Below are positions 1 through 64,000 of a stretch of 64,000 bases of DNA, one piece after another. The position numbers and the translations under genes are program-made. The DNA comes from an uncultured Gammaproteobacteria bacterium (GTDB lineage: Bacteria > Pseudomonadota > Gammaproteobacteria > UBA9214): contig CAVVHS010000005.1 in NCBI GenBank assembly GCA_963748215.1, positions 128,001 to 192,000 on the forward strand, read 5' to 3'. Positions within the stretch are counted from its first letter, which is position 1. Every line of letters begins with the position of its first letter. The notes under the pieces are model-generated. The model did not search any database, had not been told where the DNA came from, and saw only the letters and a program-made list of their open reading frames with translations.

Positions 1-1439
1 TCGCTGGCCAGGTTGACCTTGAGCTTGCGCCTGAAATGTTCGCACAGCGAGGTTTCCAGCTGCTTCAGGCGTGCCGGGCTGAGCAGGTGCGCGTGCGCCG
101 TCTCCATCGACAGCTGAACCACGTCATCGTCGATGCCGTGAAAGGCGCAGTTCAGCGCCATCTCGCGCAGCATGCCCTTGATCGACAGCTGCTCGATGAT
201 GGACGCCCAGTCACCGGCATCGCGCGTGGCCGTCTCCGCCGAGCCGTCGCCCGTGTGCTCCGTCGCCGGCTTGCGCAGTGGCGCCGCCACCGGCTTGCTC
301 ACCGTCATGGGCTTCGCGCCCTGACGCTGCACGGACGCGGGCTCACCCGGCTGTTCCGCGGGCCTGAACGCCAGCATGCGCAGCATGACCATTTCGAAGC
401 CGCCGCGCGGCTCCGGCGCCAGCGGCAGGTCACGCCGCCCGATCAGGCCGATCTGGTAATACAGCTGCACGTCTTCGAGCGCGAGCCTGCCGGCCAGGTC
501 CAGCACGGCATCGCGGTCGCCGTGGCTGTCGTCGATGGCATCCGGCAGCGTCTGCGCGATGGCGACGCGCTGCAGCACCGAGATGAGATCCGCCAGCAGC
601 GCGGCATAGTCCGGCGCGAAGTCGTCCGCGCTGGCGATCTCGGCCAGCACGGTCGCGGCGTCACTGGCCGCCAGCGCCGCCAGCAGGCGGTAGATCACGT
701 CGCGGTCGATGGTGCCCAGCATGCTGCGTACGTCCGCCTCGCCCAGTCGACCGTCGCAGAAGGCGATCGCCTGGTCCAGCAGGCTGAGGGCGTCGCGCAG
801 GCTGCCGTTGGCGGACAGCGCCAGCTGGCGCAGCGCCCCGGACTCGGCCGCAATGCCCTCCGCTTTCAGGATGTGCTCGAGCTGGCCGGTGATCTGCGCC
901 AGGGTCAGGCTCTTGAGGTTGAACTGCAGGCAGCGCGACAGCACGGTCACCGGCAGGCTTTGCGGGTCGGTGGTCGCGAGCAGGAATTTCACATGCGGCG
1001 GCGGCTCTTCCAGTGTCTTCAGCAGCGCGTTGAAGCTGTGCCCGGAGAGCATGTGCACCTCGTCGATGAGGTACACCTTGTAGCGGCCGCGGGTCGGCGC
1101 GTACTGCACGTTCTCGAGCAGCTCGCGGGTGTCCTCGACCTTGGTGCGCGAGGCGGCGTCCACCTCGATCAGGTCGACGAAGCGGCCCTCGCTGATCTCG
1201 GTGCAGGCGCTGCACTCCCCGCAGGGGTGCGAGCTGACGCCTTTCTCGCAGTTCAGTGACTTGGCGAAGATGCGCGCGATGGTCGTCTTGCCGACGCCGC
1301 GCGTGCCGGTGAACAGGTAGGCATGATGCAGGCGATCGTTGTCGAGCGCGTTGACCAGGGCACGCTGCACATGCTCCTGGCCGACCAGTTCGGTGAAATT
1401 GCGTGGACGCCACTTGCGCGCCAGGACCTGGTAGCTCAT
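1..1439 (-). CDS. dnaX: DNA polymerase III subunit gamma/tau (3' end runs off the window)
   Basis: Manual translation from ATG at 1439 gives MSYQVLARKWRPRNFTELVGQEHV, with Walker A GTRGVGKTT, DEVHML, SRC, MLRMLAFRP and a tau C-terminal-like DWASIIEQLSIKGMLREMALNC. It is absent from the ORF track because it has no stop codon in the window. Confidence 0.97.
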   Translation of the reverse strand, partial: MSYQVLARKWRPRNFTELVGQEHVQRALVNALDNDRLHHAYLFTGTRGVGKTTIARIFAKSLNCEKGVSSHPCGECSACTEISEGRFVDLIEVDAASRTKVEDTRELLENVQYAPTRGRYKVYLIDEVHMLSGHSFNALLKTLEEPPPHVKFLLATTDPQSLPVTVLSRCLQFNLKSLTLAQITGQLEHILKAEGIAAESGALRQLALSANGSLRDALSLLDQAIAFCDGRLGEADVRSMLGTIDRDVIYRLLAALAASDAATVLAEIASADDFAPDYAALLADLISVLQRVAIAQTLPDAIDDSHGDRDAVLDLAGRLALEDVQLYYQIGLIGRRDLPLAPEPRGGFEMVMLRMLAFRPAEQPGEPASVQRQGAKPMTVSKPVAAPLRKPATEHTGDGSAETATRDAGDWASIIEQLSIKGMLREMALNCAFHGIDDDVVQLSMETAHAHLLSPARLKQLETSLCEHFRRKLKVNLAS

Positions 1440-1477
1440 CGATGCCTTGTCTGTGTTATGGCGGCGTTATAAAGGGA

Positions 1478-1589
1478 GGTGACCTGTACCAGCCACACCC
1501 CGGCGCCCGAGTCCACTGCTGCCGCTGCTCCCTTCCGGGCCTGACGGGGTTCACAGCTTATCGTCGCGGGGGGACCGGCACAAGCCACC
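1478..1589 (-). ncRNA. ffs: Signal recognition particle RNA (4.5S)
   Basis: The reverse complement contains TCAGGCCCGGAAGGGAGCAG (SRP domain IV with GGAA loop) inside a long hairpin with complementary ends. It lies directly upstream of dnaX. Confidence 0.93.
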
Positions 1590-1754
1590 ATAAACAGGTG
1601 GCACATTATAAGGTGTACGCGCCGGTATTTTAACAAATAACTGATTAATTCATCTTCGTTTATTCCGGGGCATCCCGGGCAACAGCGCTGACACGCAGAA
1701 TGCCCCCAGAGTGAGCGAGCGCAGCGAGGCATCCAGTCACAGCGTATTCATCCT

Positions 1755-1850
1755 CGTCATTCCGGCGCAGGCCGGAATCCATGGAAACAACCACTGGATT
1801 CCGGGTCTCCGCTACGCGGCGCCCGGAATGACGAATCAATCAGAGGTCCC
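1755..1850. repeat. CGTC-type palindromic REP-like element with one MITE-like end
   Basis: CGTCATTCCGGCGCAGGCCGGAATCCA...TGGATTCCGGG...CCCGGAATGACG, followed by TCAATCAGAGGTCCC, which resembles the MITE ends at 14982, 38807 and 63006. Confidence 0.8.
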
Positions 1851-1917
1851 TGACCGGCTTGATTTACCCCGGAATCGCTGTTATTCAGGTTGGCACAACA
1901 ACAACGGGGGATTGGGC

Positions 1918-2172
1918 ATGAACAACAACCACGCGGCCTACTGGAAGGCCAACCTGCGCCTCGTCACCGGCTGCCTGCTGGTCTGGGCCACGGTGTCCTT
2001 CGGCTGCGGCATCCTGCTGGTGGACTTTTTCAACCAGTTCCACCTCGCCGGCTACCCGCTCGGCTTCTGGTTCGCGCAGCAGGGCTCACTGTACACCTTC
2101 CTGGGGCTGATCTTCTTCTATGCCTGGCGCATGAACCGGCTTGACCATGAGTACGGCGTGGACGAGGACTGA
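1918..2172 (+). CDS. DUF4212-family small membrane protein (symporter partner)
   Basis: MNNNHAAYWKANLRL...GYPLGFWFAQQGS...YAWRMNRLDHEYGVDED, directly upstream of a solute symporter. Confidence 0.9.
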   Translation: MNNNHAAYWKANLRLVTGCLLVWATVSFGCGILLVDFFNQFHLAGYPLGFWFAQQGSLYTFLGLIFFYAWRMNRLDHEYGVDED

Positions 2173-2175
2173 GCC

Positions 2176-3982
2176 GTGAGCCTGCAGACCCTGACCTATA
2201 TTATCGTGGGCCTGAGTTTTGCCCTGTACATCGGCATCGCCATCGCCCAGCGCGCCACCAGCACCGGGGACTTCTACGTCGCCGGCAAGCACGTTCACCC
2301 GGTCGCCAACGGCATGGCCACCGCGGCCGACTGGATGTCGGCGGCCTCGTTCATCTCCATGGCCGGCCTGATCAGCTTCCTCGGCTACGAGGGCGGCATG
2401 TACCTGATGGGCTGGACCGGCGGCTATGTGCTGCTGGCCATGCTGCTCGCGCCCTACCTGCGCAAGTTCGGCAAGTTCACCGTGCCGGAGTTCATCGGCG
2501 ACCGCTACTACTCGCAGACTGGCGCGCGTGGTCGCGGTGATCTGCCTGATCTTCATCTCCTTCACCTACGTCGCCGGGCAGATGCGCGGCGTCGGCATCG
2601 TGTTCTCGCGCTTCCTGGAAGTGCCGGTGGACACCGGCCTGTTCATCGGCATGGGCGTGGTGTTCGTCTACGCCGTGCTCGGCGGCATGAAGGGCATCAC
2701 CTACACCCAGGTCGCGCAGTACTGCGTGCTGATCTTCGCCTATACCGTGCCGGCCGTGTTCATCGCCATCAACGCCACCGGCAACCCCTTCCCGCAGCTG
2801 GCACTGGGCAGCGAGCTGGTGGACGGTTCCGGTTCGCTGCTGGTCAAGCTCGACCGGACCCTGGTCGACCTCGGCTTCGGTTCCTATACCGAGCCGTTCA
2901 ATGACAAGTCGATGATCGACGTGTGCGCGATCACGCTGGCACTGATGGTCGGCACCGCCGGCCTGCCACACGTCATCGTGCGCTTCTTCACCGTGCCGCG
3001 CGTTCGCGACGCGCGCATCTCCGCCGGCTGGGCGCTGCTGTTCATCACCCTGCTCTACACCACCGCCCCGGCGGTCGGCGCGCTGGCGCGCATGAACCTG
3101 GTCGAGACCGTCAACGGCCCGGACGGCAGCGGCACCTTTTATGCCGCCATGCCCGCCTGGTTCAAGACCTGGGAGAGCTCCGGCCTGCTCGCCTGGTACG
3201 ACCACAACCATGATGCCAAGGTGCAGTACGCCGCGGGCAACGCCTTTGCCGGCGACGGCAAGCCGCAGTTCGATGACGAGCTGCGCGGGCCACTGCACGA
3301 ACGCCTCACCACCAACCCGGGTGAGGGCGAGATCAGCGCTGGCGCGCCGTTCGCCAACGAGATCTACGTCGACCGCGACATTATGGTGCTGGCCAACCCG
3401 GAGATCGCCGGGCTGCCGAACTGGATCATCGCCCTGGTCGCCGCCGGCGGCATCGCCGCGGCCCTGTCCACCGCGGCCGGCCTGCTGCTGGTCATCTCCG
3501 CCAGCATCTCCCACGACCTGCTCAAGAGCACGTTCGCGAAGAACATCAGTGAGCGCAACGAACTGATGGCCGGGCGCATCGCCGCCGGCGTGGCGATCTG
3601 CATCGCCGGCTACCTCGGCCTGCACCCACCCGCCTTCGTCGCCCAGGTGGTCGCGTTCGCCTTCGGCCTGGCCGCCGCATCATTATTCCCCGCCATCCTG
3701 ATGGGCATTTTCAACAAGCGCATGAACAAGTGGGGCGCGATCTGCGGCATGCTGGCGGGGCTGACCTTCACCCTCTGCTACATCATTTACTTCAAGGGCG
3801 TGTTCATCGAACCGATGGCCGCCAACATCCCGGAGAACTGGATCCTCGGCATCTCGCCCGAGGGCGCCGGTGTGATCGGCATGGTGATCAACTTCGTCGT
3901 GGCCATGGCGATCTCGCGCAACACCGCCCCGCCGCCGGCGCATATCCAGGAGATGGTGGAGGAGATCCGGGTGCCGCGATGA
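2176..3982 (+). pseudogene. Sodium:solute symporter (ActP-like SSF family), split by a +1 frameshift near 2520
   Basis: The N-part ([18 protein letters not shown]...[18 protein letters not shown]) lies in ORF 2176 and continues as [11 protein letters not shown]...GTAGLPHVIVRFFTV in ORF 2426-3982. There is one extra base in CAG ACT G GCG CGC GTG. This may be a sequencing error. Confidence 0.85.
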
Positions 3983-3990
3983 AATCAAGA

Positions 3991-4123
3991 AATCAATGGG
4001 GTCAGACTCGATTGATCAGACGTTATATTGGCGAATCGATGGAGTCTGACCCTTTTGATTCTGACCCTTTTGATTCTTCATTATTCTCTTATATTAACGA
4101 AAACCGGGATCTGACTCCGATTT
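3991..4123. repeat. GGGGTCAGA-family bipartite site 1 (type A doublet, 15-bp tandem duplication, extra type B right arm)
   Basis: AATCAATGGGGTCAGACTCGATTGATC (3991-4017) pairs with AATCGATGGAGTCTGACCCTTTTGATT (4034-4060). CTGACCCTTTTGATT is repeated at 4061-4075. TTATATTAAC-GAAAACCGGGATCTGACTCCG lies at 4089-4119. Confidence 0.9.
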
Positions 4124-4140
4124 ACCGAGGAGGCGCTCAT

Positions 4141-4827
4141 ATGAAGCTCGCAAATCTGATTCTGTTTGCTTCGATTTCCTGTTGTCTGGCTGCCTGTGTG
4201 GACTTTACCGCAAAACTCGCCGCCATGTCTCCGGAGGAACTGGCGGGCATGTCGGACAAGAAGGTTTGCGCGATGGCGGGGTATACAAAGACTCTCCCAA
4301 ACTTTCGGCAGGAGTTGGAACGACGCGGGCTCAGCTACGGCATGTGCTGTTACAGGGATCTGTTGGACCGCTGCAACGCACAGTTCGTCCCCGTCAAGGG
4401 AGAGGTCCACACCCTGCACGCCACTGATGACGTAGAGCTCGTCATGGAAGGAGAAACCATCGAGCGACCACACATCAGGATCGGCAAACTCGTGGACAAG
4501 TGGTACGAAAATCTCAAGACCGGCGTGAACACGTATTCTTCCGGGGAATATGCCAGCGCGATCTCACAGGAACTGCTGACCGCCAACGGTCGGAAGCTGG
4601 TCCCGCACGCTGTCGTCGCCGAGCGCTTCGAGCAGGATTACCGGGAAAAGGCCATGGAGATCGGCGCGGACGCGGTGCTGGTCACCTTCACACGGATAGG
4701 CGTGCTGAGCGGTGCCGGCGGCCAGCCGATGTCTGTCATTCCCTCGCCGTATGGCCCGACCGTGGTGACAACGTCGGCAACGGGCACATCCTTCGAAATC
4801 GACCTCGTGGCCGTCAAGTATAAATAA
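4141..4827 (+). CDS. Hypothetical lipoprotein
   Basis: GAGGAGG RBS before ATG 4141; signal peptide with lipobox CLAAC. The ORF-track extension back to 3730 is a translation of symporter and repeat DNA. Confidence 0.8.
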   Translation: MKLANLILFASISCCLAACVDFTAKLAAMSPEELAGMSDKKVCAMAGYTKTLPNFRQELERRGLSYGMCCYRDLLDRCNAQFVPVKGEVHTLHATDDVELVMEGETIERPHIRIGKLVDKWYENLKTGVNTYSSGEYASAISQELLTANGRKLVPHAVVAERFEQDYREKAMEIGADAVLVTFTRIGVLSGAGGQPMSVIPSPYGPTVVTTSATGTSFEIDLVAVKYK

Positions 4828-4969
4828 CTGCGTAATACAGGGGCCGGATACAGTTTATCAATGACTTGGAAAGTACATACGACCCCTTTTTGGCAAACAC
4901 CGCCCAATGACGGCCAGCACGGTCCATGGGCCTCCTGGCGCCTGCCAAAGTATGGGCTATACTGTGAGA

Positions 4970-5172
4970 ACTGCTGAATAATCTGTAGCCGATCAGGTTG
5001 ACCATTCAGCAGGCCAGGGCCAGCGCACTGTCAGTCGAGGGTGGCATTGTACTCTGGCAATGGCGAAACCCTCGTTGGGCCTTGCCTGACTGCTAGGTGG
5101 ATGTGCGTTGTCCCCACGACAAGGTAAGACACAGAATAATCGGCTGCGGCGGCCTTCGGGCCGCCGTTCTGT
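4970..5172 (+). ncRNA. Candidate structured non-coding RNA or attenuator-like element
   Basis: No credible ORF. TATACT at 4958-4963; nested stems CTGCTGAAT/ATTCAGCAG, CAGCGCAC/GTGCGTTG, GTCAG/CTGAC, CGAGGG/CCCTCG and CATTG/CAATG; terminal hairpin GCGGCGGCC-TTCG-GGCCGCCGT. Confidence 0.35.
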
Positions 5173-5194
5173 ATCTGGCACATCCTACCTCATG

Positions 5195-5264
5195 AAAAAC
5201 GGGATCAGACTCGATCGATTAGACGAAACATTGACGAATCAACGCAGGCCTGACCCTTTTGATT
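5195..5264. repeat. GGGGTCAGA-family bipartite site (type A doublet)
   Basis: GGGATCAGACTCGATCGATT-agacgaaacattgacg-AATCAACGCAGGCCTGACCCTTTTGATT; homologous to 3991-4060. Confidence 0.85.
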
Positions 5265-5326
5265 CCCACGGCATATAATTGATAGTCAATCGCTCTTGAT
5301 CCTTTCGATTTTGGAGGTTTACCGGA

Positions 5327-6001
5327 ATGACTGGCTCTGACTCCGGGCACCCTTTCGGGTTGCCATTCACTCACGAATTTCCGACCGGTCATGGTTCGCT
5401 GTGCCTCACGGCAGTGCTCTTGCTGGTCGCCATCATCCTTGGGAACGTGCCGGTGCAGGCAGGTGTCTTGCACCGCCTGCCGAATGCAATACCGACGCCG
5501 GAGTTCGTGCTGTCCGGCCTGGATGGCGCAGAGTACCGGCTGAGCGATCTGCGCGGCAGCGTGGTGCTGGTCAACTTCTGGGCCAGCTGGTGCCAGCCTT
5601 GCGTCAAGGAGATCCCGAATCTGCAGCGGCTACACGCAAGTTACGCAGGCGAGCCCTTTGAAATCCTCGCCGTCGATGTCGAGGAGGATGAAAACCGGGT
5701 ACGCCATTTCGTTACGCAGCATGGCATGACCTTCCCGGTACTGCTTGACGAAGATGGCAAGCACTTTGCGGCCTGGGGCAGCCAGGTGCTGCCCACGACC
5801 TTCGTCATCGACGCCGCGGGCATGGTGCGTTACGTGGGGCTTGCCGATCTCGAATGGGATACCGGCGAGGCCCGCAGCGCCATCGATGGCCTGTTGGAGG
5901 AAGCGCGGAAATCATTGAGGTCAGACTCGATTGATCAGGCGTTATATAGGCGCGAGGAATCATTCGAATCAATGGAGTCAGAGTCGATTGATTCGATGTA
6001 A
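5327..6001 (+). CDS. TlpA-like thiol-disulfide oxidoreductase (start uncertain; C-terminal ~30 aa come from repeat DNA)
   Basis: VVLVNFWASWCQPCVKEIP (CxxC) and LPTTFVID cis-Pro motif. Confidence 0.88.
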   Translation: MTGSDSGHPFGLPFTHEFPTGHGSLCLTAVLLLVAIILGNVPVQAGVLHRLPNAIPTPEFVLSGLDGAEYRLSDLRGSVVLVNFWASWCQPCVKEIPNLQRLHASYAGEPFEILAVDVEEDENRVRHFVTQHGMTFPVLLDEDGKHFAAWGSQVLPTTFVIDAAGMVRYVGLADLEWDTGEARSAIDGLLEEARKSLRSDSIDQALYRREESFESMESESIDSM

Positions 6002-6035
6002 TATTGTCCCATCATCGGTGTGCAGCCTTTTCATT
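5910..6035. repeat. GGGGTCAGA-family site (two type A left arms plus a degenerate right arm)
   Basis: AATCATTGAGGTCAGACTCGATTGATC (5910-5936) and AATCAATGGAGTCAGAGTCGATTGATT (5967-5993), with spacers containing TTATAT and TAATATT. Confidence 0.85.
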
Positions 6036-6042
6036 TCCTGAA

Positions 6043-6552
6043 ATGAAGAAACGCTATCTCTATTCCATATTATTTGGCATACCCGGCCTTGCTGCTTCCC
6101 TGCTAATTACCTTTGCTATCTTTGGGGCCCTGGCCGGTTTTATGTGGATTTATGTTTATGGTGACAATCCGTGGCCCCCGTCCACAGGAACGATACTGCC
6201 TGCCTTCTTCATGCTCATTTTCCTGGCACTCTGGATTTCTTCCATCATCGCCGGATTCATAACCGGGAAAAGGTTTGAAGAAAGCCTGGACCTGGACAGG
6301 AACCATATTTGGGTTTCCGTCGACGCAACAGCGCTGCCGATCACGTTAATCATTCTTCATCAGTTTGGCATCGGCAATATAGGGCCAAAATCCGACAGCA
6401 GGCTTTGCAGTGAATTTTGCAGCGGAAAGGGATACGCGGCGAGCGGCATACCGCCAAAGGACTCGGGTGAAAGAACATGTATTTGTCTCGACAGCGCGGG
6501 TCAGGCTGCCATAACTGAATCAATGGGGTCTGAGTTGTTTGATTCGATGTAA
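6043..6552 (+). CDS. Hypothetical membrane protein with a Cys-rich C-terminus
   Basis: Three hydrophobic segments followed by CSEFC...CICLD; the stop codon lies inside the next repeat. Confidence 0.75.
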   Translation: MKKRYLYSILFGIPGLAASLLITFAIFGALAGFMWIYVYGDNPWPPSTGTILPAFFMLIFLALWISSIIAGFITGKRFEESLDLDRNHIWVSVDATALPITLIILHQFGIGNIGPKSDSRLCSEFCSGKGYAASGIPPKDSGERTCICLDSAGQAAITESMGSELFDSM

Positions 6553-6588
6553 TATCGACGCATCAGTGGATGTCCGGCCCTGCTGATT
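6518..6588. repeat. GGGGTCAGA-family bipartite site (degenerate type A)
   Basis: AATCAATGGGGTCTGAGTTGTTTGATT-cgatgtaatatcg-...GTCCGGCCCTGCTGATT. Confidence 0.75.
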
Positions 6589-6660
6589 GCGTCATAGCAG
6601 CGAATGTTGTTATAAACTGCGCTTCAAAAAGAATGCCTGATAGGTGGAGGTAACAGCATT

Positions 6661-7059
6661 ATGAAACGCACATTACTGGCTGTAACTGCGGTATTCATTG
6701 CGTGGTCGCTTCTCGACTTCGTGATTCATGGCCTGTTGCTTCAATCCACTTATGAGGCAACCGCCAGTCTCTGGCGCCCGATGGAAGAAATGAAAATGCC
6801 GCTGATGTACCTTGTCACCCTGGTATACAGCGCCTGCTTCGTCGCCATTTATGGACTGCTGGGGAGTGAAAAGTCATTCGCAACAGGCATCCAGTACGGT
6901 GGCCTCTTCGGCCTGGCCGCCGGCATTTCCATGGGTTTTGGCTCCTACTCCTACATGCCAATCCCGTTGTCGCTGGCATGGGGCTGGTTATTCGGCGTGC
7001 TGGCCGAGTCAATCGTGGCTGGCGCACTGACTGGATTCATCCTGAAACCGGGAAAATAA
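6661..7059 (+). CDS. Small four-helix membrane protein (DUF1761-like)
   Basis: GGAGG RBS; four TM segments; LDFVIHGLLL...YEATASLWRP and YSYMPIP motifs. Confidence 0.8.
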   Translation: MKRTLLAVTAVFIAWSLLDFVIHGLLLQSTYEATASLWRPMEEMKMPLMYLVTLVYSACFVAIYGLLGSEKSFATGIQYGGLFGLAAGISMGFGSYSYMPIPLSLAWGWLFGVLAESIVAGALTGFILKPGK

Positions 7060-7067
7060 GGGAATGA

Positions 7068-7119
7068 CTGTTGTCAGCGCACTTTCCCAGGAACATCAGA
7101 AAAAACTGTGCTGACACCG
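7068..7119. repeat. GGGGTCAGA-family bipartite site (type C variant)
   Basis: TGTTGTCAGCGCACTTTCC-caggaacatcag-AAAAAACTGTGCTGACACC; its spacer resembles that at 9241-9257. Confidence 0.7.
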
Positions 7120-7135
7120 GGTCGCAGGACACACG

Positions 7136-7465
7136 ATGGCCTATGACGCAGACGTAGCACAGCGGTTGCGGGATGCATTTAAACGCAGAACCGATGTGGT
7201 TGAAAAGAAAATGTTCGGTGGTATCGCGTTCATGGTTTCCGGTCACATGTGTTGCGGTGTGCTCGGGAAGGAGCTCATGGCCCGTGTAGGACCCGCTCAA
7301 TATGAGGCGGCGCTGAAGGAGCCTTACGCCCGGGCAATGGATTTCACGGGCAAGCCCCTGAAGGGTTTTATCTATGTCGGCACCCGGGGCTTTGAATCAG
7401 ATGATGACCTGGAATCCTGGATTCGCCGCTGTCAGGCGTTTCTGAACACGCTTCCACCGAAGTAA
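7136..7465 (+). CDS. TfoX/Sxy N-terminal-domain protein
   Basis: EKKMFGGIAFMVSGHMCCGV...LMARVG...MDFTGKPLKGFIYV. Confidence 0.9.
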   Translation: MAYDADVAQRLRDAFKRRTDVVEKKMFGGIAFMVSGHMCCGVLGKELMARVGPAQYEAALKEPYARAMDFTGKPLKGFIYVGTRGFESDDDLESWIRRCQAFLNTLPPK

Positions 7466-7469
7466 TCGA

Positions 7470-7530
7470 AAAACAGAGGTCAAATCCCGGTTTTCGCTAA
7501 TATAATCAGGAATTGTGCTCTGACACCAAT
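7470..7530. repeat. GGGGTCAGA-family hybrid site (type B left arm, type C right arm)
   Basis: AAACAGAGGTCAAATCCCGGTTTTCGC-TAATATAAT-CAGGAATTGTGCTCTGACACCAAT. Confidence 0.8.
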
Positions 7531-7611
7531 CTGCCGCATGCTTCCTCGCTATCTATGACACTGCTGGCAGAAAAGAAGCCGGATACATTAACTTGCGGAA
7601 TAAGAAAACCT

Positions 7612-7944
7612 ATGGCCAGGCACTCAAAAAGACACCGGATATCAGAAGCCACGCAAGGCGAAGCGATGCGAATAGCCCGTGGAATACAACAAGCAGGGCA
7701 GACAAAAGAACAGACGAAACTCATTGCTCAAGGGATTCAAAAAGGTATCGAGCAATACAAGAACCAGCAGAACGCCAAGAGCAGAGAACTGGACAAAAAG
7801 CTCAACAAGGCCAACCAGCAAGCCACACCACCCGTTGTGCGTGAAACTGAAGTACAGGAGAGGGTGACCTATAAACAACACTGGTTACCCTGGGCACTGC
7901 TCTTCCTCACATGGCTGGCTTTGAGTGCCTATTGGTTTACCTAG
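7612..7944 (+). CDS. DUF2956-family protein
   Basis: SEATQGEAMRIARGIQ..GQTKEQTKLIAQGIQKGIEQYK and C-terminal TM LPWALLFLTW. Confidence 0.88.
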   Translation: MARHSKRHRISEATQGEAMRIARGIQQAGQTKEQTKLIAQGIQKGIEQYKNQQNAKSRELDKKLNKANQQATPPVVRETEVQERVTYKQHWLPWALLFLTWLALSAYWFT

Positions 7945-7964
7945 AAAGATGGGTCCGAAAAAAT

Positions 7965-8020
7965 AATTGAGGTCAGACCACAATTTTTCTTAATATTACT
8001 AACGACTATACTCCGACCCC
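7965..8020. repeat. GGGGTCAGA-family bipartite site (type C left arm)
   Basis: AATTGAGGTCAGACCACAATTTTTC-TTAATATTA-CTAACGACTATACTCCGACCCC. Confidence 0.8.
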
Positions 8021-8049
8021 GGATCACTTGGATCACCCTGGAGGATTAA

Positions 8050-8775
8050 ATGGTGACCTTGACGAAGGTTCGTTCAGATCCTGCACTACTCAACACACCA
8101 GAGAGTCAGCCGGCGTACAGACCTGATGATCTGTCAGATCATGCACACCGGCAACTGATCGGGTATATCGGTCTTCTTCTCCCGCTCATACTCATCTTCA
8201 TGGCCGTGGTCAGGGATGGTGTAGCGCAGTGGAGAAGCCTGGAGTCTATCAGCGCATATTATTACACCGGTGCAGTTGCTGCATTTGTGGGAATGCTGGT
8301 CGCTCTTGCGCTTTTCCTGTTCACCTACCGCGGCTACAGCAACAGGTACTACTGGGCAGACCGGGCGGCATCAAGCATCGCCGCAGTTGCTGCGCTTGGT
8401 GTGGCGATCTTTCCCACGGCAGCACCGGATGGTGTGCCTGTTTTATTCTGGTGGTCCCCGCTCACGGGGATCCTGCATTATGTGTTTGCCATCATTCTTT
8501 TCGTGATGTTTGCGGTATTCGCACTCTGGCTGTTCCGGATCAGGCCGGCCGGCGAGGAAGTCACACCCGACAAGCGGTGGCGCAACAGGGTATACCTCCT
8601 TTGCGGAATACTGATAGTTGCAAGCATTGTCTGGGCAGGTGTCGCCGGTAAAAACGGAAGATCCATTTTCTGGCCCGAGTCTGCTGCCCTGATTGCGTTC
8701 GCCGTGTCCTGGCTCGTCAAGGGCTACGCACATACAACGATCGCCAACGCCGCACGCTCTTTGTTCCGGCCGTAA
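8050..8775 (+). CDS. Multi-pass membrane protein (DUF998-like)
   Basis: GAGGA RBS; ESISAYYYT...FVGML...LFTYRGY, ALGVAIFPT and FWPESAALIAFAVSWLVKG; about six TM segments. Confidence 0.8.
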   Translation: MVTLTKVRSDPALLNTPESQPAYRPDDLSDHAHRQLIGYIGLLLPLILIFMAVVRDGVAQWRSLESISAYYYTGAVAAFVGMLVALALFLFTYRGYSNRYYWADRAASSIAAVAALGVAIFPTAAPDGVPVLFWWSPLTGILHYVFAIILFVMFAVFALWLFRIRPAGEEVTPDKRWRNRVYLLCGILIVASIVWAGVAGKNGRSIFWPESAALIAFAVSWLVKGYAHTTIANAARSLFRP

Positions 8776-8792
8776 TAAAGGGGCCAAACCAG

Positions 8793-8893
8793 AAACAGGG
8801 GTCAGATACGAGTTCCCGCTAATATTAGGGAAAACCGGGATCTGAACCCTGTATTCGAATCTGCGTTTCTTTAACTGAATGACCCCACTGATT
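8793..8893. repeat. GGGGTCAGA-family bipartite site (type B doublet) plus an extra right-arm remnant
   Basis: AAACAGGGGTCAGATACGAGTTCCCGC-TAATATTA-GGGAAAACCGGGATCTGAACCCTGTATT; TGACCCCACTGATT at 8880-8893. Confidence 0.85.
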
Positions 8894-9122
8894 GCCGTTG
8901 ATTACTGCCTTGTATGACATTCTTATCCGCCTGACATGTCAATCCTGACATATCCGTCATTAATGACAGTCGTCTTCAAGCGTACCGAGACCGGAAATCA
9001 TAGACATACTGCCCGATTACAGGCTGGCCTGAATTATGCATTCGTTATTGAATGCAACACAGCAAACAATCGTCTGTTTCGATGCCGGCCAGACCCGGCA
9101 AGGGCAAGGAGGATGAGACGGC

Positions 9123-9263
9123 ATGACTCAATGGAATTTTCTGTTAGTCATAATTCTGCTGGCAATGGGCATATTGTTTTTTCGGCCCGGCACAAGCATA
9201 GAAGAGCTATCTGGAAAATCAATGATATCAGAGCACACTTACCAGGAATATCAGGCGAAATAG
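9123..9263 (+). pseudogene. Short membrane-anchored ORF, apparently truncated by the repeat site
   Basis: GGAGG upstream; MTQWNFLLVIILLAMGILFFRPGTSIEELSGK then runs into the repeat at 9217 and stops inside it (46 aa, below the ORF-track cut-off). Confidence 0.45.
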
Positions 9264-9275
9264 TGTTCTGACACC
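9217..9275. repeat. GGGGTCAGA-family bipartite site (type C variant)
   Basis: AATCAATGATATCAGAGCACACTT-accaggaatatcaggcg-AAATAGTGTTCTGACACC. Confidence 0.72.
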
Positions 9276-9400
9276 GCTTCACTTTTATACACCTACAGGG
9301 AACGGAGGGATTGGAAAGAATCCCTCTGCCCCTGTATGCACCGGGTTATACTGCCTCCGAATCAATACCGGTTCATATTTTCATCCCGTGCGGAGGAATA

Positions 9401-10156
9401 ATGAAAACACTCTTCCTTGCTTTCATTCTTGCCCTGGTCGGCCCCAACCCCTCGTACGCTCAGGATACCGGCCTGGATCGCGGCGATGTCGCCCTCATCA
9501 AGAAAAAGCTGGTGACGGTCCAAACGGCCCTGGGTGGCGACCCTGACGGGTATGCTCTGGATTCCGAAGCGTTCAACCTGCCCACCGACTTCAACCCCGC
9601 CCAGGCCGGTAAATTCCGGCCGATAAGATCGAGCCTGTCCCTGCGCTACAGTGACAAGGCCTCGAAGAACAGCCAGGCCGGTGTCGAGAAGGCTGCCGAG
9701 GATTTTCAGGCCAAATATTCCGCGGCGATTGCCAGCGGGGATCAAGCCGCCATGATGAAGATGATGGAAGAAATGCAAATGATGGCGACACAGGCTGCCG
9801 CGGCATCGATGGCGCCACAAAAACAGCCGATGTCGGTTTACGTTGGATTCAATACGGGCGGCGGCACCGGCATCGACCCTGACGCCGTGGTGTTTGAAAG
9901 GGCCGGCGTCATTGCCATCAGAAATAAAAAGCTCAACGAAGCACAAGGTGAGCTGTGGATATATATCGACCCGGTGGCACTGAAGGACAGTAAAAAACTT
10001 TCCAAGGTGGACATGAGCACACCTAACGACGGCGTGACGAAAAAGACCGGCGTCTTCAACATCACCATCCAGGCGAACGGCACACTCTCCGACCTGGAGG
10101 CTTGGGCGTCCAGGATGGACACGGACGCCATGCTCTCGGTGATCGACAGTCTCTAG
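9401..10156 (+). CDS. Hypothetical exported protein
   Basis: GGAGGA RBS before ATG 9401; signal peptide MKTLFLAFILALVGPNPSYA; Met/Ala-rich helical middle. Confidence 0.8.
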   Translation: MKTLFLAFILALVGPNPSYAQDTGLDRGDVALIKKKLVTVQTALGGDPDGYALDSEAFNLPTDFNPAQAGKFRPIRSSLSLRYSDKASKNSQAGVEKAAEDFQAKYSAAIASGDQAAMMKMMEEMQMMATQAAAASMAPQKQPMSVYVGFNTGGGTGIDPDAVVFERAGVIAIRNKKLNEAQGELWIYIDPVALKDSKKLSKVDMSTPNDGVTKKTGVFNITIQANGTLSDLEAWASRMDTDAMLSVIDSL

Positions 10157-10165
10157 CACCTCCTG

Positions 10166-10220
10166 ATACAGGGTCAGATCCCGGTTTTCGCCAATAATCG
10201 GAATCCGGGATTCTGACCCC
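10166..10220. repeat. GGGGTCAGA-family bipartite site (type B doublet)
   Basis: ATACAGGGTCAGATCCCGGTTTTCG-ccaataat-CGGAATCCGGGATTCTGACCCC. Confidence 0.87.
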
Positions 10221-10223
10221 GGC

Positions 10224-10937
10224 TCATTTATAGGTGGCAACCACGTCGCGCCACAGTGACTCGAATTTGTCCACGAACAACTCGAACGATGCGCGCTCGG
10301 TGATCCGACGTTCATCCTCGATCGCGGCGCGGGTTGCCCACACCGCGGCATTCTGATCACGCCAGGAGGTCGCTTCCGCCCTGCCGTAGACAAAGCCGGA
10401 ACGCACATCGACCAGTTGTGCCGAGGTCTTCACGGTAACACGCGCGCTCCTGTTCGGCGGAAAGCCCGGCTTGATGATCGCCAGCGGGTCGTACCTGGCC
10501 TGGTCGACACTGAATCGGGTATCCAGCGTATACAGCAACAGCAGGTCGGCATTAAGCCCCTCGGCCACAGGGCGCAGCGCATCGACCGTGTTCAGCGATG
10601 GCGGGAGCCGGTCCGGGGGCAGGCTGTCCACCCCGGCGACCTGCGGCAACTGCTGCAGGCGCTGGATTTCCCGTTCGGCTTCGATATTGCGGACGGTCAT
10701 TACGCAGAAGCGGCCCGTGCCGTAACAGGCGGGATTGGTCGTGCCATAGCCCGCCGCCTGTACCCGCACCAGCGCAATCCGCGCAGGAAACGCCGCGCCC
10801 GGCTGGCGTTTCTCCGCCGCACCGCCCGCGCCGGAGGCCGTCAGATCGGACAAAATCGCACCGGCACCCGGCGTCTGGTAGGTGGCGCAGCCGGACAGGG
10901 ACAGGAACAGCAACAGCAGGGAAAGTCGATATAGCAT
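10224..10937 (-). CDS. Hypothetical lipoprotein
   Basis: MLYRLSLLLLFLSLSGC lipobox; globular alpha/beta body (FPARIALVRVQ, DLLLLYTLDT, LVDVRSGFVYG). Confidence 0.82.
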   Translation of the reverse strand: MLYRLSLLLLFLSLSGCATYQTPGAGAILSDLTASGAGGAAEKRQPGAAFPARIALVRVQAAGYGTTNPACYGTGRFCVMTVRNIEAEREIQRLQQLPQVAGVDSLPPDRLPPSLNTVDALRPVAEGLNADLLLLYTLDTRFSVDQARYDPLAIIKPGFPPNRSARVTVKTSAQLVDVRSGFVYGRAEATSWRDQNAAVWATRAAIEDERRITERASFELFVDKFESLWRDVVATYK

Positions 10938-11012
10938 GGCAGGATTCACAATGTTGGAAAGGGAGCCAGAGTATAGATCGCAATGATGGAGGAATAAAAA
11001 CGGGAATCAAGG

Positions 11013-11274
11013 AATCAACAGGGTCAGATTCACTGCTGCCCCACATAGTCACCAGGAAAGTTTATTGAATGCGGCTATTCCAGTGATGGGATGGTGTTGA
11101 GCGGTACGTGGACATGAAATTCCGGAACAACAATGATGTCATACCCGCGAAGGCGGGCATCCAGTAAGTCACTGATTAGCCGGGACACAAATAATCCTGG
11201 ATTCCCGCCTTCGCGGGAATGACGGCTATGTGGAACAGCAGTGGGTCAGACTCGATTATTTCGATCCAATATTG
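11013..11274. repeat. Two GGGGTCAGA-family left arms enclosing a CGTC-type REP
   Basis: AATCAACAGGGTCAGATTC (11013-11031); GTCATACCCGCGAAGGCGGGCATCCAG...CTGGATTCCCGCCTTCGCGGGAATGAC (11138-11223); GTGGGTCAGACTCGATT...CAATATTG (11241-11274). Confidence 0.8.
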
Positions 11275-11348
11275 ACACAGCAGTGGCGCCAGCCCTTACT
11301 ATTGAGCGGGCTCACCTGCCCTATTCACAAACGGATCAAGGTACCCCC

Positions 11349-12254
11349 ATGCAACTTGACTCACTCAACGTACGTTTTGCAATCAACAATCACCTGGAGT
11401 TCGTTGCCGGCCAGGGCGGATTGACCAATGCCGTCATCAGCAATGACCTGGCCAGCGCAAGGGTTTCGCTGTATGCGGGACAGGTGTTGTCCTGGCAGCC
11501 GAAGGCAATGCAGCACGATGTGCTGTTTCTGAGTGACCGGGCGTATTACCAGGCCGGCAAGGCCATCAAGGGTGGCGTGCCGGTCTGCTGGCCATGGTTC
11601 GGCCCGGACCCACAGGGAAAGGGCCGGCCAGCGCACGGCTTTGCGCGCATCTCGGTGTGGGAGGTTCTGAACACGGCGGCGCTGGACAATGGCGCCACGC
11701 AACTGGTACTCGGCCTGACGCTGAATGACCAGACGCGTTCCCTGTGGGAGGGGGATATCGAGGCGCAGCTCGCGATCACGGTGGGCGACACGCTCAGGCT
11801 GGCACTGACCACACACAATCGCGGCAATGAGCCCATCGAGCTGAGCCAGGCACTGCACACCTATTTCGCGGTGGGCGATATCGCCAAAACCATGGTGAGC
11901 GGTCTGGAAGACAGGACCTATATCGACAAGGTCGACAACAGCAAGCAAAAAGTCCAGCTGGGTGCGGTGATGGTCAGCGGGGAAGTCGACCGGATCTACA
12001 CCGGTGTGGACCGCGAGTTACAGATTCACGACGCCGCATACAAGCGGGTGATACACATCAAGGCCGGGGGCAGCGCAAGTGCGGTCGTGTGGAATCCGTG
12101 GCAGGCCATCGCCGCCAGCATGGCTGACCTGGGCGATGAGGATTACCGCCACATGCTGTGCGTGGAGACTACCAATGCCGGACCAGACGTGGTAAATCTG
12201 GCAGCTGGCGCAAAGCATACGCTTAGTGCTGAATATGCAGCCACCGACATATAG
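11349..12254 (+). CDS. D-hexose-6-phosphate mutarotase (aldose 1-epimerase family, YeaD-like)
   Basis: KAIKGGVPVCWPWFG, HGFAR, ALHTYF, EVDRIY, VVWNPW and MLCVET motifs. Confidence 0.93.
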   Translation: MQLDSLNVRFAINNHLEFVAGQGGLTNAVISNDLASARVSLYAGQVLSWQPKAMQHDVLFLSDRAYYQAGKAIKGGVPVCWPWFGPDPQGKGRPAHGFARISVWEVLNTAALDNGATQLVLGLTLNDQTRSLWEGDIEAQLAITVGDTLRLALTTHNRGNEPIELSQALHTYFAVGDIAKTMVSGLEDRTYIDKVDNSKQKVQLGAVMVSGEVDRIYTGVDRELQIHDAAYKRVIHIKAGGSASAVVWNPWQAIAASMADLGDEDYRHMLCVETTNAGPDVVNLAAGAKHTLSAEYAATDI

Positions 12255-12342
12255 CGGGGAAGCAAAACGCATCAGGGGTCGGTGATCAACCCTGATCAGG
12301 ATGTCGGGCCACCTGCGATGAAAAGTCATTACTGAATCAGCC

Positions 12343-12627
12343 ATGCAAAAAACAGACAACATGCCAATCTGGGTCTATCTCGCCTTCTCGAGCATCTCGA
12401 CGAGGAAGGGAGCGTTATTGCTGATCCTGGCCTGCGCGGTGTTTACCCTGTACTGCATCCCCTGGCCCCTGTTTTTCGCGCGCCCGGCCTGGCTTGTAAA
12501 CCTGTTTCTGATCGAGGACTGGAGCTGGTTTGCAATGATGGTTCCGATCACCTTGTGGTACTGGATAAGCTTAAGATGGATCGACAAAAACCATGCTTGG
12601 GCCGACACCGGCAAGAATGACAACTAG
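12343..12627 (+). CDS. Small hypothetical membrane protein
   Basis: Two TM segments, Trp-rich (PIWVYLAFSSISTRKGAL...WYWISLRWIDKNHAW). Confidence 0.7.
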   Translation: MQKTDNMPIWVYLAFSSISTRKGALLLILACAVFTLYCIPWPLFFARPAWLVNLFLIEDWSWFAMMVPITLWYWISLRWIDKNHAWADTGKNDN

Positions 12628-12765
12628 CCCGAAGACGGGGGACGGAGGGCATGCACCCCCCCGCCCCCTATCGTTACTTCTATGGAGACTGTCCCCGTGT
12701 TGCGTGCTGCTGTTACCCGTTCTGGCGAGACAGCTTCCATTGCTGCATGGCGAAAATGACGCCGC

Positions 12766-13023
12766 CTAGATCCCGCCGATGAGCTGCGCGTTCAGCTGGT
12801 GCTGCTTGACGAGTTTCAGAATATGCGACGAGTTGGTCTGTGCCGGGTTGTAGCCGACGACCAGCAGGTGCTGACGTTCTTCGTTGAAGTGCGCGCGTTC
12901 GACACCTGCCGATTCTAACAGGGCGTGCTCGACCCGCCGCCTGTTCTGCTCATCCAGCTGTTCGTCTACGTGTACAACGATGTCAATCTTGGTTGTAATG
13001 ATGTTCGGTTGTGCGTTGTTCAT
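12766..13023 (-). CDS. Small HMA/ferredoxin-fold-like protein lacking the CxxC motif
   Basis: AAGGAG RBS; DIVVHVDEQL...GVERAHF...HLLVVGYNP...AQLIG. Confidence 0.72.
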   Translation of the reverse strand: MNNAQPNIITTKIDIVVHVDEQLDEQNRRRVEHALLESAGVERAHFNEERQHLLVVGYNPAQTNSSHILKLVKQHQLNAQLIGGI

Positions 13024-13060
13024 CCGGCTCTCCTTGTTAGGTCAACAACGCCGTGAATAT

Positions 13061-13078
13061 TTGCAAGTGCTATGCCAA
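13061..13078 (-). promoter_or_regulatory. Sigma-54 (-24/-12) promoter for the 12766-13023 gene
   Basis: Reverse complement TTGGCATAGCACTTGCAA matches TGGCAC-N5-TTGCW with exact spacing, about 40 bp upstream of the ATG. Confidence 0.7.
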
Positions 13079-13246
13079 CTTTAAATAGAGCCCGATAACA
13101 ATGGATTACCGCCGCTGGAAACAGCGGCGACTGCGACGGTTGTTACCGGCAGGCGACGCTTGCGACGGGTATATTGTTAACCTCAGGAATATACTATTGT
13201 TAAGCTGTCGCCCGATTACGACGAAATGTGCGCCGGAGAGACCAGT

Positions 13247-13729
13247 ATGACATTCGAAACCGACGTGGCCGCCACCGCGGAGCGCGAGCTGGTATTGACT
13301 CGCATCATCGCCGCGCCGCGGGCCAGGCTGTTCAGGGCATGGACGGAACCCGCTCTGCTGAAGCAGTGGTTTGCGCCGTTGCCCTGGACCACGCCGCATG
13401 CCGAGCTCGACGTCCGCCCCGGGGGCACCAGCCTGGTTGTCATGCGTGACCCCGACGGTAACGAAATACCGAACCGCGGGGTCTACCTGGAGGTTATCGA
13501 GAATGAGCGGATCGTGTTTACCGATGCCTACACGAAGGCCTGGGAACCCTCGGAAAAGCCGTTCATGACGGTGATCCTGACCTTCGGGGACGAGCACGGC
13601 AAAACCCGGTACACGGCCCGGGTCCGCCACTGGACAGTCGCCGATCGCGAGGCGCACGAGCAAATGGGCTTTCACCAGGGTTGGGGACTGTGCGCAGACC
13701 AGCTGGCGGCGCTCGTCGAAAAGCCGTGA
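13247..13729 (+). CDS. SRPBCC/AHSA1-like domain protein
   Basis: RELVLTRIIAAPRARLFRAWTEP..LKQWFAP, DVRPGG and MGFHQGWG motifs. Confidence 0.92.
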   Translation: MTFETDVAATAERELVLTRIIAAPRARLFRAWTEPALLKQWFAPLPWTTPHAELDVRPGGTSLVVMRDPDGNEIPNRGVYLEVIENERIVFTDAYTKAWEPSEKPFMTVILTFGDEHGKTRYTARVRHWTVADREAHEQMGFHQGWGLCADQLAALVEKP

Positions 13730-13756
13730 TGGCCCGGCAGGCTATATACTGACGCC

Positions 13757-14350
13757 ATGACGAAACTGCTTGCCATCAACGGCTCCTATCGCGAAAACGG
13801 CGCCATCGACCAGGCGGTCGCAGCCGCCGTGCAGGCGGCGACGACGGCCGGTGCGACGGTCGAGGTCGTCACGCTGCGCGATTTTCCCATCGAGTTCTGT
13901 CTCAACTGCCGGCACTGCACCCAGCAACCGGGTGACGCGCCCGGCGAATGCGTGCACCAGGACCGCATGCACGAACTGGTGGCCAGCATCGAGGCGGCCG
14001 ACGGCTTCATCCTCGCCTCCCCCACCAACTTCTATGCGGTCACCGCCATCTTCAAGCGCTTCATGGAACGGCTGATTGTCTATGGCTGGTGGCCATGGGG
14101 CGCGCATGCGCCGAAATTCCGCAAATCAAAGCTCGACAAGAAGGCCATCCTGATCGCGTCCAGCGCCGCACCCGGCCCGATGGGACGGCTGTTCTACACG
14201 ACCCTCAAGCAACTGCGGCAGACGGCCAGGACCATCGGCGCGAAACCGGTCGGCTCGGCCTTCATCGGGCTGATGTCGCAGCAGGAACACCCCGTCCTGC
14301 CGGACAAGACCCGCCGTCAGGTGCAAAAACTGGTCGGCAGACTGCTCTAG
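13757..14350 (+). CDS. Flavodoxin-fold NAD(P)H-dependent FMN reductase / iron-sulfur flavoprotein-like
   Basis: LAINGSYR, FCLNCRHC...C and ADGFILASPTNF...KRFMER. Confidence 0.88.
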   Translation: MTKLLAINGSYRENGAIDQAVAAAVQAATTAGATVEVVTLRDFPIEFCLNCRHCTQQPGDAPGECVHQDRMHELVASIEAADGFILASPTNFYAVTAIFKRFMERLIVYGWWPWGAHAPKFRKSKLDKKAILIASSAAPGPMGRLFYTTLKQLRQTARTIGAKPVGSAFIGLMSQQEHPVLPDKTRRQVQKLVGRLL

Positions 14351-14470
14351 CCCGCATTTCTCACCGGGCGGCTGTTGACGGACATAAACAATTGAAGTCA
14401 TGAAAGCGATGCCCATTCAGCAACAAACAGTGTGTCTTCGGGCGGCGCCTATCCCGGTGAGAAATACGGG
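14351..14470. mobile_element. 120-bp MITE with 18-bp terminal inverted repeats and CTAG flanks
   Basis: CCCGCATTTCTCACCGGG ... CCCGGTGAGAAATACGGG (1 mismatch); CTAG at 14347-14350 and 14471-14474. Confidence 0.75.
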
Positions 14471-14646
14471 CTAGTCGCCGTGCGGCACCTGCAGGTAATT
14501 CCGATGACATTGCAAGGTGCACGGCGCGCTGTGCACTTGCTTTGCATCCCGCGCCGCCTGTCGCTGTAGCAACCCGGCCTGGCAGGAGAGGTTTTCACGG
14601 AAATTGTTTGCCTCGATACCTTCCCGCAAGCCGGCGGATAAATGAG

Positions 14647-14996
14647 GGAAGCTCTGATTAATCCGTCATTCCGGGCGAAACCCGGACTTGATTCGGGGGG
14701 AGGCCCGGAATCCAGGTGTTACAATTCAGGCCGTTACTGGATTCCGGCCTCGGCTTTGGCTTCCTGCGTCGCTCTCGGCTCTGGCATGGCCCAGGCCAGT
14801 CTCTCGATCGCTGTGCGATCTCACCTTCTCCTGCTTCGCCCTGCCGAGTCCATCCATGGACTCGTACCTCCTCGGTAACTGCTCCATGCGTCGCCTGGAG
14901 GCGCCTACTTTTGGTACTTTACCTCCACATCCATGTAGTCATGCATCCCTGCAGTCGTGCGCCGGAATGACGAGCATTGATTTAATCAGAGCTTCC
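14647..14996. mobile_element. 350-bp composite MITE (copy 1)
   Basis: Perfect 15-bp TIR GGAAGCTCTGATTAA/TTAATCAGAGCTTCC; internal CGTCATTCCGG...CCGGAATGACG; closely similar copy at 38468-38821. Confidence 0.85.
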
Positions 14997-15034
14997 TTAG
15001 GGTATACTCGTATTGTTTTATCAATCCATTTACC

Positions 15035-15634
15035 ATGCTCCGACTGCTCGCAATCAACGGTTGTTACCGGGAAAACAGTGTCATCGAACAAGCCGTAGCG
15101 CTGGTCGTGCAGACGACCATGGCGGCCGGCGCGACGACCCAAATCGTCCGGTTACGCGACCTTCCTGTCAAGGACTGCCTCAACTGCCGGCAATGCACCG
15201 GACAGCCGGGGACCGTGCCTGACGAATGCGTAATCCGCAAGCACATGAACACGCTACTCGAGCAGATCGAGGCAGCGGATGGCTTTATCCTCGCTTCCCC
15301 CGCCAATTTATATACGGCCAACAACGTCTTCAGGCGCTTAATCGAGCAGCTGATGGAATATGCACTCATACACGGGGGGCCGCACGCGCCATCGTTCGCA
15401 GGACAGTCAAACAGGAGACCTGCCATCCTGATTTCGACCAGCGCCACGCCCGGCTGGATGGGGCGCGTGTACTACTCGACACACCAGCAACTCAAGAAGA
15501 CGGCCCGTGCCCTCGGCGCGGAATCCGCCGGCTCCGTCTACATCGATATGGCATGCCCGGAGAGAGACCCCGTCCTGCCGGACAAGGTCCGCCGGCAGCT
15601 GCAGGACCTGGCCGGGAAGCTGCTGCACGAGTAA
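15035..15634 (+). CDS. Flavodoxin-fold FMN reductase-like protein, paralog of 13757-14350
   Basis: LLAINGCYRENS, CLNCRQC...C, ADGFILASP and PVLPDK, collinear with the upstream gene. Confidence 0.85.
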   Translation: MLRLLAINGCYRENSVIEQAVALVVQTTMAAGATTQIVRLRDLPVKDCLNCRQCTGQPGTVPDECVIRKHMNTLLEQIEAADGFILASPANLYTANNVFRRLIEQLMEYALIHGGPHAPSFAGQSNRRPAILISTSATPGWMGRVYYSTHQQLKKTARALGAESAGSVYIDMACPERDPVLPDKVRRQLQDLAGKLLHE

Positions 15635-15967
15635 CCCGGACACGATCCCGGCAGCTTTGCGGACCGCGGCGCTTCGCAGGACGCATGCCCGGCATGCGGA
15701 ACCCGTCAGCGACCTCCGCCCCTCGAGACAAGCCAAGGCTATCCGGCAATCGCGTTATTCAGGGTGAATACGCGCCACGGAACGCAGGGTGAAAGTGAGT
15801 CCTTGAACCGGTCAGGAAGCTGGTTTTTCGCATTGCGCGGGAGCGCGCCTGACCGTGATAATGTCACTCACGCTAGAACCAGGCTGGAAGCCGCCTTGCA
15901 CCCTGGCGTGAGATATGGATTATTGATGCCGCTTGCGGGCTTACCGCATCCCGCGATGCGGCCATGA

Positions 15968-16954
15968 TCAGAGGCCGGACCCGGTCCCCGTTTTCGCCTG
16001 CGATTGTCGCTTTTGTTCGTACATCAGCGCGTCGGCCTCGATCAGCAGGTCACCAATATCGGCGTGGCGCGCCGCATCAAACCGTACTGCGCCAACACTG
16101 TAGGCTATATCGTAGCCTCGCCGGACCTCGTGATTGCAGCTATCGAAAGCTTGCCGCAGCCTGCGCAAGGCAATGTTCAATGTCTCATCACTGGCATTGG
16201 TCAACAGCACCGCAAACTCGTCCCCGCCAAGCCGTCCCAGCACGTCGGATTCGCGGAACGTCTCCTGTAGCAGCCGGGCGAATGTTACCAGCGCCTGATC
16301 GCCCTCGGCATGGCCAAAGCGGTCGTTGATTTGCTTGAACAGATCCAGGTCAAGAAACAGCAACGATGCGGGCCTGTCCATGCGTCGACACAAGCCAAGC
16401 GCATGTGACGCCAGTTTCTCAAACCCCCGCCGGTTGGAAAGCATCGTCAACTCGTCCATCGTCGCCAGCCGTGCCGCGGTCAGCTCCTGCTCGACCATGC
16501 ACGCCAGATCGCGCAATGTCGCCAGGTCGTCTGCACTGAACTCGCGCGGCTCATGATCGATAATGCAGAGCGTACCCAGCCTGCTGCCGTTTGACACGGA
16601 TATCGGGCAGCCGGCATAAAAGCGGATGCGCGGGTCACCGGCAACCAGCGGGTTGTCATGGAATCTCTCGTCATCGGCCGCGTCGGGAACCACGAACACC
16701 TCGTCTTCCAGAATGGCATGACCGCAGAATGAAATATCACGCGGGGTTTCCGCTGCATCCAGACCCTGGCAAGACTTGAACCACTGACGGTCTTCATCCA
16801 CCAGACTTACCAGGGCTATGGGTGCACCGAACAGGCGCTTCGCCAACCGGGTCAGTCGATCGAATCGTTCCTCGTGTACAGTGTCAAGAATGCCCAACGC
16901 ATGCAGTGTCTCGATGCGGGTTGCCTCGTCGGCCGGCTTTGGGGGTTTTTTCAT
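15968..16954 (-). CDS. GAF-GGDEF diguanylate cyclase
   Basis: GAF (ERFDRLTRLA, SFCGHAI, IRFYAG) plus DELTMLSNRR, RESD I-site and RLGGDEF. Confidence 0.94.
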   Translation of the reverse strand: MKKPPKPADEATRIETLHALGILDTVHEERFDRLTRLAKRLFGAPIALVSLVDEDRQWFKSCQGLDAAETPRDISFCGHAILEDEVFVVPDAADDERFHDNPLVAGDPRIRFYAGCPISVSNGSRLGTLCIIDHEPREFSADDLATLRDLACMVEQELTAARLATMDELTMLSNRRGFEKLASHALGLCRRMDRPASLLFLDLDLFKQINDRFGHAEGDQALVTFARLLQETFRESDVLGRLGGDEFAVLLTNASDETLNIALRRLRQAFDSCNHEVRRGYDIAYSVGAVRFDAARHADIGDLLIEADALMYEQKRQSQAKTGTGSGL

Positions 16955-17485
16955 GTCTGGCCTCAGTCTTTGCTCAGCGACTGCACCCGCCAATCCTGTC
17001 ACGCATGGCTGCTCTCCCTCGCGGTGTCATGCGCCAGTCATCCATTTCCGGCGGGCCAGATACATTTACTCACGGACACTATCGACGGCGCCGGCAAATA
17101 ATTGAGGCGACACTGTATATCGACGAACCACCGTTGTCTGTACAGGCCGCCAGATCAACCGTGGAAACGGCAGCGCAAGACCGGTGCGCGCAGGATAAAC
17201 AGGAAAAATTCCGGCCAATCTGCATGTATTCAGGATACCAGCGCCTGTTTGGCGTTCGCCCGGCATAGCGCGTCAGCCATCGGGCCACATCACCAGGGGC
17301 GTCTTTGTTTGCGGCTTGAGTTCCGGGGGCCACACGGGTTGTGCGAGTTAGCCATTGGTGGCCACCACTCGCTCCAGCTTCCAGGACTTCCCGCACACCG
17401 CCCTCCTGTACTATGCTGCGCTGCCGGTGCGCCTCGCTCGACGGCATGGCACACAGGCCGGGTCATGCATAATCAGGATAACGTC

Positions 17486-18850
17486 ATGTCGACAACGAAT
17501 GAGGCAATGGATCAGGCACCGCCACCCGTCAATTTCCACACGGCACTGCTGTACTGGCTCAAGCTCGGCTTCATCAGTTTCGGCGGCCCCGCCGGCCAGA
17601 TTTCCATGATGCATACCGAACTGGTCGAGCGCCGGCGCTGGATCAGCGAACACCGCTTCCTGCATGCGCTGAACTACACCATGATGCTGCCGGGCCCCGA
17701 GGCACAGCAACTCGCGACCTACATCGGCTGGCTGATGCACGGCACCTGGGGTGGCATCATGGCCGGCGTACTGTTCGTGCTGCCGTCGCTGGTGATCCTG
17801 ATCGTGCTGACCTGGATCTACCTGGCCTTCGGCGATGTGCCGGTCGTGGCCGGCGTGCTCTACGGCATCAAGCCGGCGGTGACCGCCATCGTGGTATTCG
17901 CCGCCTGGCGCATCGGCTCGCGCGCCCTGCGCAACGGCGTGCTGTGGGCCATAGCCGCGGCCGCCTTCGTCGCCATCTTCGCCCTGCATGTGCCCTTCCC
18001 CTATATCGTGCTGGCGGCCGGCATCATCGGCATGCTCGGCGGACGCATCGCCCCCGAGTGGTTCCGCGCCGGCGGCGGCCACGGCGCCTCCGACAAGTCG
18101 TTCGGTCCCGCCCTCATCGATGACCATACCCCTGCGCCGCACTGGACCCGGTTCAGCTGGCGCTCAACGCTGATCCACCTGGTCATCGGACTGGGACTCT
18201 GGCTGCTCGTCGAGGGTCTGCTCTATTTCCTGTATGGCTGGCAGGGTCCGCTGACCCGAATGGGCTGGTTCTTCACCAAGGCGGCGCTGGTGACATTCGG
18301 CGGTGCCTATGCCGTGCTGCCCTATGTCTACCAGGGCGGTGTCGAGCAGTACGGATGGCTGAGCGGCACGCAGATGATCGACGGCCTGGCGCTGGGCGAG
18401 ACCACGCCGGGCCCGCTCATCATGGTGGTCGCCTTCGTCGGTTTCGTGGGTGGCTGGACCAAGGCGGTGTTCGGACCCGACAGCCTGCTGCTCGCCGGCA
18501 TGGCGGGCGCGACGGTCGCGACCTTCTTCACCTTCCTGCCTTCGTTCCTGTTCATCCTGGTCGGTGGTCCGGCCGTGGAGGCGACCCGCCATGATATCAA
18601 GTTCACCGCGCCGCTCACCGGCATCACCGCGGCCGTGGTCGGCGTGGTGCTCAACCTCGCCGTGTTCTTCGCCTGGCATGTGCTATGGCCCGAAGCCAGC
18701 ATGGACGCACCCTTCGCCGGGCACTTCGAGTGGTTCTCGCTGCTGATCACCGTCGCCGCCTTCCTTGCATTATGGCGCTACAAGGTCGGCATCATTCCGG
18801 TGATCGGCGCCTGCGCGGCCGTCGGCCTGGGCTACAGCCTGGTCAGCTGA
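17486..18850 (+). CDS. chrA: Chromate efflux transporter (CHR family, long chain); start approximate
   Basis: KLGFISFGGPAGQI, LPGPEAQQ, FGGAYAVL and ETTPGP motifs. Confidence 0.93.
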   Translation: MSTTNEAMDQAPPPVNFHTALLYWLKLGFISFGGPAGQISMMHTELVERRRWISEHRFLHALNYTMMLPGPEAQQLATYIGWLMHGTWGGIMAGVLFVLPSLVILIVLTWIYLAFGDVPVVAGVLYGIKPAVTAIVVFAAWRIGSRALRNGVLWAIAAAAFVAIFALHVPFPYIVLAAGIIGMLGGRIAPEWFRAGGGHGASDKSFGPALIDDHTPAPHWTRFSWRSTLIHLVIGLGLWLLVEGLLYFLYGWQGPLTRMGWFFTKAALVTFGGAYAVLPYVYQGGVEQYGWLSGTQMIDGLALGETTPGPLIMVVAFVGFVGGWTKAVFGPDSLLLAGMAGATVATFFTFLPSFLFILVGGPAVEATRHDIKFTAPLTGITAAVVGVVLNLAVFFAWHVLWPEASMDAPFAGHFEWFSLLITVAAFLALWRYKVGIIPVIGACAAVGLGYSLVS

Positions 18851-18951
18851 CAGGTTGCGGATGAGATGCGCACCTGCAGGGTCGGGTGGTGGTGTTTATC
18901 GCGGATGAGATCCGCTCCTGCGGACGATGCGGTTCGCGGGCTCACCGCATC

Positions 18952-21236
<2,285 letters not shown>

Positions 21237-21237
<1 letters not shown>

Positions 21238-22283
21238 CAGATTACCTCGTCCTCGGGCAGCGCCGGCATCAGCATTTCCTGCAGCGCCTCGACCTGTCCG
21301 GCAACGACCGCGTTGCTGCCGAAACGCGCCAGGTGGAACACTGCCTCGCCCTCGTGCACCAGCGGCAGGTGAGTATGCGCGATCAGAATGCCGCTGAACG
21401 GCGCCTGCACCTCGCAATCCCTGTCGATGAGCGGCGCGGCAATGACACCCAGGACGTCGCCCTTGCGCACGCGTGTACCCAGCGTGGCCTGCAGGCGCAG
21501 CACGCCGCTTTCCGGTGCGCGTACCCAGGACGAGCTGCGTGCCACCACCGGTTTGACGTCGTGAGCGTGCCGGCGTGACGCGGGTAACATGCCCAGGACA
21601 CGCATGACGTTTAACACGCCGCTCAGGCCGGCGCGAATCGAAACCTCGTGGAAGCGCAGCGCCTCACCGCCCTCGTAGAGCAGCATCGGAATACCTGCCT
21701 CCATGGCCGCCTCGCGCAGCGAGCCGTCGCGCAGGTCGGAGTTGAGCAGCACCGGCACACCGAATGCCCTGGCCAGTTCGAGGGTAGCCGGATCATCCAG
21801 GTTGGCGCGTATCTGCGGCAGGTTCTCGCGGTGTACCGCACCCGTATGCAGATCGATGCCGTGTGTGCAGTTGGCCACGATTTCGCGCATGAACAGGTCG
21901 GCGATGCGGCCGGCCAGCGAACCGCGGCTGCTGCCCGGAAAACTGCGATTCAGGTCGCGCCGGTCCGGCAGGTAGCGCGAGCGGTTCAGCAGGCCGTGCA
22001 CGTTGACCACCGGCACGGCGATCAGGGTGCCACGCAGCCGTTGCAGTGCCGAATGGCGCAGCAGGCGGCGAATGATTTCCACGCCGTTCAGTTCGTCGCC
22101 GTGAATGGCGGCGCTGATAAACAGGCGCGGTCCGCCCTTGCGGCCGTTGACCACCTCGATCGGCATGGTCAGGTTGTCGTAGGTATAGAGCCGTCCGATC
22201 GGCAGGTTGATCGTCATGCATGATCCCGGCGGCACGCTGCTGCCGCCGATTTTGATCCGGTTGCCGACGTCAGCCTTTGCCAC
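21237..22283 (-). CDS. Succinylglutamate desuccinylase/aspartoacylase (M14) family protein
   Basis: [26 protein letters not shown] and YEGGE motifs. Confidence 0.92.
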
Positions 22284-23175
22284 GGGTACGGGTCCGGTCG
22301 CGACGGGCGTTTTTCTCTATGAACTCCACGATCAGGCTGGCCACGTCCTTGCCGGTAGCCCGTTCGATGCCCTCCAGGCCGGGCGAGGAATTGACCTCCA
22401 TGACGACCGGCCCGTGATTGGAACGCAACAGGTCCACGCCGGCAACGTTCAATCCCATCGTGCGCGCGGCACGTACGGCCGTGGAGCGCTCCTCCGGGCT
22501 CAGCCTGACCACCGCCGCACTGGCGCCGTGGTGCAGGGTGGAACGGAAGTCGCCCTCCTTCGCCGTACGCATCATGGCAGCCACCACCTTTCCACCGATC
22601 ACGAAGGCGCGGATATTCGTACCGGCGGCCTCGCCGATGAATTCCTGCACCAGGAAGTTGGCGTTCAGCCCCCGAAACGCCTCGATCAGGCTTTCGGCCG
22701 CCTGGTGCGTCTCGGCCAGTACCACGCCCTTGCCCTCGGCGCCTTGCAGCAGTCTGACCACCAGCGGCGCGCCACCGACCAGCTTGATCAGGTCCTCGGT
22801 ATCATCCGGCGAGTCGGCGAAGCCGGTCTGCGGCAGGCCGATGCCGGCACGCGCCATAATCTGCAAGGAGCGCAGCTTGTCGCGCGAGCGCGTGATCGCA
22901 ACCGATTCGTTCAGTGGCCAGGTGCCCATCATCTCGAACTGGCGCAGCACCGCCTCACCGTAGAAGGTGATGGAAGCGCCGATGCGCGGAATCACGGCAT
23001 CGAAATCGCCCGCCTGCACGCCCTTGTAATGAATGCTTGGCCGCATCGAGGTGATATCCATATAGCACTTCAGCGTGTCGAATATCTCGACCTCGTGATC
23101 GCGCTCCCGCGCCGCCTCGACCAGGCGGCGGGTGGAATAGAGCCTTCTATTTCGTGACAGGATGGCAATCTTCAA
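22270..23175 (-). CDS. rimK: Ribosomal protein S6 L-glutamate ligase (ATP-grasp)
   Basis: [34 protein letters not shown] and [13 protein letters not shown]; TTG start. Confidence 0.95.
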
Positions 23176-23651
23176 TCATCTTCTCCGATTATCACGGGGT
23201 CTGACGGACGCGGACGCCCGACCAGGTAGGCGGACGCCGGGTCGACCAGGAAGCGCCCGCGCATGGCGGTGCGTCCCAGCAACATGCGGAAGCGCATGGT
23301 ATCGCGGTTGGTCAGTGTCAGTTCGATCGGCCATTGTGCATCGCCGATACACACTGTGGCTTCGATCACGTAACGCAATTCGCGGTGACCGCCGGAGTCT
23401 GTCACCTCGCGCTGGTCGAGCACCAGCGCCTCGCATTCGACAACCCTGTCCTCGCGTCCCTGCAGTGGGTGGATACCGAAGCGCACCCGGGACTCGCCAC
23501 CGCGCTCGAAGGGTTCGATATAGAACGCATGCAGCGCGGAGCTCCGCGCACCGGTATCGATCTTCGCCTTGATGCGCTTGATACCCAGCACGGGCAGACC
23601 GACCCACTCGCGCCAGCCGATGGTGATCAGGGGTGTATCAGCGGTGTTCAT
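23172..23651 (-). CDS. RimK-associated retropepsin-like protease (DUF785/RimB-like)
   Basis: [22 protein letters not shown] and [11 protein letters not shown]. Confidence 0.92.
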
Positions 23652-23694
23652 GAATTTGCGCCATGGCAACGCCTGTCCTGTAGAGTCATGTCGC

Positions 23695-24672
23695 TTAGAA
23701 CCAGTCCCGGCTGCGGAAATAGACCCACAGCCCGACACCCATGACCAGCAGGAGCGCGACCACGGTCGTGAAAGCCAGCGGATTCTCCGTTCCCGGAATG
23801 CCGCCGACATTGATCCCGAGCAGGCCGGTAGCGAATGACAGCGGCAGGAAGATCGCGGCCACGATCGACAGCAGGAACATGCGCTGGTTGGTCTGTTCGG
23901 CCATCAGGCTCGCCAGTGACTCCTGAGCCACCGCGGCGCGTTCGCGCGCGGCATCGAGGTCCTCGACAATGCGGGTCAACCGGTCGTAATGTTCGCGCAA
24001 CTGCAGCCGGTTCTGTTCATTGAGGATCTGCGTGTGTTCCGCGGTCAGCCGGTTCAGCGCCTCGCGCTGCGGGGCGAGGAAGCGGCGCAGCGCAATCGCC
24101 TGGCGGCGCATCTCCGCCAGCTGTCTGCGCTGTTGCGGAATGGAAGTCGGCTGGTCGGCCGTCTCGAGGTCGTCGATGTGACCGTAGATCACCTCCACCA
24201 CGGTATCGACCCGGTCCAGCAGGCCGTCAACGAACAGGCTCAGGAACTCGCCGGGGCTGGCAGGTCCCTTGCCGGCCGCCAGCGCCGTGCGCAGATCGTC
24301 GACCGATACCAGGCGGCGATGGCGCAGCGTGATCACGCGCCGCTCGTCCAGCCACAGGCGCGCGCTGACCATGTCGTCAGGCTCGGCGCCCGGGTTCAGG
24401 TTAACGGCACGCAGGAAAACCATCAGGCCGCTGTCGGCCGGTACCACGCGCGGCCGCGTCTCCGTCTGCGAGAGCGCTTCGACGGTCAGGTCGGACAGCC
24501 CGCTATGCTCGTGCAGCCAGACCTGCACCTGCGAACTGGAGTAATCGAAGTGGAGCCACAGCCAGTCGTTGCCGGATGGCCGGTAGAGACCCACTTCATC
24601 CCAGCCGACCTGGCGACCGCCACCCTCGCCGTCCAGTATCCAGGCACAGATTAATCCGTTGCTTGCGTTCAT
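23695..24672 (-). CDS. zntB: CorA-family zinc transporter ZntB
   Basis: [26 protein letters not shown] and [13 protein letters not shown] (GIN motif). Confidence 0.9.
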
Positions 24673-24747
24673 CCCGACATAATCCCGATGCTAGCCGGTG
24701 ATTGTAGCGACAATCACCGTCGAAAACATCCGGCGAAATCGGGTACG

Positions 24748-24784
24748 AAAAGAAAAAACCCGCGACCTGTGCTGCGGGGTTGTT
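24748..24784 (-). terminator. Probable intrinsic terminator (minus strand)
   Basis: AAAAGAAAAAACCCGCG...TGCGGGGTT gives a GC stem followed by a U-tract on the minus strand. Confidence 0.45.
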
Positions 24785-25061
24785 ACTGTGTGCCGGCCGG
24801 CGTGACCGGCGGTGCGATCAGTATTTGACCGGCCGATTGTCGGGAAACCCTGGCCGCATCGTGACAGGTCGCGCAGCTGACCTTGCCGGCGGCACCAGGT
24901 TGGGTATCATGATACCGCTTGTCCCCGGGTTTGACCCTGGCCGCGGTCTGCGGGATATCAGCCGGCACCGGTACGGGCGGCAAACCCAGCGGCGCCGCAA
25001 CCGCAGCCGTCCACGCAACCTGTAATACAATAGATCTTAGCCAAACCAGTGGTCGTTGCAT
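24783..25061 (-). pseudogene. Truncated di-haem cytochrome c peroxidase (CCP/MauG family) N-terminus
   Basis: Signal-like start, LGLPPVPVPAD.PQT, degenerate GDKRYHDT and VSCATCHD (first CxxCH), then terminates at 92 aa. Confidence 0.75.
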
Positions 25062-25193
25062 GCCCCCGCCCTGCTATCCCGATGCCACAAAAAAGAGGTG
25101 TACAATCCTGCCGGCATTGTCAGACATCCCGGGCACCTATCACCCGACACCGGCCGCCATTCATATAGCCAGCTTATTGTTCTATAATTTGCG

Positions 25194-25208
25194 ATTGTCA
25201 ATCGCTAT
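25194..25208. promoter_or_regulatory. Possible OxyR/LysR operator half-site
   Basis: ATTG-N7-CTAT (T-N11-A) just upstream of oxyR; further ATAG (25165) and CTAT (25182) tetramers with imperfect spacing. Confidence 0.35.
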
Positions 25209-25228
25209 CAAGATCCGGAGACGGACGG

Positions 25229-26173
25229 ATGACCCTGACCGAACTGCGCTATATCGTTGCCGTCGCACGCGAACGTCACTTCGGTCGCGCCGCCAGGGCG
25301 TGCTTCGTCAGCCAGCCGACGCTGAGCATTGCCATCAAGAAACTGGAAGAAGAGCTGGGCGTCCAGCTGTTCGAGCGCCAGGCCAGCGAAATCACCGTGA
25401 CACCGGTCGGCGAACAGATCGTCGCACAGGCCCAGCGCACGCTGGAGGCTGCCGAGACCATCAGGCAGGTCGCGCAGCAGGGCAAGGACCAGCTGGCCGG
25501 CCCGCTCCGCATCGGTGCCATCTACACCATTGGCCCGTACCTGTTTCCCGATTTGATCCCGCGCCTGCGCAAGCTGGCGCCAAACATGCCGCTGGTCATT
25601 GAGGAGAATTACACAGCAGTGCTGGCGGAGAAGCTCAAACGCGGCGAGCTGGATGTGATTTTCCTGGCATTGCCTTTCCAGGATCCGGGACTGGTGACAC
25701 TGCCGCTGTACGATGAGCCGTTCGTGGTACTGATGCCGTCCGCGCACCCATTGACACTACGCAAGACCATTAAGTCAGCGCATCTTGAAGACGAGAATGT
25801 CCTGCTGCTCGGCGAGGGGCACTGCTTTCGCGACCAGGTGCTGGAGGCCTGCCCGGCCTGCATCCCGAAGCCGGGTCTGGTGGGCGGGCTGGCCAACAGC
25901 ATCGTCGGCAGTTCGCTGGAAACCATCCGTCACATGGTGGTCTCGGGGCTGGGCATCACCGTGCTGCCGTGCACCGCGGCCGGCGCGGATCGCTACAGCC
26001 AGCGGCTGCTGGCCATCCGCCGCTTTGCCAGCCCGGTGCCGGCCCGCACCGTGGCGCTGGCCTGGCGCATCTCCTTCCCGCGCCCGAAGGTTATCGACGT
26101 GCTCAGCGAGGCCGTAGCCGACTGCAACATGAGCTGTGTAAAACCGGTACGCAACAAGCGAGGCAGCCGGTGA
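25229..26173 (+). CDS. oxyR: Hydrogen peroxide-inducible LysR regulator
   Basis: MTLTELRYIVAVARERHFGRAA..CFVSQPTLS, LLLGEGHCFRDQVLEACP and GSSLETIRHMV. Confidence 0.93.
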   Translation: MTLTELRYIVAVARERHFGRAARACFVSQPTLSIAIKKLEEELGVQLFERQASEITVTPVGEQIVAQAQRTLEAAETIRQVAQQGKDQLAGPLRIGAIYTIGPYLFPDLIPRLRKLAPNMPLVIEENYTAVLAEKLKRGELDVIFLALPFQDPGLVTLPLYDEPFVVLMPSAHPLTLRKTIKSAHLEDENVLLLGEGHCFRDQVLEACPACIPKPGLVGGLANSIVGSSLETIRHMVVSGLGITVLPCTAAGADRYSQRLLAIRRFASPVPARTVALAWRISFPRPKVIDVLSEAVADCNMSCVKPVRNKRGSR

Positions 26174-26367
26174 ACGAAAATGCAAGCCTCAGGCACCAGA
26201 CAAATCTCGTGGCGCACCCGAACCTGCAGACACACGGCAATCAATAACGGGAAGGTGTGGAGCTGTAAACCACGAAGCATCAAACGCCAAAAACAGGGAG
26301 TCCAGCGCCTGTTCGGCCGGAAGCAGCATATACAACTACAAAAATGGGGACAGCCTCACCGCATGTA

Positions 26368-29300
26368 TCAGGACACTTTCCGGCGTCTGGCTATGAATAC
26401 CAGCCCCAGCAGGCCTGACCCGAACAGCAGAGCACTCGGTGGTATCGGGACCACTGAAGAAACGGTACCCTGAAATAACTGCCCGCCCAGCTCAACCATG
26501 AACTGCGTCCCCAGCGCAACACCCGAGCCGGCGGCGGCAAACCCGCGAATCCCTCCGAAATCTTCCGCAATGTTGAGTGTTCCCTGAATGACAAGGAATT
26601 CCAGCAATTCATCCGGTGTTGGGGTGAAGCCCAGGATGACGTCGACGAAACCGCTGTTAAATGTAACATCACCACTGACAAACAGCTGATCTGTATCAAG
26701 CAGGCTGTTGGCCTCGAACTCAAGAATGCCGCTGTCCTGTACCAGGCTACCTTCGACAGTCATACTGCCAACCCCGCTGCCCGGCGCCAAGATGCCCCCC
26801 TCCAGCAGCAGACTGCCCACCGCTGTGCCATTGCCGGAGAGCCGGGCGCTGCCCCGTACATGGATTGAACTGCTACTGGTTTCCAGTCGTGCTGCACTGT
26901 CCGCCAGTTCCAGTTCGCCTACCTCAAGTAGCAGCTCATCACCACGCAGTGTATTGGTGAGCAGTAATCTACCGCCACCGATTTTCCACAGGTCCTCGAA
27001 GTTAACGTACTGATCGCCGTCGATCGTATAACTGTAGTTCGTTGGAACGAAGAAAATAAGTTCGTCCCGTTCAGCACCGCCGTCCACCATGCCCACAATC
27101 CGGCTCGCGTCATCAACCAACAGCCGGTCCGGCCCACCGGCCAGGTCGATACCACCCTCCACATAGTTCTGATTCACGATGCTGTCACTTCCGGAACCGC
27201 CCTGGATGCCGACGCCATCTGCGATGACCTCACCGCCATTCACGAACATGTTTCCGATCCCGGCGAGTTGTACGCCGATTGCACCAGCCCCACGGGCCAT
27301 GATCCGGGTATTGTCCGCCTGACCGGAGAAGATCTGGGCAATCCGGTTACCGGTGCCAGAGACCGACAGGCCGATCGCACCCGGACCCGTTACCGAGATA
27401 TCGGCTACCGGTATGATCGTGCCGGAGGGCACATCGCGGCTGAACTCGTTGGAATAGAGCTGGGCATTCGGAAACAGATTCAGGCCGAACACATCCTGCA
27501 GATCTGTCGGATATTCGAACGGTGCGGTTGGAATCCTGACCTGGCCATTGCCGTGGAGTATCACGTTGCTCTCACCTATGATTTCCATACCCACGACATT
27601 CAAACCACTAACCGTGATGCGGTCTACATTGGTGATCAAATTGTTTCTGTCGCCGATGCCCCCGGTAGCACTTATAACCCGGATACCGCGCGCGGCATCG
27701 CCGCTCCCCTCTATGAGGCCTTGATTTTCGACGGTCGTATTGGCAACGCCCTCAGCAACCATTCCTGCCCCGAATGCGCTATTTGAAAAATCGATACTTC
27801 CGCAATTCACCAGCTTGCCGGTACCGTCGCCGATCACGGTGCAGGCCGGTGCCGGACCGCCAGCGGTTGCAGAGCCCCACACATCCGAGGTCGACAACGA
27901 CATGCCCGTAGCACCTAGCCCATCGACAGTGATCGAGCCGGAACTCGTGACCTGGAAAACTGACGCGATACCGGTGAGGACGGAAATAGCGCGCGCATTC
28001 TCGGAGCTCGAAACCTGAATCCGGCCTTCGTTGACCACCGCCGCGGCGTTGGAGCCGACGTCGATGCCGGCAGCACCATAGCCGGTGACACTGATTTGTG
28101 CACTGCGGTTACCAGCGTCGCCATTGGCGACGGCGACATTATCCCCGCGGACGAACAGGCCGGCGCCGTCATTGCTGTTGATGGTGATGATTCCCGTGTT
28201 CAGGACGTTGTTGACGGAGCCATTGATATCTATACCGTGATTGCCTGACGACACCACGCCCTGTCCTCCAGTGATAGTCCCCGCACTCTCGAATTGGCCA
28301 TTGTTCCCGAACGCGACAATGCCATAGGAATTATTACCCTGCGTAGTGATATTGCCTTCACTCAGAACCTCGGCAAAATCGCCGGTGATGAGAATACCGT
28401 CCGCATTTTCTCCCATCGTGAGTACGGTTGCAGCCGTCGCGCCACCACTGGTGTTTACCCGGGCCCGATCGCCCGCCACGTAAATGCCTTTTGCGCCTAA
28501 CTGCGAAGTCGTGATGCTGCCGGTTTCGACGTTATCTCCGACGTTGATGACGGCGTCATTGCCATCGACATATACACCATGCGCCTCTATACCCGCGGTG
28601 CTCAGTTCACCCGCATTCCTGATGTTGGCGTCGCTGCCGGTGATGCTGATACCATGAGCCGCCACACCCGTCGTAGAGAGTTCACCGGTGTTTGTGACCG
28701 GCAGGTTGTCGGCGAAGGCGTGTATGGCATCGGCCTCGTCCCCTTCAGTCGTGATAAGACCCGTATTATTGATAACACTATCAATGGCAGGTTGCAGGGC
28801 CGGCGCCGGAATATCGATCCCCGGTGGAGGATCCTGCAGTCCCAGTGCGATACCGTGGGCCCGCGCGCCGGTGGTCCAGATCCGGTTCCTGACACCCGTC
28901 ACGATCTCTGTATCGAGATTGTCGACTGTATGTCCCGGACCGAGGGCCAGGATGCCCATCGCATCGTTACCGATCGTCGTGATGGTGCCGGTGTTCTCGA
29001 TGCTTTCGCTATAGAACCCGAGCATCACCATGCCCGCCGCGAACGCACCCTGCGTACCGATAGTTCCGCTATTATTAATCGTACCGGCGTCACCTTCGAT
29101 CACGAGGCCGGCGGACTGGTCCGCCGAAGTCTGTATCTCGCCCTCATTCAGCTCCCGTGCATCATCACCCTCGAGCACGACGGCGCTGGACTGGAATCCG
29201 TCTGTAGTGATCACACCCTCATTCAGGACGCTGACAAAGTCACCTTCCATAAAGACCGCAGTCGAGGTGTCTCCGCTAGTGCTGATGTCGTCCTCGTTCG

Positions 29301-30387
29301 TAACTTCATTACCATCACCGCCAAAAAATACCGCCTCGGAGTTTTCGCCGGCGGATCGCACAGTGCCCTGGTTGAGGAGCGCGTTATCATTGCCGAGGAT
29401 GCCAAAGGTTTCGGTATCGTCCGCGTTGGTCTCAACGGTGGCACCGGGAGTGACCACGATTTCAAGTCCGTTCAGGACTCCCGACAGATCGCCGGGATCG
29501 TTGCCGTAGCTGCGAAATCCACTGGGGTCGATGGCCTGGCAGGTTACTGTGGACCCGTCTGTGACCGAGGGTGTACCACTCGTTGTCAGGATCGACGGAT
29601 CAGGCAGGCAGCCATCCGTGAACGGTGTCACTGTCTGAAAATCGCCCGCGAAGCCAATATCGGGTGTCACTGCCAGGGTATATAGATCCACCGCACGCTC
29701 GGTACGCCCCAGAAACTCGACCGTGAAGTCCGGATCGATGGCGAAGACCGGTGTCGAGGCCGATGCACTGGCACTGGGAACCTCGTTAGTAATGCCGCCA
29801 GCTGAAGCACTGGCGGATATTTCAATTCTGAGGAAGTCATTCGCCAGGACTGACAGGCTCGAATCGATGGCGATGGTGCCTGCATTAACCTGTTCCTGTA
29901 CCAGCGTCGCACCTGCTCCAATTACCAGCTCTGCAAGCCCAAACTCGGTTGCCGACAGGGAACTGGTATACAGAAGCGGTATGCCGATATTGTCCGGGGC
30001 GTCCGGGTGCAGCTTGATCAGACGTGCCTCGAAGGTGATGTCGGTATTTGCGAAAACCCCCAGACCCGGTTCATTGGCAATTGCTGATGCCAGTGTCAGG
30101 GCAGGCGTCTGACCGGAACCGACGGTATTCGATGCTGATCCAGTTGTTGCACCAAAGGCAACCTGTATATTCTCTGCCAGAAATTGGCTTGTTCCCGTTG
30201 CGAAGTCTAAAACGTCAGTACCAGCCCGGATAGTCGCGCTCTCGTTATAGACGATTAGTCCACCGAGCAGCGGTATGTAAGCACTGTTCGCCGCATGAAG
30301 TGGAATTAGGGTGAGAACCAGAACATAAACGGCGACGCGGAGCACTTCCATTGCGGAATTCATACGATCTCCCGGGGATTGAGCCAT
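26368..30387 (-). CDS. Large surface protein with beta-helix-like repeats and a VPLPA/PEP-CTERM sorting signal
   Basis: Signal peptide; many N.G.I.T.G...A.GI repeats; G.LAPG.G.G.MTV.G motif; ends VPIPPSALLFGSGLLGLVFIARRRKVS; no beta-barrel. Confidence 0.88.
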   Translation of the reverse strand: MAQSPGDRMNSAMEVLRVAVYVLVLTLIPLHAANSAYIPLLGGLIVYNESATIRAGTDVLDFATGTSQFLAENIQVAFGATTGSASNTVGSGQTPALTLASAIANEPGLGVFANTDITFEARLIKLHPDAPDNIGIPLLYTSSLSATEFGLAELVIGAGATLVQEQVNAGTIAIDSSLSVLANDFLRIEISASASAGGITNEVPSASASASTPVFAIDPDFTVEFLGRTERAVDLYTLAVTPDIGFAGDFQTVTPFTDGCLPDPSILTTSGTPSVTDGSTVTCQAIDPSGFRSYGNDPGDLSGVLNGLEIVVTPGATVETNADDTETFGILGNDNALLNQGTVRSAGENSEAVFFGGDGNEVTNEDDISTSGDTSTAVFMEGDFVSVLNEGVITTDGFQSSAVVLEGDDARELNEGEIQTSADQSAGLVIEGDAGTINNSGTIGTQGAFAAGMVMLGFYSESIENTGTITTIGNDAMGILALGPGHTVDNLDTEIVTGVRNRIWTTGARAHGIALGLQDPPPGIDIPAPALQPAIDSVINNTGLITTEGDEADAIHAFADNLPVTNTGELSTTGVAAHGISITGSDANIRNAGELSTAGIEAHGVYVDGNDAVINVGDNVETGSITTSQLGAKGIYVAGDRARVNTSGGATAATVLTMGENADGILITGDFAEVLSEGNITTQGNNSYGIVAFGNNGQFESAGTITGGQGVVSSGNHGIDINGSVNNVLNTGIITINSNDGAGLFVRGDNVAVANGDAGNRSAQISVTGYGAAGIDVGSNAAAVVNEGRIQVSSSENARAISVLTGIASVFQVTSSGSITVDGLGATGMSLSTSDVWGSATAGGPAPACTVIGDGTGKLVNCGSIDFSNSAFGAGMVAEGVANTTVENQGLIEGSGDAARGIRVISATGGIGDRNNLITNVDRITVSGLNVVGMEIIGESNVILHGNGQVRIPTAPFEYPTDLQDVFGLNLFPNAQLYSNEFSRDVPSGTIIPVADISVTGPGAIGLSVSGTGNRIAQIFSGQADNTRIMARGAGAIGVQLAGIGNMFVNGGEVIADGVGIQGGSGSDSIVNQNYVEGGIDLAGGPDRLLVDDASRIVGMVDGGAERDELIFFVPTNYSYTIDGDQYVNFEDLWKIGGGRLLLTNTLRGDELLLEVGELELADSAARLETSSSSIHVRGSARLSGNGTAVGSLLLEGGILAPGSGVGSMTVEGSLVQDSGILEFEANSLLDTDQLFVSGDVTFNSGFVDVILGFTPTPDELLEFLVIQGTLNIAEDFGGIRGFAAAGSGVALGTQFMVELGGQLFQGTVSSVVPIPPSALLFGSGLLGLVFIARRRKVS

Positions 30388-30938
30388 GATTTATCTTATT
30401 GATTATGATGCTAGCAATGTCATATCGGATAGCAATGACATCTATCAAATATTCTGCAATATATAAAGGAAATATAATCCCTCTTGTCATCCGCCGGATC
30501 CACCTCCTTGCGCTCGTCCACGCCACTGTCGTCGCAGCCGCAGGTAATATTACCGGGCGGGCTGGCTCACTTGAACAGCCCCGTCGGAGGTGGCGCCCGG
30601 CACGGCGGCCGCCGGGAAGCTTCTGGGGCAGGCCCATTTCACATGGGGTGGCTGAGGATCTCATTAATGACCACTGGACCTTCGATGCAGGTACCACCAT
30701 CGCCGTACAACTACAGGTACGGCGCATCTCCAGCAATCACGTGTATATTCTCAGGGCTGCATACTCTGCACCCCTCGCGCTTACGCTGATTGCCAGCCCT
30801 CAGGCCGTTATCATTCCGCTAACGTACGATTTTGTTATTTTTACAGACTTTCAATTCAGGTCGCCAAACTTACGGAAAGGGTCGATTCCTGCCAGCTGGC
30901 GAAATCTTATATAAACGCCTCGTGCAGAACCCGCCGCC

Positions 30939-31856
30939 AATACCAGACGTACAGCCATCTAGAATCCAGATCAATATAATAAAAGGCTGAAGAGTAAATG
31001 ATGCAGTAAAAAGAATCAGAGTCAATTACGTGGTTTTGGTTTTTCCTGGTTACTCTCCACAATACATTTTGACTAATCGACGCTTTTTCTCGAGATCCTG
31101 CCGTACCGCATGTGCGCCCGGCTGCTCAAGCTCTTCCAGCTCTACTCTATGCTTGGCACAGTATTCCGATCTGAGCCATTGCGTGCGCGCGAGCTCCTGC
31201 TCTTTTACATCACCTGGATGTTTGCAATTCGCTGCCTCTTTTTCAAGTACCTGCTCGATTGCAGAGGCGCGCAGTGCGTCGTCGAGATACTCGCGTTTGC
31301 CTTGATATGTGTCATATTTCCACTTGACGCGAAACTTGCCCTGCTCATCACGGTAAGCAGGTAGCTGCATCTCCTGAAGAACAGCGAGTTGCTGTCTTGC
31401 TTCAAGACAATGCTGTTCTTGAACTAACCGATTTTCATTCTCGGATTGTTCCACAGCTTCTTCCGCAGGCTCTTCAAGAGAACGCTGTTTCAACCTTTCT
31501 GTTTCCTCAATCGCATTATTCACCTCTACGGGGGATGGGCCTGGCTCAACATCGACTTCTTTTGTTGTGTGCTTATCGGCAGGGTTATCTGAATAATGGA
31601 CACGCCCTTCCTCATCCAGCCATTTGTAAATTGCACCGAGTGATATTCCAGCAATTGCCATGATGCAGATGATAAATATGACTTTCTTCATATGGCCATC
31701 TCGGCAATAACTTTAGCAGGCATTAACGAACCATTTAGCTTGCATATCGAGCTGGCGTGGGATTGAAACCTTGTTTTGAGTCGCACGATAGCACTCTACT
31801 GATTCAAGTTCGAATCATCATCTAATGTCGCATTTGGGTTGCCAGTTCAACCGATC
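30939..31856. repeat. 918-bp direct repeat, copy 1
   Basis: Matches 35577-36494 at constant offset 4638 with scattered substitutions. Confidence 0.95.
31050..31691 (-). CDS. DUF4124-domain exported protein (copy 1)
   Basis: Signal peptide then IYKWLDEEGRVHYSDNP; helical Cys-containing C-terminus. Confidence 0.87.
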   Translation of the reverse strand: MKKVIFIICIMAIAGISLGAIYKWLDEEGRVHYSDNPADKHTTKEVDVEPGPSPVEVNNAIEETERLKQRSLEEPAEEAVEQSENENRLVQEQHCLEARQQLAVLQEMQLPAYRDEQGKFRVKWKYDTYQGKREYLDDALRASAIEQVLEKEAANCKHPGDVKEQELARTQWLRSEYCAKHRVELEELEQPGAHAVRQDLEKKRRLVKMYCGE

Positions 31857-32190
31857 GACGCAACACATGCATTAAACCGCTCTGCTGGTGTTTCGTAATT
31901 CAGTGTCTTGCGTGGCCGCTCATCAAACTGACGCGCCACCGCATTTAGCTTTGCCTGCAAGTGTACTGACAAATCGGTGCCTTTGGGTGAATACTGTCTC
32001 AGCAAACCATTGGTGTTCTCATTCGAACCCCGCTGCCAGGGGCTCTGGGGATCGCAGAAGTACACCTTGATATCCGTCGCCACGGTGGTGCGCTCGTGAT
32101 CAGCCACTTCCTTGCCCCGGCCCCAGGTCAGTGACTTATAGAGTTCCCTTGTAACTTGTGGGCCTGCCTGATCAGGGTATTGATCACGGT
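31841..32190 (-). mobile_element. IS30-family transposase remnant (C-terminal part and right end)
   Basis: KSLTW.RGKE.ADH, VYFCDPQSPWQRGSNENTNGLLRQY.PKGTDLS and RPRKTLNYETPAERF; catalytic Asp degraded and 5' part missing. Confidence 0.9.
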
Positions 32191-32436
32191 AAGGTGTTGC
32201 CGTTCCAGGAAAGAAATAGGCGGCCAAATGGCCGCCGAAGTTTTAAATAATTGCAGCATGTGACTACAGGGATTCTCTCACTAAACTGTAGTCACAGTCA
32301 GGCTCGTCAATTGTACCTTTACCTTCGTCTTCTTTGGATTGCCCTGCATATATTGTTGTTGATAATGCAGAGATGAAAAATAATAAAACCACAAACAGTC
32401 TTGACGTTTTCATAACTACCTCCTGATCCCTGGTAT

Positions 32437-33063
32437 CTATTTCCGTGAATGATCAGATTTACCCGTAACTTGAACTTTACCTGATGCATTAATGGGAATT
32501 AGATAGCCCTCGTGGTTAGGTTCTGGATTTACAGAGTTGACCTGCGGCATCAGGCTGGCAAGCATGGGGTCGTCAGCAACAACGAATGCAAAGTTCTCCC
32601 ATTGCTCATCTGTGAAGGTTGTCATGACAAGACTCCTACACGATAGTTTTATCTCCAATACCTGGCGCTGTAATTCATGAATTTCCGACTGTAACGCAAG
32701 CAGGTGATCTTTAGATGTGCTCGGTGATAATGATTCAATGCGAAATTGAACCATCTTTTCGATGATTCCATTCATTAGATTAACCATGTTTGTGTAGTTC
32801 TCTTTTCGCCAGGCGCGGAAAGCATTAATCTGTTCATCAGTAAGCTGAAGAGTGTCCTGGTTGATCATGATGGTCGGAAGCAATGTCGGCATGAGTCCAG
32901 AGCGTTCCAGGAGAACAACCTTCTCCGTGACTTCTTTCCAGTCCTCAGCAGACAAAGGGTGCTCACTGTTGTGCTTTGCCTGTACAGCAGCAACTAGAAG
33001 GAAAAATGCGATAAAGATAACAGTACAAGCGCTGACTGCAGTCTGTAGAAGTGATTTCTTCAC
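32437..33063 (-). CDS. Hypothetical periplasmic helical protein (Spy/CpxP-like LTxxQ motifs)
   Basis: GGAGG RBS before GTG 33063; signal peptide; LQLTDEQ and FTDEQW motifs. Confidence 0.7.
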   Translation of the reverse strand: MKKSLLQTAVSACTVIFIAFFLLVAAVQAKHNSEHPLSAEDWKEVTEKVVLLERSGLMPTLLPTIMINQDTLQLTDEQINAFRAWRKENYTNMVNLMNGIIEKMVQFRIESLSPSTSKDHLLALQSEIHELQRQVLEIKLSCRSLVMTTFTDEQWENFAFVVADDPMLASLMPQVNSVNPEPNHEGYLIPINASGKVQVTGKSDHSRK

Positions 33064-33593
33064 GATAATACCTCCGTAGTTGCTCGTGTTTAAATTCCAG
33101 CTGTAAATGACTCCCTGTCGATCATTCAATTCATCTTTGATGCTTGGGTTCTTTACCGCTACTACTGGTCCGGTTTTCTATAGGAGCGATAAGAGAGGGG
33201 CAGTAGTAACAAGGTTAGCTTGTAAATATGATTAAACAAGGAAGTTATTTTTAAGTCGCGAGTAATAATATTTTGACATATACGGGGAAAAACCCGCATG
33301 AGTCAGACGTGTAGCACGAGCGGAGAATGTCTTAAAGGAGTCGGAACTAGACAATCTGTCTAATACATTTGTACTAGTTGATGCGTACTGCATTACTTCT
33401 GTGCGAATGTCTGCTTCGGGTCGGCTCGCGCCTTTTATCGTTACTCGACTTACAGCACCACTCTGCCTTATCTGAAGACTGGCCGTTGCATCCTGCCAGG
33501 CGTTGCCGCCAGGGTCTACTGTGCAGTTAGCTTCGACGGTGTTGCCACTAGCGCTGGCGCTGCCCGGGAACCTTCTGGGCATAGCGCCATCAA

Positions 33594-33833
33594 TCACGAG
33601 TATTCGGGTTCAATGGCTGCTACTGTGTCTTCACACGCCATCAAATATTTTTGGCATGACCCTGTTTCAGCTTGCGCTTGTCCAAGATCGCTGTTGCATA
33701 CCGCCAAGTCTGCTTTGCACTGGGGAAGCCCGCTTTTCGGGGGCGTGGGAAATGACGGTTTGGCCCACGCGAAGCTTGCCACGAGCAAGCTGGCAGCTGT
33801 GATAGTACAGACCGATAATAGTTTGTTTTTCAT
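33594..33833 (-). CDS. Short exported Cys-rich coiled-coil protein, probably a gene fragment
   Basis: Signal peptide MKNKLLSVCTITAASLLVASFAWA; heptad-spaced Cys (CKADLAVCNSDL). Confidence 0.45.
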   Translation of the reverse strand: MKNKLLSVCTITAASLLVASFAWAKPSFPTPPKSGLPQCKADLAVCNSDLGQAQAETGSCQKYLMACEDTVAAIEPEYS

Positions 33834-34179
33834 TGTTCACTCACCGCCATACATGCATCGTGACAGGGGAATATGAATAGTGGCGCGAAAACAGGAGCGC
33901 GGCGCGCAACAGCGTCCAATAGGTGTGATTTCTTCATGACGATTTCCCCCGTAAATCCATTATTTTTACAGCCAGAATATTATTTTCCTGGCTGATCGTG
34001 GCAGTGCTGTACAGCACTCACCGGAATTGATTTCTGCGGAAGCAAATAGAGAAAATAAAGCTAGCGCGTGAAGTGTTCGCAGCCTTGTCCGCCATGCGCA
34101 ACAAGACGGATAACAACGATGCCCGGGCTATCGCCCAGATCCGGCGCACTGGCTGGTACAGTCGAGCGCACATCAAGAG

Positions 34180-34460
34180 CATGGAAAGCCACTAAGCTTG
34201 CCGTAATCCTGCACAAGATGTGGGTCGATGGCACCGATTTTCAATACGGTTCTACGGACGCCGCATCATGAATAGCTGACGGCAATTCATAGTAAAACCC
34301 TGGCGGGAACGTCCCTCGTGTGGACGAATGTCTGGATGTAGCCGTAAATTGCAACTGCGTCTTAAGGCGCGACCAAAAGCATGGCTCTCCATTCTGTCCG
34401 ACTTATGCGTGCAGCGAGCCGAGATATCCATATGCAGTCGACTAATGTGCGGTGGACTTA
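34180..34460 (+). mobile_element. IS110-family remnant: transposase C-terminus plus downstream non-coding region
   Basis: ATKLAVILHKMWVDGTDFQY resembles the IS110 C-terminal ARKLAVILH.MW.DGT.F motif; followed by CGTCC...GGACG hairpin-containing non-coding DNA. Confidence 0.65.
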
Positions 34461-34621
34461 ATACGCAAGCACCTGCGTCTGCAAACGAACCGATCCTGGC
34501 AAAGCGGGTGCTGCTGTCCATGAGGTGAACTTCTTCCTTGGTGCTGTTCGGATCAGGCCTTACAAAACAGCTCAGCGTGTATGATACCCAGAGAACCGGT
34601 GTGTCAGTTCGCTCCCTGCAT

Positions 34622-35221
34622 TCATGGGCGGATGGTGCGGCGCTGGATACCGTCTACCGTGAAGCCCCAGATACCTGCTGCTTGTGCCCGCGCGATCTTT
34701 TCCAGTGCCTGGTATTCAAACGGTGCATCCGGCAGGGCCAGTGCCCAGCCTTGCTGGATGAGATAGGCCGCCAGGTCATCCCCTTCGGAAAAACTGGTAC
34801 GATTGGTGTAGCAGACTGCAGTAACACTACGGTCGCGATTGATATGCTTTTGCTTGCAGTGCACGAAGCCCTGGATCTTGAAATCGAGTGCGAGGGTTGC
34901 ACGCGATCCACAGACGGGAGGAGTGAAAAAGGTACGACAATGATTGCCGGTGGAGGGTATGTAGATACCATACAGCTGAACCTTGCGGTTACCCACCCGC
35001 AGTGAACCATCATCATAGACAGATGCATAACTGGTAAATTCACCGGCCGAGACGTTGGACATTGCTGAAATCATCATAGATGTCGCTACACAAATGAGAG
35101 CACTCCGCCAAGGTGTAAATCTGCGAATGATGTCGTGATAATGTACAGACCTTGCCGCAGTAGCCTCAAGCCGTGGGTACGGTCGTTGATCTGTGATTGC
35201 TTTCTGCAGGACTTGCTCCAT
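34622..35221 (-). CDS. Thermonuclease (SNase)-like exported protein; start uncertain
   Basis: V.DDGSL.VG..KVQLYGI, C....CG.RA..AL, VHC, AVCY, DLAAYLIQQGWALA and EKIARAQAAGIWG. Confidence 0.82.
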   Translation of the reverse strand: MEQVLQKAITDQRPYPRLEATAARSVHYHDIIRRFTPWRSALICVATSMMISAMSNVSAGEFTSYASVYDDGSLRVGNRKVQLYGIYIPSTGNHCRTFFTPPVCGSRATLALDFKIQGFVHCKQKHINRDRSVTAVCYTNRTSFSEGDDLAAYLIQQGWALALPDAPFEYQALEKIARAQAAGIWGFTVDGIQRRTIRP

Positions 35222-35576
35222 GACAGTCTCCAGTGACCAGCTATTCGTACATCAAAATGAACAAGGACTTTCTGACGATTACCGGTAACCCTGATTTTGA
35301 CATTGAAATTCTGAACGGGTTCCAGTCAGGCACTTCTGTGTGTTGATTGCATTTTTGGCGGACTGCTTGTTCCTGATGCACCAGCTGCTCCCGACTTACT
35401 GCGCAGTGTGGAATTTTTCAACGCATTCCTGATGATAGAGCGGTTGTTTCAAATAGGTAGATTTCAGAAATGAAGTGGTTGTTTGTATAAACGGCGACTA
35501 AACGTTCGGAGTGGGTCGTTCTAAGTCATCCGAGTAATTAAATCAGGTATTCCCCTTGCTACTTCCGAGTACAGCT

Positions 35577-36494
35577 AATACCAGACATACAGCCATCTAG
35601 AATCCAGATCAATATAATAAAAGGCTGAAGAGTAAATGACGCAGTAAAAATAATCAGAGTCAATTACGTGGTTTTGGTTTTTCCTGGTTACTCTCCACAA
35701 TACATTTTGACTAATCGACGCTTTTTCTCGAGATCCTGCCGTACCGCATGTGCGCCCGGCTGCTCAAGCTCTTCCAGCTCTACTCTATGCTTGGCACAGT
35801 ATTCCGATCTGAGCCATTGCGTGCGCGCGAGCTCCTGCTCTTTTACATCACCTGGATGTTTGCAATTCGCTGCCTCTTTTTCAAGTACCTGCTCGATTGC
35901 AGAGGCGCGCAGTGCGTCGTCGAGATACTCGCGTTTGCCTTGATATGTGTCATATTTCCACTTGACGCGAAACTTGCCCTGCTCATCACGGTAAGCAGGT
36001 AGCTGCATCTCCTGAAGAACAGCGAGTTGCAGTCCTGCTTCAAGACAATGCTGTTCTTGAACTAACCGATTTTCATTCTCGGATTGTTCCACAGCTTCTT
36101 TCGCAGGCTCTTCAAGAGAACGCTGTTTCAACCTTTCTGTTTCCTCAATCGCATTATTCACCTCTACGGGGGATAGGCCTGGCTCCACATCGACTTCTCT
36201 TGTTGTGTGCTTATCGGCAGGGTTATCTGAATAATGGACACGCCCTTCCTCATCCAGCCATTTGTAAATTGCACCGAGTGATATTCCAGCAATTGCCATG
36301 ATGCAGATGATAAATATGACTTTCTTCATATGGCCATCTCGGCAATAACTTTAGCAGGCATTAACGAACCATTTAGCTTGCATATCGAGCTGGCGTGGGA
36401 TTGAAACCTTGTTTTGAGTCGCACGATAACACTCTACTGATTCAGGTTCGAATCATCATCTAATGTTGCATTTGGGTTGCCAGTTCAACCGATC
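35577..36494. repeat. 918-bp direct repeat, copy 2
   Basis: Matches 30939-31856. Confidence 0.95.
35688..36329 (-). CDS. DUF4124-domain exported protein (copy 2)
   Basis: 213 aa, differing from copy 1 at a handful of residues (K/R, P/L, E/K, RQ/GL). Confidence 0.87.
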   Translation of the reverse strand: MKKVIFIICIMAIAGISLGAIYKWLDEEGRVHYSDNPADKHTTREVDVEPGLSPVEVNNAIEETERLKQRSLEEPAKEAVEQSENENRLVQEQHCLEAGLQLAVLQEMQLPAYRDEQGKFRVKWKYDTYQGKREYLDDALRASAIEQVLEKEAANCKHPGDVKEQELARTQWLRSEYCAKHRVELEELEQPGAHAVRQDLEKKRRLVKMYCGE

Positions 36495-36804
36495 CGAAGA
36501 GAAAGCTGGCTAAACATACTGAACCGGCCACAACTTGCCCTTCCCGGATTGACCCGCGAAGGGTAACCATGCACGCAGAAACAGACATCAGAAATGTCAA
36601 ACATCAACGGTTGGTGAAAGGGGTGCACATATTTGCTTTGGATTAATTTGCGAAACATCTGCAATCCGCCGAATGCACCGGTCAGGCACATTCTGATACA
36701 TCGTCAATCGAACAGTTCCATAAGCTTATACTCGTACGTCTTGCAGCAGTGGCTTCGCCCCGTTTGATCTGGCCAGCCCCCTCAACCACTCTTTACCGAT
36801 CAGC

Positions 36805-38301
36805 CTACTTTAGTAGCATTTGTATATGAAATGTAGTGCCCACATTGATATCGGAGGTCACCGCCATATGCCCCTGATGCTGCTCGGTAATAATAAAGTA
36901 CGCAAATGACAGTCGCTTGCCTGCATCGTAACCGACTTCAGGTGTATCTTTTCTGACGAACGGTTCGAACAAATACGATTGCTCTTCATTAGTTAATCCA
37001 ACACCGTTATGCTGGATTCTTATCCAGAAACTGCCATAACTTACATTCATTTGAATCTTGATGATTGGCTTATGATCGGGGTCATTCACCCGGCCGAGAG
37101 CATCATAGGCATGACGAAACAAACTGAGAAAAGCCTGCTGCAACTCAGTCACATAACAGGGTATCAATGGCATATCTTTTTCATAGTTTCTTTCGATCTG
37201 TATGTCTATGAACTTGAGTCTCGACGGATCCGATAACACGTCACCAGCCAATTCCAGGGTATGCTCCATAACGTCGACGATATTGGAAAGTTGTTTTCTG
37301 TCACTGCGCCCGCGGGCGAATTCCTGCAAATTATGGACAATTGATGCCACTTTTTCGCCTTTCTCATAGGCGTGTGATAACAAACTATCGAGCTTTTCAG
37401 GCACACCATTGCTCTTGATTTCATTCGTATACTGTCTGCTGTCAGAAAGTAAATACTGAAAGCTTCTCAAGTCTAATAGAATTGACTGGAGCGGCATGTT
37501 GATATCATGGGCCATTGACGACGCCAGTTCACCCATGGATGTAATTTTGTCATTTTGAATCAGCATGTTTTCGGCGAGTATTTTCTTGGTCACGTCATCA
37601 ATCAGGATTACTACACCGGTTTCAGCCTGGTCCTGAAGTGGATAGATGGTGATATCAAAATAGTATTGACCGCGCTGACTGTGTTTGATGGTGATTGTTT
37701 CAACCTTTTCCATAGCTTCGCTAACCTGACCGGGCGACACAGTAATTATCGGGTAGGCATCCCACAGATTTTTATCCAGAACATCTTCTGCTTTTAAGCC
37801 GGTAATATCTTCAGCCCGCTTGTTCCACTGGGTGATCTGTCCATCCTTATTTACGCCAACCAGCATCAGCGGCATGGATCTCAGAATATCCTTTATATAA
37901 GACTCTGAAGCACGCAGTCTGGATGCAGTACTCACGTGCTTGGCTATCTCATTTTCGAGCAGTTTATTGGTTTTTTTCAGTAAACGATTTGACTCATCCA
38001 GCGTGGCTGTGCGTTCCTGCACACGCAACTCAAGTCCATTACGAATCTCCTTCAGTTCCTGATTGGATTTACGGACTTTCCGCCGCGTGAAGAAAAGATT
38101 TATAACTACTATCGTCAATAAAAGGATCAAAATAGAGCCGGACCAGTTGGCGACATGCTGCCAGTTTGTTGAACCATCCGGATACTTGAATTGCATTTTC
38201 AAGCCAGCATATAAAGGCTGGCTTTGCAGAAATATCGATATAAACAAGAGGTATCTCATCATTTTTAGCAACAGCATCTTCTTGCCCGATAACAGCCGCA
38301 C
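36805..38301 (-). CDS. PAS-domain sensor histidine kinase with degenerate ATPase motifs; start uncertain
   Basis: TM, coiled coil, PAS (ITQWNKRAEDITG), H-box GELASSMAHDINMPL, F-box LFEPF and GTTFHIQM. Confidence 0.87.
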   Translation of the reverse strand: MRLLSGKKMLLLKMMRYLLFISIFLQSQPLYAGLKMQFKYPDGSTNWQHVANWSGSILILLLTIVVINLFFTRRKVRKSNQELKEIRNGLELRVQERTATLDESNRLLKKTNKLLENEIAKHVSTASRLRASESYIKDILRSMPLMLVGVNKDGQITQWNKRAEDITGLKAEDVLDKNLWDAYPIITVSPGQVSEAMEKVETITIKHSQRGQYYFDITIYPLQDQAETGVVILIDDVTKKILAENMLIQNDKITSMGELASSMAHDINMPLQSILLDLRSFQYLLSDSRQYTNEIKSNGVPEKLDSLLSHAYEKGEKVASIVHNLQEFARGRSDRKQLSNIVDVMEHTLELAGDVLSDPSRLKFIDIQIERNYEKDMPLIPCYVTELQQAFLSLFRHAYDALGRVNDPDHKPIIKIQMNVSYGSFWIRIQHNGVGLTNEEQSYLFEPFVRKDTPEVGYDAGKRLSFAYFIITEQHQGHMAVTSDINVGTTFHIQMLLK

Positions 38302-38467
38302 AGGTATTCATGGATTGATAGAATCTTTCCCGCAACTTGAAAATAACCCAATAAACTGATTAGCGCTATCCAGTGATTCAGGCCGCGGTCCCCGAAGTAG
38401 TGAAATAGCCTTCTAACTGACCATAATTGTTAAATCCCGACAGATCTACAAACAAGAAATAATACAG

Positions 38468-38821
38468 GGAAACTCTGATTCATCCGTCATTCCGGGCGAA
38501 CCCCGGACCTGATCCGGGGGGGGAAGCCCGGAATCCAGGTGTCACAGTTAAGGCCGTTACTGGATTCCGGCCTCGGCTTTTGGCTTCCTGCGACGCTCTC
38601 GGCTCTGGCATGGCCCAGGCCAGTCTCTCGATCGCTGCGCGATCTCACCTTCTCCTGTTTCGCCCTACCGAGTCCATCCATGGACTACTACCTCCTCGGT
38701 TACTGCTCCATGCGTCGCCTGGTGGCGCGTACTTTTGGTACTCTACCTCCTACATCCATGTAATCGTGCCTCCATGCAATCGTGCGCCGGAATGACGAGC
38801 ATTGAGTTAATCAGAGCCTCC
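38468..38821. mobile_element. Composite MITE (copy 2)
   Basis: GGAAACTCTGATTCA...TTAATCAGAGCCTCC; collinear with 14647-14996. Confidence 0.85.
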
Positions 38822-38904
38822 ACCGGTTATAAGGTAGCAGTTTCCTGCCTGCATCGGTTCTTTGTGTTGTAAACAGGAAATGCCTCTCGGCCTTTGTTCC
38901 ATTA

Positions 38905-39047
38905 TCGACAAGCAAGGCAATCTCGCCATGACGGAATCAGTCAGCTGGAGATTGTTTCGTGACTGCGCTCCTCGGTAACTGCTCCATGCGTTTCTCTACC
39001 TCCTACATCCCTGTAGTCGTCGCAATGCCGACTTAATCAGAGGTTCC
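38905..39047. repeat. Partial related MITE/REP
   Basis: GGCAATCTC...GAGATTG, shared CTCCTCGGTAACTGCTCCATGCGT...CTACCTCCTACATCC module and right end TTAATCAGAGGTTCC. Confidence 0.7.
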
Positions 39048-39139
39048 TGAAAAGTATTTATCAACGTTACCGGTTTGAAATGGACACAAGCTTTCCGCTC
39101 CGGCTGGTGCTGCCTGCGGCGGTGAATCCTGAAAACCTC

Positions 39140-42100
39140 CTACTTGCGCCGTTCGATTTCATAGATCAGGTCCGCAGCGGATTCCAGCGCCGAGGCCGAG
39201 CCGACCAGCTTCCAGCGGCTCGACAGGGCATAGCGCAGACTCAGCGTCGAGACCGGTTCGAACAGGCCAATGCCGTAGCTGACGAACAGTTCCGGTGTCA
39301 GGTACTTGCCGACCAGCAGCGAGGCCTGGGTCACGCCTTCGCCGGGATTGCTGCCGAGCGTTACCTCGTCGAACCCCAGCTCCTCACCCAGCTTCTTGCC
39401 GATCGACTCGCCGCCACTCATTCCCAGCATCAATGCCGCCGTCTGCATGGCGGAACGCTGGCTGTCGGAGGCCCCGCCCTGCAGCGGCCGCCCCAGCACC
39501 AGCCAGGACAGTTGCTGGGACTGCGGCATGGCTGGCTCGGAGAACACCGTGAATTTGGGCGCACGCAACTGGCCGCGCGCCCGGACGCCGACCAGCACGT
39601 CGGGCGCGGGCTTGCGCACGGCCTCGATGTCCAGCCCCGGCTCTGTCACCGCTCCACCCGAAAACAACAGGCGGCCGGTGCGGATAGCCAGCTGCTGGCC
39701 ATAGGCCTCGTAGCGCCCGTCGCTGATCGACAGTTCGCCGCTGGCCGTGGCCGGCTGCACGGGCAGATCGATCACCTGCACGTCGCCGTGCAACTTGCCG
39801 CTCAGCCCGAGGCCTTCGATGTCGACGGCGTCTCCCAGCACGATGCGCACGCGGGCGGTGACGGGATAACGCGCCTGTGTTGCGTCCTGCCCGCCCTCCT
39901 CGACAATCACCTGGTCGGGTGACACGCCGACCGCCGAGGGCGGCGGACTGCGCGGTCGCAACTGCGCGCTCGGGATATCGATGCGGCCGGTGATACTGGC
40001 CTGCTCACTGTCCACGGCCAGCTGCAGATCGGGTGTGGTGAAGACCCTGGCCTCCGGCGTGTTCACGACCTGGAATTTCTCGCCGCGCACGGCCAGGGTC
40101 GCCGTACGCTCGACGGGATTGGCGAAACCGTCGATCTGCAGGGTACCGCCGCCGGAACGCGCCGACGCCGTGATGCGGATATCGCCGGCCGGCTGTCCGG
40201 CAAGCTCGACACCCACATCCTGCAGCTCCAGACCCGGCGTTACCAGGGCCGCCGCCCCCTCGCTCAGCGCCAGCCGGCCCTGCAGGCGCGGCGCCGCCGG
40301 CGTCCCTTCGATCTGCATGCGACCGTCGATGCGCCCGTGCAGCTCCCTCACCTCGGGGGTCCAGCGCGACAGCAGGCCGATATCCGGCCAGTCGAGCGAC
40401 AGCTCGCCCAGCAAGCTGCCCTGCAGCCAGCCACCGGCGGCGGGTATCGCCAGGTCGGCGCTGGCATGCACGCCGCCCGGGCTGTCCGCCAACGGCAGGT
40501 CGACCGACAATGTCGCCTTGTTGCGCGCCAGGCTGAATGCCGCCCGGGCGGGCGCGAAGCTGAACTGTTGTTCCTGGCCGGCCTCATCCTGCGGCAGGTC
40601 GAGCTGTATCGGCGTGCTGTCGAGCTGCATCGCAAGCGTTGTGGACTGTCCGGCCAGCCTGCCGAACTCGCCACGCCCGCTCAGGTCACCCTGCAGCTTG
40701 ACGCGCTCGGGTAACAGCCCGGAAAAGTAAGCCAGCGGCAGCGCGGCCAGCGTGAAGTCGCCGGCAAATTCCTGCGCACCGCCCTCGAAGCGACCGCAGG
40801 CGCGTGCCTGCGTACTGCTCCAGCAATGTTCCGGCAGCCGCAGGCGGGTACCCGACAGCTCGCCGGCTACCGGCTGCACCAGCTGCCAGGGCGCCAGCGG
40901 CGACCGGGCCAGGACGGCGTGCCGCAGGTCGAACTGCCAGGCCGCGCCATCCCAGCGGCCGTTCACATCGATCTCTGCATTGCCCTGGTCAGTCTCTGCC
41001 GCCAGGCTGACGTGGTGTTGCGCGGTCGTGCCCTCGCCCGTCACGCTCGCCTTCATGACCACCACGCCGGGCACCCGCACATCGGCGAGCGTTGCCTTGA
41101 GCCGGGATGGCTGGCCGGCAGCCAGGTTGAGCACGCCGTCGACATCGAGCACGCCCAGCCGGTAGTCCTGAAACGCGAGCCCGGCGCCGCTGGCACGGAC
41201 GTTGAGCGCCGGTTCCGGCAGCTTGCCCTTGAGCGTGCCGCCGCCGTCAAGGCGGCCACTGGCCTGCGGTACGAGATCGCCCAGGCGCGGCGCGCTGATA
41301 CGCCATTCGAGGTCAAAGAGGCTGCCGACCTGACCACTCGCCTCGATGTGCGACTTGCCCCCTGACAGGCGCGCCTGTTCGATCTGCCAGCTGTCCGGCG
41401 TCGCACCACTGCGAGCACGCAGCAACAGGTCGCCCGCCAGTACCTCGAGCACCTTCAGGTCACCCGAGGCATCGAGCCGGTACGCATCCGCTGTGCCCGC
41501 CAGAGTGAAACGGCCCTGCTGGCTGGCATATTCCGGCGTCCCCGTCAGCGGCCAGGCCAGCGCCTGCCACTGCGCCTCGAAATCGAACACCGGCTGCGCA
41601 CCGAAGCCGATGCGGCCCTGCGCGTCCAGCCGGGTCGGTTGCTCTTGCGCGGCCAGTTGCAGCCTGTCGACCTGCAATGCATCCGGCAGCAGCTGGCCCG
41701 CGAATACCAGCTGCAGCGCGCCGGCCAGCGGGTCCTGCACGTCCAGCGCGCCGTCGAGCTGCAGCGCATCGGTCGGACCCTGCGCGGTGAGCGTACCCGC
41801 CAGGCGCATGCCGGGCCACGCCGCGTTGATGGCCGCCAGGTCGCTGTCCTGCAGGGTGGCAGTGGCGTCGAGCCGCAGCACGTCCAGCGGCTCGTGCAGC
41901 GTCAGGTCGAGCAGCAACGCATAGGGGGCGGCGGCCGTCAGCTCGACATGCAGCGCGCGCAGACTGCCGGAGACAGCGGCCTGCGCGGCAAGCGGTGCGT
42001 AATCCGGCAACTCGGCCTGCCAGCTCACCTCTCCCGAGACCGGGAAATCATCCTGCGTCTGCAGTCCCAGTGCGCCGTCAACGGCAACCGCGGCATGTCG

Positions 42101-42619
42101 CACGGCAAACCGCGCGATAGCCAGTGCCGTCCCATGGTAGCCGCCGGCCAGCGTCACGGCATCAAAGGCCAGCGGCTCCGCCCCGGGTGCGCCGACAATC
42201 ACCAGTTCCTGAACGGACAGATCCTGCACCTCGAGGGCCACCGGCAGGCTGATACGGTCCGGCAGCTGCAGTGGCTCGCCATTGCCCGCCGCACGCTGTT
42301 CATAGCGCACGCCCTCGCCGGCCAGTCGCTCGATTCGCAACAGCTTGTCGAGCAGTGCCGCCGGCGACCAGTCGAGCTGTAACGACCGGGCCTCAAACAG
42401 CAATTGCCCGGATTCGTAGTGGACATCCGTCAGCCGGATCGAACCGGCCAGACGCCCCTGCACAGTGCCGATCGCGAGCTCCGGTACCACCGGGCCGATG
42501 AGCTGGCGCCACAACAGCCGCAGCCCGGACTCGGTGCCTGCCAGCCAGCCGAGCAACGCCAGCACCAGCAGCAACAGGGCGAGGATTCCCGGCAGAATGC
42601 GGCGTAACAGCAGGCTCAC
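39140..42619 (-). CDS. tamB: Translocation and assembly module TamB
   Basis: N-terminal TM anchor (GTESGLR), long beta-rich body and C-terminal DUF490-like GRYEAYGQ...LSWLVLGRP...VGKYLTPELFVSYG. Confidence 0.93.
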   Translation of the reverse strand: MSLLLRRILPGILALLLLVLALLGWLAGTESGLRLLWRQLIGPVVPELAIGTVQGRLAGSIRLTDVHYESGQLLFEARSLQLDWSPAALLDKLLRIERLAGEGVRYEQRAAGNGEPLQLPDRISLPVALEVQDLSVQELVIVGAPGAEPLAFDAVTLAGGYHGTALAIARFAVRHAAVAVDGALGLQTQDDFPVSGEVSWQAELPDYAPLAAQAAVSGSLRALHVELTAAAPYALLLDLTLHEPLDVLRLDATATLQDSDLAAINAAWPGMRLAGTLTAQGPTDALQLDGALDVQDPLAGALQLVFAGQLLPDALQVDRLQLAAQEQPTRLDAQGRIGFGAQPVFDFEAQWQALAWPLTGTPEYASQQGRFTLAGTADAYRLDASGDLKVLEVLAGDLLLRARSGATPDSWQIEQARLSGGKSHIEASGQVGSLFDLEWRISAPRLGDLVPQASGRLDGGGTLKGKLPEPALNVRASGAGLAFQDYRLGVLDVDGVLNLAAGQPSRLKATLADVRVPGVVVMKASVTGEGTTAQHHVSLAAETDQGNAEIDVNGRWDGAAWQFDLRHAVLARSPLAPWQLVQPVAGELSGTRLRLPEHCWSSTQARACGRFEGGAQEFAGDFTLAALPLAYFSGLLPERVKLQGDLSGRGEFGRLAGQSTTLAMQLDSTPIQLDLPQDEAGQEQQFSFAPARAAFSLARNKATLSVDLPLADSPGGVHASADLAIPAAGGWLQGSLLGELSLDWPDIGLLSRWTPEVRELHGRIDGRMQIEGTPAAPRLQGRLALSEGAAALVTPGLELQDVGVELAGQPAGDIRITASARSGGGTLQIDGFANPVERTATLAVRGEKFQVVNTPEARVFTTPDLQLAVDSEQASITGRIDIPSAQLRPRSPPPSAVGVSPDQVIVEEGGQDATQARYPVTARVRIVLGDAVDIEGLGLSGKLHGDVQVIDLPVQPATASGELSISDGRYEAYGQQLAIRTGRLLFSGGAVTEPGLDIEAVRKPAPDVLVGVRARGQLRAPKFTVFSEPAMPQSQQLSWLVLGRPLQGGASDSQRSAMQTAALMLGMSGGESIGKKLGEELGFDEVTLGSNPGEGVTQASLLVGKYLTPELFVSYGIGLFEPVSTLSLRYALSSRWKLVGSASALESAADLIYEIERRK

Positions 42620-44439
42620 AGGTCGGGTCCGATGCTGATGTGCAGGCGGAAATTGTTGTCCGGGTCGTCGAACGGGTGCGCCAGGTCGACCCGCAGCATG
42701 CCGACCGGACTGCGCCAGCGAAATCCGATACCTGCGCCAAGCTTGGGCTGCGGCAGGAAACTGTCGTCGGCGTTGCCGGCATCGACGAACACGGCGGCGC
42801 CGAAATTACCGACGAACAGATAGTCCATCTCAATACTGCCAACCGCCAGGTACTGGCCACCGATCACCTCGCCGCTGCTGTCGACCGGCGCCAGTTTCTG
42901 GTAGTCGTAGCCGCGCACGCTCTGGTCGCCACCGGCAAAGAAACGCTCCGAGGCCGGCAACTTGTCGAAGTCGTCGACCGTGGTGTAACCGAGCTGCCCA
43001 CGGCCAATCAGACGCCCCTTGCTGCCCAGTGGATACACGCCACGCAGGCCGGCCTCAGTGCGGACAAAGCGGGTCGCCGAAATCAATCCGGGTGAACCGC
43101 GCAGGTCGGCGTTGAAGCTGTAGCCGCGACGCGGAAACAGCACGTTGTCGCTTTTGAGTTTCGAGATCCCCACGCCGGGAATAAGAAAGTTCACCGTGTC
43201 ATTCTCGGTACCCAGGTCGAAGGTTTCATGCTGGTAGTTGATATACAGACGGCGCTGGAAAGTGCCCAGGCTGACATTCTGGCTGACGCCCAGCTTGTAG
43301 CCGCGTGTAGTGCCGCTGTTCGCCACCTCGGCGTTTTCCAGTTCACCGCCGAACACCAGGCGATCGGAGACGAGGTTACGGATCGGAATCGTGTAGTAAA
43401 CAGCGGCGTTCTGCGCGGGCGCCGAGAGGCGCAGCTCGCTCTTCACGCCGTGCCCGCGCCGGTTGATGCGCGGGTAATTCGCACCCAGCGTCACGCGCGG
43501 CCCGGTATCCGTGCCGAACCCCAGGCCGAGTGAATAGCGGGTATGTGCAGCCGGCAGGGTATGCACGATAACCGGCACACGCTGGTCCTGCGTCTCGCTG
43601 CGCCGCACGTCGAGGTCGACCTGGTCGAAATACCCGCTGTCGCCGAGCGCCAGTTGCAGGTCGAGCAGTTTTCCGGTATCGAACGGCGCACCTTCGTCGA
43701 TGCGCACATACCGGCTGACAAACCCGGGATTGAGAATATCCTGTTCCACGGTTACCGGCCCGAAGTAAAAGCGCAACCCGGTATCGAGGTGCAGGATGGC
43801 ATCCGCACGTTGCGCGGCCGGGTTCACGCGCAACTGCGACTTCGAGTAGCGTGCGTCCAGGTAACCCGCCTTCAGCGCCGCGCTTATGAGCGCTTCCCGG
43901 GTGGCATCGTAGTACGGGTGCTGCAGCCGCTCACCCGCGCGCAGGCGGGTGCTGTTACGCACCTTGTCAAGTTCCGGGTCTGCTGCGCCCGCGCCGCTGA
44001 TCGCGATATCCACCGACTGGAGCAGCACCGCCGGGCCGTGATCGATCCTGTAACTGGCGATCCAGCGCTCGCCCTGCTGCTCGAGCGAGGACTCGATGAC
44101 CGGTTCGTAATAGCCATAGGGCTGCAGTGCCGCACGGATGTCTTTTTCAGCACGCCGGTGCAGTCGACGGATCTCGTCTGCGGCAGGCAACTTTCGCGGC
44201 CCGGTCCTGCCGGGCAGCGGCAGGGGCAGCGGCAGGCCTGGCGTGGTATGTACATACTGCGAAAGTCCCAGGTTTGCACGTACATTGTCCAGCAGCACGC
44301 CCTGCACCCCGCTGATCTTCAGTTCCAGCGTCTGCTGGGCTATAGCCAGGGGCAGGTAGAATAGGCACAACAAAACCGCCACCGACAAGGGTCGGTGGTT
44401 GCGTGCCGGTCTGCAGACACTGGGGCTGGCTGTTTTCAT
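42616..44439 (-). CDS. tamA: Omp85-family TamA
   Basis: POTRA-like ALQPYGYY, GFGTDTGPR, RFFAGGDQSVRGY, WRSPVG and terminal HISIGPDL; 4-bp overlap with tamB. Confidence 0.94.
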   Translation of the reverse strand: MKTASPSVCRPARNHRPLSVAVLLCLFYLPLAIAQQTLELKISGVQGVLLDNVRANLGLSQYVHTTPGLPLPLPLPGRTGPRKLPAADEIRRLHRRAEKDIRAALQPYGYYEPVIESSLEQQGERWIASYRIDHGPAVLLQSVDIAISGAGAADPELDKVRNSTRLRAGERLQHPYYDATREALISAALKAGYLDARYSKSQLRVNPAAQRADAILHLDTGLRFYFGPVTVEQDILNPGFVSRYVRIDEGAPFDTGKLLDLQLALGDSGYFDQVDLDVRRSETQDQRVPVIVHTLPAAHTRYSLGLGFGTDTGPRVTLGANYPRINRRGHGVKSELRLSAPAQNAAVYYTIPIRNLVSDRLVFGGELENAEVANSGTTRGYKLGVSQNVSLGTFQRRLYINYQHETFDLGTENDTVNFLIPGVGISKLKSDNVLFPRRGYSFNADLRGSPGLISATRFVRTEAGLRGVYPLGSKGRLIGRGQLGYTTVDDFDKLPASERFFAGGDQSVRGYDYQKLAPVDSSGEVIGGQYLAVGSIEMDYLFVGNFGAAVFVDAGNADDSFLPQPKLGAGIGFRWRSPVGMLRVDLAHPFDDPDNNFRLHISIGPDL

Positions 44440-44615
44440 GGTCGTGGCATGATACTCGCCCGTGCGGGCATTGACAGCAGGCGGTCTTTTCCAGTAAGTG
44501 CGCTGCCAGTATTCGAGCCGAACTTCACAGGGGCGGAGCTGTCAGTACCCTCTACTGGTACTGTTGGACCATAATCAATATCCTGCGTAAAGACTGACGA
44601 CCCGACAGGGGCCAT

Positions 44616-45695
44616 ATGAATCACCTTAATCACCTGCGCCTGCTGCTTGCCGGCACGGCATTGCTGGGGGCTGCAACCATGGCGGCCGACCCGTCGCCAA
44701 CCGGTGTGATCGTCGCGCCCGCCCGCCTGGTCGAGTTCGCCGACCGCGTCGAGGCCCTTGGCACGCTGGCGGCCAATGAGTCTGTCGCGCTCACCGCCAC
44801 GGTCACGGAAACCGTCAGCGTCCTGCACTTCGACGACGGTGACCGGGTCGAACAGGGCCAGGTGCTGGCCGAGATGACCAGCCGCGAGGAACATGCCCAG
44901 CTCGAAGAGGCGCGCGCCACCGTCAACGAGGCCCGGCGCCAGTACCAGCGCATCAAGTCCCTGGAGGCCGAGGGCACGGCGGCGAAGTCGCTGCTCGACG
45001 AGCGCCAGCGCGAGTGGGAAACCGCGCGAGCACGCCTGACCGCGTTCGAATCACGACTGGCCGACCGCCTGATCAAGGCGCCGTTTGCCGGCATCGTCGG
45101 CCTGCGCGACCTGAGCGTCGGCGCACTGGTTCAACCCGGCGACCTGATCACCACGCTGGATGACGACAGCGTCATGAAACTGGAATTCCCGATCTCCGCC
45201 ACCTATCTCGATGTGCTGCATCCCGGCCTGCAGGTGGTTGCTACCAGCCGCGCCTTCGCCGGGCGCAACTTCGAGGGCAGCGTCAAGGCCGTGGACAGCC
45301 GCATCGACCCGGTGACCCGCTCCATCCGCGTGCGCGCCCTGCTGCCCAATCCTGATCACCTGCTCAAACCGGGCATGCTGATGCATGTCGTGCTGCAGAA
45401 AGACCCGCGCACGGCACTGGTCATACCGGAAGAATCACTGATCCCCCTGGGCAAGCAGCAGTTCGTGTACATCGTCACCCCGAAGAACACGATCGAACAG
45501 CGCGAAATCCACATCGGCGGGCGCCGGCCCGGCCTGGTCGAGGTGGTGGACGGTCTCGCCCCTGACGAACAGGTCGTCACCCACGGTCACCTGCAGGTAC
45601 GTCCCGGCCAGGCGGTCACGATCACGACCGTCGACGATGGCGGCCGTACGCTGCCCGAGCTGCTGCGCGCCCTGCCCGGCGGCGACACCAGATGA
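44616..45695 (+). CDS. RND efflux periplasmic adaptor (membrane fusion protein)
   Basis: ALGTL.ANESV, IKAPFAGIVG, IDPVTRSIRVRA and LKPGM. Confidence 0.93.
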   Translation: MNHLNHLRLLLAGTALLGAATMAADPSPTGVIVAPARLVEFADRVEALGTLAANESVALTATVTETVSVLHFDDGDRVEQGQVLAEMTSREEHAQLEEARATVNEARRQYQRIKSLEAEGTAAKSLLDERQREWETARARLTAFESRLADRLIKAPFAGIVGLRDLSVGALVQPGDLITTLDDDSVMKLEFPISATYLDVLHPGLQVVATSRAFAGRNFEGSVKAVDSRIDPVTRSIRVRALLPNPDHLLKPGMLMHVVLQKDPRTALVIPEESLIPLGKQQFVYIVTPKNTIEQREIHIGGRRPGLVEVVDGLAPDEQVVTHGHLQVRPGQAVTITTVDDGGRTLPELLRALPGGDTR

Positions 45696-48600
45696 TCCTG
45701 TCCGATGTCTCGGTCACCCGGCCGGTATTCGCATCGGTCATGTCGCTATTGCTGATCGCCTTTGGCCTGGTGTCGTTCGACCGCCTGCCGCTGCGCGAAT
45801 ACCCGGATATCGACCCGCCGATTGTCACGGTCGATACCAGTTACCCCGGCGCTGCCGCCAACGTGGTGGAAAACCGCATCACCGAACTCATCGAGGACCG
45901 CATCTCGGGCATCGAGGGCATCCGCTTCATCGACTCCACCAGCGAGGACGGTCGCTCGCGAATTACCGTGGAATTCGGCATCGATCGCGATATCGACGCC
46001 GCTGCCAATGACATCCGCGACCGCGTGTCCGCCATTCTCGATGACCTGCCCGACGAGGCCGACCCGCCGGACATCCAGAAGGAAGACAGCAACGAAGACG
46101 TGATCATGTGGCTGAACCTGGCGGGCGAAGGCATGACCATCCCGGAGCTGACCGACTATGCCCGGCGCTACCTGCAGGACCGCTTCTCGGTGCTGGACGG
46201 TGTGGCCCGGGTGCGCATCGGTGGCGGCCAGGTCTACGCCATGCGCATCTGGCTGGACCAGCGCGAGCTGGCGGCGCGCAACCTGACCGTGGCGGACGTG
46301 GAAGCGGCGCTGCGTGCCGAGAACCTGGAACTGCCGGCCGGCAGCATCGACTCCGAGAACCGCCAGTTCACCGTGCGCACCGAACGCACCTTCCAGACCG
46401 CGGACGACTTCGCGCGGCTGGTGCTGGCGCGCGGCGAGGACGGTTACCTGGTCAGGCTCGGCGATGTCGCGCGCGTGGAACGCGGCACCTCCGAAGACCG
46501 GCTGTTCTTCCGCGGCAACACCGTGCCGATGGTAGGCATCGGCATCACCAAGCAGTCGACCGCCAATACGCTGGCCGTGGCCAAGGCAGCCAAGGCGGAA
46601 ATGGCGCGCATCAATACCATGCTGCCGGCGGGCCTGGCCATCAAGCAGAGCTACGACAGCTCGGTGTTCGTGGAAGGTGCTATCCACGAGGTCTACAAGA
46701 CCCTGTTCATCGCCATCGCCATGGTGGTCGGCGTCATCTACCTGTTCCTGGGCAGCCTGCGCGCCATGCTGGTGCCGGCCGTGACCGTGCCGGTGTCCCT
46801 GGTCGCCACCTTCATGGTGCTGCTGGCGCTGGATTTCTCGCTCAACATACTGACCCTGCTGGCGCTGGTGCTGGCCATCGGCCTGGTGGTGGACGACGCC
46901 ATCGTGGTGATCGAGAACATTCACCGGCGCATGCAGCAGCACGGCGAAACGCGCCTGGTGGCAGCGTTCCGCGGCACGCGCCAGGTCGGCTTCGCCGTCA
47001 TCGCCACCACGGTGGTGCTGGTGGCGGTGTTCGTGCCGATCGCCTTCCTGCAGGGTGACATCGGCCGCCTGTTTGCCGAGTTCGCGCTGACCATGGCGGC
47101 GGCCGTGTCATTCTCCAGTTTTGTCGCGCTGTCGCTCTCGCCCATGCTGGCCTCGAAAATCCTGCCGCAGGATGCCCGGCATTCGCGCCTGTCCAGTCTG
47201 GTGGATCGCCTGTTCGGCAAGGTGCGGCGCGGCTATCACACCCTGCTGCAGGGTGCGCTGCGGCGCAGCTGGATCGTCGGCCTGGTGTTCGTCGGCATAC
47301 TGGGCGGCTCGGTATGGCTGTACCAGGCCATCCCCGATGAATACGCGCCCAAGGAAGACCGCGGTGTCTTCTACCTGATGGTGACCGGCCCGGAAGGTAC
47401 CTCCTATCCCTATATCGCCGCCTACATGACCGAGATCGAGCGGCGCCTGATGCCGCTGGTCGAGAACGGCGAGATCTCGCGCATGCTGGTGCGCGCGCCG
47501 CGCGGCTTCGGCAATTTCGAGATCTTCAACACCGGCATCGTCATCAATGTGCTCAGCGACTGGTCGAAGCGCCGCTCGGCCTGGGACATCATGGATGACG
47601 TGCGCCAGCGGCTGAAGGACCTGCCCGGCGTGCGCGCCTTTCCGGTCATGCGCCAGGGTTTCGGGGCACGCATCCAGAAACCGGTGCAGTTCGTCATCGG
47701 CGGCGGCACCTACGAACAGCTGGCGCAGTGGCGCGACACCCTGGTGGAAAAGATCAACGCGAACAATCCCGGGCTGACCGGCCTTGACTGGGACTACAAG
47801 GAGACCAAGCCGCAACTGCGCGTGAATATCGACTACGACCGCGCCGCCGAGCTCGGTGTCACCATCGGCAGCATCGGGCGCACGCTGGAAACCCTGCTTG
47901 GTTCGCGCCGCGTCACCACCTACATCGACGCCGGCGAGGAATACGACGTGATCCTGGAAGGCGAACGCGACACCCAGCGCACGCCATCGAGCATGGAAAA
48001 CATCTACGTGCGCTCGGAGCGCACGCAACAACTGATACCGCTCTCCAACCTGGTACAGCTCGAGGAGTTTGCCGATTCGATCCAGCTGAACCGCTACAAC
48101 CGGGTGCGCGCCATCACGCTGGAGGCCAATCTCGCCGATGGCGTGTCACTGGGCGATGCACTGCGCAGCCTCGAACAGATGGCAAGGGATTACCTGCCCA
48201 GCGAGGTCATCATCGACTACAAGGGGCAGTCACAGGATTACAAGTCATCCGGCGGCTCGATCCTGTTTACCTTCCTGCTCGGTGTCGTGGTGGTGTTCCT
48301 GGTACTGGCCGCACAGTTCGAAAGCTGGGTGCATCCGTTCGTCATCATGCTGACCGTGCCGCTGGCCATGGCCGGGGCCCTGCTGGGGCTGTTCGTTACC
48401 GGGCAGACACTCAATATCTACAGCCAGATCGGCCTGATCATGCTGGTCGGCCTGGCGGCCAAGAACGGTATCCTGATCGTGGAATTCGCCAACCAGTTGC
48501 GCGATGCCGGCCGGCCGTTCCGCGAGGCCCTCATCGAGGCCTCCGAAATCCGCCTGCGCCCGATCATCATGACGGGCATTACAACCGCCGCCGCCTCCGT

Positions 48601-48799
48601 GCCGCTGCTGCTGTCATCCGGCGCGGGCACGGAAACCCGCACCGTCATCGGCACCGTGGTCCTGTTCGGCATCCTGTCGGCGACCTTCTTCACCATTATT
48701 GTCGTGCCGGTAGCCTATGACCTGCTGGCCCGGCACACCGGCTCGCCAAAGCGCGTACGGCGCCAGCTGGACGAGGAACTGGCATCGAGCGATAAGTAG
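45692..48799 (+). CDS. RND efflux permease (AcrB/AcrD/AcrF superfamily)
   Basis: LPLREYPDID.P, AIGLVVDDAIVVIENI, KNGILIVEFAN and RLRPIIMT. Confidence 0.96.
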   Translation: MILSDVSVTRPVFASVMSLLLIAFGLVSFDRLPLREYPDIDPPIVTVDTSYPGAAANVVENRITELIEDRISGIEGIRFIDSTSEDGRSRITVEFGIDRDIDAAANDIRDRVSAILDDLPDEADPPDIQKEDSNEDVIMWLNLAGEGMTIPELTDYARRYLQDRFSVLDGVARVRIGGGQVYAMRIWLDQRELAARNLTVADVEAALRAENLELPAGSIDSENRQFTVRTERTFQTADDFARLVLARGEDGYLVRLGDVARVERGTSEDRLFFRGNTVPMVGIGITKQSTANTLAVAKAAKAEMARINTMLPAGLAIKQSYDSSVFVEGAIHEVYKTLFIAIAMVVGVIYLFLGSLRAMLVPAVTVPVSLVATFMVLLALDFSLNILTLLALVLAIGLVVDDAIVVIENIHRRMQQHGETRLVAAFRGTRQVGFAVIATTVVLVAVFVPIAFLQGDIGRLFAEFALTMAAAVSFSSFVALSLSPMLASKILPQDARHSRLSSLVDRLFGKVRRGYHTLLQGALRRSWIVGLVFVGILGGSVWLYQAIPDEYAPKEDRGVFYLMVTGPEGTSYPYIAAYMTEIERRLMPLVENGEISRMLVRAPRGFGNFEIFNTGIVINVLSDWSKRRSAWDIMDDVRQRLKDLPGVRAFPVMRQGFGARIQKPVQFVIGGGTYEQLAQWRDTLVEKINANNPGLTGLDWDYKETKPQLRVNIDYDRAAELGVTIGSIGRTLETLLGSRRVTTYIDAGEEYDVILEGERDTQRTPSSMENIYVRSERTQQLIPLSNLVQLEEFADSIQLNRYNRVRAITLEANLADGVSLGDALRSLEQMARDYLPSEVIIDYKGQSQDYKSSGGSILFTFLLGVVVVFLVLAAQFESWVHPFVIMLTVPLAMAGALLGLFVTGQTLNIYSQIGLIMLVGLAAKNGILIVEFANQLRDAGRPFREALIEASEIRLRPIIMTGITTAAASVPLLLSSGAGTETRTVIGTVVLFGILSATFFTIIVVPVAYDLLARHTGSPKRVRRQLDEELASSDK

Positions 48800-49219
48800 C
48801 GCCTCCCGTCGGGTTGGCTGCAGGTATGCGGCATAGCTCACGGATGTGCAGGGTGGTGATGCCTCGCACAACCCTGCCGGCATCTCCCCGGGGCGTTTCC
48901 TCGCCTGTGCACGAATCCGGAGCACCCGTCATGAATAGGCAATGATATCGTCATCCGGAGAACCGACACCCTGTCGAAAACGTCTTTTACCTGAAGCGTA
49001 GTCGCCCGGAGCATCGACTGCATGGCTGGCACGCTGCCCCATCGGCAAACCCGGCATCGGCGTATTTTTCAGCCAGCCGCTCTTCACCTTCCACTAATAT
49101 CCTCATGCAACAGCCAACCGGATCAGGCTTGCCTCGTTTGTATCCTGCACGGGCCTCACCTAGAATCAGATACGGACAGACTCATGTTCTGTCTGCAGCC
49201 AGGTAGAGGATATAACAAC

Positions 49220-49741
49220 ATGTACTCACACCTGTACACGGTGGCCGGCATCCTGATGCTGGGCACAGTGGTAAACCTCGCGGCAGATGCAGCACAGCCC
49301 CAGACTGCCGGGACGGAAGCCGGCCTCCCTTTTCCTTCCAGCACCCCGGAGGACACCAGCGGTGAGACGGCGGCTGCCTCTGATGTCCGCCCGATGCCCG
49401 GCGAATTGAAACGCCTCGAGGACCTCAACCTGTTATCCACGGCGCTGGTGACCAAGGCCGGATCCGGGTCAGCAGCAGCGCACAAGTTCCGGCTAGAGGC
49501 GCGCATGTATCGCGAGCTGTTGCGACAGGCAATGCTCAGCAACCGCGAGCAGCCCGCAAACCGGCAGTTGCCGCAGCCACTGCTGCTGGACATGGTGCGC
49601 ATGTCAGCGCTGCTGCATTCGGCTGCTGACTGCAAGACAGGATTTATCATCAGCTGTCCCGCCGATCTCATGCGACAGCTCCAGTCACAGCAGGCCAGGG
49701 TTACACAAGGCCTGAAGATGGCCAGGATGATGTATGACTAG
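49220..49741 (+). CDS. Hypothetical exported helical protein
   Basis: GAGGA RBS before ATG 49220; signal-like N-terminus; Cys pair ADCKTGFIISCP; 9 bp upstream of the permease. Confidence 0.6.
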   Translation: MYSHLYTVAGILMLGTVVNLAADAAQPQTAGTEAGLPFPSSTPEDTSGETAAASDVRPMPGELKRLEDLNLLSTALVTKAGSGSAAAHKFRLEARMYRELLRQAMLSNREQPANRQLPQPLLLDMVRMSALLHSAADCKTGFIISCPADLMRQLQSQQARVTQGLKMARMMYD

Positions 49742-49750
49742 TTTTCCGCG

Positions 49751-50881
49751 GTGAACGCGATCTGGCACCAGTTCGCAACAACGGTTTGGCAGATTGTCAA
49801 CGAATCCGCCTTCTGGCTGATCGCCAGCCTGCTGATTGGCGGCCTGGTGCACGAGTTTCTGCCTTCGAGCCGCTTCCGCGAACTGCTGAACCGCAAGGGC
49901 CAGGTCGGCATGTTTGGCGCCATCGCGTTCGGCGCCATTCTGCCGATCTGCAGCTGCGGCGTCATTCCACTCGCCATCAGCCTGTATCGCTCCGGTGTAC
50001 GACTCGGGCCCGTGATGGCCTTCGCGGCCGCAACGCCCATCATCAATCCCGCCGCGGTGATACTGTCACTGGCCCTGCTCGGCCCGCAGATCACGATAGC
50101 CTATGTCACCCTGGGACTGGTGCTGCCTTACCTGCTTGGGCTGATCGCCGAACGGTGGGGGGAACCACTTGAAGTTAAATCCGTCGCAGAGGTGTCTGCC
50201 TGCTGCAGCGGCACCCAATCATCAGGGCCGGCAGAGTTACCGGCATCCGGAAGCAGGCTGCTACCGCGTATCGCCGCGGGGCTCCGCTGGGGCTTCACAG
50301 ACCTCGGTCCGACGATCGCCTTCTACATGACCATCGGTGTACTGCTGGCAGGTCTGATCGCCGCCTTCCTGCCGACAACGTGGGTGGACAGCTATCTGCG
50401 GGACAGCTCGGGCCTTGCACTGATGGCAGCAGGGGTGCTCGGCGCCAGCATCTACGTTTGCGCGGTCGGGCACATCCCGCTCGTGGCGAGCCTGCTCGCC
50501 ATGGGGGCTGCCCCGGGGATCTCCATTGTGTTTCTGGTAACGGGCACGGCAACCAACCTGCCGGAACTGATTGCACTCTACAACACGATCGGCAGACGGA
50601 CCGTCGTCTTGTACGCTTCGTCGCTGATCGTCGGCGCCATGATTGCGGGTGTGGCCGTCAACGCCTGGCTCATGCCCGGCTTCGCGCCCGTATTCGATCC
50701 CGTACGCAGTCTGGAGCTGGTCGAGGCAGGCGAACGGCTACAGCCGACAACAGGTGCGTTAGTCAGTGCGGTCGCGAGCGCGGTGCTAGTGGCCTTGGCG
50801 GGCTTCGGCACCTGGCGCTGGATCGCGGCGCGCCTCCGGAGCCGCAGCACCAAATCCGACGACAGCTGCTGCTCCGGTTGA
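49751..50881 (+). CDS. DUF318 / ArsP-like permease
   Basis: LPICSCGVIP, TPIINP, YVCAVGHIP and GTATNL; Cys-Cys pairs in the loop and C-terminus. Confidence 0.88.
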   Translation: MNAIWHQFATTVWQIVNESAFWLIASLLIGGLVHEFLPSSRFRELLNRKGQVGMFGAIAFGAILPICSCGVIPLAISLYRSGVRLGPVMAFAAATPIINPAAVILSLALLGPQITIAYVTLGLVLPYLLGLIAERWGEPLEVKSVAEVSACCSGTQSSGPAELPASGSRLLPRIAAGLRWGFTDLGPTIAFYMTIGVLLAGLIAAFLPTTWVDSYLRDSSGLALMAAGVLGASIYVCAVGHIPLVASLLAMGAAPGISIVFLVTGTATNLPELIALYNTIGRRTVVLYASSLIVGAMIAGVAVNAWLMPGFAPVFDPVRSLELVEAGERLQPTTGALVSAVASAVLVALAGFGTWRWIAARLRSRSTKSDDSCCSG

Positions 50882-51868
50882 AGCCAGCTCGATCAGCTCA
50901 CGTTTCTGTTGCGCGTCCAGCTCGTCGGTTAACAGCTCAGCATAGTTGGGCAACACCCTGCGAAACGCCTCGCGCTCATCCGCATCGACCTCGTAAATGG
51001 CCATGCCGGCTTTTTTCAGTTCAGCCAACGCCGCGGCCTCGCGTTGTTGCGCATCGTTTCGTTGCCAGATGGTGGTTTCACGCACGACTGAGGCGAGTTT
51101 CTCCTTGGTCGCAGGATCGAGGTTAGCCCAGTGCTCCGCAGGTGCAACCAGCACCCACCCCTCGTAACGATGGTTCGTGAGCGACATGGCCAGGTGCACC
51201 CGGTAGAGTTGCTCGCGCACGATCTGCTGCAGTGTCGCGGCCCGGCCAGCGATCAGGCACTCGCTCAGTACCGCTTGCCTGTCTTCCGGGTCGATCCGGC
51301 GGGCACTGGCCTTCCAGTACTGATACTGTTTTTCGGCAACCGGGTCGTGCCGGGTGATCAGGAATTCCCGCGCCTTGAGATTGCGCGCCCGATCGTAGCG
51401 CTTCAGGCCCGAAATGATATGCATGCCCTCGTCCCAGTAGGCAAGCACCTCCCAGCCATGCCTGCGCGCATCATCGGCGAGGTATTTCCCCAACGCGCCA
51501 TCCAGACGCTCGTGCACCGCCTCGAGGCCTGGATAGAAGAAAGGCAGTTCCAGAACCTGGTACGCGCGAACCTGTGTCGCCAGACTGCGCACCGGCATGA
51601 CCAGCAGCTCAGGAAGCGGGTCGGCTGTGCCGGTCAGCGACGCAGCTTCGATGGCAATGTCAATGCCGTGGTCCCTGGCAGCCTGCTGCAGGTGCGCTGC
51701 AGCAACCCACGCGAGATGGGAGTTATCCGCGGGTGCGACGACGGCAACCCGCAGCGTTTCAGTCCCGGAACCGGTTGCGGCGCTGACTGACGCCAGCGCC
51801 GCAACCACGCAACAAAACGACCCGAGCAGACGGGCCAGACGCCTGATCGGTCTAACGGACGATGACAC
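50786..51868 (-). CDS. TRAP transporter substrate-binding protein (DctP-like)
   Basis: VLELPFFY, LAYWDEGMH, SLTNHRY and W..L.....K; its low-complexity tail overlaps the convergent permease. Confidence 0.8.
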   Translation of the reverse strand: MSSSVRPIRRLARLLGSFCCVVAALASVSAATGSGTETLRVAVVAPADNSHLAWVAAAHLQQAARDHGIDIAIEAASLTGTADPLPELLVMPVRSLATQVRAYQVLELPFFYPGLEAVHERLDGALGKYLADDARRHGWEVLAYWDEGMHIISGLKRYDRARNLKAREFLITRHDPVAEKQYQYWKASARRIDPEDRQAVLSECLIAGRAATLQQIVREQLYRVHLAMSLTNHRYEGWVLVAPAEHWANLDPATKEKLASVVRETTIWQRNDAQQREAAALAELKKAGMAIYEVDADEREAFRRVLPNYAELLTDELDAQQKRELIELASTGAAAVVGFGAAAPEARRDPAPGAEARQGH

Positions 51869-53027
51869 CTCTAGGCCTGTCTCCCACCGGTATGCTGGCT
51901 ATAGCGGTCTCCGTCTCGCTGTCGACTACAACCAGCTCGTCGGTCCTTTCACAGTTCACGAAGAAATACCGGCCGTCGTTGCTGAAATCGCCGGTGTGCG
52001 CCCCGCAATTCCGGGGAAGCTCAATGCTGTTGACGATCTGGAGATAGGTGCCCGAGTCCTCCATCACGTCGAGCACATCGAGCCGACTGGCGTCAGCCGA
52101 GCCGGACGGCGCATCCACCACGCCGTTCATGATCAGGTAAGCGTAGTGACCATTCGGCGTGAACTCGCTGGTCTGGGCACCGACGCCCAGCCCATCGTCC
52201 TGCGTGAGCTTCTTCAGATGCTGAGGCGCGTCGGGAAGATTGCTCACATCCCAGATGTCATAGGTATTGTCGAGTTCGAGATTTTCGACCAGTACAATCT
52301 TGCCGTTGGTCGTTGCCATGAAGGGCAACACCTTATCTTTGTTGCCGTCGGCCAGTGGAGGCAGCACCTGATGGATAATCTGCTTCGTCTCCGTGTCGAC
52401 GATTGTCAGGGACTCGCCACCAAGGTCCGGTTCCATGAAGTAGCGCCCGTTCGGGGTAATCGTTGCATCACAGGGACGCGCCGCACCGTTTGATCCTGAC
52501 GGACCCGAGCTGGGATCGAAGTCGGGAACCGGTATGCGGTGGGCTATGGTACCGAAGTCGGGGTGGGCCGGGTCGGTGATGATCTCCTGAATCTCGTCAA
52601 TCTCGCGGGCCGAGTTCCATGCCGAGCGGCCGTCCGGAGATATGCCGATGAAATTGGAACGCGAGCCCGTTTTGACAGGGGCACCCGGTAGATCGTAGGT
52701 GTCAACGGTGACGATATTGTTGGCGTTTTTCAGCGGGCTCAGCGAGGCCCTGGCCTTGACGCCGATCACTTCACCGCCCAGGCCTGACCACCACCAGGCC
52801 GGATGACCGTCGTACTGATTGGCCGGCCAGCTGGTACCGAATCCGGCGTCCATGCGTTCCTTCTCCTTACACTTGATGGGATTCTTGCCGTTGGACGTCA
52901 CACAGCGGATCAGCGACAGGGTTTGATCGCCTATATTGGAAACAAAGACATTCGAAACACCGGCAAGGCAAGCTGGCGACAGCGCCAGCGCTGCGCTGCC
53001 GGCAAGAAGCGCGAACATTCTTTTCAT
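51852..53027 (-). CDS. Exported YncE/YVTN-like beta-propeller protein
   Basis: AGGAGG RBS; signal peptide; repeated ISPDGR, ITPNGRY, FTPNGHY and FSNDGRY blades; terminal IPVGDRPRG. Confidence 0.85.
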   Translation of the reverse strand: MKRMFALLAGSAALALSPACLAGVSNVFVSNIGDQTLSLIRCVTSNGKNPIKCKEKERMDAGFGTSWPANQYDGHPAWWWSGLGGEVIGVKARASLSPLKNANNIVTVDTYDLPGAPVKTGSRSNFIGISPDGRSAWNSAREIDEIQEIITDPAHPDFGTIAHRIPVPDFDPSSGPSGSNGAARPCDATITPNGRYFMEPDLGGESLTIVDTETKQIIHQVLPPLADGNKDKVLPFMATTNGKIVLVENLELDNTYDIWDVSNLPDAPQHLKKLTQDDGLGVGAQTSEFTPNGHYAYLIMNGVVDAPSGSADASRLDVLDVMEDSGTYLQIVNSIELPRNCGAHTGDFSNDGRYFFVNCERTDELVVVDSETETAIASIPVGDRPRGVIVR

Positions 53028-53374
53028 TACTGGATCCTCCTGCCCCGCGTTGATCGGGCCTGTTGTACGCCAAGGCTGATGTAAATATAGCAAGGTATCG
53101 ATGCAGCGCCATGAATAATGCCGGCGGCCAGGAAAAATCAGATCATTCAACTATTCCGATATGCTTATTAATCTTCGCCACTTGCAATCACACCCGGGTA
53201 CGCTGACCGCAACGGTGGGAGCTGGATTACGAGTGCGTCTCATTTCTGGCGTTGGTGTATCATCTGATTCACAACCGGGAACCACGGCCGTCATACAACG
53301 CCGCGCCAGGCGGCCGTGCTGGACAGAAGCGCGTGTCCATACCCGACAATCATGCACCAGTGAAGGAGTGTGCC

Positions 53375-54109
53375 GTGACAACCGAAGACTACAAAGCGCT
53401 TGCCTCCGAACTCAGCTATATCCTCAGCCTGCAGACCGCACCGCTCGCGATCACCTTCTCGCAGGATGCACCTGATGGCATTCACGCCTATGACGCCGCC
53501 ATGCCGGCTCCCACCGCCGATGGTCGTACGGGGCGCGTACCGGCAGGCTGCGTATTCTGGATCAAGGCCCAGGACCGTACCTTTACCACGACTGCCGAGG
53601 ACCACGGTAATTGCAGTGTAGGCTGCGTCACCCATGGCCTGAAGTCGCTGGAAGCGGTCGCCAACAATTCCGACGTCGCGTGTCTCGTCGATGCCGGCTG
53701 GGTGACACCGGAGATGTTCCCGCAGATCCCGGTGGTCAAGGGTTCGCCCAGACATGTGACCTATGGCCCCCTCTACGAGACAAGTCTGGAGCCCGATGTC
53801 GTCTTCCTGCGCCTGAATGCCAAGCAGGCGATGGTTCTCTCTGATGCTGTTCCGGAGATTGCCTTCCAGGGAAAACCCCAGTGCCACATCATCGCCATCG
53901 CCAAGGAGCAGAATCAGGTGGCAATCAGCGTCGGCTGCATGCTGAGTCGCGTGCGCACCGGCATGGCCATCACCGAGATGACGTGCGCGATACCCGCGCA
54001 GCGCCTGCATGAGGTGGTGGAGAAGCTGCGCAACGCCTGCACCGCAGACAAGGCCGTAGCTTCCTATGCAAGCGATGACTCAAAGCGTTTCGGGCAGTAT
54101 CTGTCCTGA
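53375..54109 (+). CDS. DUF169-family Cys-rich protein
   Basis: AAGGAG RBS before GTG; PLAITF, GCVFW, H.NCSVG, YGPL....PDVV, PQC, SVGC..SR and EMTCAIP. Confidence 0.85.
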   Translation: MTTEDYKALASELSYILSLQTAPLAITFSQDAPDGIHAYDAAMPAPTADGRTGRVPAGCVFWIKAQDRTFTTTAEDHGNCSVGCVTHGLKSLEAVANNSDVACLVDAGWVTPEMFPQIPVVKGSPRHVTYGPLYETSLEPDVVFLRLNAKQAMVLSDAVPEIAFQGKPQCHIIAIAKEQNQVAISVGCMLSRVRTGMAITEMTCAIPAQRLHEVVEKLRNACTADKAVASYASDDSKRFGQYLS

Positions 54110-54215
54110 ACCTGTATCCCGGGAAGTGAACATCGCCCGAATCCGCATCTGGCGCTGGTATTAATTTCCAGTTCAGGAGCGTCGCCGGGGTAGCGTCACG
54201 GGGAAACGGGCTGTA

Positions 54216-54659
54216 TCACTCGCGGCGCCGGGGAAAGTCCAGCAGACAGCATCTGCCAGACGGATTACGCGTCTCGCAATCACATTCAGATCGCCTGGTA
54301 TGTTCGATGACAAACTCCCGGCATGAATCCCCTTTGCCAGAGCCACGATCAGAAATGATGTCTCGAAGGCTCATATCAAAGCAGTAGCAAATGGTGCGAT
54401 TGTCTTCCCTTGATTTCTGCCCCACCGACTGCCTGAGCTCGGAGCGCCCCAGGGTGGATTCATGACTGAAATATACGACATCACAGTCAGGGTCCGGGCA
54501 AAAGTAATATTCATGTGCTGTCAAGCGCCTCGCCCAGGGCTTCCTGAGCTGGTGCAACACGGTATGCCGCGAGACGCGCGCGCAGGGTTTTCCATTCAGC
54601 GGACAGTCTGCAGTCTTCGAATCACCATTCCCGTTGCATGCATTGCCATCGTGCCCCAT
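54216..54659 (-). CDS. Cys-rich metal-binding protein (CopZ N-terminal Zn/2Fe-2S domain-like metallochaperone)
   Basis: CP, V...TVLH, YYFCPDPDCDVVYF, ICYCF and C.C..RNPSGRCC. Confidence 0.85.
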   Translation of the reverse strand: MGHDGNACNGNGDSKTADCPLNGKPCARVSRHTVLHQLRKPWARRLTAHEYYFCPDPDCDVVYFSHESTLGRSELRQSVGQKSREDNRTICYCFDMSLRDIISDRGSGKGDSCREFVIEHTRRSECDCETRNPSGRCCLLDFPRRRE

Positions 54660-54853
54660 AGCGCTTTCTCTCCTGCCACATGAAGACTATAAAGACTATA
54701 GTTTACTGAGGAACAACTCGACAGGATAACTGCCGAACAGTCTCCGTTGACTCAATTCCCGCTGCAGTAGCAAGTGTACTGCCGCACCGGCAAAATTGGC
54801 CGTTGAAACAATTCGGATTCCGGGAAGTGGTGGCCGACTTGCCGCTACTCGCA

Positions 54854-55159
54854 TCAACCCGGCCAGCAGGAGCTTTCGATTGCCTCGCCGAGGTCGGCCT
54901 CGATCAGGCGGCGGCACACTTCCAGCAACTGCTCGATCAACCGCGGCTCGAAACGCGCGTAGGCCTCGGCATCGGGCACACGCCTGACCACCACACCGAG
55001 CAGTTCGGTGATGGCATTGCCGATCGAGTTCTGGCTGATGGTGACGATCAGTTTGTCCTCGTCGTTGCGGTAGATGAGCTGCTTGAAGGCCGGCTGCCAG
55101 CGAATGGCATTGGCGTAGGCGGCATCGACAATGCAGTGATCGCGGACCTTCTTCGCCGT
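54854..55159 (-). pseudogene. Duplicated 3' fragment of the 56464-57627 gene
   Basis: Aligns to 56464-56769 (offset 1610) with SNPs; C-terminus IESSCWPG* versus IETAYWPG*. Confidence 0.92.
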
Positions 55160-55162
55160 TTT

Positions 55163-55323
55163 GCGGGCACGGAAACCCGCACCGTCATCGGCACCGTGGT
55201 CCTGTTCGACATCCTGTCGGCGACCTTCTTCACCATCATTGTCGTGCCGGTAGCCTATGACCTGCTGGCCCGGCACACCGGCTCGCCAAAGTGCGTACGG
55301 CGCCAGCTGGAAAGCGAACTGGC
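55163..55323 (+). pseudogene. Duplicated 3' fragment of the RND permease gene
   Basis: Aligns to 48623-48783 (offset 6540) with SNPs. Confidence 0.92.
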
Positions 55324-55450
55324 GGCATACGGATTAAGGCCGGTGATTCGCGCCTGAATGCTCCTGTTACGCGTGACATGGGACTTCCCCTGATTGAGTG
55401 GGTAACACATCAATTCAGACGAGACGCATTACTTCTGATGGCAAGGTTGT

Positions 55451-55660
55451 TGACCGAATGAATGCGGCCCTGCTCAATCAGACCGTAGGGTCGAATTCAT
55501 TCGACCAGCGGTGTTTCATCCGAGCAGACGTCCTGCAGTGATATCCGTAGATAAAGGATGACAACCGGGTAACCGTGGTGATGCAATAGGCTGGTGGCCG
55601 AATGAATTCGGCCCTACAACGGTAATCTACCCACTGGCCGAATGAATTCGGCCCTGACAA
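55451..55660. repeat. Cluster of four GTAG-type REP palindromes
   Basis: GTAGGGTCGAATTCATTCGACC at about 55485, with inverted copies GGCCGAATGAATTCGGCCCTAC (about 55596), GGCCGAATGAATTCGGCCCTG (about 55636) and GACCGAATGAATGCGGCCCTG (about 55452). Confidence 0.85.
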
Positions 55661-55789
55661 TCGAGAGTTCGAACCCCACGGTAACCTACCCACTCGATTC
55701 GGGGAAGAGCCATAAGGATGTAACCCGGGCCAGGACCTGGCCACCGGAATCGAGGTTGCCGGCGCGCCCATCGCCGGCCGATCTGCGCG

Positions 55790-56404
55790 TCACATGTCGA
55801 GCGGCTGCTTGATGCTGACGGCACCACGCAGGTCGCCGGGCTTGTAGCCCACTGCCCGGTCATGCGGGTACAGGGTCTGCAGCTCGGCCTGCACCGGCTC
55901 CGCTATCTGCCCGGCGCTGCCGTGACAGACGACACACTGTGGTGCCAGACCGATCGCTTTCATGTAACGCAGCGACTTTCCGGCTGGCTCCTCAACGACC
56001 TCGTAATGAGACATATCGTCATACTTCTCGCCCTGTGCGGCGCGGCGCTCGAAATCCTGCAGCACGCCCTGCTCCCAGACATCGGGTGATCCCAGCATCG
56101 GGTTGCGTACGCGCGTACCCACCCGCGTGACCTTCCAGCCCTTTTCCAGGGAAATGTCATTGGTAATGTCCGGCGCCACGTCGCGGCACACCTTCATCGC
56201 CGCAACCGGTCCGCCCGCCTGCATTTCGCGCTGCATGGCCCCGCCGAGCTGCTTGAGAAACGCACTGCTTGCCGCCTGTGCCGCGCTGACGCGCGCCTCG
56301 ATGTCGGCGTCGCCGCTGGCAGCGGCAGTGGAAACCGTCACAACGCCTGCAGCGGCCAGCGCCGCTACGATGACAGTCCGGCGAATATAGGTGGTTATCT
56401 TCAT
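55790..56404 (-). CDS. DUF3365 (Tll0287-like) periplasmic haem c protein
   Basis: Signal peptide; GGPVAAMKVC, RNP..PD.WE, LRYMKAI...CVVCHG, YPHDRAVGY..GDLRGAVSI. Confidence 0.9.
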   Translation of the reverse strand: MKITTYIRRTVIVAALAAAGVVTVSTAAASGDADIEARVSAAQAASSAFLKQLGGAMQREMQAGGPVAAMKVCRDVAPDITNDISLEKGWKVTRVGTRVRNPMLGSPDVWEQGVLQDFERRAAQGEKYDDMSHYEVVEEPAGKSLRYMKAIGLAPQCVVCHGSAGQIAEPVQAELQTLYPHDRAVGYKPGDLRGAVSIKQPLDM

Positions 56405-56463
56405 GTCTGTTCTCCTGTTCCGTATAAAGGGTCTGGTCTGATTGAGGCAACCGCGCCCGCGCC

Positions 56464-57627
56464 TCAGCCTGGCCAGTATGCTGTTTCGATTGCCTCGCCG
56501 AGGTCGGCCTCGATCAGGCGGCGGCGCACTTCCAGCAACTGCTCGATCAGCCGCGGCTCGAAACGCGCGTAGGCTTCGGCATCGGGGACACGCCTGACCA
56601 CCACACCGAGCAGTTCGGTGATGGCATTGCCGATCGAGTTCTGGCTGATGGTGACGATCAGTTTGTCCTCGTCGTTGCGGTAGATGAGCTGCTTGAAGGC
56701 CGGCTGCCAGCGGATGGCATTGGCGTAGGCGGCATCGACAATGCAGTGATCGCGGACCTTCTTCGCCGTCTTCAGGAAATCATTGTTGAACAGCAGCACG
56801 TTCTCGACGTGCTCGGGGAAGTACAGATCATCCAGCATCGGCGCGTTGCGTGTCGATACCTGGCTGAAGAAGGTCCGGTAGAAATCGATGAATCCCTTGA
56901 GGATCTCGTCGTACTCGTCCCAGAAACCGACCTCCTCCAGCGTCGCCACGCCGCCCTGGATTTCCCAGCTCGGCAGGCCCTGCGGGTAGCCGGTCAACTC
57001 GATGCGCGAGCCCGCATCGCCCACCGGCCAGAGCAGCTCCAGATCCAGCGCGCGATCGAAGAACTCGCGGTAGACATCGTGCATATAGGCCTCGAACAGG
57101 CTGTGCTGGCCGCCGTCCGTCAGGTTCGGATTGCTCGGATCGGCCGGCTGCGCGTTGCGCAGCTCGTCCTTGCTGAACACCATGAAATGGTTGTGCAGCA
57201 TGCGGATACTGGGCACGCCGGGCGAGGTCAGCGGCCAGGTCGCATCGAGGCTGGCCTCGCCCGCCAGCAGCAGGTGGGTCTCCGGGTCCGGATAGTGCTC
57301 CACCATGTAATCGATAATGATCTGGTTCATGCGGTTCCAGACGCGTTTCACGTCGTCCGGCACCTGGGTGCGTCGCACCGGCCGGCCCAGCGGGTTGAGA
57401 ATGCATTTGGAACTGTTGAAGATAATCGAGGTGTCGAAATCGCGGCTGTGACCCAGCGCCTTGCGGTACAGCAACAGGTTTTCGGGATTGGTCAACAGCC
57501 CGTTGTTGTGCATCAGGTCATTCAGGTTTTCGGTACTGTTGAAAAATTCGTTGGGCGCCATGGCCTCCGGCACGTCCAGCGGGATGGGCCGGAACGGGGT
57601 AACGATTTCTCTCGGGCCGGACTTCAT
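56464..57627 (-). CDS. Conserved-looking hypothetical protein with a HIT-like His motif
   Basis: Clean high-GC3 ORF with AAGGAG RBS; PSIRMLHNHFMVF motif. Confidence 0.82.
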   Translation of the reverse strand: MKSGPREIVTPFRPIPLDVPEAMAPNEFFNSTENLNDLMHNNGLLTNPENLLLYRKALGHSRDFDTSIIFNSSKCILNPLGRPVRRTQVPDDVKRVWNRMNQIIIDYMVEHYPDPETHLLLAGEASLDATWPLTSPGVPSIRMLHNHFMVFSKDELRNAQPADPSNPNLTDGGQHSLFEAYMHDVYREFFDRALDLELLWPVGDAGSRIELTGYPQGLPSWEIQGGVATLEEVGFWDEYDEILKGFIDFYRTFFSQVSTRNAPMLDDLYFPEHVENVLLFNNDFLKTAKKVRDHCIVDAAYANAIRWQPAFKQLIYRNDEDKLIVTISQNSIGNAITELLGVVVRRVPDAEAYARFEPRLIEQLLEVRRRLIEADLGEAIETAYWPG

Positions 57628-57657
57628 GTCGTTGCTCCTTGTTGCCAGCGGGTACGG

Positions 57658-58746
57658 TTATTTGCCTGACCCGGCGATCCAGTCGAGACCGAGCGGATTA
57701 TGCGGGTCTACACCGTCCATGAACGGCAGGTTCCGTTGTTCGTGTGTCAACTGGTAGACCAGGCCGATCCAGTTGCCAAGGATACCCTCGGCGGTATCGT
57801 GCCAGGTGTTGTCAAGGCGACCGGCAACCAGTTGCTCGGGGAATTCCGGCACCGGGTCGCCCGCCGCCTGCGCCGCGACCAGGCGCCGCCGGTATTCCTC
57901 GAGGATGGCACGCTCGCACGACTTGAGCTGGTTGTCGGGAAACGGCGGGTAATCATCACGCTTACCGTCGGCAAAACGCCGCACTTCGCGCTTGTACTCC
58001 TTGAGCAGGGACACGGTGTCATACTCCGGATGCCCCTGGAAATAGACGACGCGGAACCCGTCCGGACTGACGGCAAGGTGCACCCCGGCGTCCGCGCTCT
58101 CCACCAGCACATGCAGACCCGCCTCCCGGAACTGCCCGGCAGTGATGTTATTGAAGCGCGAATGCGGCACGTCGAACTTCGTGTTGACATCGTTCACCAG
58201 CGGGTGATCCGCCTGGATCACCCGGTGCGGAAACACACCCCAGCGCTTGGCAGGCAGCGGGCTGCGTTTCTGGCCGTGCTGGAACTGCATCGCCGCGTGC
58301 GTGGCAAGGCAGGAGCACAGCACCGAGGTCACGTTCTGCTGTGCCCAGTCGAACACCTCGCGCAGCGGCTCCCAGAAAGGTTCCTGGGACAGGTCGGGGT
58401 GCGAGACATTGGCGCCGGTGATAATCAGCGCATCCAGACCCTCGGCGCGAATCTGCTCGAAGCTGTCGTAGTAGCGCTCGATGTGCAACTGCGCCTGTTC
58501 CCCGCGCGGGAGTTCCCGCAGCGTGAACGGGTGCATGTAGAACTGGGCGATCGGATTGCTCTCCCCCACCAGGCGGAAGAACTGGCGCTCGGTCGCGGCC
58601 AGCGCCGCATCCGGCATCATGTTCAGCACGCCGATGTGCAGCTCGCGGATGGTCTGGTGCAGGGCCCTGCCCGGCTCGAGGATGGTCTGGCCTTCCTGGC
58701 GCAGGCGCTGGAAGGTCGGCAGGTCATTGTGGGCGACTATCGGCAT
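57658..58746 (-). CDS. metA: Homoserine O-succinyl/acetyltransferase (MetA family)
   Basis: IG.LNMMP, TERQF.RL, DALIITGA, CSCLA (catalytic Cys), PHSR and QGHPEY. Confidence 0.92.
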   Translation of the reverse strand: MPIVAHNDLPTFQRLRQEGQTILEPGRALHQTIRELHIGVLNMMPDAALAATERQFFRLVGESNPIAQFYMHPFTLRELPRGEQAQLHIERYYDSFEQIRAEGLDALIITGANVSHPDLSQEPFWEPLREVFDWAQQNVTSVLCSCLATHAAMQFQHGQKRSPLPAKRWGVFPHRVIQADHPLVNDVNTKFDVPHSRFNNITAGQFREAGLHVLVESADAGVHLAVSPDGFRVVYFQGHPEYDTVSLLKEYKREVRRFADGKRDDYPPFPDNQLKSCERAILEEYRRRLVAAQAAGDPVPEFPEQLVAGRLDNTWHDTAEGILGNWIGLVYQLTHEQRNLPFMDGVDPHNPLGLDWIAGSGK

Positions 58747-58751
58747 GCGTG

Positions 58752-59615
58752 CTAGCCCCGCGGACTGTCCGCCTTGCGGGCAATCGCGTTTTCAACCAGG
58801 TCGAGAAAGTCCTGCTCGTCGCGCACACCCGCGACTTCATGCGAGGTCACGGTATAGCCATGCGGGCGCGCGATGGCCTCGTAGCGTGGCACGCGCGAAT
58901 GGAACAGGCGCGGAAACACCCAGCTGCAGAAATCATCCGGGTCCACCTGTGCCGCGTACTCCAGTCCGCGCAGGACGAGATATTCCCGCAGCTGCTCCGC
59001 CAGAAACTCCGACCGGTAATACAGTGGCTTGGGACTGCTCTGGGCGCGACTGATCAGGGCCTCCTCCTCCGCCTTCTCGGTCACCCGGATGTACAGGATC
59101 AGCGTATGCTTCACCAGCAGGTCGATCACGGACGGTTCGTTGAGCTCGCACAGGCTGCCGCCCACGTCGTTGACGTAGTTGTCGTAACCGTAAATCTCGT
59201 GTGCCTTGCGGATAAACTCGGGCACGTCCTGCATGGCCGCGATCTCCGCCTCGCGGTACAAGGCCTGGCGCCGCGAGAACTCATCCAGCGGGACGCCGCC
59301 CAGCTCCGGGTTGCCGAGCTTGCCGACAAAACTCAGCACCGGCCCCAGGTCATCCACCTTGATGTTGTTGCGGATGTGGATCCAGTCACGGCGCAGCAGG
59401 TCGCGCAGGAATGGTGTCTGCATCGCCTGCTGCTTGATCAGGTCCATGATCGGTTCATCCAGGTAGCGGGTGCCGATGCGGTAGTCGCCCGAGTAGTGGA
59501 ACCAGTGGTGGTTGCGCAGCAGCATCGACAGGTGGGTCTTGCCCACCCCGGACATGCCCAGCAGGGTAACGCTCTTGTTTTTCCAGGCTCGGAACTCGTC
59601 AATAGTGAACTGCAT
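58752..59615 (-). CDS. P-loop ATPase/kinase-like protein
   Basis: TLLGMSGVGKT Walker A, HYSGDYRIGTRYL, NDVGGSLCE and PKPLYY. Confidence 0.85.
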   Translation of the reverse strand: MQFTIDEFRAWKNKSVTLLGMSGVGKTHLSMLLRNHHWFHYSGDYRIGTRYLDEPIMDLIKQQAMQTPFLRDLLRRDWIHIRNNIKVDDLGPVLSFVGKLGNPELGGVPLDEFSRRQALYREAEIAAMQDVPEFIRKAHEIYGYDNYVNDVGGSLCELNEPSVIDLLVKHTLILYIRVTEKAEEEALISRAQSSPKPLYYRSEFLAEQLREYLVLRGLEYAAQVDPDDFCSWVFPRLFHSRVPRYEAIARPHGYTVTSHEVAGVRDEQDFLDLVENAIARKADSPRG

Positions 59616-59734
59616 GCATCAGACCCCGGGATAGAAACAGTGGGGAAGTTTAACCGAAACGCGGTACGGCGTCAGAGACCGGTGGCATGCCCTGATGCCG
59701 CCATTCCGGGGAGCAATCCGGGGGGAAGACCCGG

Positions 59735-60012
59735 ACCGCGCGGCCCTCGCCCCTGCGGGGCTCGAGCCGGACCCGCTTGTTTATGATCAAGGCTGATCGA
59801 GGTGTCGAATTCCGATCTCGACGCATCAGTAACAAAGGAGGCTAAAAGCCGCTTATTGATGACAGCATCGATGGATATTCCCGAGGGATTGACTCGGGCC
59901 CTGTCGCTCACGGCCTGGCCCAGACCAGCTTCTCGACCCGGGCCATGCCCGTAAAAATGGTCTCACCTCCTCCCCGTACATCGTCCACAGCCCTCGCCCT
60001 GCGGGCGCCGGC
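59735..60012. repeat. Degenerate copy of the tRNA-linked repeat units at 63085-63345
   Basis: GAATTCCGATCTCGACGCATCA (59807 versus 63260), GAGGGATT-(G)ACTCGGGCC (59883 versus 63330) and TGGCCCAG.CCAGCTTCTCGACCCGG...GCCCTCGCCCTGCGGGCGCCGGC (59916-60012 versus 63087-63183). Confidence 0.85.
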
Positions 60013-60399
60013 TTTGCCGGCACCCAGCCCGGCTATCAATAATTTCCCTGCTTCTGGGAAGTCCGCAGAACACAGCCGTCCTTTTACTTGTATTTTTTGA
60101 GGAAAACCCCACAACTCACTGTAAGTTAATATTAATACCCCTATAAATCACCATGCCTCGAATCCGCAACAGGGAATACAGTACCGGTTGAACCGGTGCT
60201 TGTGGTCAAGCACTGACGACGGAGTGTAAACCGTGGGATCCGTGTGATTGGCCTGTTCCAGCGCCCGGACACACCCGTCATCGATCGCCTGACCGCCCGC
60301 GATACGCTGTCGGGGTAACTGGCCACCCGCTTGACACCCGCATACGGGCCCGAGGTTGCTGCGCCTCGTGCCAGTCCCCGGCCTGATCCTTCAGCCGTC

Positions 60400-60665
60400 G
60401 GTACGCAACGTCCCGGTCAGATCAAGGATCAAACCAGACTGATTGCCGAGGGATGGAAAAAGGTATCGAGCAATACAGGAAGCAACAATATGCCAGGGCC
60501 AGGGAATCAGATAAAAGACCCGGAAAGGTCGATCAGCAACCCACCTCACCCGGGGCGAACGAGATCAAGGTTCGGGAAATGTTCGTTTACAGGCAGCGCT
60601 GGCCACCCTGGTTGCTGCTCGTTCCCGGCCGGCTGGCCATGGCTGCGTGCTGGTATCTCTGTTAA
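60400..60665 (+). pseudogene. Frameshifted DUF2956 paralog
   Basis: TQRPGQIKDQTRLIAEG in one frame and EKGIEQYRKQQYARARE...VYRQRWPPWLLL in another; collinear with 7612-7944. Confidence 0.82.
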
Positions 60666-60752
60666 AACGGTATACGGCGATTCTGGCTTCATACTGACGC
60701 CAGACTGACAATTCGCCAGCACCATGTACGGCTGGTCAGAACGCTACCCGGG

Positions 60753-62681
60753 TTACCGGCTGGCTTCCGTCGAGTACCGCCTGAAAAATGCGACAAGCCG
60801 CCGGTAGGACGCACGCTCGTTCTCGAAACGCGTAAAACCGTGCCCTTCGTCCGGATAGACGAAATACTCCACCGTACGGCCCATGTCATGCATGGATTGC
60901 ACCAGCCGGTCGGACTGTACCCGGGGTACTCGACTGTCGTTGGCCCCCTGATGTATCTGCAGGGGAGTCCTGATCCGTTCGATATGATAAAGCGGTGACA
61001 ATGCCCGATTCCGTGCCCGGTTGCGGCGCGGATCAAATCCGAGCTCGACAAACAGATTGCGCTGCAGATACCGCGGCCAGCTGCGCACAAATGTGGCCAG
61101 CTCGGTAAAGCCGAAAAAGTCCACTGCAGCCCTGAACGTGTCTGGATACTGTGTAATCAGCGACATCACGCTGAACCCGCCGAAACTCATTCCGAAAATA
61201 AACAGATTGTCAGCGTCGACGATCTCCATGCTTCGCACTGCTGCTGCGATTTCAACGATGTCACGGATATGACCACCACCCCAGTCATTGTCATCCAGGG
61301 CGGCGTAGTTCTTTCCGAAACCGGTGCTGCCGCGCACATTGGGTGCCACAACGATAAAACCGCGGTTGGCCAGAAACTGGATGACGCTGTCATACAGAGG
61401 ATCGATATGCTCGTGCGGACCGCCGTGAACAAGGAAGATAGCGGGGTGCCGGTTATTGGCCGAGGTGCCATTGGGGATAAAAAGATGCACCGGGATCTCA
61501 AGGCCATCAAAACCCGGTATCCGTAATGAACGTGCCTCGGCGAAGTCATTGCTGTCAATCCCCGATTGGTTGGCGTCATACAGAAGTACTGGTCCTTCTG
61601 TACCGACCCGATAATAGCGACCCGGCATACTCGAAGTCTCGGTGAGCACAATCCCCAGACCCGGGTTGCTCTCGCTGAATACTGCACCCGTAACAGTCCC
61701 GGGTGGCAGCCCGAAATCAGCCTGATCCTCGAAGCCATCGATGAGTACGGCTGTGCGACCCGCTAACCCGGTGCGGTATGCGATAACGGCGACACGTCCA
61801 TCCGCATACATCGAGAGTGACTCCAGGTCATTGTCAAACGGCAACTGGACAGGCGTCGGCGCGGGGTCACCGATCAGGTAGTTCCAGAGACGAAATCTGT
61901 CCGAGCCCAGGGCACTGAGGAAGTAGACCCGATCTCCGGCAAAGTTTGCGTCGACATTATTGATCCCGGGCGCGGCACTGATGTAACGTGTCCTGCCGGT
62001 AGGAAGATGCAGCAAGCCCAGGTGCCGTTCATCAAACCCGATCAGTTCCCCAAACAGCAGATACTGGCCATCCGCGCTTACCTTGTCGCAGTCCAGGCTG
62101 CGTCCGTTGCCAGGTAACAACTGGCGCGCCCTGCCGGTACTGACTTCCACCTGCCACAGGCCGGATTCACGGCGATTGTGGCGTGTCTGCGCGTAGTACA
62201 GCAGTGTGTCATCCGGCGAGAGGCCGCAGGCCATGGTGGTATCACCTCTGCCAGCAGACGTGAGTCTCAGTATGTCTCCTGTTCCAAGATCCAGGCGGTA
62301 GAGGTCATGGTTCTCATTCCCTTCGTTATCACGCACGATAATCAGGAACCGGCCCTGGTGGTCAACCCCGAATCCCGAGACCGATTCAGACAGATGAGTA
62401 AGCTGACGCTGCAGGCCACTGGCCAGGTCCAGCTCGAAAATATTGTCCACATTCCCATCGTTCCTGATGAAATAGATGGAGTGGTTATCCGGGGCGAATT
62501 GTAACTGGTCAAGCGGGCGGGTCTGGAAAAAGCGTTCGAATGCAAACTCTGGTGCTACGGGGCGTTCGGGAATATTGCCCAACTCGACAGCGATAGAGAG
62601 TGGCCTGATTCCTCCTGCGCCAGCGTGCAGGGGCATGACGCACGACAAGACTGCAAGCAGCTTACCCAGGATGCCGTGCAT
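60753..62681 (-). CDS. S9-family prolyl oligopeptidase / acylaminoacyl peptidase
   Basis: Signal peptide, propeller, VHGGP, PNVRGSTGFG, GMSFGG (Ser), GANDSRV (Asp) and DEGHGF (His). Confidence 0.93.
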   Translation of the reverse strand: MHGILGKLLAVLSCVMPLHAGAGGIRPLSIAVELGNIPERPVAPEFAFERFFQTRPLDQLQFAPDNHSIYFIRNDGNVDNIFELDLASGLQRQLTHLSESVSGFGVDHQGRFLIIVRDNEGNENHDLYRLDLGTGDILRLTSAGRGDTTMACGLSPDDTLLYYAQTRHNRRESGLWQVEVSTGRARQLLPGNGRSLDCDKVSADGQYLLFGELIGFDERHLGLLHLPTGRTRYISAAPGINNVDANFAGDRVYFLSALGSDRFRLWNYLIGDPAPTPVQLPFDNDLESLSMYADGRVAVIAYRTGLAGRTAVLIDGFEDQADFGLPPGTVTGAVFSESNPGLGIVLTETSSMPGRYYRVGTEGPVLLYDANQSGIDSNDFAEARSLRIPGFDGLEIPVHLFIPNGTSANNRHPAIFLVHGGPHEHIDPLYDSVIQFLANRGFIVVAPNVRGSTGFGKNYAALDDNDWGGGHIRDIVEIAAAVRSMEIVDADNLFIFGMSFGGFSVMSLITQYPDTFRAAVDFFGFTELATFVRSWPRYLQRNLFVELGFDPRRNRARNRALSPLYHIERIRTPLQIHQGANDSRVPRVQSDRLVQSMHDMGRTVEYFVYPDEGHGFTRFENERASYRRLVAFFRRYSTEASR

Positions 62682-62910
62682 CGTTATCGACCTGCCTTTG
62701 TTGCGTAACGCTGTCACGTTATCCACTGCCTTGTTGAGAAAGACCACCGGAACAGCTGCCTGTTGATTTGCAAAAAATATTGATCCGGTTTTTGCAGTGA
62801 AAAATGCATCACCGCTTCATCGGTCAGCTACCATCAGGTGATGCAGAAACTCCGGCTTACGGTAATTCAAAGTAGCATACAAATACCTGCGCTGTTTTGG
62901 ACAATATTAA

Positions 62911-63020
62911 GGAATCTCCGATTAATTCGTCATGCCGGCGACAGCCGGCATCCAGGCTATTGAAAATACTGGATCCCGGCATGCGCCGGGATGACGATGA
63001 GTGAATTAATCAGGGGTTCC
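62911..63020. mobile_element. 110-bp short form of the composite MITE with TTAA target duplication
   Basis: GGAATCTCCGATTAATT...AATTAATCAGGGGTTCC enclosing CGTCATGCCGG...CCGGGATGACG; TTAA at 62907-62910 and 63021-63024. Confidence 0.82.
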
Positions 63021-63277
63021 TTAAGTGAAAAATCAACATCCGAGTGTCGCGAAGCACAGGGATGTTCGAGAGCGACCACTTGCACATGGCCCAGGCCAGC
63101 TTCTCGACCCGGACTATGCCCGTAAAAATGGTCTCACCTTCTCCCTGTACATCGTCCATGGCCCTCGCCCTGCGGGCGCCGGCACAGCCTGCGTCCAAAA
63201 CGGCTAGACTGCCGTTTTGTCGAACCAACTTGGTTCTGATCAAAGCGTATCGAGGGTTCGAATTCCGATCTCGACGC

Positions 63278-63317
63278 ATCAATAAGAAAGGGGGCTAGAA
63301 GCCCCCTTTCTATTGAT
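63278..63317. terminator. Bidirectional intrinsic terminator-like hairpin
   Basis: ATCAATAAGAAAGGGGGCT-AGA-AGCCCCCTTTCTATTGAT. Confidence 0.7.
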
Positions 63318-63318
63318 A

Positions 63319-63425
63319 TGGCGGAGAGAGAGGGATTACTCGGGCCATACGGCCCTCGCCCCTGCGGGGCCGCCGTCACTCGCGCTCCGGCGTTCTCTCG
63401 CGCCTGCAGCGCTCGAGTCGAACCC
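63319..63425 (-). repeat. tRNA-Ser 3' fragment interrupted in the T-loop by an 81-bp element
   Basis: TGGCGGAGAGAGAGGGATT (identical to 63502-63520), then ACTCG...CGAGT (63338-63418), then CGAACCC. Confidence 0.82.
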
Positions 63426-63462
63426 GACTCTTTATATAATCGAGGGTTCGAACCCCTCGGCC

Positions 63463-63501
63463 AATAATCAAAAAGGCCCCATCCGGGGCCTTTTTGATTA
63501 T
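63463..63501 (-). terminator. Intrinsic terminator of tRNA-Ser
   Basis: AATAATCAAAAAGGCCCC-ATCC-GGGGCCTTTTTGATTAT directly 3' of the tRNA. Confidence 0.85.
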
Positions 63502-63592
63502 TGGCGGAGAGAGAGGGATTCGAACCCTCGATACGGGATTACCGTATACACACTTTCCAGGCGTGCTCCTTCAACCACTCGGACACCTCTCC
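63502..63592 (-). tRNA. tRNA-Ser (GGA)
   Basis: GGAGAGGTGTCCGAGTGGTTGAAGGAGCACGCCTGGAAAGTGTGT...GAGGGTTCGAATCCCTCTCTCTCCGCCA; anticodon GGA, long variable arm, encoded CCA. Confidence 0.97.
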
Positions 63593-63742
63593 GGAATCAT
63601 TTACTGCTGATCATTTCAACACATAACTGCAAATCTGATCGACGGAACACGCCAGCGTGCCCGTTATTCGCCCGCTGCGCGGACTCACCCCTGCGGGGCC
63701 GCCGTCGCTGACGCTTCGACGTTCTCTCGGCGATGCCTCGAG

Positions 63743-63817
63743 TCAACCACTCGGACACCTCTCCGGAATCATTGACTGCTGATCATTTCAACACATAACT
63801 GCAAACCTGATCGACGG
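63743..63817 (-). repeat. 75-bp direct repeat of the tRNA 5' end plus leader (63571-63645)
   Basis: Offset 172, two mismatches; abuts a second copy of the ...CTCGAGT element (63666-63743). Confidence 0.88.
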
Positions 63818-64000
63818 TACAAGCGGGCGTGAGCCGAACAGGCGCGGAAGAGTAAACCAGAACCCCATGTCGTTCAAATGGATTCCGGATGAGCGTTGCA
63901 CGTCACGTGTTCTGCTAATCCACCTGCGCCTGGCGGCACCGCCCTCCCGAAAGCAGGTCCTTGCCCCAGCTGCGGGTGGCCGGGCGAGCCGGTCGGGTCA

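Follow-up and report, generated by a model that had tools for sequence, protein, structure and literature searches.

An array of REPIN-like repeats between small gene modules marks a gene-shuffling hotspot in an uncultured gammaproteobacterium

A block of small genes near the start of the window (the whole 64,000-nt stretch of DNA that was analysed) is a real gene-shuffling hotspot, and not a new kind of integron. The sites that separate its genes are REPIN-like non-coding elements, and they are probably the repeats of a RAYT/TIRYT-type Y1 transposase encoded in trans, acting as hotspots of breakage, insertion and recombination. The first-pass annotation had proposed an integron-analogous system of gene capture and shuffling. 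The clustering of the sites, the Y1 gene in trans and the plasticity of the locus all stood, but a position-exact reaction did not. A hotspot is favoured over a precise cassette system because modules are joined raggedly and few sites are hybrids.

Sites were searched with a covariance model (R1) built from 23 sites and applied to the window at a threshold of E<=0.05. It matched at 3988, 4072, 5191, 5907, 6515, 7466, 7959, 8788, 9214 and 10160; all 10 matches lie inside 3988-10230 (6.3 kb), and the remaining 54 kb has none. The first-pass annotation had likewise seen no sites in the core operons. Thirteen positions had originally been proposed, ten of which were recovered by R1, while 7068, 11013 and 11241 are visible by eye only: the first is a degenerate B-type doublet, and the other two together make up a single unit that an insertion has broken in two. 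The core sequence GGGGTCAGA, allowing at most one mismatch, has 24 window matches versus 14.67 +/- 3.81 after shuffling (0 of 100 shuffles reach 24), with 19 of the 24 falling in 3998-11250. On a crude ORF map, the block comprises 10 spacers (1,529 nt) and holds all 10 R1 matches, and 0 of the 36 spacers outside it (8,668 nt) carries a site. The block is AT-rich, as first described (GC 0.50-0.575 across 4001-10000 vs 0.615-0.69 upstream), and the count of nine genes on the plus strand and one on the minus strand was correct. The second low-GC island of the window (30.4-38.3 kb) gave zero sites in the R1 scan.

In the typical site, AATATT separates two inverted palindromic units of ~27 nt (x'-GGGGTCAGA-x), which together form a doublet; each unit runs from an outer stem through the GGGGTCAGA core to an inner stem, and the centre is of the AATATT type. 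Three sequence families, A, B and C, can be distinguished, and their arms co-vary, with compensatory changes in 4 of 11 predicted pairs. As single-stranded DNA, doublets fold at -16 to -21.5 kcal/mol (z -3.8 to -8.1; single unit z -4.7). Among 41 typed doublets, 29 are homotypic, 11 have one untypable arm and a single one is a clear two-family hybrid. The classical GTAG tag is absent from the sites, which counts against a REPIN-like nature. The features of the array are listed below, with strand given for genes only.

3985..4076: site 1, family-A doublet (R1 70.1 bits; repeats D8, I12), beginning 3 nt past the SSF symporter stop codon; the doublet is followed by a tandem duplicate of its right arm, 15 nt long (4046-4076); ssDNA fold -18.2 kcal/mol, z -6.0
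4072..4118: half site, centre TTATATTAAC plus C-type right arm (R1 16.2 bits; D12); preceded by a B-type left arm in contigs of run X5, which have a loose end at 4079
4141..4827, plus: module gene 1, 228-aa lipoprotein-like ORF, no Pfam match; present in 2 of 36 congeners
5191..5267: family-A doublet with degenerate right arm (R1 48.6 bits)
5327..6001, plus: module gene 2, TlpA-like thiol-disulfide oxidoreductase (AhpC-TSA 94.3 bits, Redoxin 88.4 bits), its stop codon lying beyond two repeat units that the ORF spans
5907..6014: direct pair of family-A units, both with an AATATT-type centre after them (R1 21.2 bits; D1)
6043..6552, plus: module gene 3, 169-aa membrane protein, no Pfam match; flanked by 49-nt direct repeats, 86% identical (5966-6014 and 6517-6565)
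6515..6591: half site, family-A unit plus centre (R1 27.3 bits)
6661..7059, plus: module gene 4, 132-aa ORF, no Pfam match
7068..7125: degenerate B-like doublet, by eye only, no R1 match at E<=0.05
7136..7465, plus: module gene 5, TfoX_N domain protein (PF04993, 60.9 bits)
7466..7537: hybrid doublet, C-type left arm and B-type right arm (R1 50.5 bits); no hairpin fold (z -0.42); kept at the matching place in G038
7612..7944, plus: module gene 6, DUF2956 protein (PF11169, 118.7 bits)
7959..8030: doublet with B-type left arm and atypical right arm (R1 56.1 bits)
8050..8775, plus: module gene 7, DUF7103 membrane protein (PF23396, 28.4 bits)
8788..8859: family-C doublet (R1 62.5 bits; z -5.5)
9123..9263, plus: small putative ORF, 46 aa, its 3' end overlapping the site at 9214
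9214..9285: degenerate B-type doublet (R1 28.2 bits)
9401..10156, plus: module gene 8, 251-aa exported protein, no Pfam match; present in 3 of 36 congeners
10160..10230: family-C doublet (R1 49.8 bits; z -3.8), the final site ahead of the conserved flank; homology to G002 and G008 restarts at 10231
10224..10949, minus: conserved flank gene, 241 aa, no Pfam match, convergent with the array
11012..11275: split unit, one family-A unit plus centre with a ~215-nt insertion (I4)

Pfam upheld the labels given earlier to the TlpA-like redoxin (AhpC-TSA, 94 bits), TfoX_N (61 bits) and DUF2956 (119 bits) genes. The gene labelled DUF1761-like has no Pfam match at E<=0.01, the one labelled DUF998-like matches DUF7103 instead, and there is no Pfam match for the membrane protein, the exported protein or either of the two lipoproteins.

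Genome-wide, 32 of the 43 copies lie in three stretches amounting to 50.1 kb, or 1.4% of the genome; the sites are thus concentrated in few arrays and not dispersed evenly through intergenic DNA. Relative G002 has 22 of its ~36 sites in three clusters, with the transposase gene inside the largest. Unlike the one-gene-one-site layout originally described for the window array, the other two arrays (C3 and C6) show mixed gene orientation, 1-3 genes per site and genes of up to 943 aa. Such a low, island-bound copy number (43) counts against a REPIN-like nature, as Pseudomonas REPs behave oppositely, marking the older genome and leaving strain-specific regions as 'REP deserts' (PMC3390384).

A search for a Y1/HUH gene flanked by the same arms, as suggested at the outset, found one on another contig, that is, in trans. 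PF01797 matches at C3:109441-109764 (60.2 bits), within a 240-aa ORF with an HVH motif, and family-A arms lie ~60 nt upstream of this gene and overlapping its stop codon. With NCBIfam, the protein scores 69.1 bits as a REP-associated tyrosine transposase versus 24.5 bits as an IS200 transposase, the former falling under the curated cut-off of 80, which counts against the assignment. Among genus homologues, an R1 match lies within ~110 nt of the gene end at 13 of 23 loci (both ends at 6, one end at 7), and beyond the genus, in other Gamma- and Betaproteobacteria and an Electrothrix record, ~22 of 80 homologous loci have such a match; 0 of the 3 other Y1 genes of this genome have a match near their ends. 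The sequence GGGGTCAG fits the TIR consensus GGGGWSAS given in the available text of PMC3733652 and PMC6006769; the first-pass annotation had named GGGG(A/T)(C/G)AG-type inverted repeats beside some RAYT-like transposase genes. The 240-aa protein has no C-terminal HTH by Pfam at E<=0.1, and phmmer against solved structures returned no match at E<=0.01. No cognate transposase gene for families B and C was found in the genome, the sole bracketed gene having A-type arms. These three negative results also count against the proposed reading. Judging from its enzyme family, the transposase would act on these sites.

The cassette-like layout, with 9 of 10 short genes co-oriented and a structured imperfect palindrome after nearly each gene, in a genome that has an integron integrase gene, would suit attC sites in a CALIN (an attC cluster lacking an integrase). 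The integrase gene, on another contig, however, adjoins canonical attC-like repeats (...TAACG...TTGTTATGC) unrelated to the GGGGTCAGA sites, which bears out the original statement that these are not attC, and R1 finds one weak match on contig C2, ~16 kb from the integrase gene. The sites lack RYYYAAC/GTTRRRY ends, and the gene that they bracket encodes a Y1 transposase, not a tyrosine recombinase. An attC identity is contradicted by these observations and has virtually no chance of being correct.

Congeners vary in module content and order between sites, with breakpoints at or near sites, as the proposed comparison of relatives was meant to reveal. For example, G038 is missing 7538-8029, the stretch holding module gene 6 (DUF2956), and has an intact A/A doublet and an additional gene (DPBB, RlpA-like) after TlpA, at the position of 5907..6014. 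In G037, 6538-8791 is replaced and the DUF7103 gene is placed ahead of the membrane-protein gene; in G008, the DUF7103 gene adjoins an RND efflux operon. In G002, TlpA and the conserved flank gene are convergent and 165 nt apart, without a site between them. G039 has a B/B doublet at the matching distance upstream of its module gene 8 homologue, among different neighbouring genes. In G002 and G008, C3-array modules occur in a different order, inverted or on separate contigs. Orthologous sites are retained in both G000 and G038, with ~15% of positions differing by hand count. Contigs from two metagenomic runs of two studies carry a joint 8770->6020, an alternative module order, and loose ends occur at 4060, 4079, 8798 and 11245-11249.

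Several of these observations would suit a dedicated integron-analogous system, in which an enzyme in trans (Y1 or other) excises gene-plus-site circles and re-inserts them at other sites. Nearly all array spacers carry a site (10 by R1 and three by eye) versus 0 of 36 outside. Blocks missing from relatives, such as two blocks of the C6 array that G037 lacks, have sites at both ends and the empty junctions carry zero sites, the pattern expected from excision and insertion of the IS200/IS605 type, described as seamless in the available text of PMC3333891. The 49-nt direct repeats of unit plus centre around the membrane-protein gene, the C/B hybrid and the 11 doublets with an untypable arm point the same way, as does one C3-array module that sits in G002 at the locus homologous to the window array; a circularly permuted five-gene block could account for both the 8770->6020 joint and the G037 order. 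The junctions, however, are inexact: the arm beside the DUF7103 gene differs in family and in distance to the RBS among G000, G037 and G038 and is absent in G008, and the right-hand ends of blocks lie ~26-60 nt off the last site. Repeated crossovers at centres between families would not leave 29 of 41 doublets homotypic, no window module is duplicated elsewhere in the genome, and the mixed orientation, multi-gene spacing and large genes of the C3 and C6 arrays fit poorly. The depth of the joint (2.1 of about 8 in X1; 10.2 in X4) is better explained by a co-occurring strain than by a transient circle. A precise cassette system is accordingly improbable.

It is also unlikely, if slightly less so, that the repeats are bystanders at variable loci replaced by homologous recombination in conserved flanks, as proposed for neisserial minimal mobile elements, and that they accumulate where insertions are tolerated or insert beside existing copies. 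The flanks are indeed conserved and collinear around a differing interior, and the variable blocks lie between convergent genes, where insertion does little harm. Three different doublets upstream of DUF7103 in three genomes resemble repeat turnover rather than gene movement, and Neisseria minimal mobile elements hold alternative genes at syntenic sites, according to excerpts of PMC1797815. Set against this, breakpoints are enriched near sites, also when non-coding positions alone serve as the comparison: of 18 unique breakpoints, 13 fall no more than 10 nt from a site vs 41% of non-coding positions (binomial P 0.008), or 10 of 18 vs 31% (P 0.03) with model-defined sites only. The statistic is modest, since the breakpoints are the points where blastn alignments end, and fast-evolving repeats may by themselves stop an alignment; several breakpoints are also common to related genomes, hence not independent. 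Order changes within and between arrays are not produced by flank-mediated replacement alone, and the other low-GC island of the window is site-free.

Repeat cores are, moreover, demonstrably insertion targets, a further point against a bystander role. An insertion of ~215 nt with inverted ends interrupts the unit at 11012-11275, and GGGTCAGA (7-8 nt) is duplicated at both junctions; the orthologous unit is uninterrupted in G037 and G038, its 13-nt core being an exact inversion between the two, and a different insertion interrupts the same core in G008.

Common operators, promoters or terminators of an envelope-gene regulon would also place sites at gene boundaries, and the AATATT centre resembles a -10 element, some right arms are followed by a T-run, and many modules encode envelope proteins. 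Promoter-like matches (6 vs 5.0 +/- 2.1 expected) and terminator-like matches (5 vs 7.5 +/- 2.9 expected) speak against such regulatory DNA or RNA elements, as do an Rfam scan of 1-16000 with SRP RNA as the sole match, the bracketing of transposase genes by the same repeats in many taxa, and the decay of orthologous sites, one being a non-folding hybrid. A regulatory identity is very improbable, although the sites may have a secondary effect on transcripts.

In TIRtron/TIRYT (Di Nocera et al. 2013, PMC3733652; TnpAREP subclass 2.1, Quentin et al. 2018, PMC6006769), as here, GGGGWSAS inverted repeats bracket a RAYT-like Y1 gene and form a moderately abundant family, as dimers or clusters. The TIRYT subclass is described with a C-terminal HTH (PMC6006769), which Pfam does not find here; three arm families with a single bracketed gene, and gene-by-gene repeats in variable arrays, set the present system apart from the excerpted descriptions (PMC3733652; PMC6006769). 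REPIN-RAYT of Pseudomonas and REP/BIME-TnpAREP of E. coli (PMC3116915; PMC3337134; PMC3333891) likewise have doublets whose inverted units form a long hairpin; one bracketed Y1 transposase gene acts in trans, and singlets and degenerate copies accompany the doublets. Here, however, the GTAG tag is missing and copies number ~43 instead of hundreds. Unlike the core-genome REPs of Pseudomonas (PMC3390384), the copies are concentrated in variable stretches. Integron arrays and CALINs share the short, unrelated, mostly co-oriented genes, each bounded by a structured imperfect palindrome, a content and order that vary between relatives, and an enzyme encoded elsewhere. The present sites, in contrast, lack attC R and L boxes, are associated with a Y1/HUH transposase rather than IntI and have ragged junctions, and the genome's own integron integrase gene adjoins different sites. 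In the dRS3 arrays (intergenic mosaic elements) and minimal mobile elements of Neisseria (PMC1797815), too, arrays of short inverted repeats flank envelope genes and are proposed to favour the exchange of genes beside them; syntenic positions hold alternative genes, and the repeats are insertion targets for other mobile DNA. dRS3 is nevertheless a different repeat family, the excerpts of PMC1797815 mention no Y1 transposase with it, and its long non-coding arrays contrast with repeats that separate individual genes. IS200/IS605 elements such as IS608 (PMC3333891) share the Y1/HUH enzyme and subterminal hairpins, and excise and insert seamlessly, without target duplication; here, there is one copy of the transposase gene, gene-free doublets make up the abundant units, and mobilisation of cargo is hypothetical.

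With the sites read as REPIN-like repeats of the Y1 transposase, and by analogy with its enzyme family, the transposase would bind their hairpins in single-stranded DNA, cut and rejoin them, and the doublets would spread in this way. In this lineage the repeats are largely limited to a few 'plasticity' stretches, flanked by conserved genes that are often convergent, where they occupy almost all spacers between small gene modules, and gene gain, loss and re-ordering end at or beside them. Possible routes include hairpin or cruciform formation, short shared homology, transposase cutting and targeting by other mobile DNA. The outcome would be the look of a cassette array without a position-exact, integron-type reaction; we infer a causal role of the repeats in the shuffling. 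The pairing of repeat and enzyme has already been described, as REP/REPIN-RAYT and as the GGGGWSAS 'TIRtron/TIRYT' type (available text of PMC3733652), and it is the arrangement that is unusual: plastic arrays of a known repeat class.

The sites that separate the small genes of the window array (3988-11275) are 48-52-nt near-palindromes of the form GGTCAGA-N-AATATT-N-TCTGACC, and a reading of 3900-11400, aided by a repeat finder, indicates that the flanks outside the cores are complementary too. The arms are palindromes in their own right, about 27 nt long and composed of an outer stem, a GGGGTCAGA core and an inner stem (for example, AATCAAT-GGGGTCAGACTCG-ATTGATT in family A), and a complete site consists of two such units, inverted, around an AATATT-type centre. 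The first loose pattern scans returned mostly noise (208 and 2,193 matches) and were used only to point at clusters, while a gapless single-unit palindrome scan barely exceeded its reversed-genome control and was replaced by a covariance model, R1, built from an alignment of 23 site copies, all from the source genome. In this alignment, GGTCAGA and TCTGACC are invariant or near-invariant, and RNAalifold predicts 11 base pairs, 4 of them with compensatory changes. Three families can be distinguished, which all retain the core and the centre and differ in their stems.

Stem sequences of the three site families
Family A: TTGATTCG
Family B: GCACAAT
Family C: CCCGGTTTTC

Among the 43 sites of the source genome (R1, E<=1e-3), 41 could be assigned to families: 29 are homotypic doublets (B/B 14, A/A 9, C/C 6), one is a clear hybrid (C/B), and 11, which are half or degenerate, have one untypable arm. 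In single-stranded DNA folds, five of six doublets reach -16.3 to -21.5 kcal/mol (z -3.8 to -8.1) and a single isolated unit -9.7 kcal/mol (z -4.7); no hairpin fold was obtained for the C/B hybrid doublet at 7466-7537 (z -0.42). Directly 3' of site 1, a 15-nt piece of the right arm is exactly tandem-duplicated (4046-4076), and one contig from the public metagenome run X5 omits 7 nt at 4061, inside this duplication.

Half sites (unit plus centre) in the window
4072
5907/5966
6515
11241

These sites are clustered. The first-pass annotation had placed them in the array and not in the core operons, and R1 agrees: all 10 loci found in the window (E<=0.05) fall inside 3988-10230, with none in the remaining 54 kb. 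Likewise, GGGGTCAGA with at most one mismatch occurs 24 times in the window, versus 14.67 +/- 3.81 in shuffles, and 19 of these 24 matches lie within 3998-11250. On a crude ORF map, the block holds 10 spacers (1.5 kb) versus 36 (8.7 kb) outside it. The GC content is 0.50-0.575 inside the array, versus 0.615-0.69 upstream. A second low-GC island (30399-38301, GC 0.44-0.54), with minus-strand genes including those of two DUF4124 proteins and a PAS histidine kinase, has no R1 site; low GC alone is, therefore, insufficient to explain the sites. The model scan for clustering that the annotation had suggested gave the same picture genome-wide, with 32 of the 43 sites in three stretches totalling 50.1 kb, i.e., 1.4% of the genome.

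Site clusters in the source genome
Contig C3, 100.5-134.7 kb: 16 sites, includes the transposase gene
Contig C5, 132.0-138.2 kb: 8 sites, the window array
Contig C6, 580.6-590.3 kb: 8 sites

In the congener G002 (10 contigs), three clusters account for 22 of about 36 sites; the largest surrounds the transposase gene, and another is the locus homologous to the window array. All 18 congeners sampled have R1 matches, as do 2 of 12 genomes representing other families of the class.

In the source genome, PF01797 has five matches, the best of which (C3:109441-109764, 60.2 bits) lies inside the largest site cluster. The corresponding ORF (C3:109399-110121) encodes 240 aa with an HVH motif, and its YRYIELNP stretch presumably holds the catalytic tyrosine, as judged from RAYT motifs. 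The gene is preceded at about 60 nt by a short family-A doublet, and a right arm of family A extends over its stop codon; the arms that bracket a transposase gene in this genome are all A-type. The protein's sole Pfam match (E<=0.1) is Y1_Tnp (PF01797, residues 15-122, 58.6 bits), and no C-terminal HTH (Bac_DnaA_C, HTH_23, HTH_28) was detected at this threshold, a divergent HTH being possible. In NCBIfam, NF047646 (REP-associated tyrosine transposase) scores 69.1 bits against a cut-off of 80, and NF033573 (IS200 transposase) 24.5 bits; phmmer returned no PDB match at E<=0.01. Homologues (E<=1e-20) occur in 27 of the 37 genomes of the genus, the source genome included. The annotation had proposed looking for a Y1/HUH transposase gene flanked by the same arms, and such genes exist beyond the one on C3: an R1 match lies within about 110 nt of the gene at 13 of 23 genus loci (both ends at 6, one end at 7), and abuts the gene at about 22 of 80 homologous loci in other taxa (Gammaproteobacteria, Betaproteobacteria and one Electrothrix record). 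Three other Y1 genes of the source genome were tested and have no R1 match nearby. Two of the four further matches score identically (49% identity to the bracketed transposase). The link between a full-length transposase gene and site number across the genus is loose, in genomes that are related and often incomplete, and was not used.

Further Y1-transposase matches in the source genome
C9:316002-316682
C9:333335-334015
C9:71645-72070
C2:111905-112123

In the accessible text of two papers, RAYT-like genes flanked by GGGGWSAS inverted repeats are termed TIRtrons or TIRYTs, and their repeats are said to form moderately abundant families 'in dimers or clusters' (PMC3733652; PMC6006769). GGGGTCAG of the source-genome sites fits the GGGGWSAS consensus (PMC3733652, accessible text). 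Given this published arrangement and this fit, the annotation was therefore right that GGGG-type inverted repeats accompany some RAYT-like genes, and the element is of a known kind. One difference is that subclass 2.1 TIRYTs, as far as the available part of the source describes them, have the C-terminal HTH that Pfam did not detect here (PMC6006769). The sites also resemble REP/REPIN-RAYT systems: they are short imperfect palindromes in non-coding DNA, capable of forming stem-loops, their units are mainly inverted doublets at fixed spacing, and a Y1/HUH transposase gene is bracketed by inverted copies of them. Classical REPs, in contrast, carry GTAG at one end, a tetranucleotide absent from the 23-site alignment. 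The genomic distribution differs too, since the accessible account of the Pseudomonas fluorescens group has REPs following the core genome and strain-specific regions as 'REP deserts' (PMC3390384), whereas the pattern here is the reverse. The sites can confidently be regarded as REPIN-like repeats of a RAYT/TIRYT-type Y1 transposase, a known kind. Gene-by-gene arrays of RAYT/TIRYT repeats with module shuffling were not found described in the accessible parts of the literature, and the tables of PMC3733652 and PMC6006769 may list the family.

An integron cassette array or CALIN can be rejected. On reading the sequence, the RYYYAAC ... GTTRRRY ends of attC are absent from the window sites. The source genome does have an integron integrase gene (C2:97400-98338, TIGR02249, 443.7 bits), which contains one internal TGA and may be inactive. 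Upstream of it, minus-strand short ORFs are separated by canonical attC-like repeats (...TAACG... / ...TTGTTATGC), which the window sites do not resemble. R1 has no match in the extracted locus L011 (C2:80000-99900), and its sole match on C2 is weak, at 114028. The genome's own attC-like repeats, therefore, serve as an internal control in support of the annotation's statement that the sites are not attC. No XerC/XerD boxes of the pdif type were seen by eye in 3900-11400. As for MITE features, the doublets have no target duplication when filled and empty sites are compared.

Among the gene labels first given to the array, the TlpA-like redoxin, TfoX_N and DUF2956 stand, while the 'DUF998-like' protein is DUF7103 according to Pfam. 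The 'DUF1761-like' ORF, the membrane and exported proteins and the lipoprotein-like ORFs have no Pfam match. When 12 window proteins were searched with tblastn against the source genome and loci of 16 relatives, no second copies of array modules were found, and paralogues appeared only for TlpA and DUF2956. The ORFs of the TlpA-like gene and the membrane-protein gene extend through repeat units (5909-6001 and 6517-6552), which thus supply their last codons; the TlpA homologue of G002 ends earlier. A promoter or terminator role of the sites was also considered and rejected, with counts at chance level and only the SRP RNA found by Rfam. The 4952-5170 stretch could be a small RNA or leader; it has 79% identity to a piece at another position in the G002 array and no Rfam match. 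The second hairpin family has 30 near-matches in the source genome, more dispersed than the R1 sites.

Other features in and near the array
1484-1580, minus strand: bacterial small SRP RNA (69.5 bits)
4841-4890: second hairpin repeat family, GGGGCCGGATACA...TGTATCCGGCCCC, then Ts; also in extracted loci L073, L075 and L076
4952-5170: non-coding stretch of about 220 nt, 3' of the first module gene, with a GC-rich hairpin at its end

Comparison with congeners, of which the informative G037, G038 and G039 came from genus-wide searches, reveals variation in module content and order. G038, about 92% identical in the parts it has in common with the window, is without 7538-8029 (the DUF2956 gene and one site) and, downstream of TlpA, has an intact A/A doublet followed by an additional DPBB/RlpA-like gene. 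In G037, one opposite-strand gene takes the place of 6538-8791, and the order, reconstructed from two overlapping contigs, is RlpA-like, DUF7103, membrane protein, unlike that of the source genome and G038, where the membrane protein precedes DUF7103. The 'exported' gene of G039 has a B/B doublet at the matching upstream distance and different neighbours. The block 5909-10220 is missing from G002, where a site-free interval of 165 nt separates the TlpA-like gene from the convergent flank gene, and about 28 kb of other DNA comes after the SSF symporter gene. In G008, the DUF7103 gene comes after an RND efflux operon and lacks an upstream site. Within the C6 array, two blocks of about 2 kb, each with sites at both ends, are missing in G037, and the empty junctions, between convergent genes, have no site. 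The C3 array carries unrelated single genes (ABC-F ATPase, GATase, GST, D-Ala-D-Ala carboxypeptidase, YaeQ, MsrA-thioredoxin, asparaginase), which are re-ordered, inverted or on other contigs in G002 and G008; its MsrA module is found in G002 within the locus homologous to the window array. Two other short repeats of about 110-160 nt in the C6 locus (L014:7376-7661 and L014:15066-15256) have many copies in G037, G038 and the congener G018, and the first coincides with a stretch of about 330 nt missing in G037.

The annotation had anticipated that relatives would differ in modules with breakpoints at the sites. With the ends of blastn alignments, some of which are common to related genomes, taken as breakpoints, 3975-11348 contains 18 unique breakpoints, of which 13 are no more than 10 nt from a site, versus 41% of non-coding positions (binomial P 0.008); if only the model-defined sites are considered, the figures are 10 of 18 and 31% (P 0.03). 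That the repeats are bystanders appears unlikely.

Contigs assembled by Logan from four public metagenome runs, which do not resolve starts, ends or circles, add further endpoints. Runs X1 and X4, from two studies, each yield a contig in which 8770, at the end of DUF7103, is joined to 6020, immediately upstream of the membrane-protein gene, a G037-like adjacency. Contigs also depart from the window sequence at positions 4060, 4079, 8798 and 11245-11249, each a site edge, centre or core. The joints 5912->3991 and 10188->8828 can be put down to likeness between sites (cf. G038) and were not counted; three others (3194->3371, 9491->11622 and 11131->11218) were ignored, since they occur in single contigs of low depth and have short sides of 22-29 nt. 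The low depth of X4 over 6170-6803 was not used as evidence.

The cores of the repeats also change. The annotation counted two sites at 11013 and 11241, which in fact form a single family-A unit, split by an element of about 215 nt with inverted ends. This insert (11033-11240) has GGGTCAGA (7-8 nt) at both junctions; the unit is uninterrupted in G037 and G038, and in G008 a different insert occupies the same core, with GGGTCAG on both sides. Repeat cores are, in short, insertion targets. In G038 (L074:5840-5875), the 13-nt core of this unit is the exact reverse complement of that in G037 (L073, reverse strand, about 3490-3530), which is the kind of loop flip that would be expected of a hairpin forming in vivo. 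The insert itself is MITE-like, with ends CACTGCTG..CCACATAG and a 7-8-nt duplication, and contains a 27-nt inverted repeat (11138-11164 / 11197-11223, 93%); in G037, an insert within a GGGGCCGGAT hairpin is bounded by ends of this type. Over 10925-11241, contig depths in run X7 sum to as much as 636, so this is a widespread repeat.

A true transposase-driven cassette system seems quite improbable as an account of this variation. Against it, the arm beside DUF7103 belongs to different families, and its RBS distance differs, in the source genome, G037 and G038; in the C6 array, 20-60 nt separate block ends from the nearest site; gene orientation is mixed in the C3 and C6 arrays, with 1-3 genes per site; hybrids are rare (1 of 41 typed doublets); the window modules have no duplicates in the source genome; and orthologous sites persist and decay between this genome and G038. 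A crossover at the AATATT centre, with the arm travelling with the neighbouring gene, was rejected as a general rule, given this scarcity of hybrids, the whole B/B doublet that stays with the 'exported' gene in G039, and the variation of the DUF7103-adjacent arm between genomes. The repeats are, instead, probably hotspots of breakage, insertion and recombination.

The nearest functional precedent is that of the neisserial dRS3 arrays and minimal mobile elements, according to the accessible part of the source (PMC1797815). In the available text of another study, E. coli TnpAREP cleaves in vitro at inverted REPs and in linkers (PMC3333891), and an enzyme of this family could therefore cut at such places. 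It is conceivable, if rather doubtful, that RAYT/TIRYT-type Y1 transposases drive the excision and re-insertion of repeat-bounded modules within and between the several arrays of a genome, as a single-strand, HUH-based functional analogue of the integron supplied from a pool of small envelope and stress genes that spans the genus.

The arrangement is unusual in that the repeats are set gene by gene in a few stretches, whose content and order vary between close relatives, with endpoints at or beside the repeats. The host role of RAYT-type domesticated transposases and their repeats is an open question in the literature, as far as its accessible parts go, and these arrays connect a RAYT-like repeat system with local genome plasticity in a concrete, testable way. 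Their filled and empty sites, hybrids and half sites form a natural set, useful for designing cleavage and mobilisation assays. If the repeats merely mark hotspots, their value would be more modest, as flags for accessory-gene arrays in these uncultured Gammaproteobacteria. Cassette-like layouts can arise without an integron.
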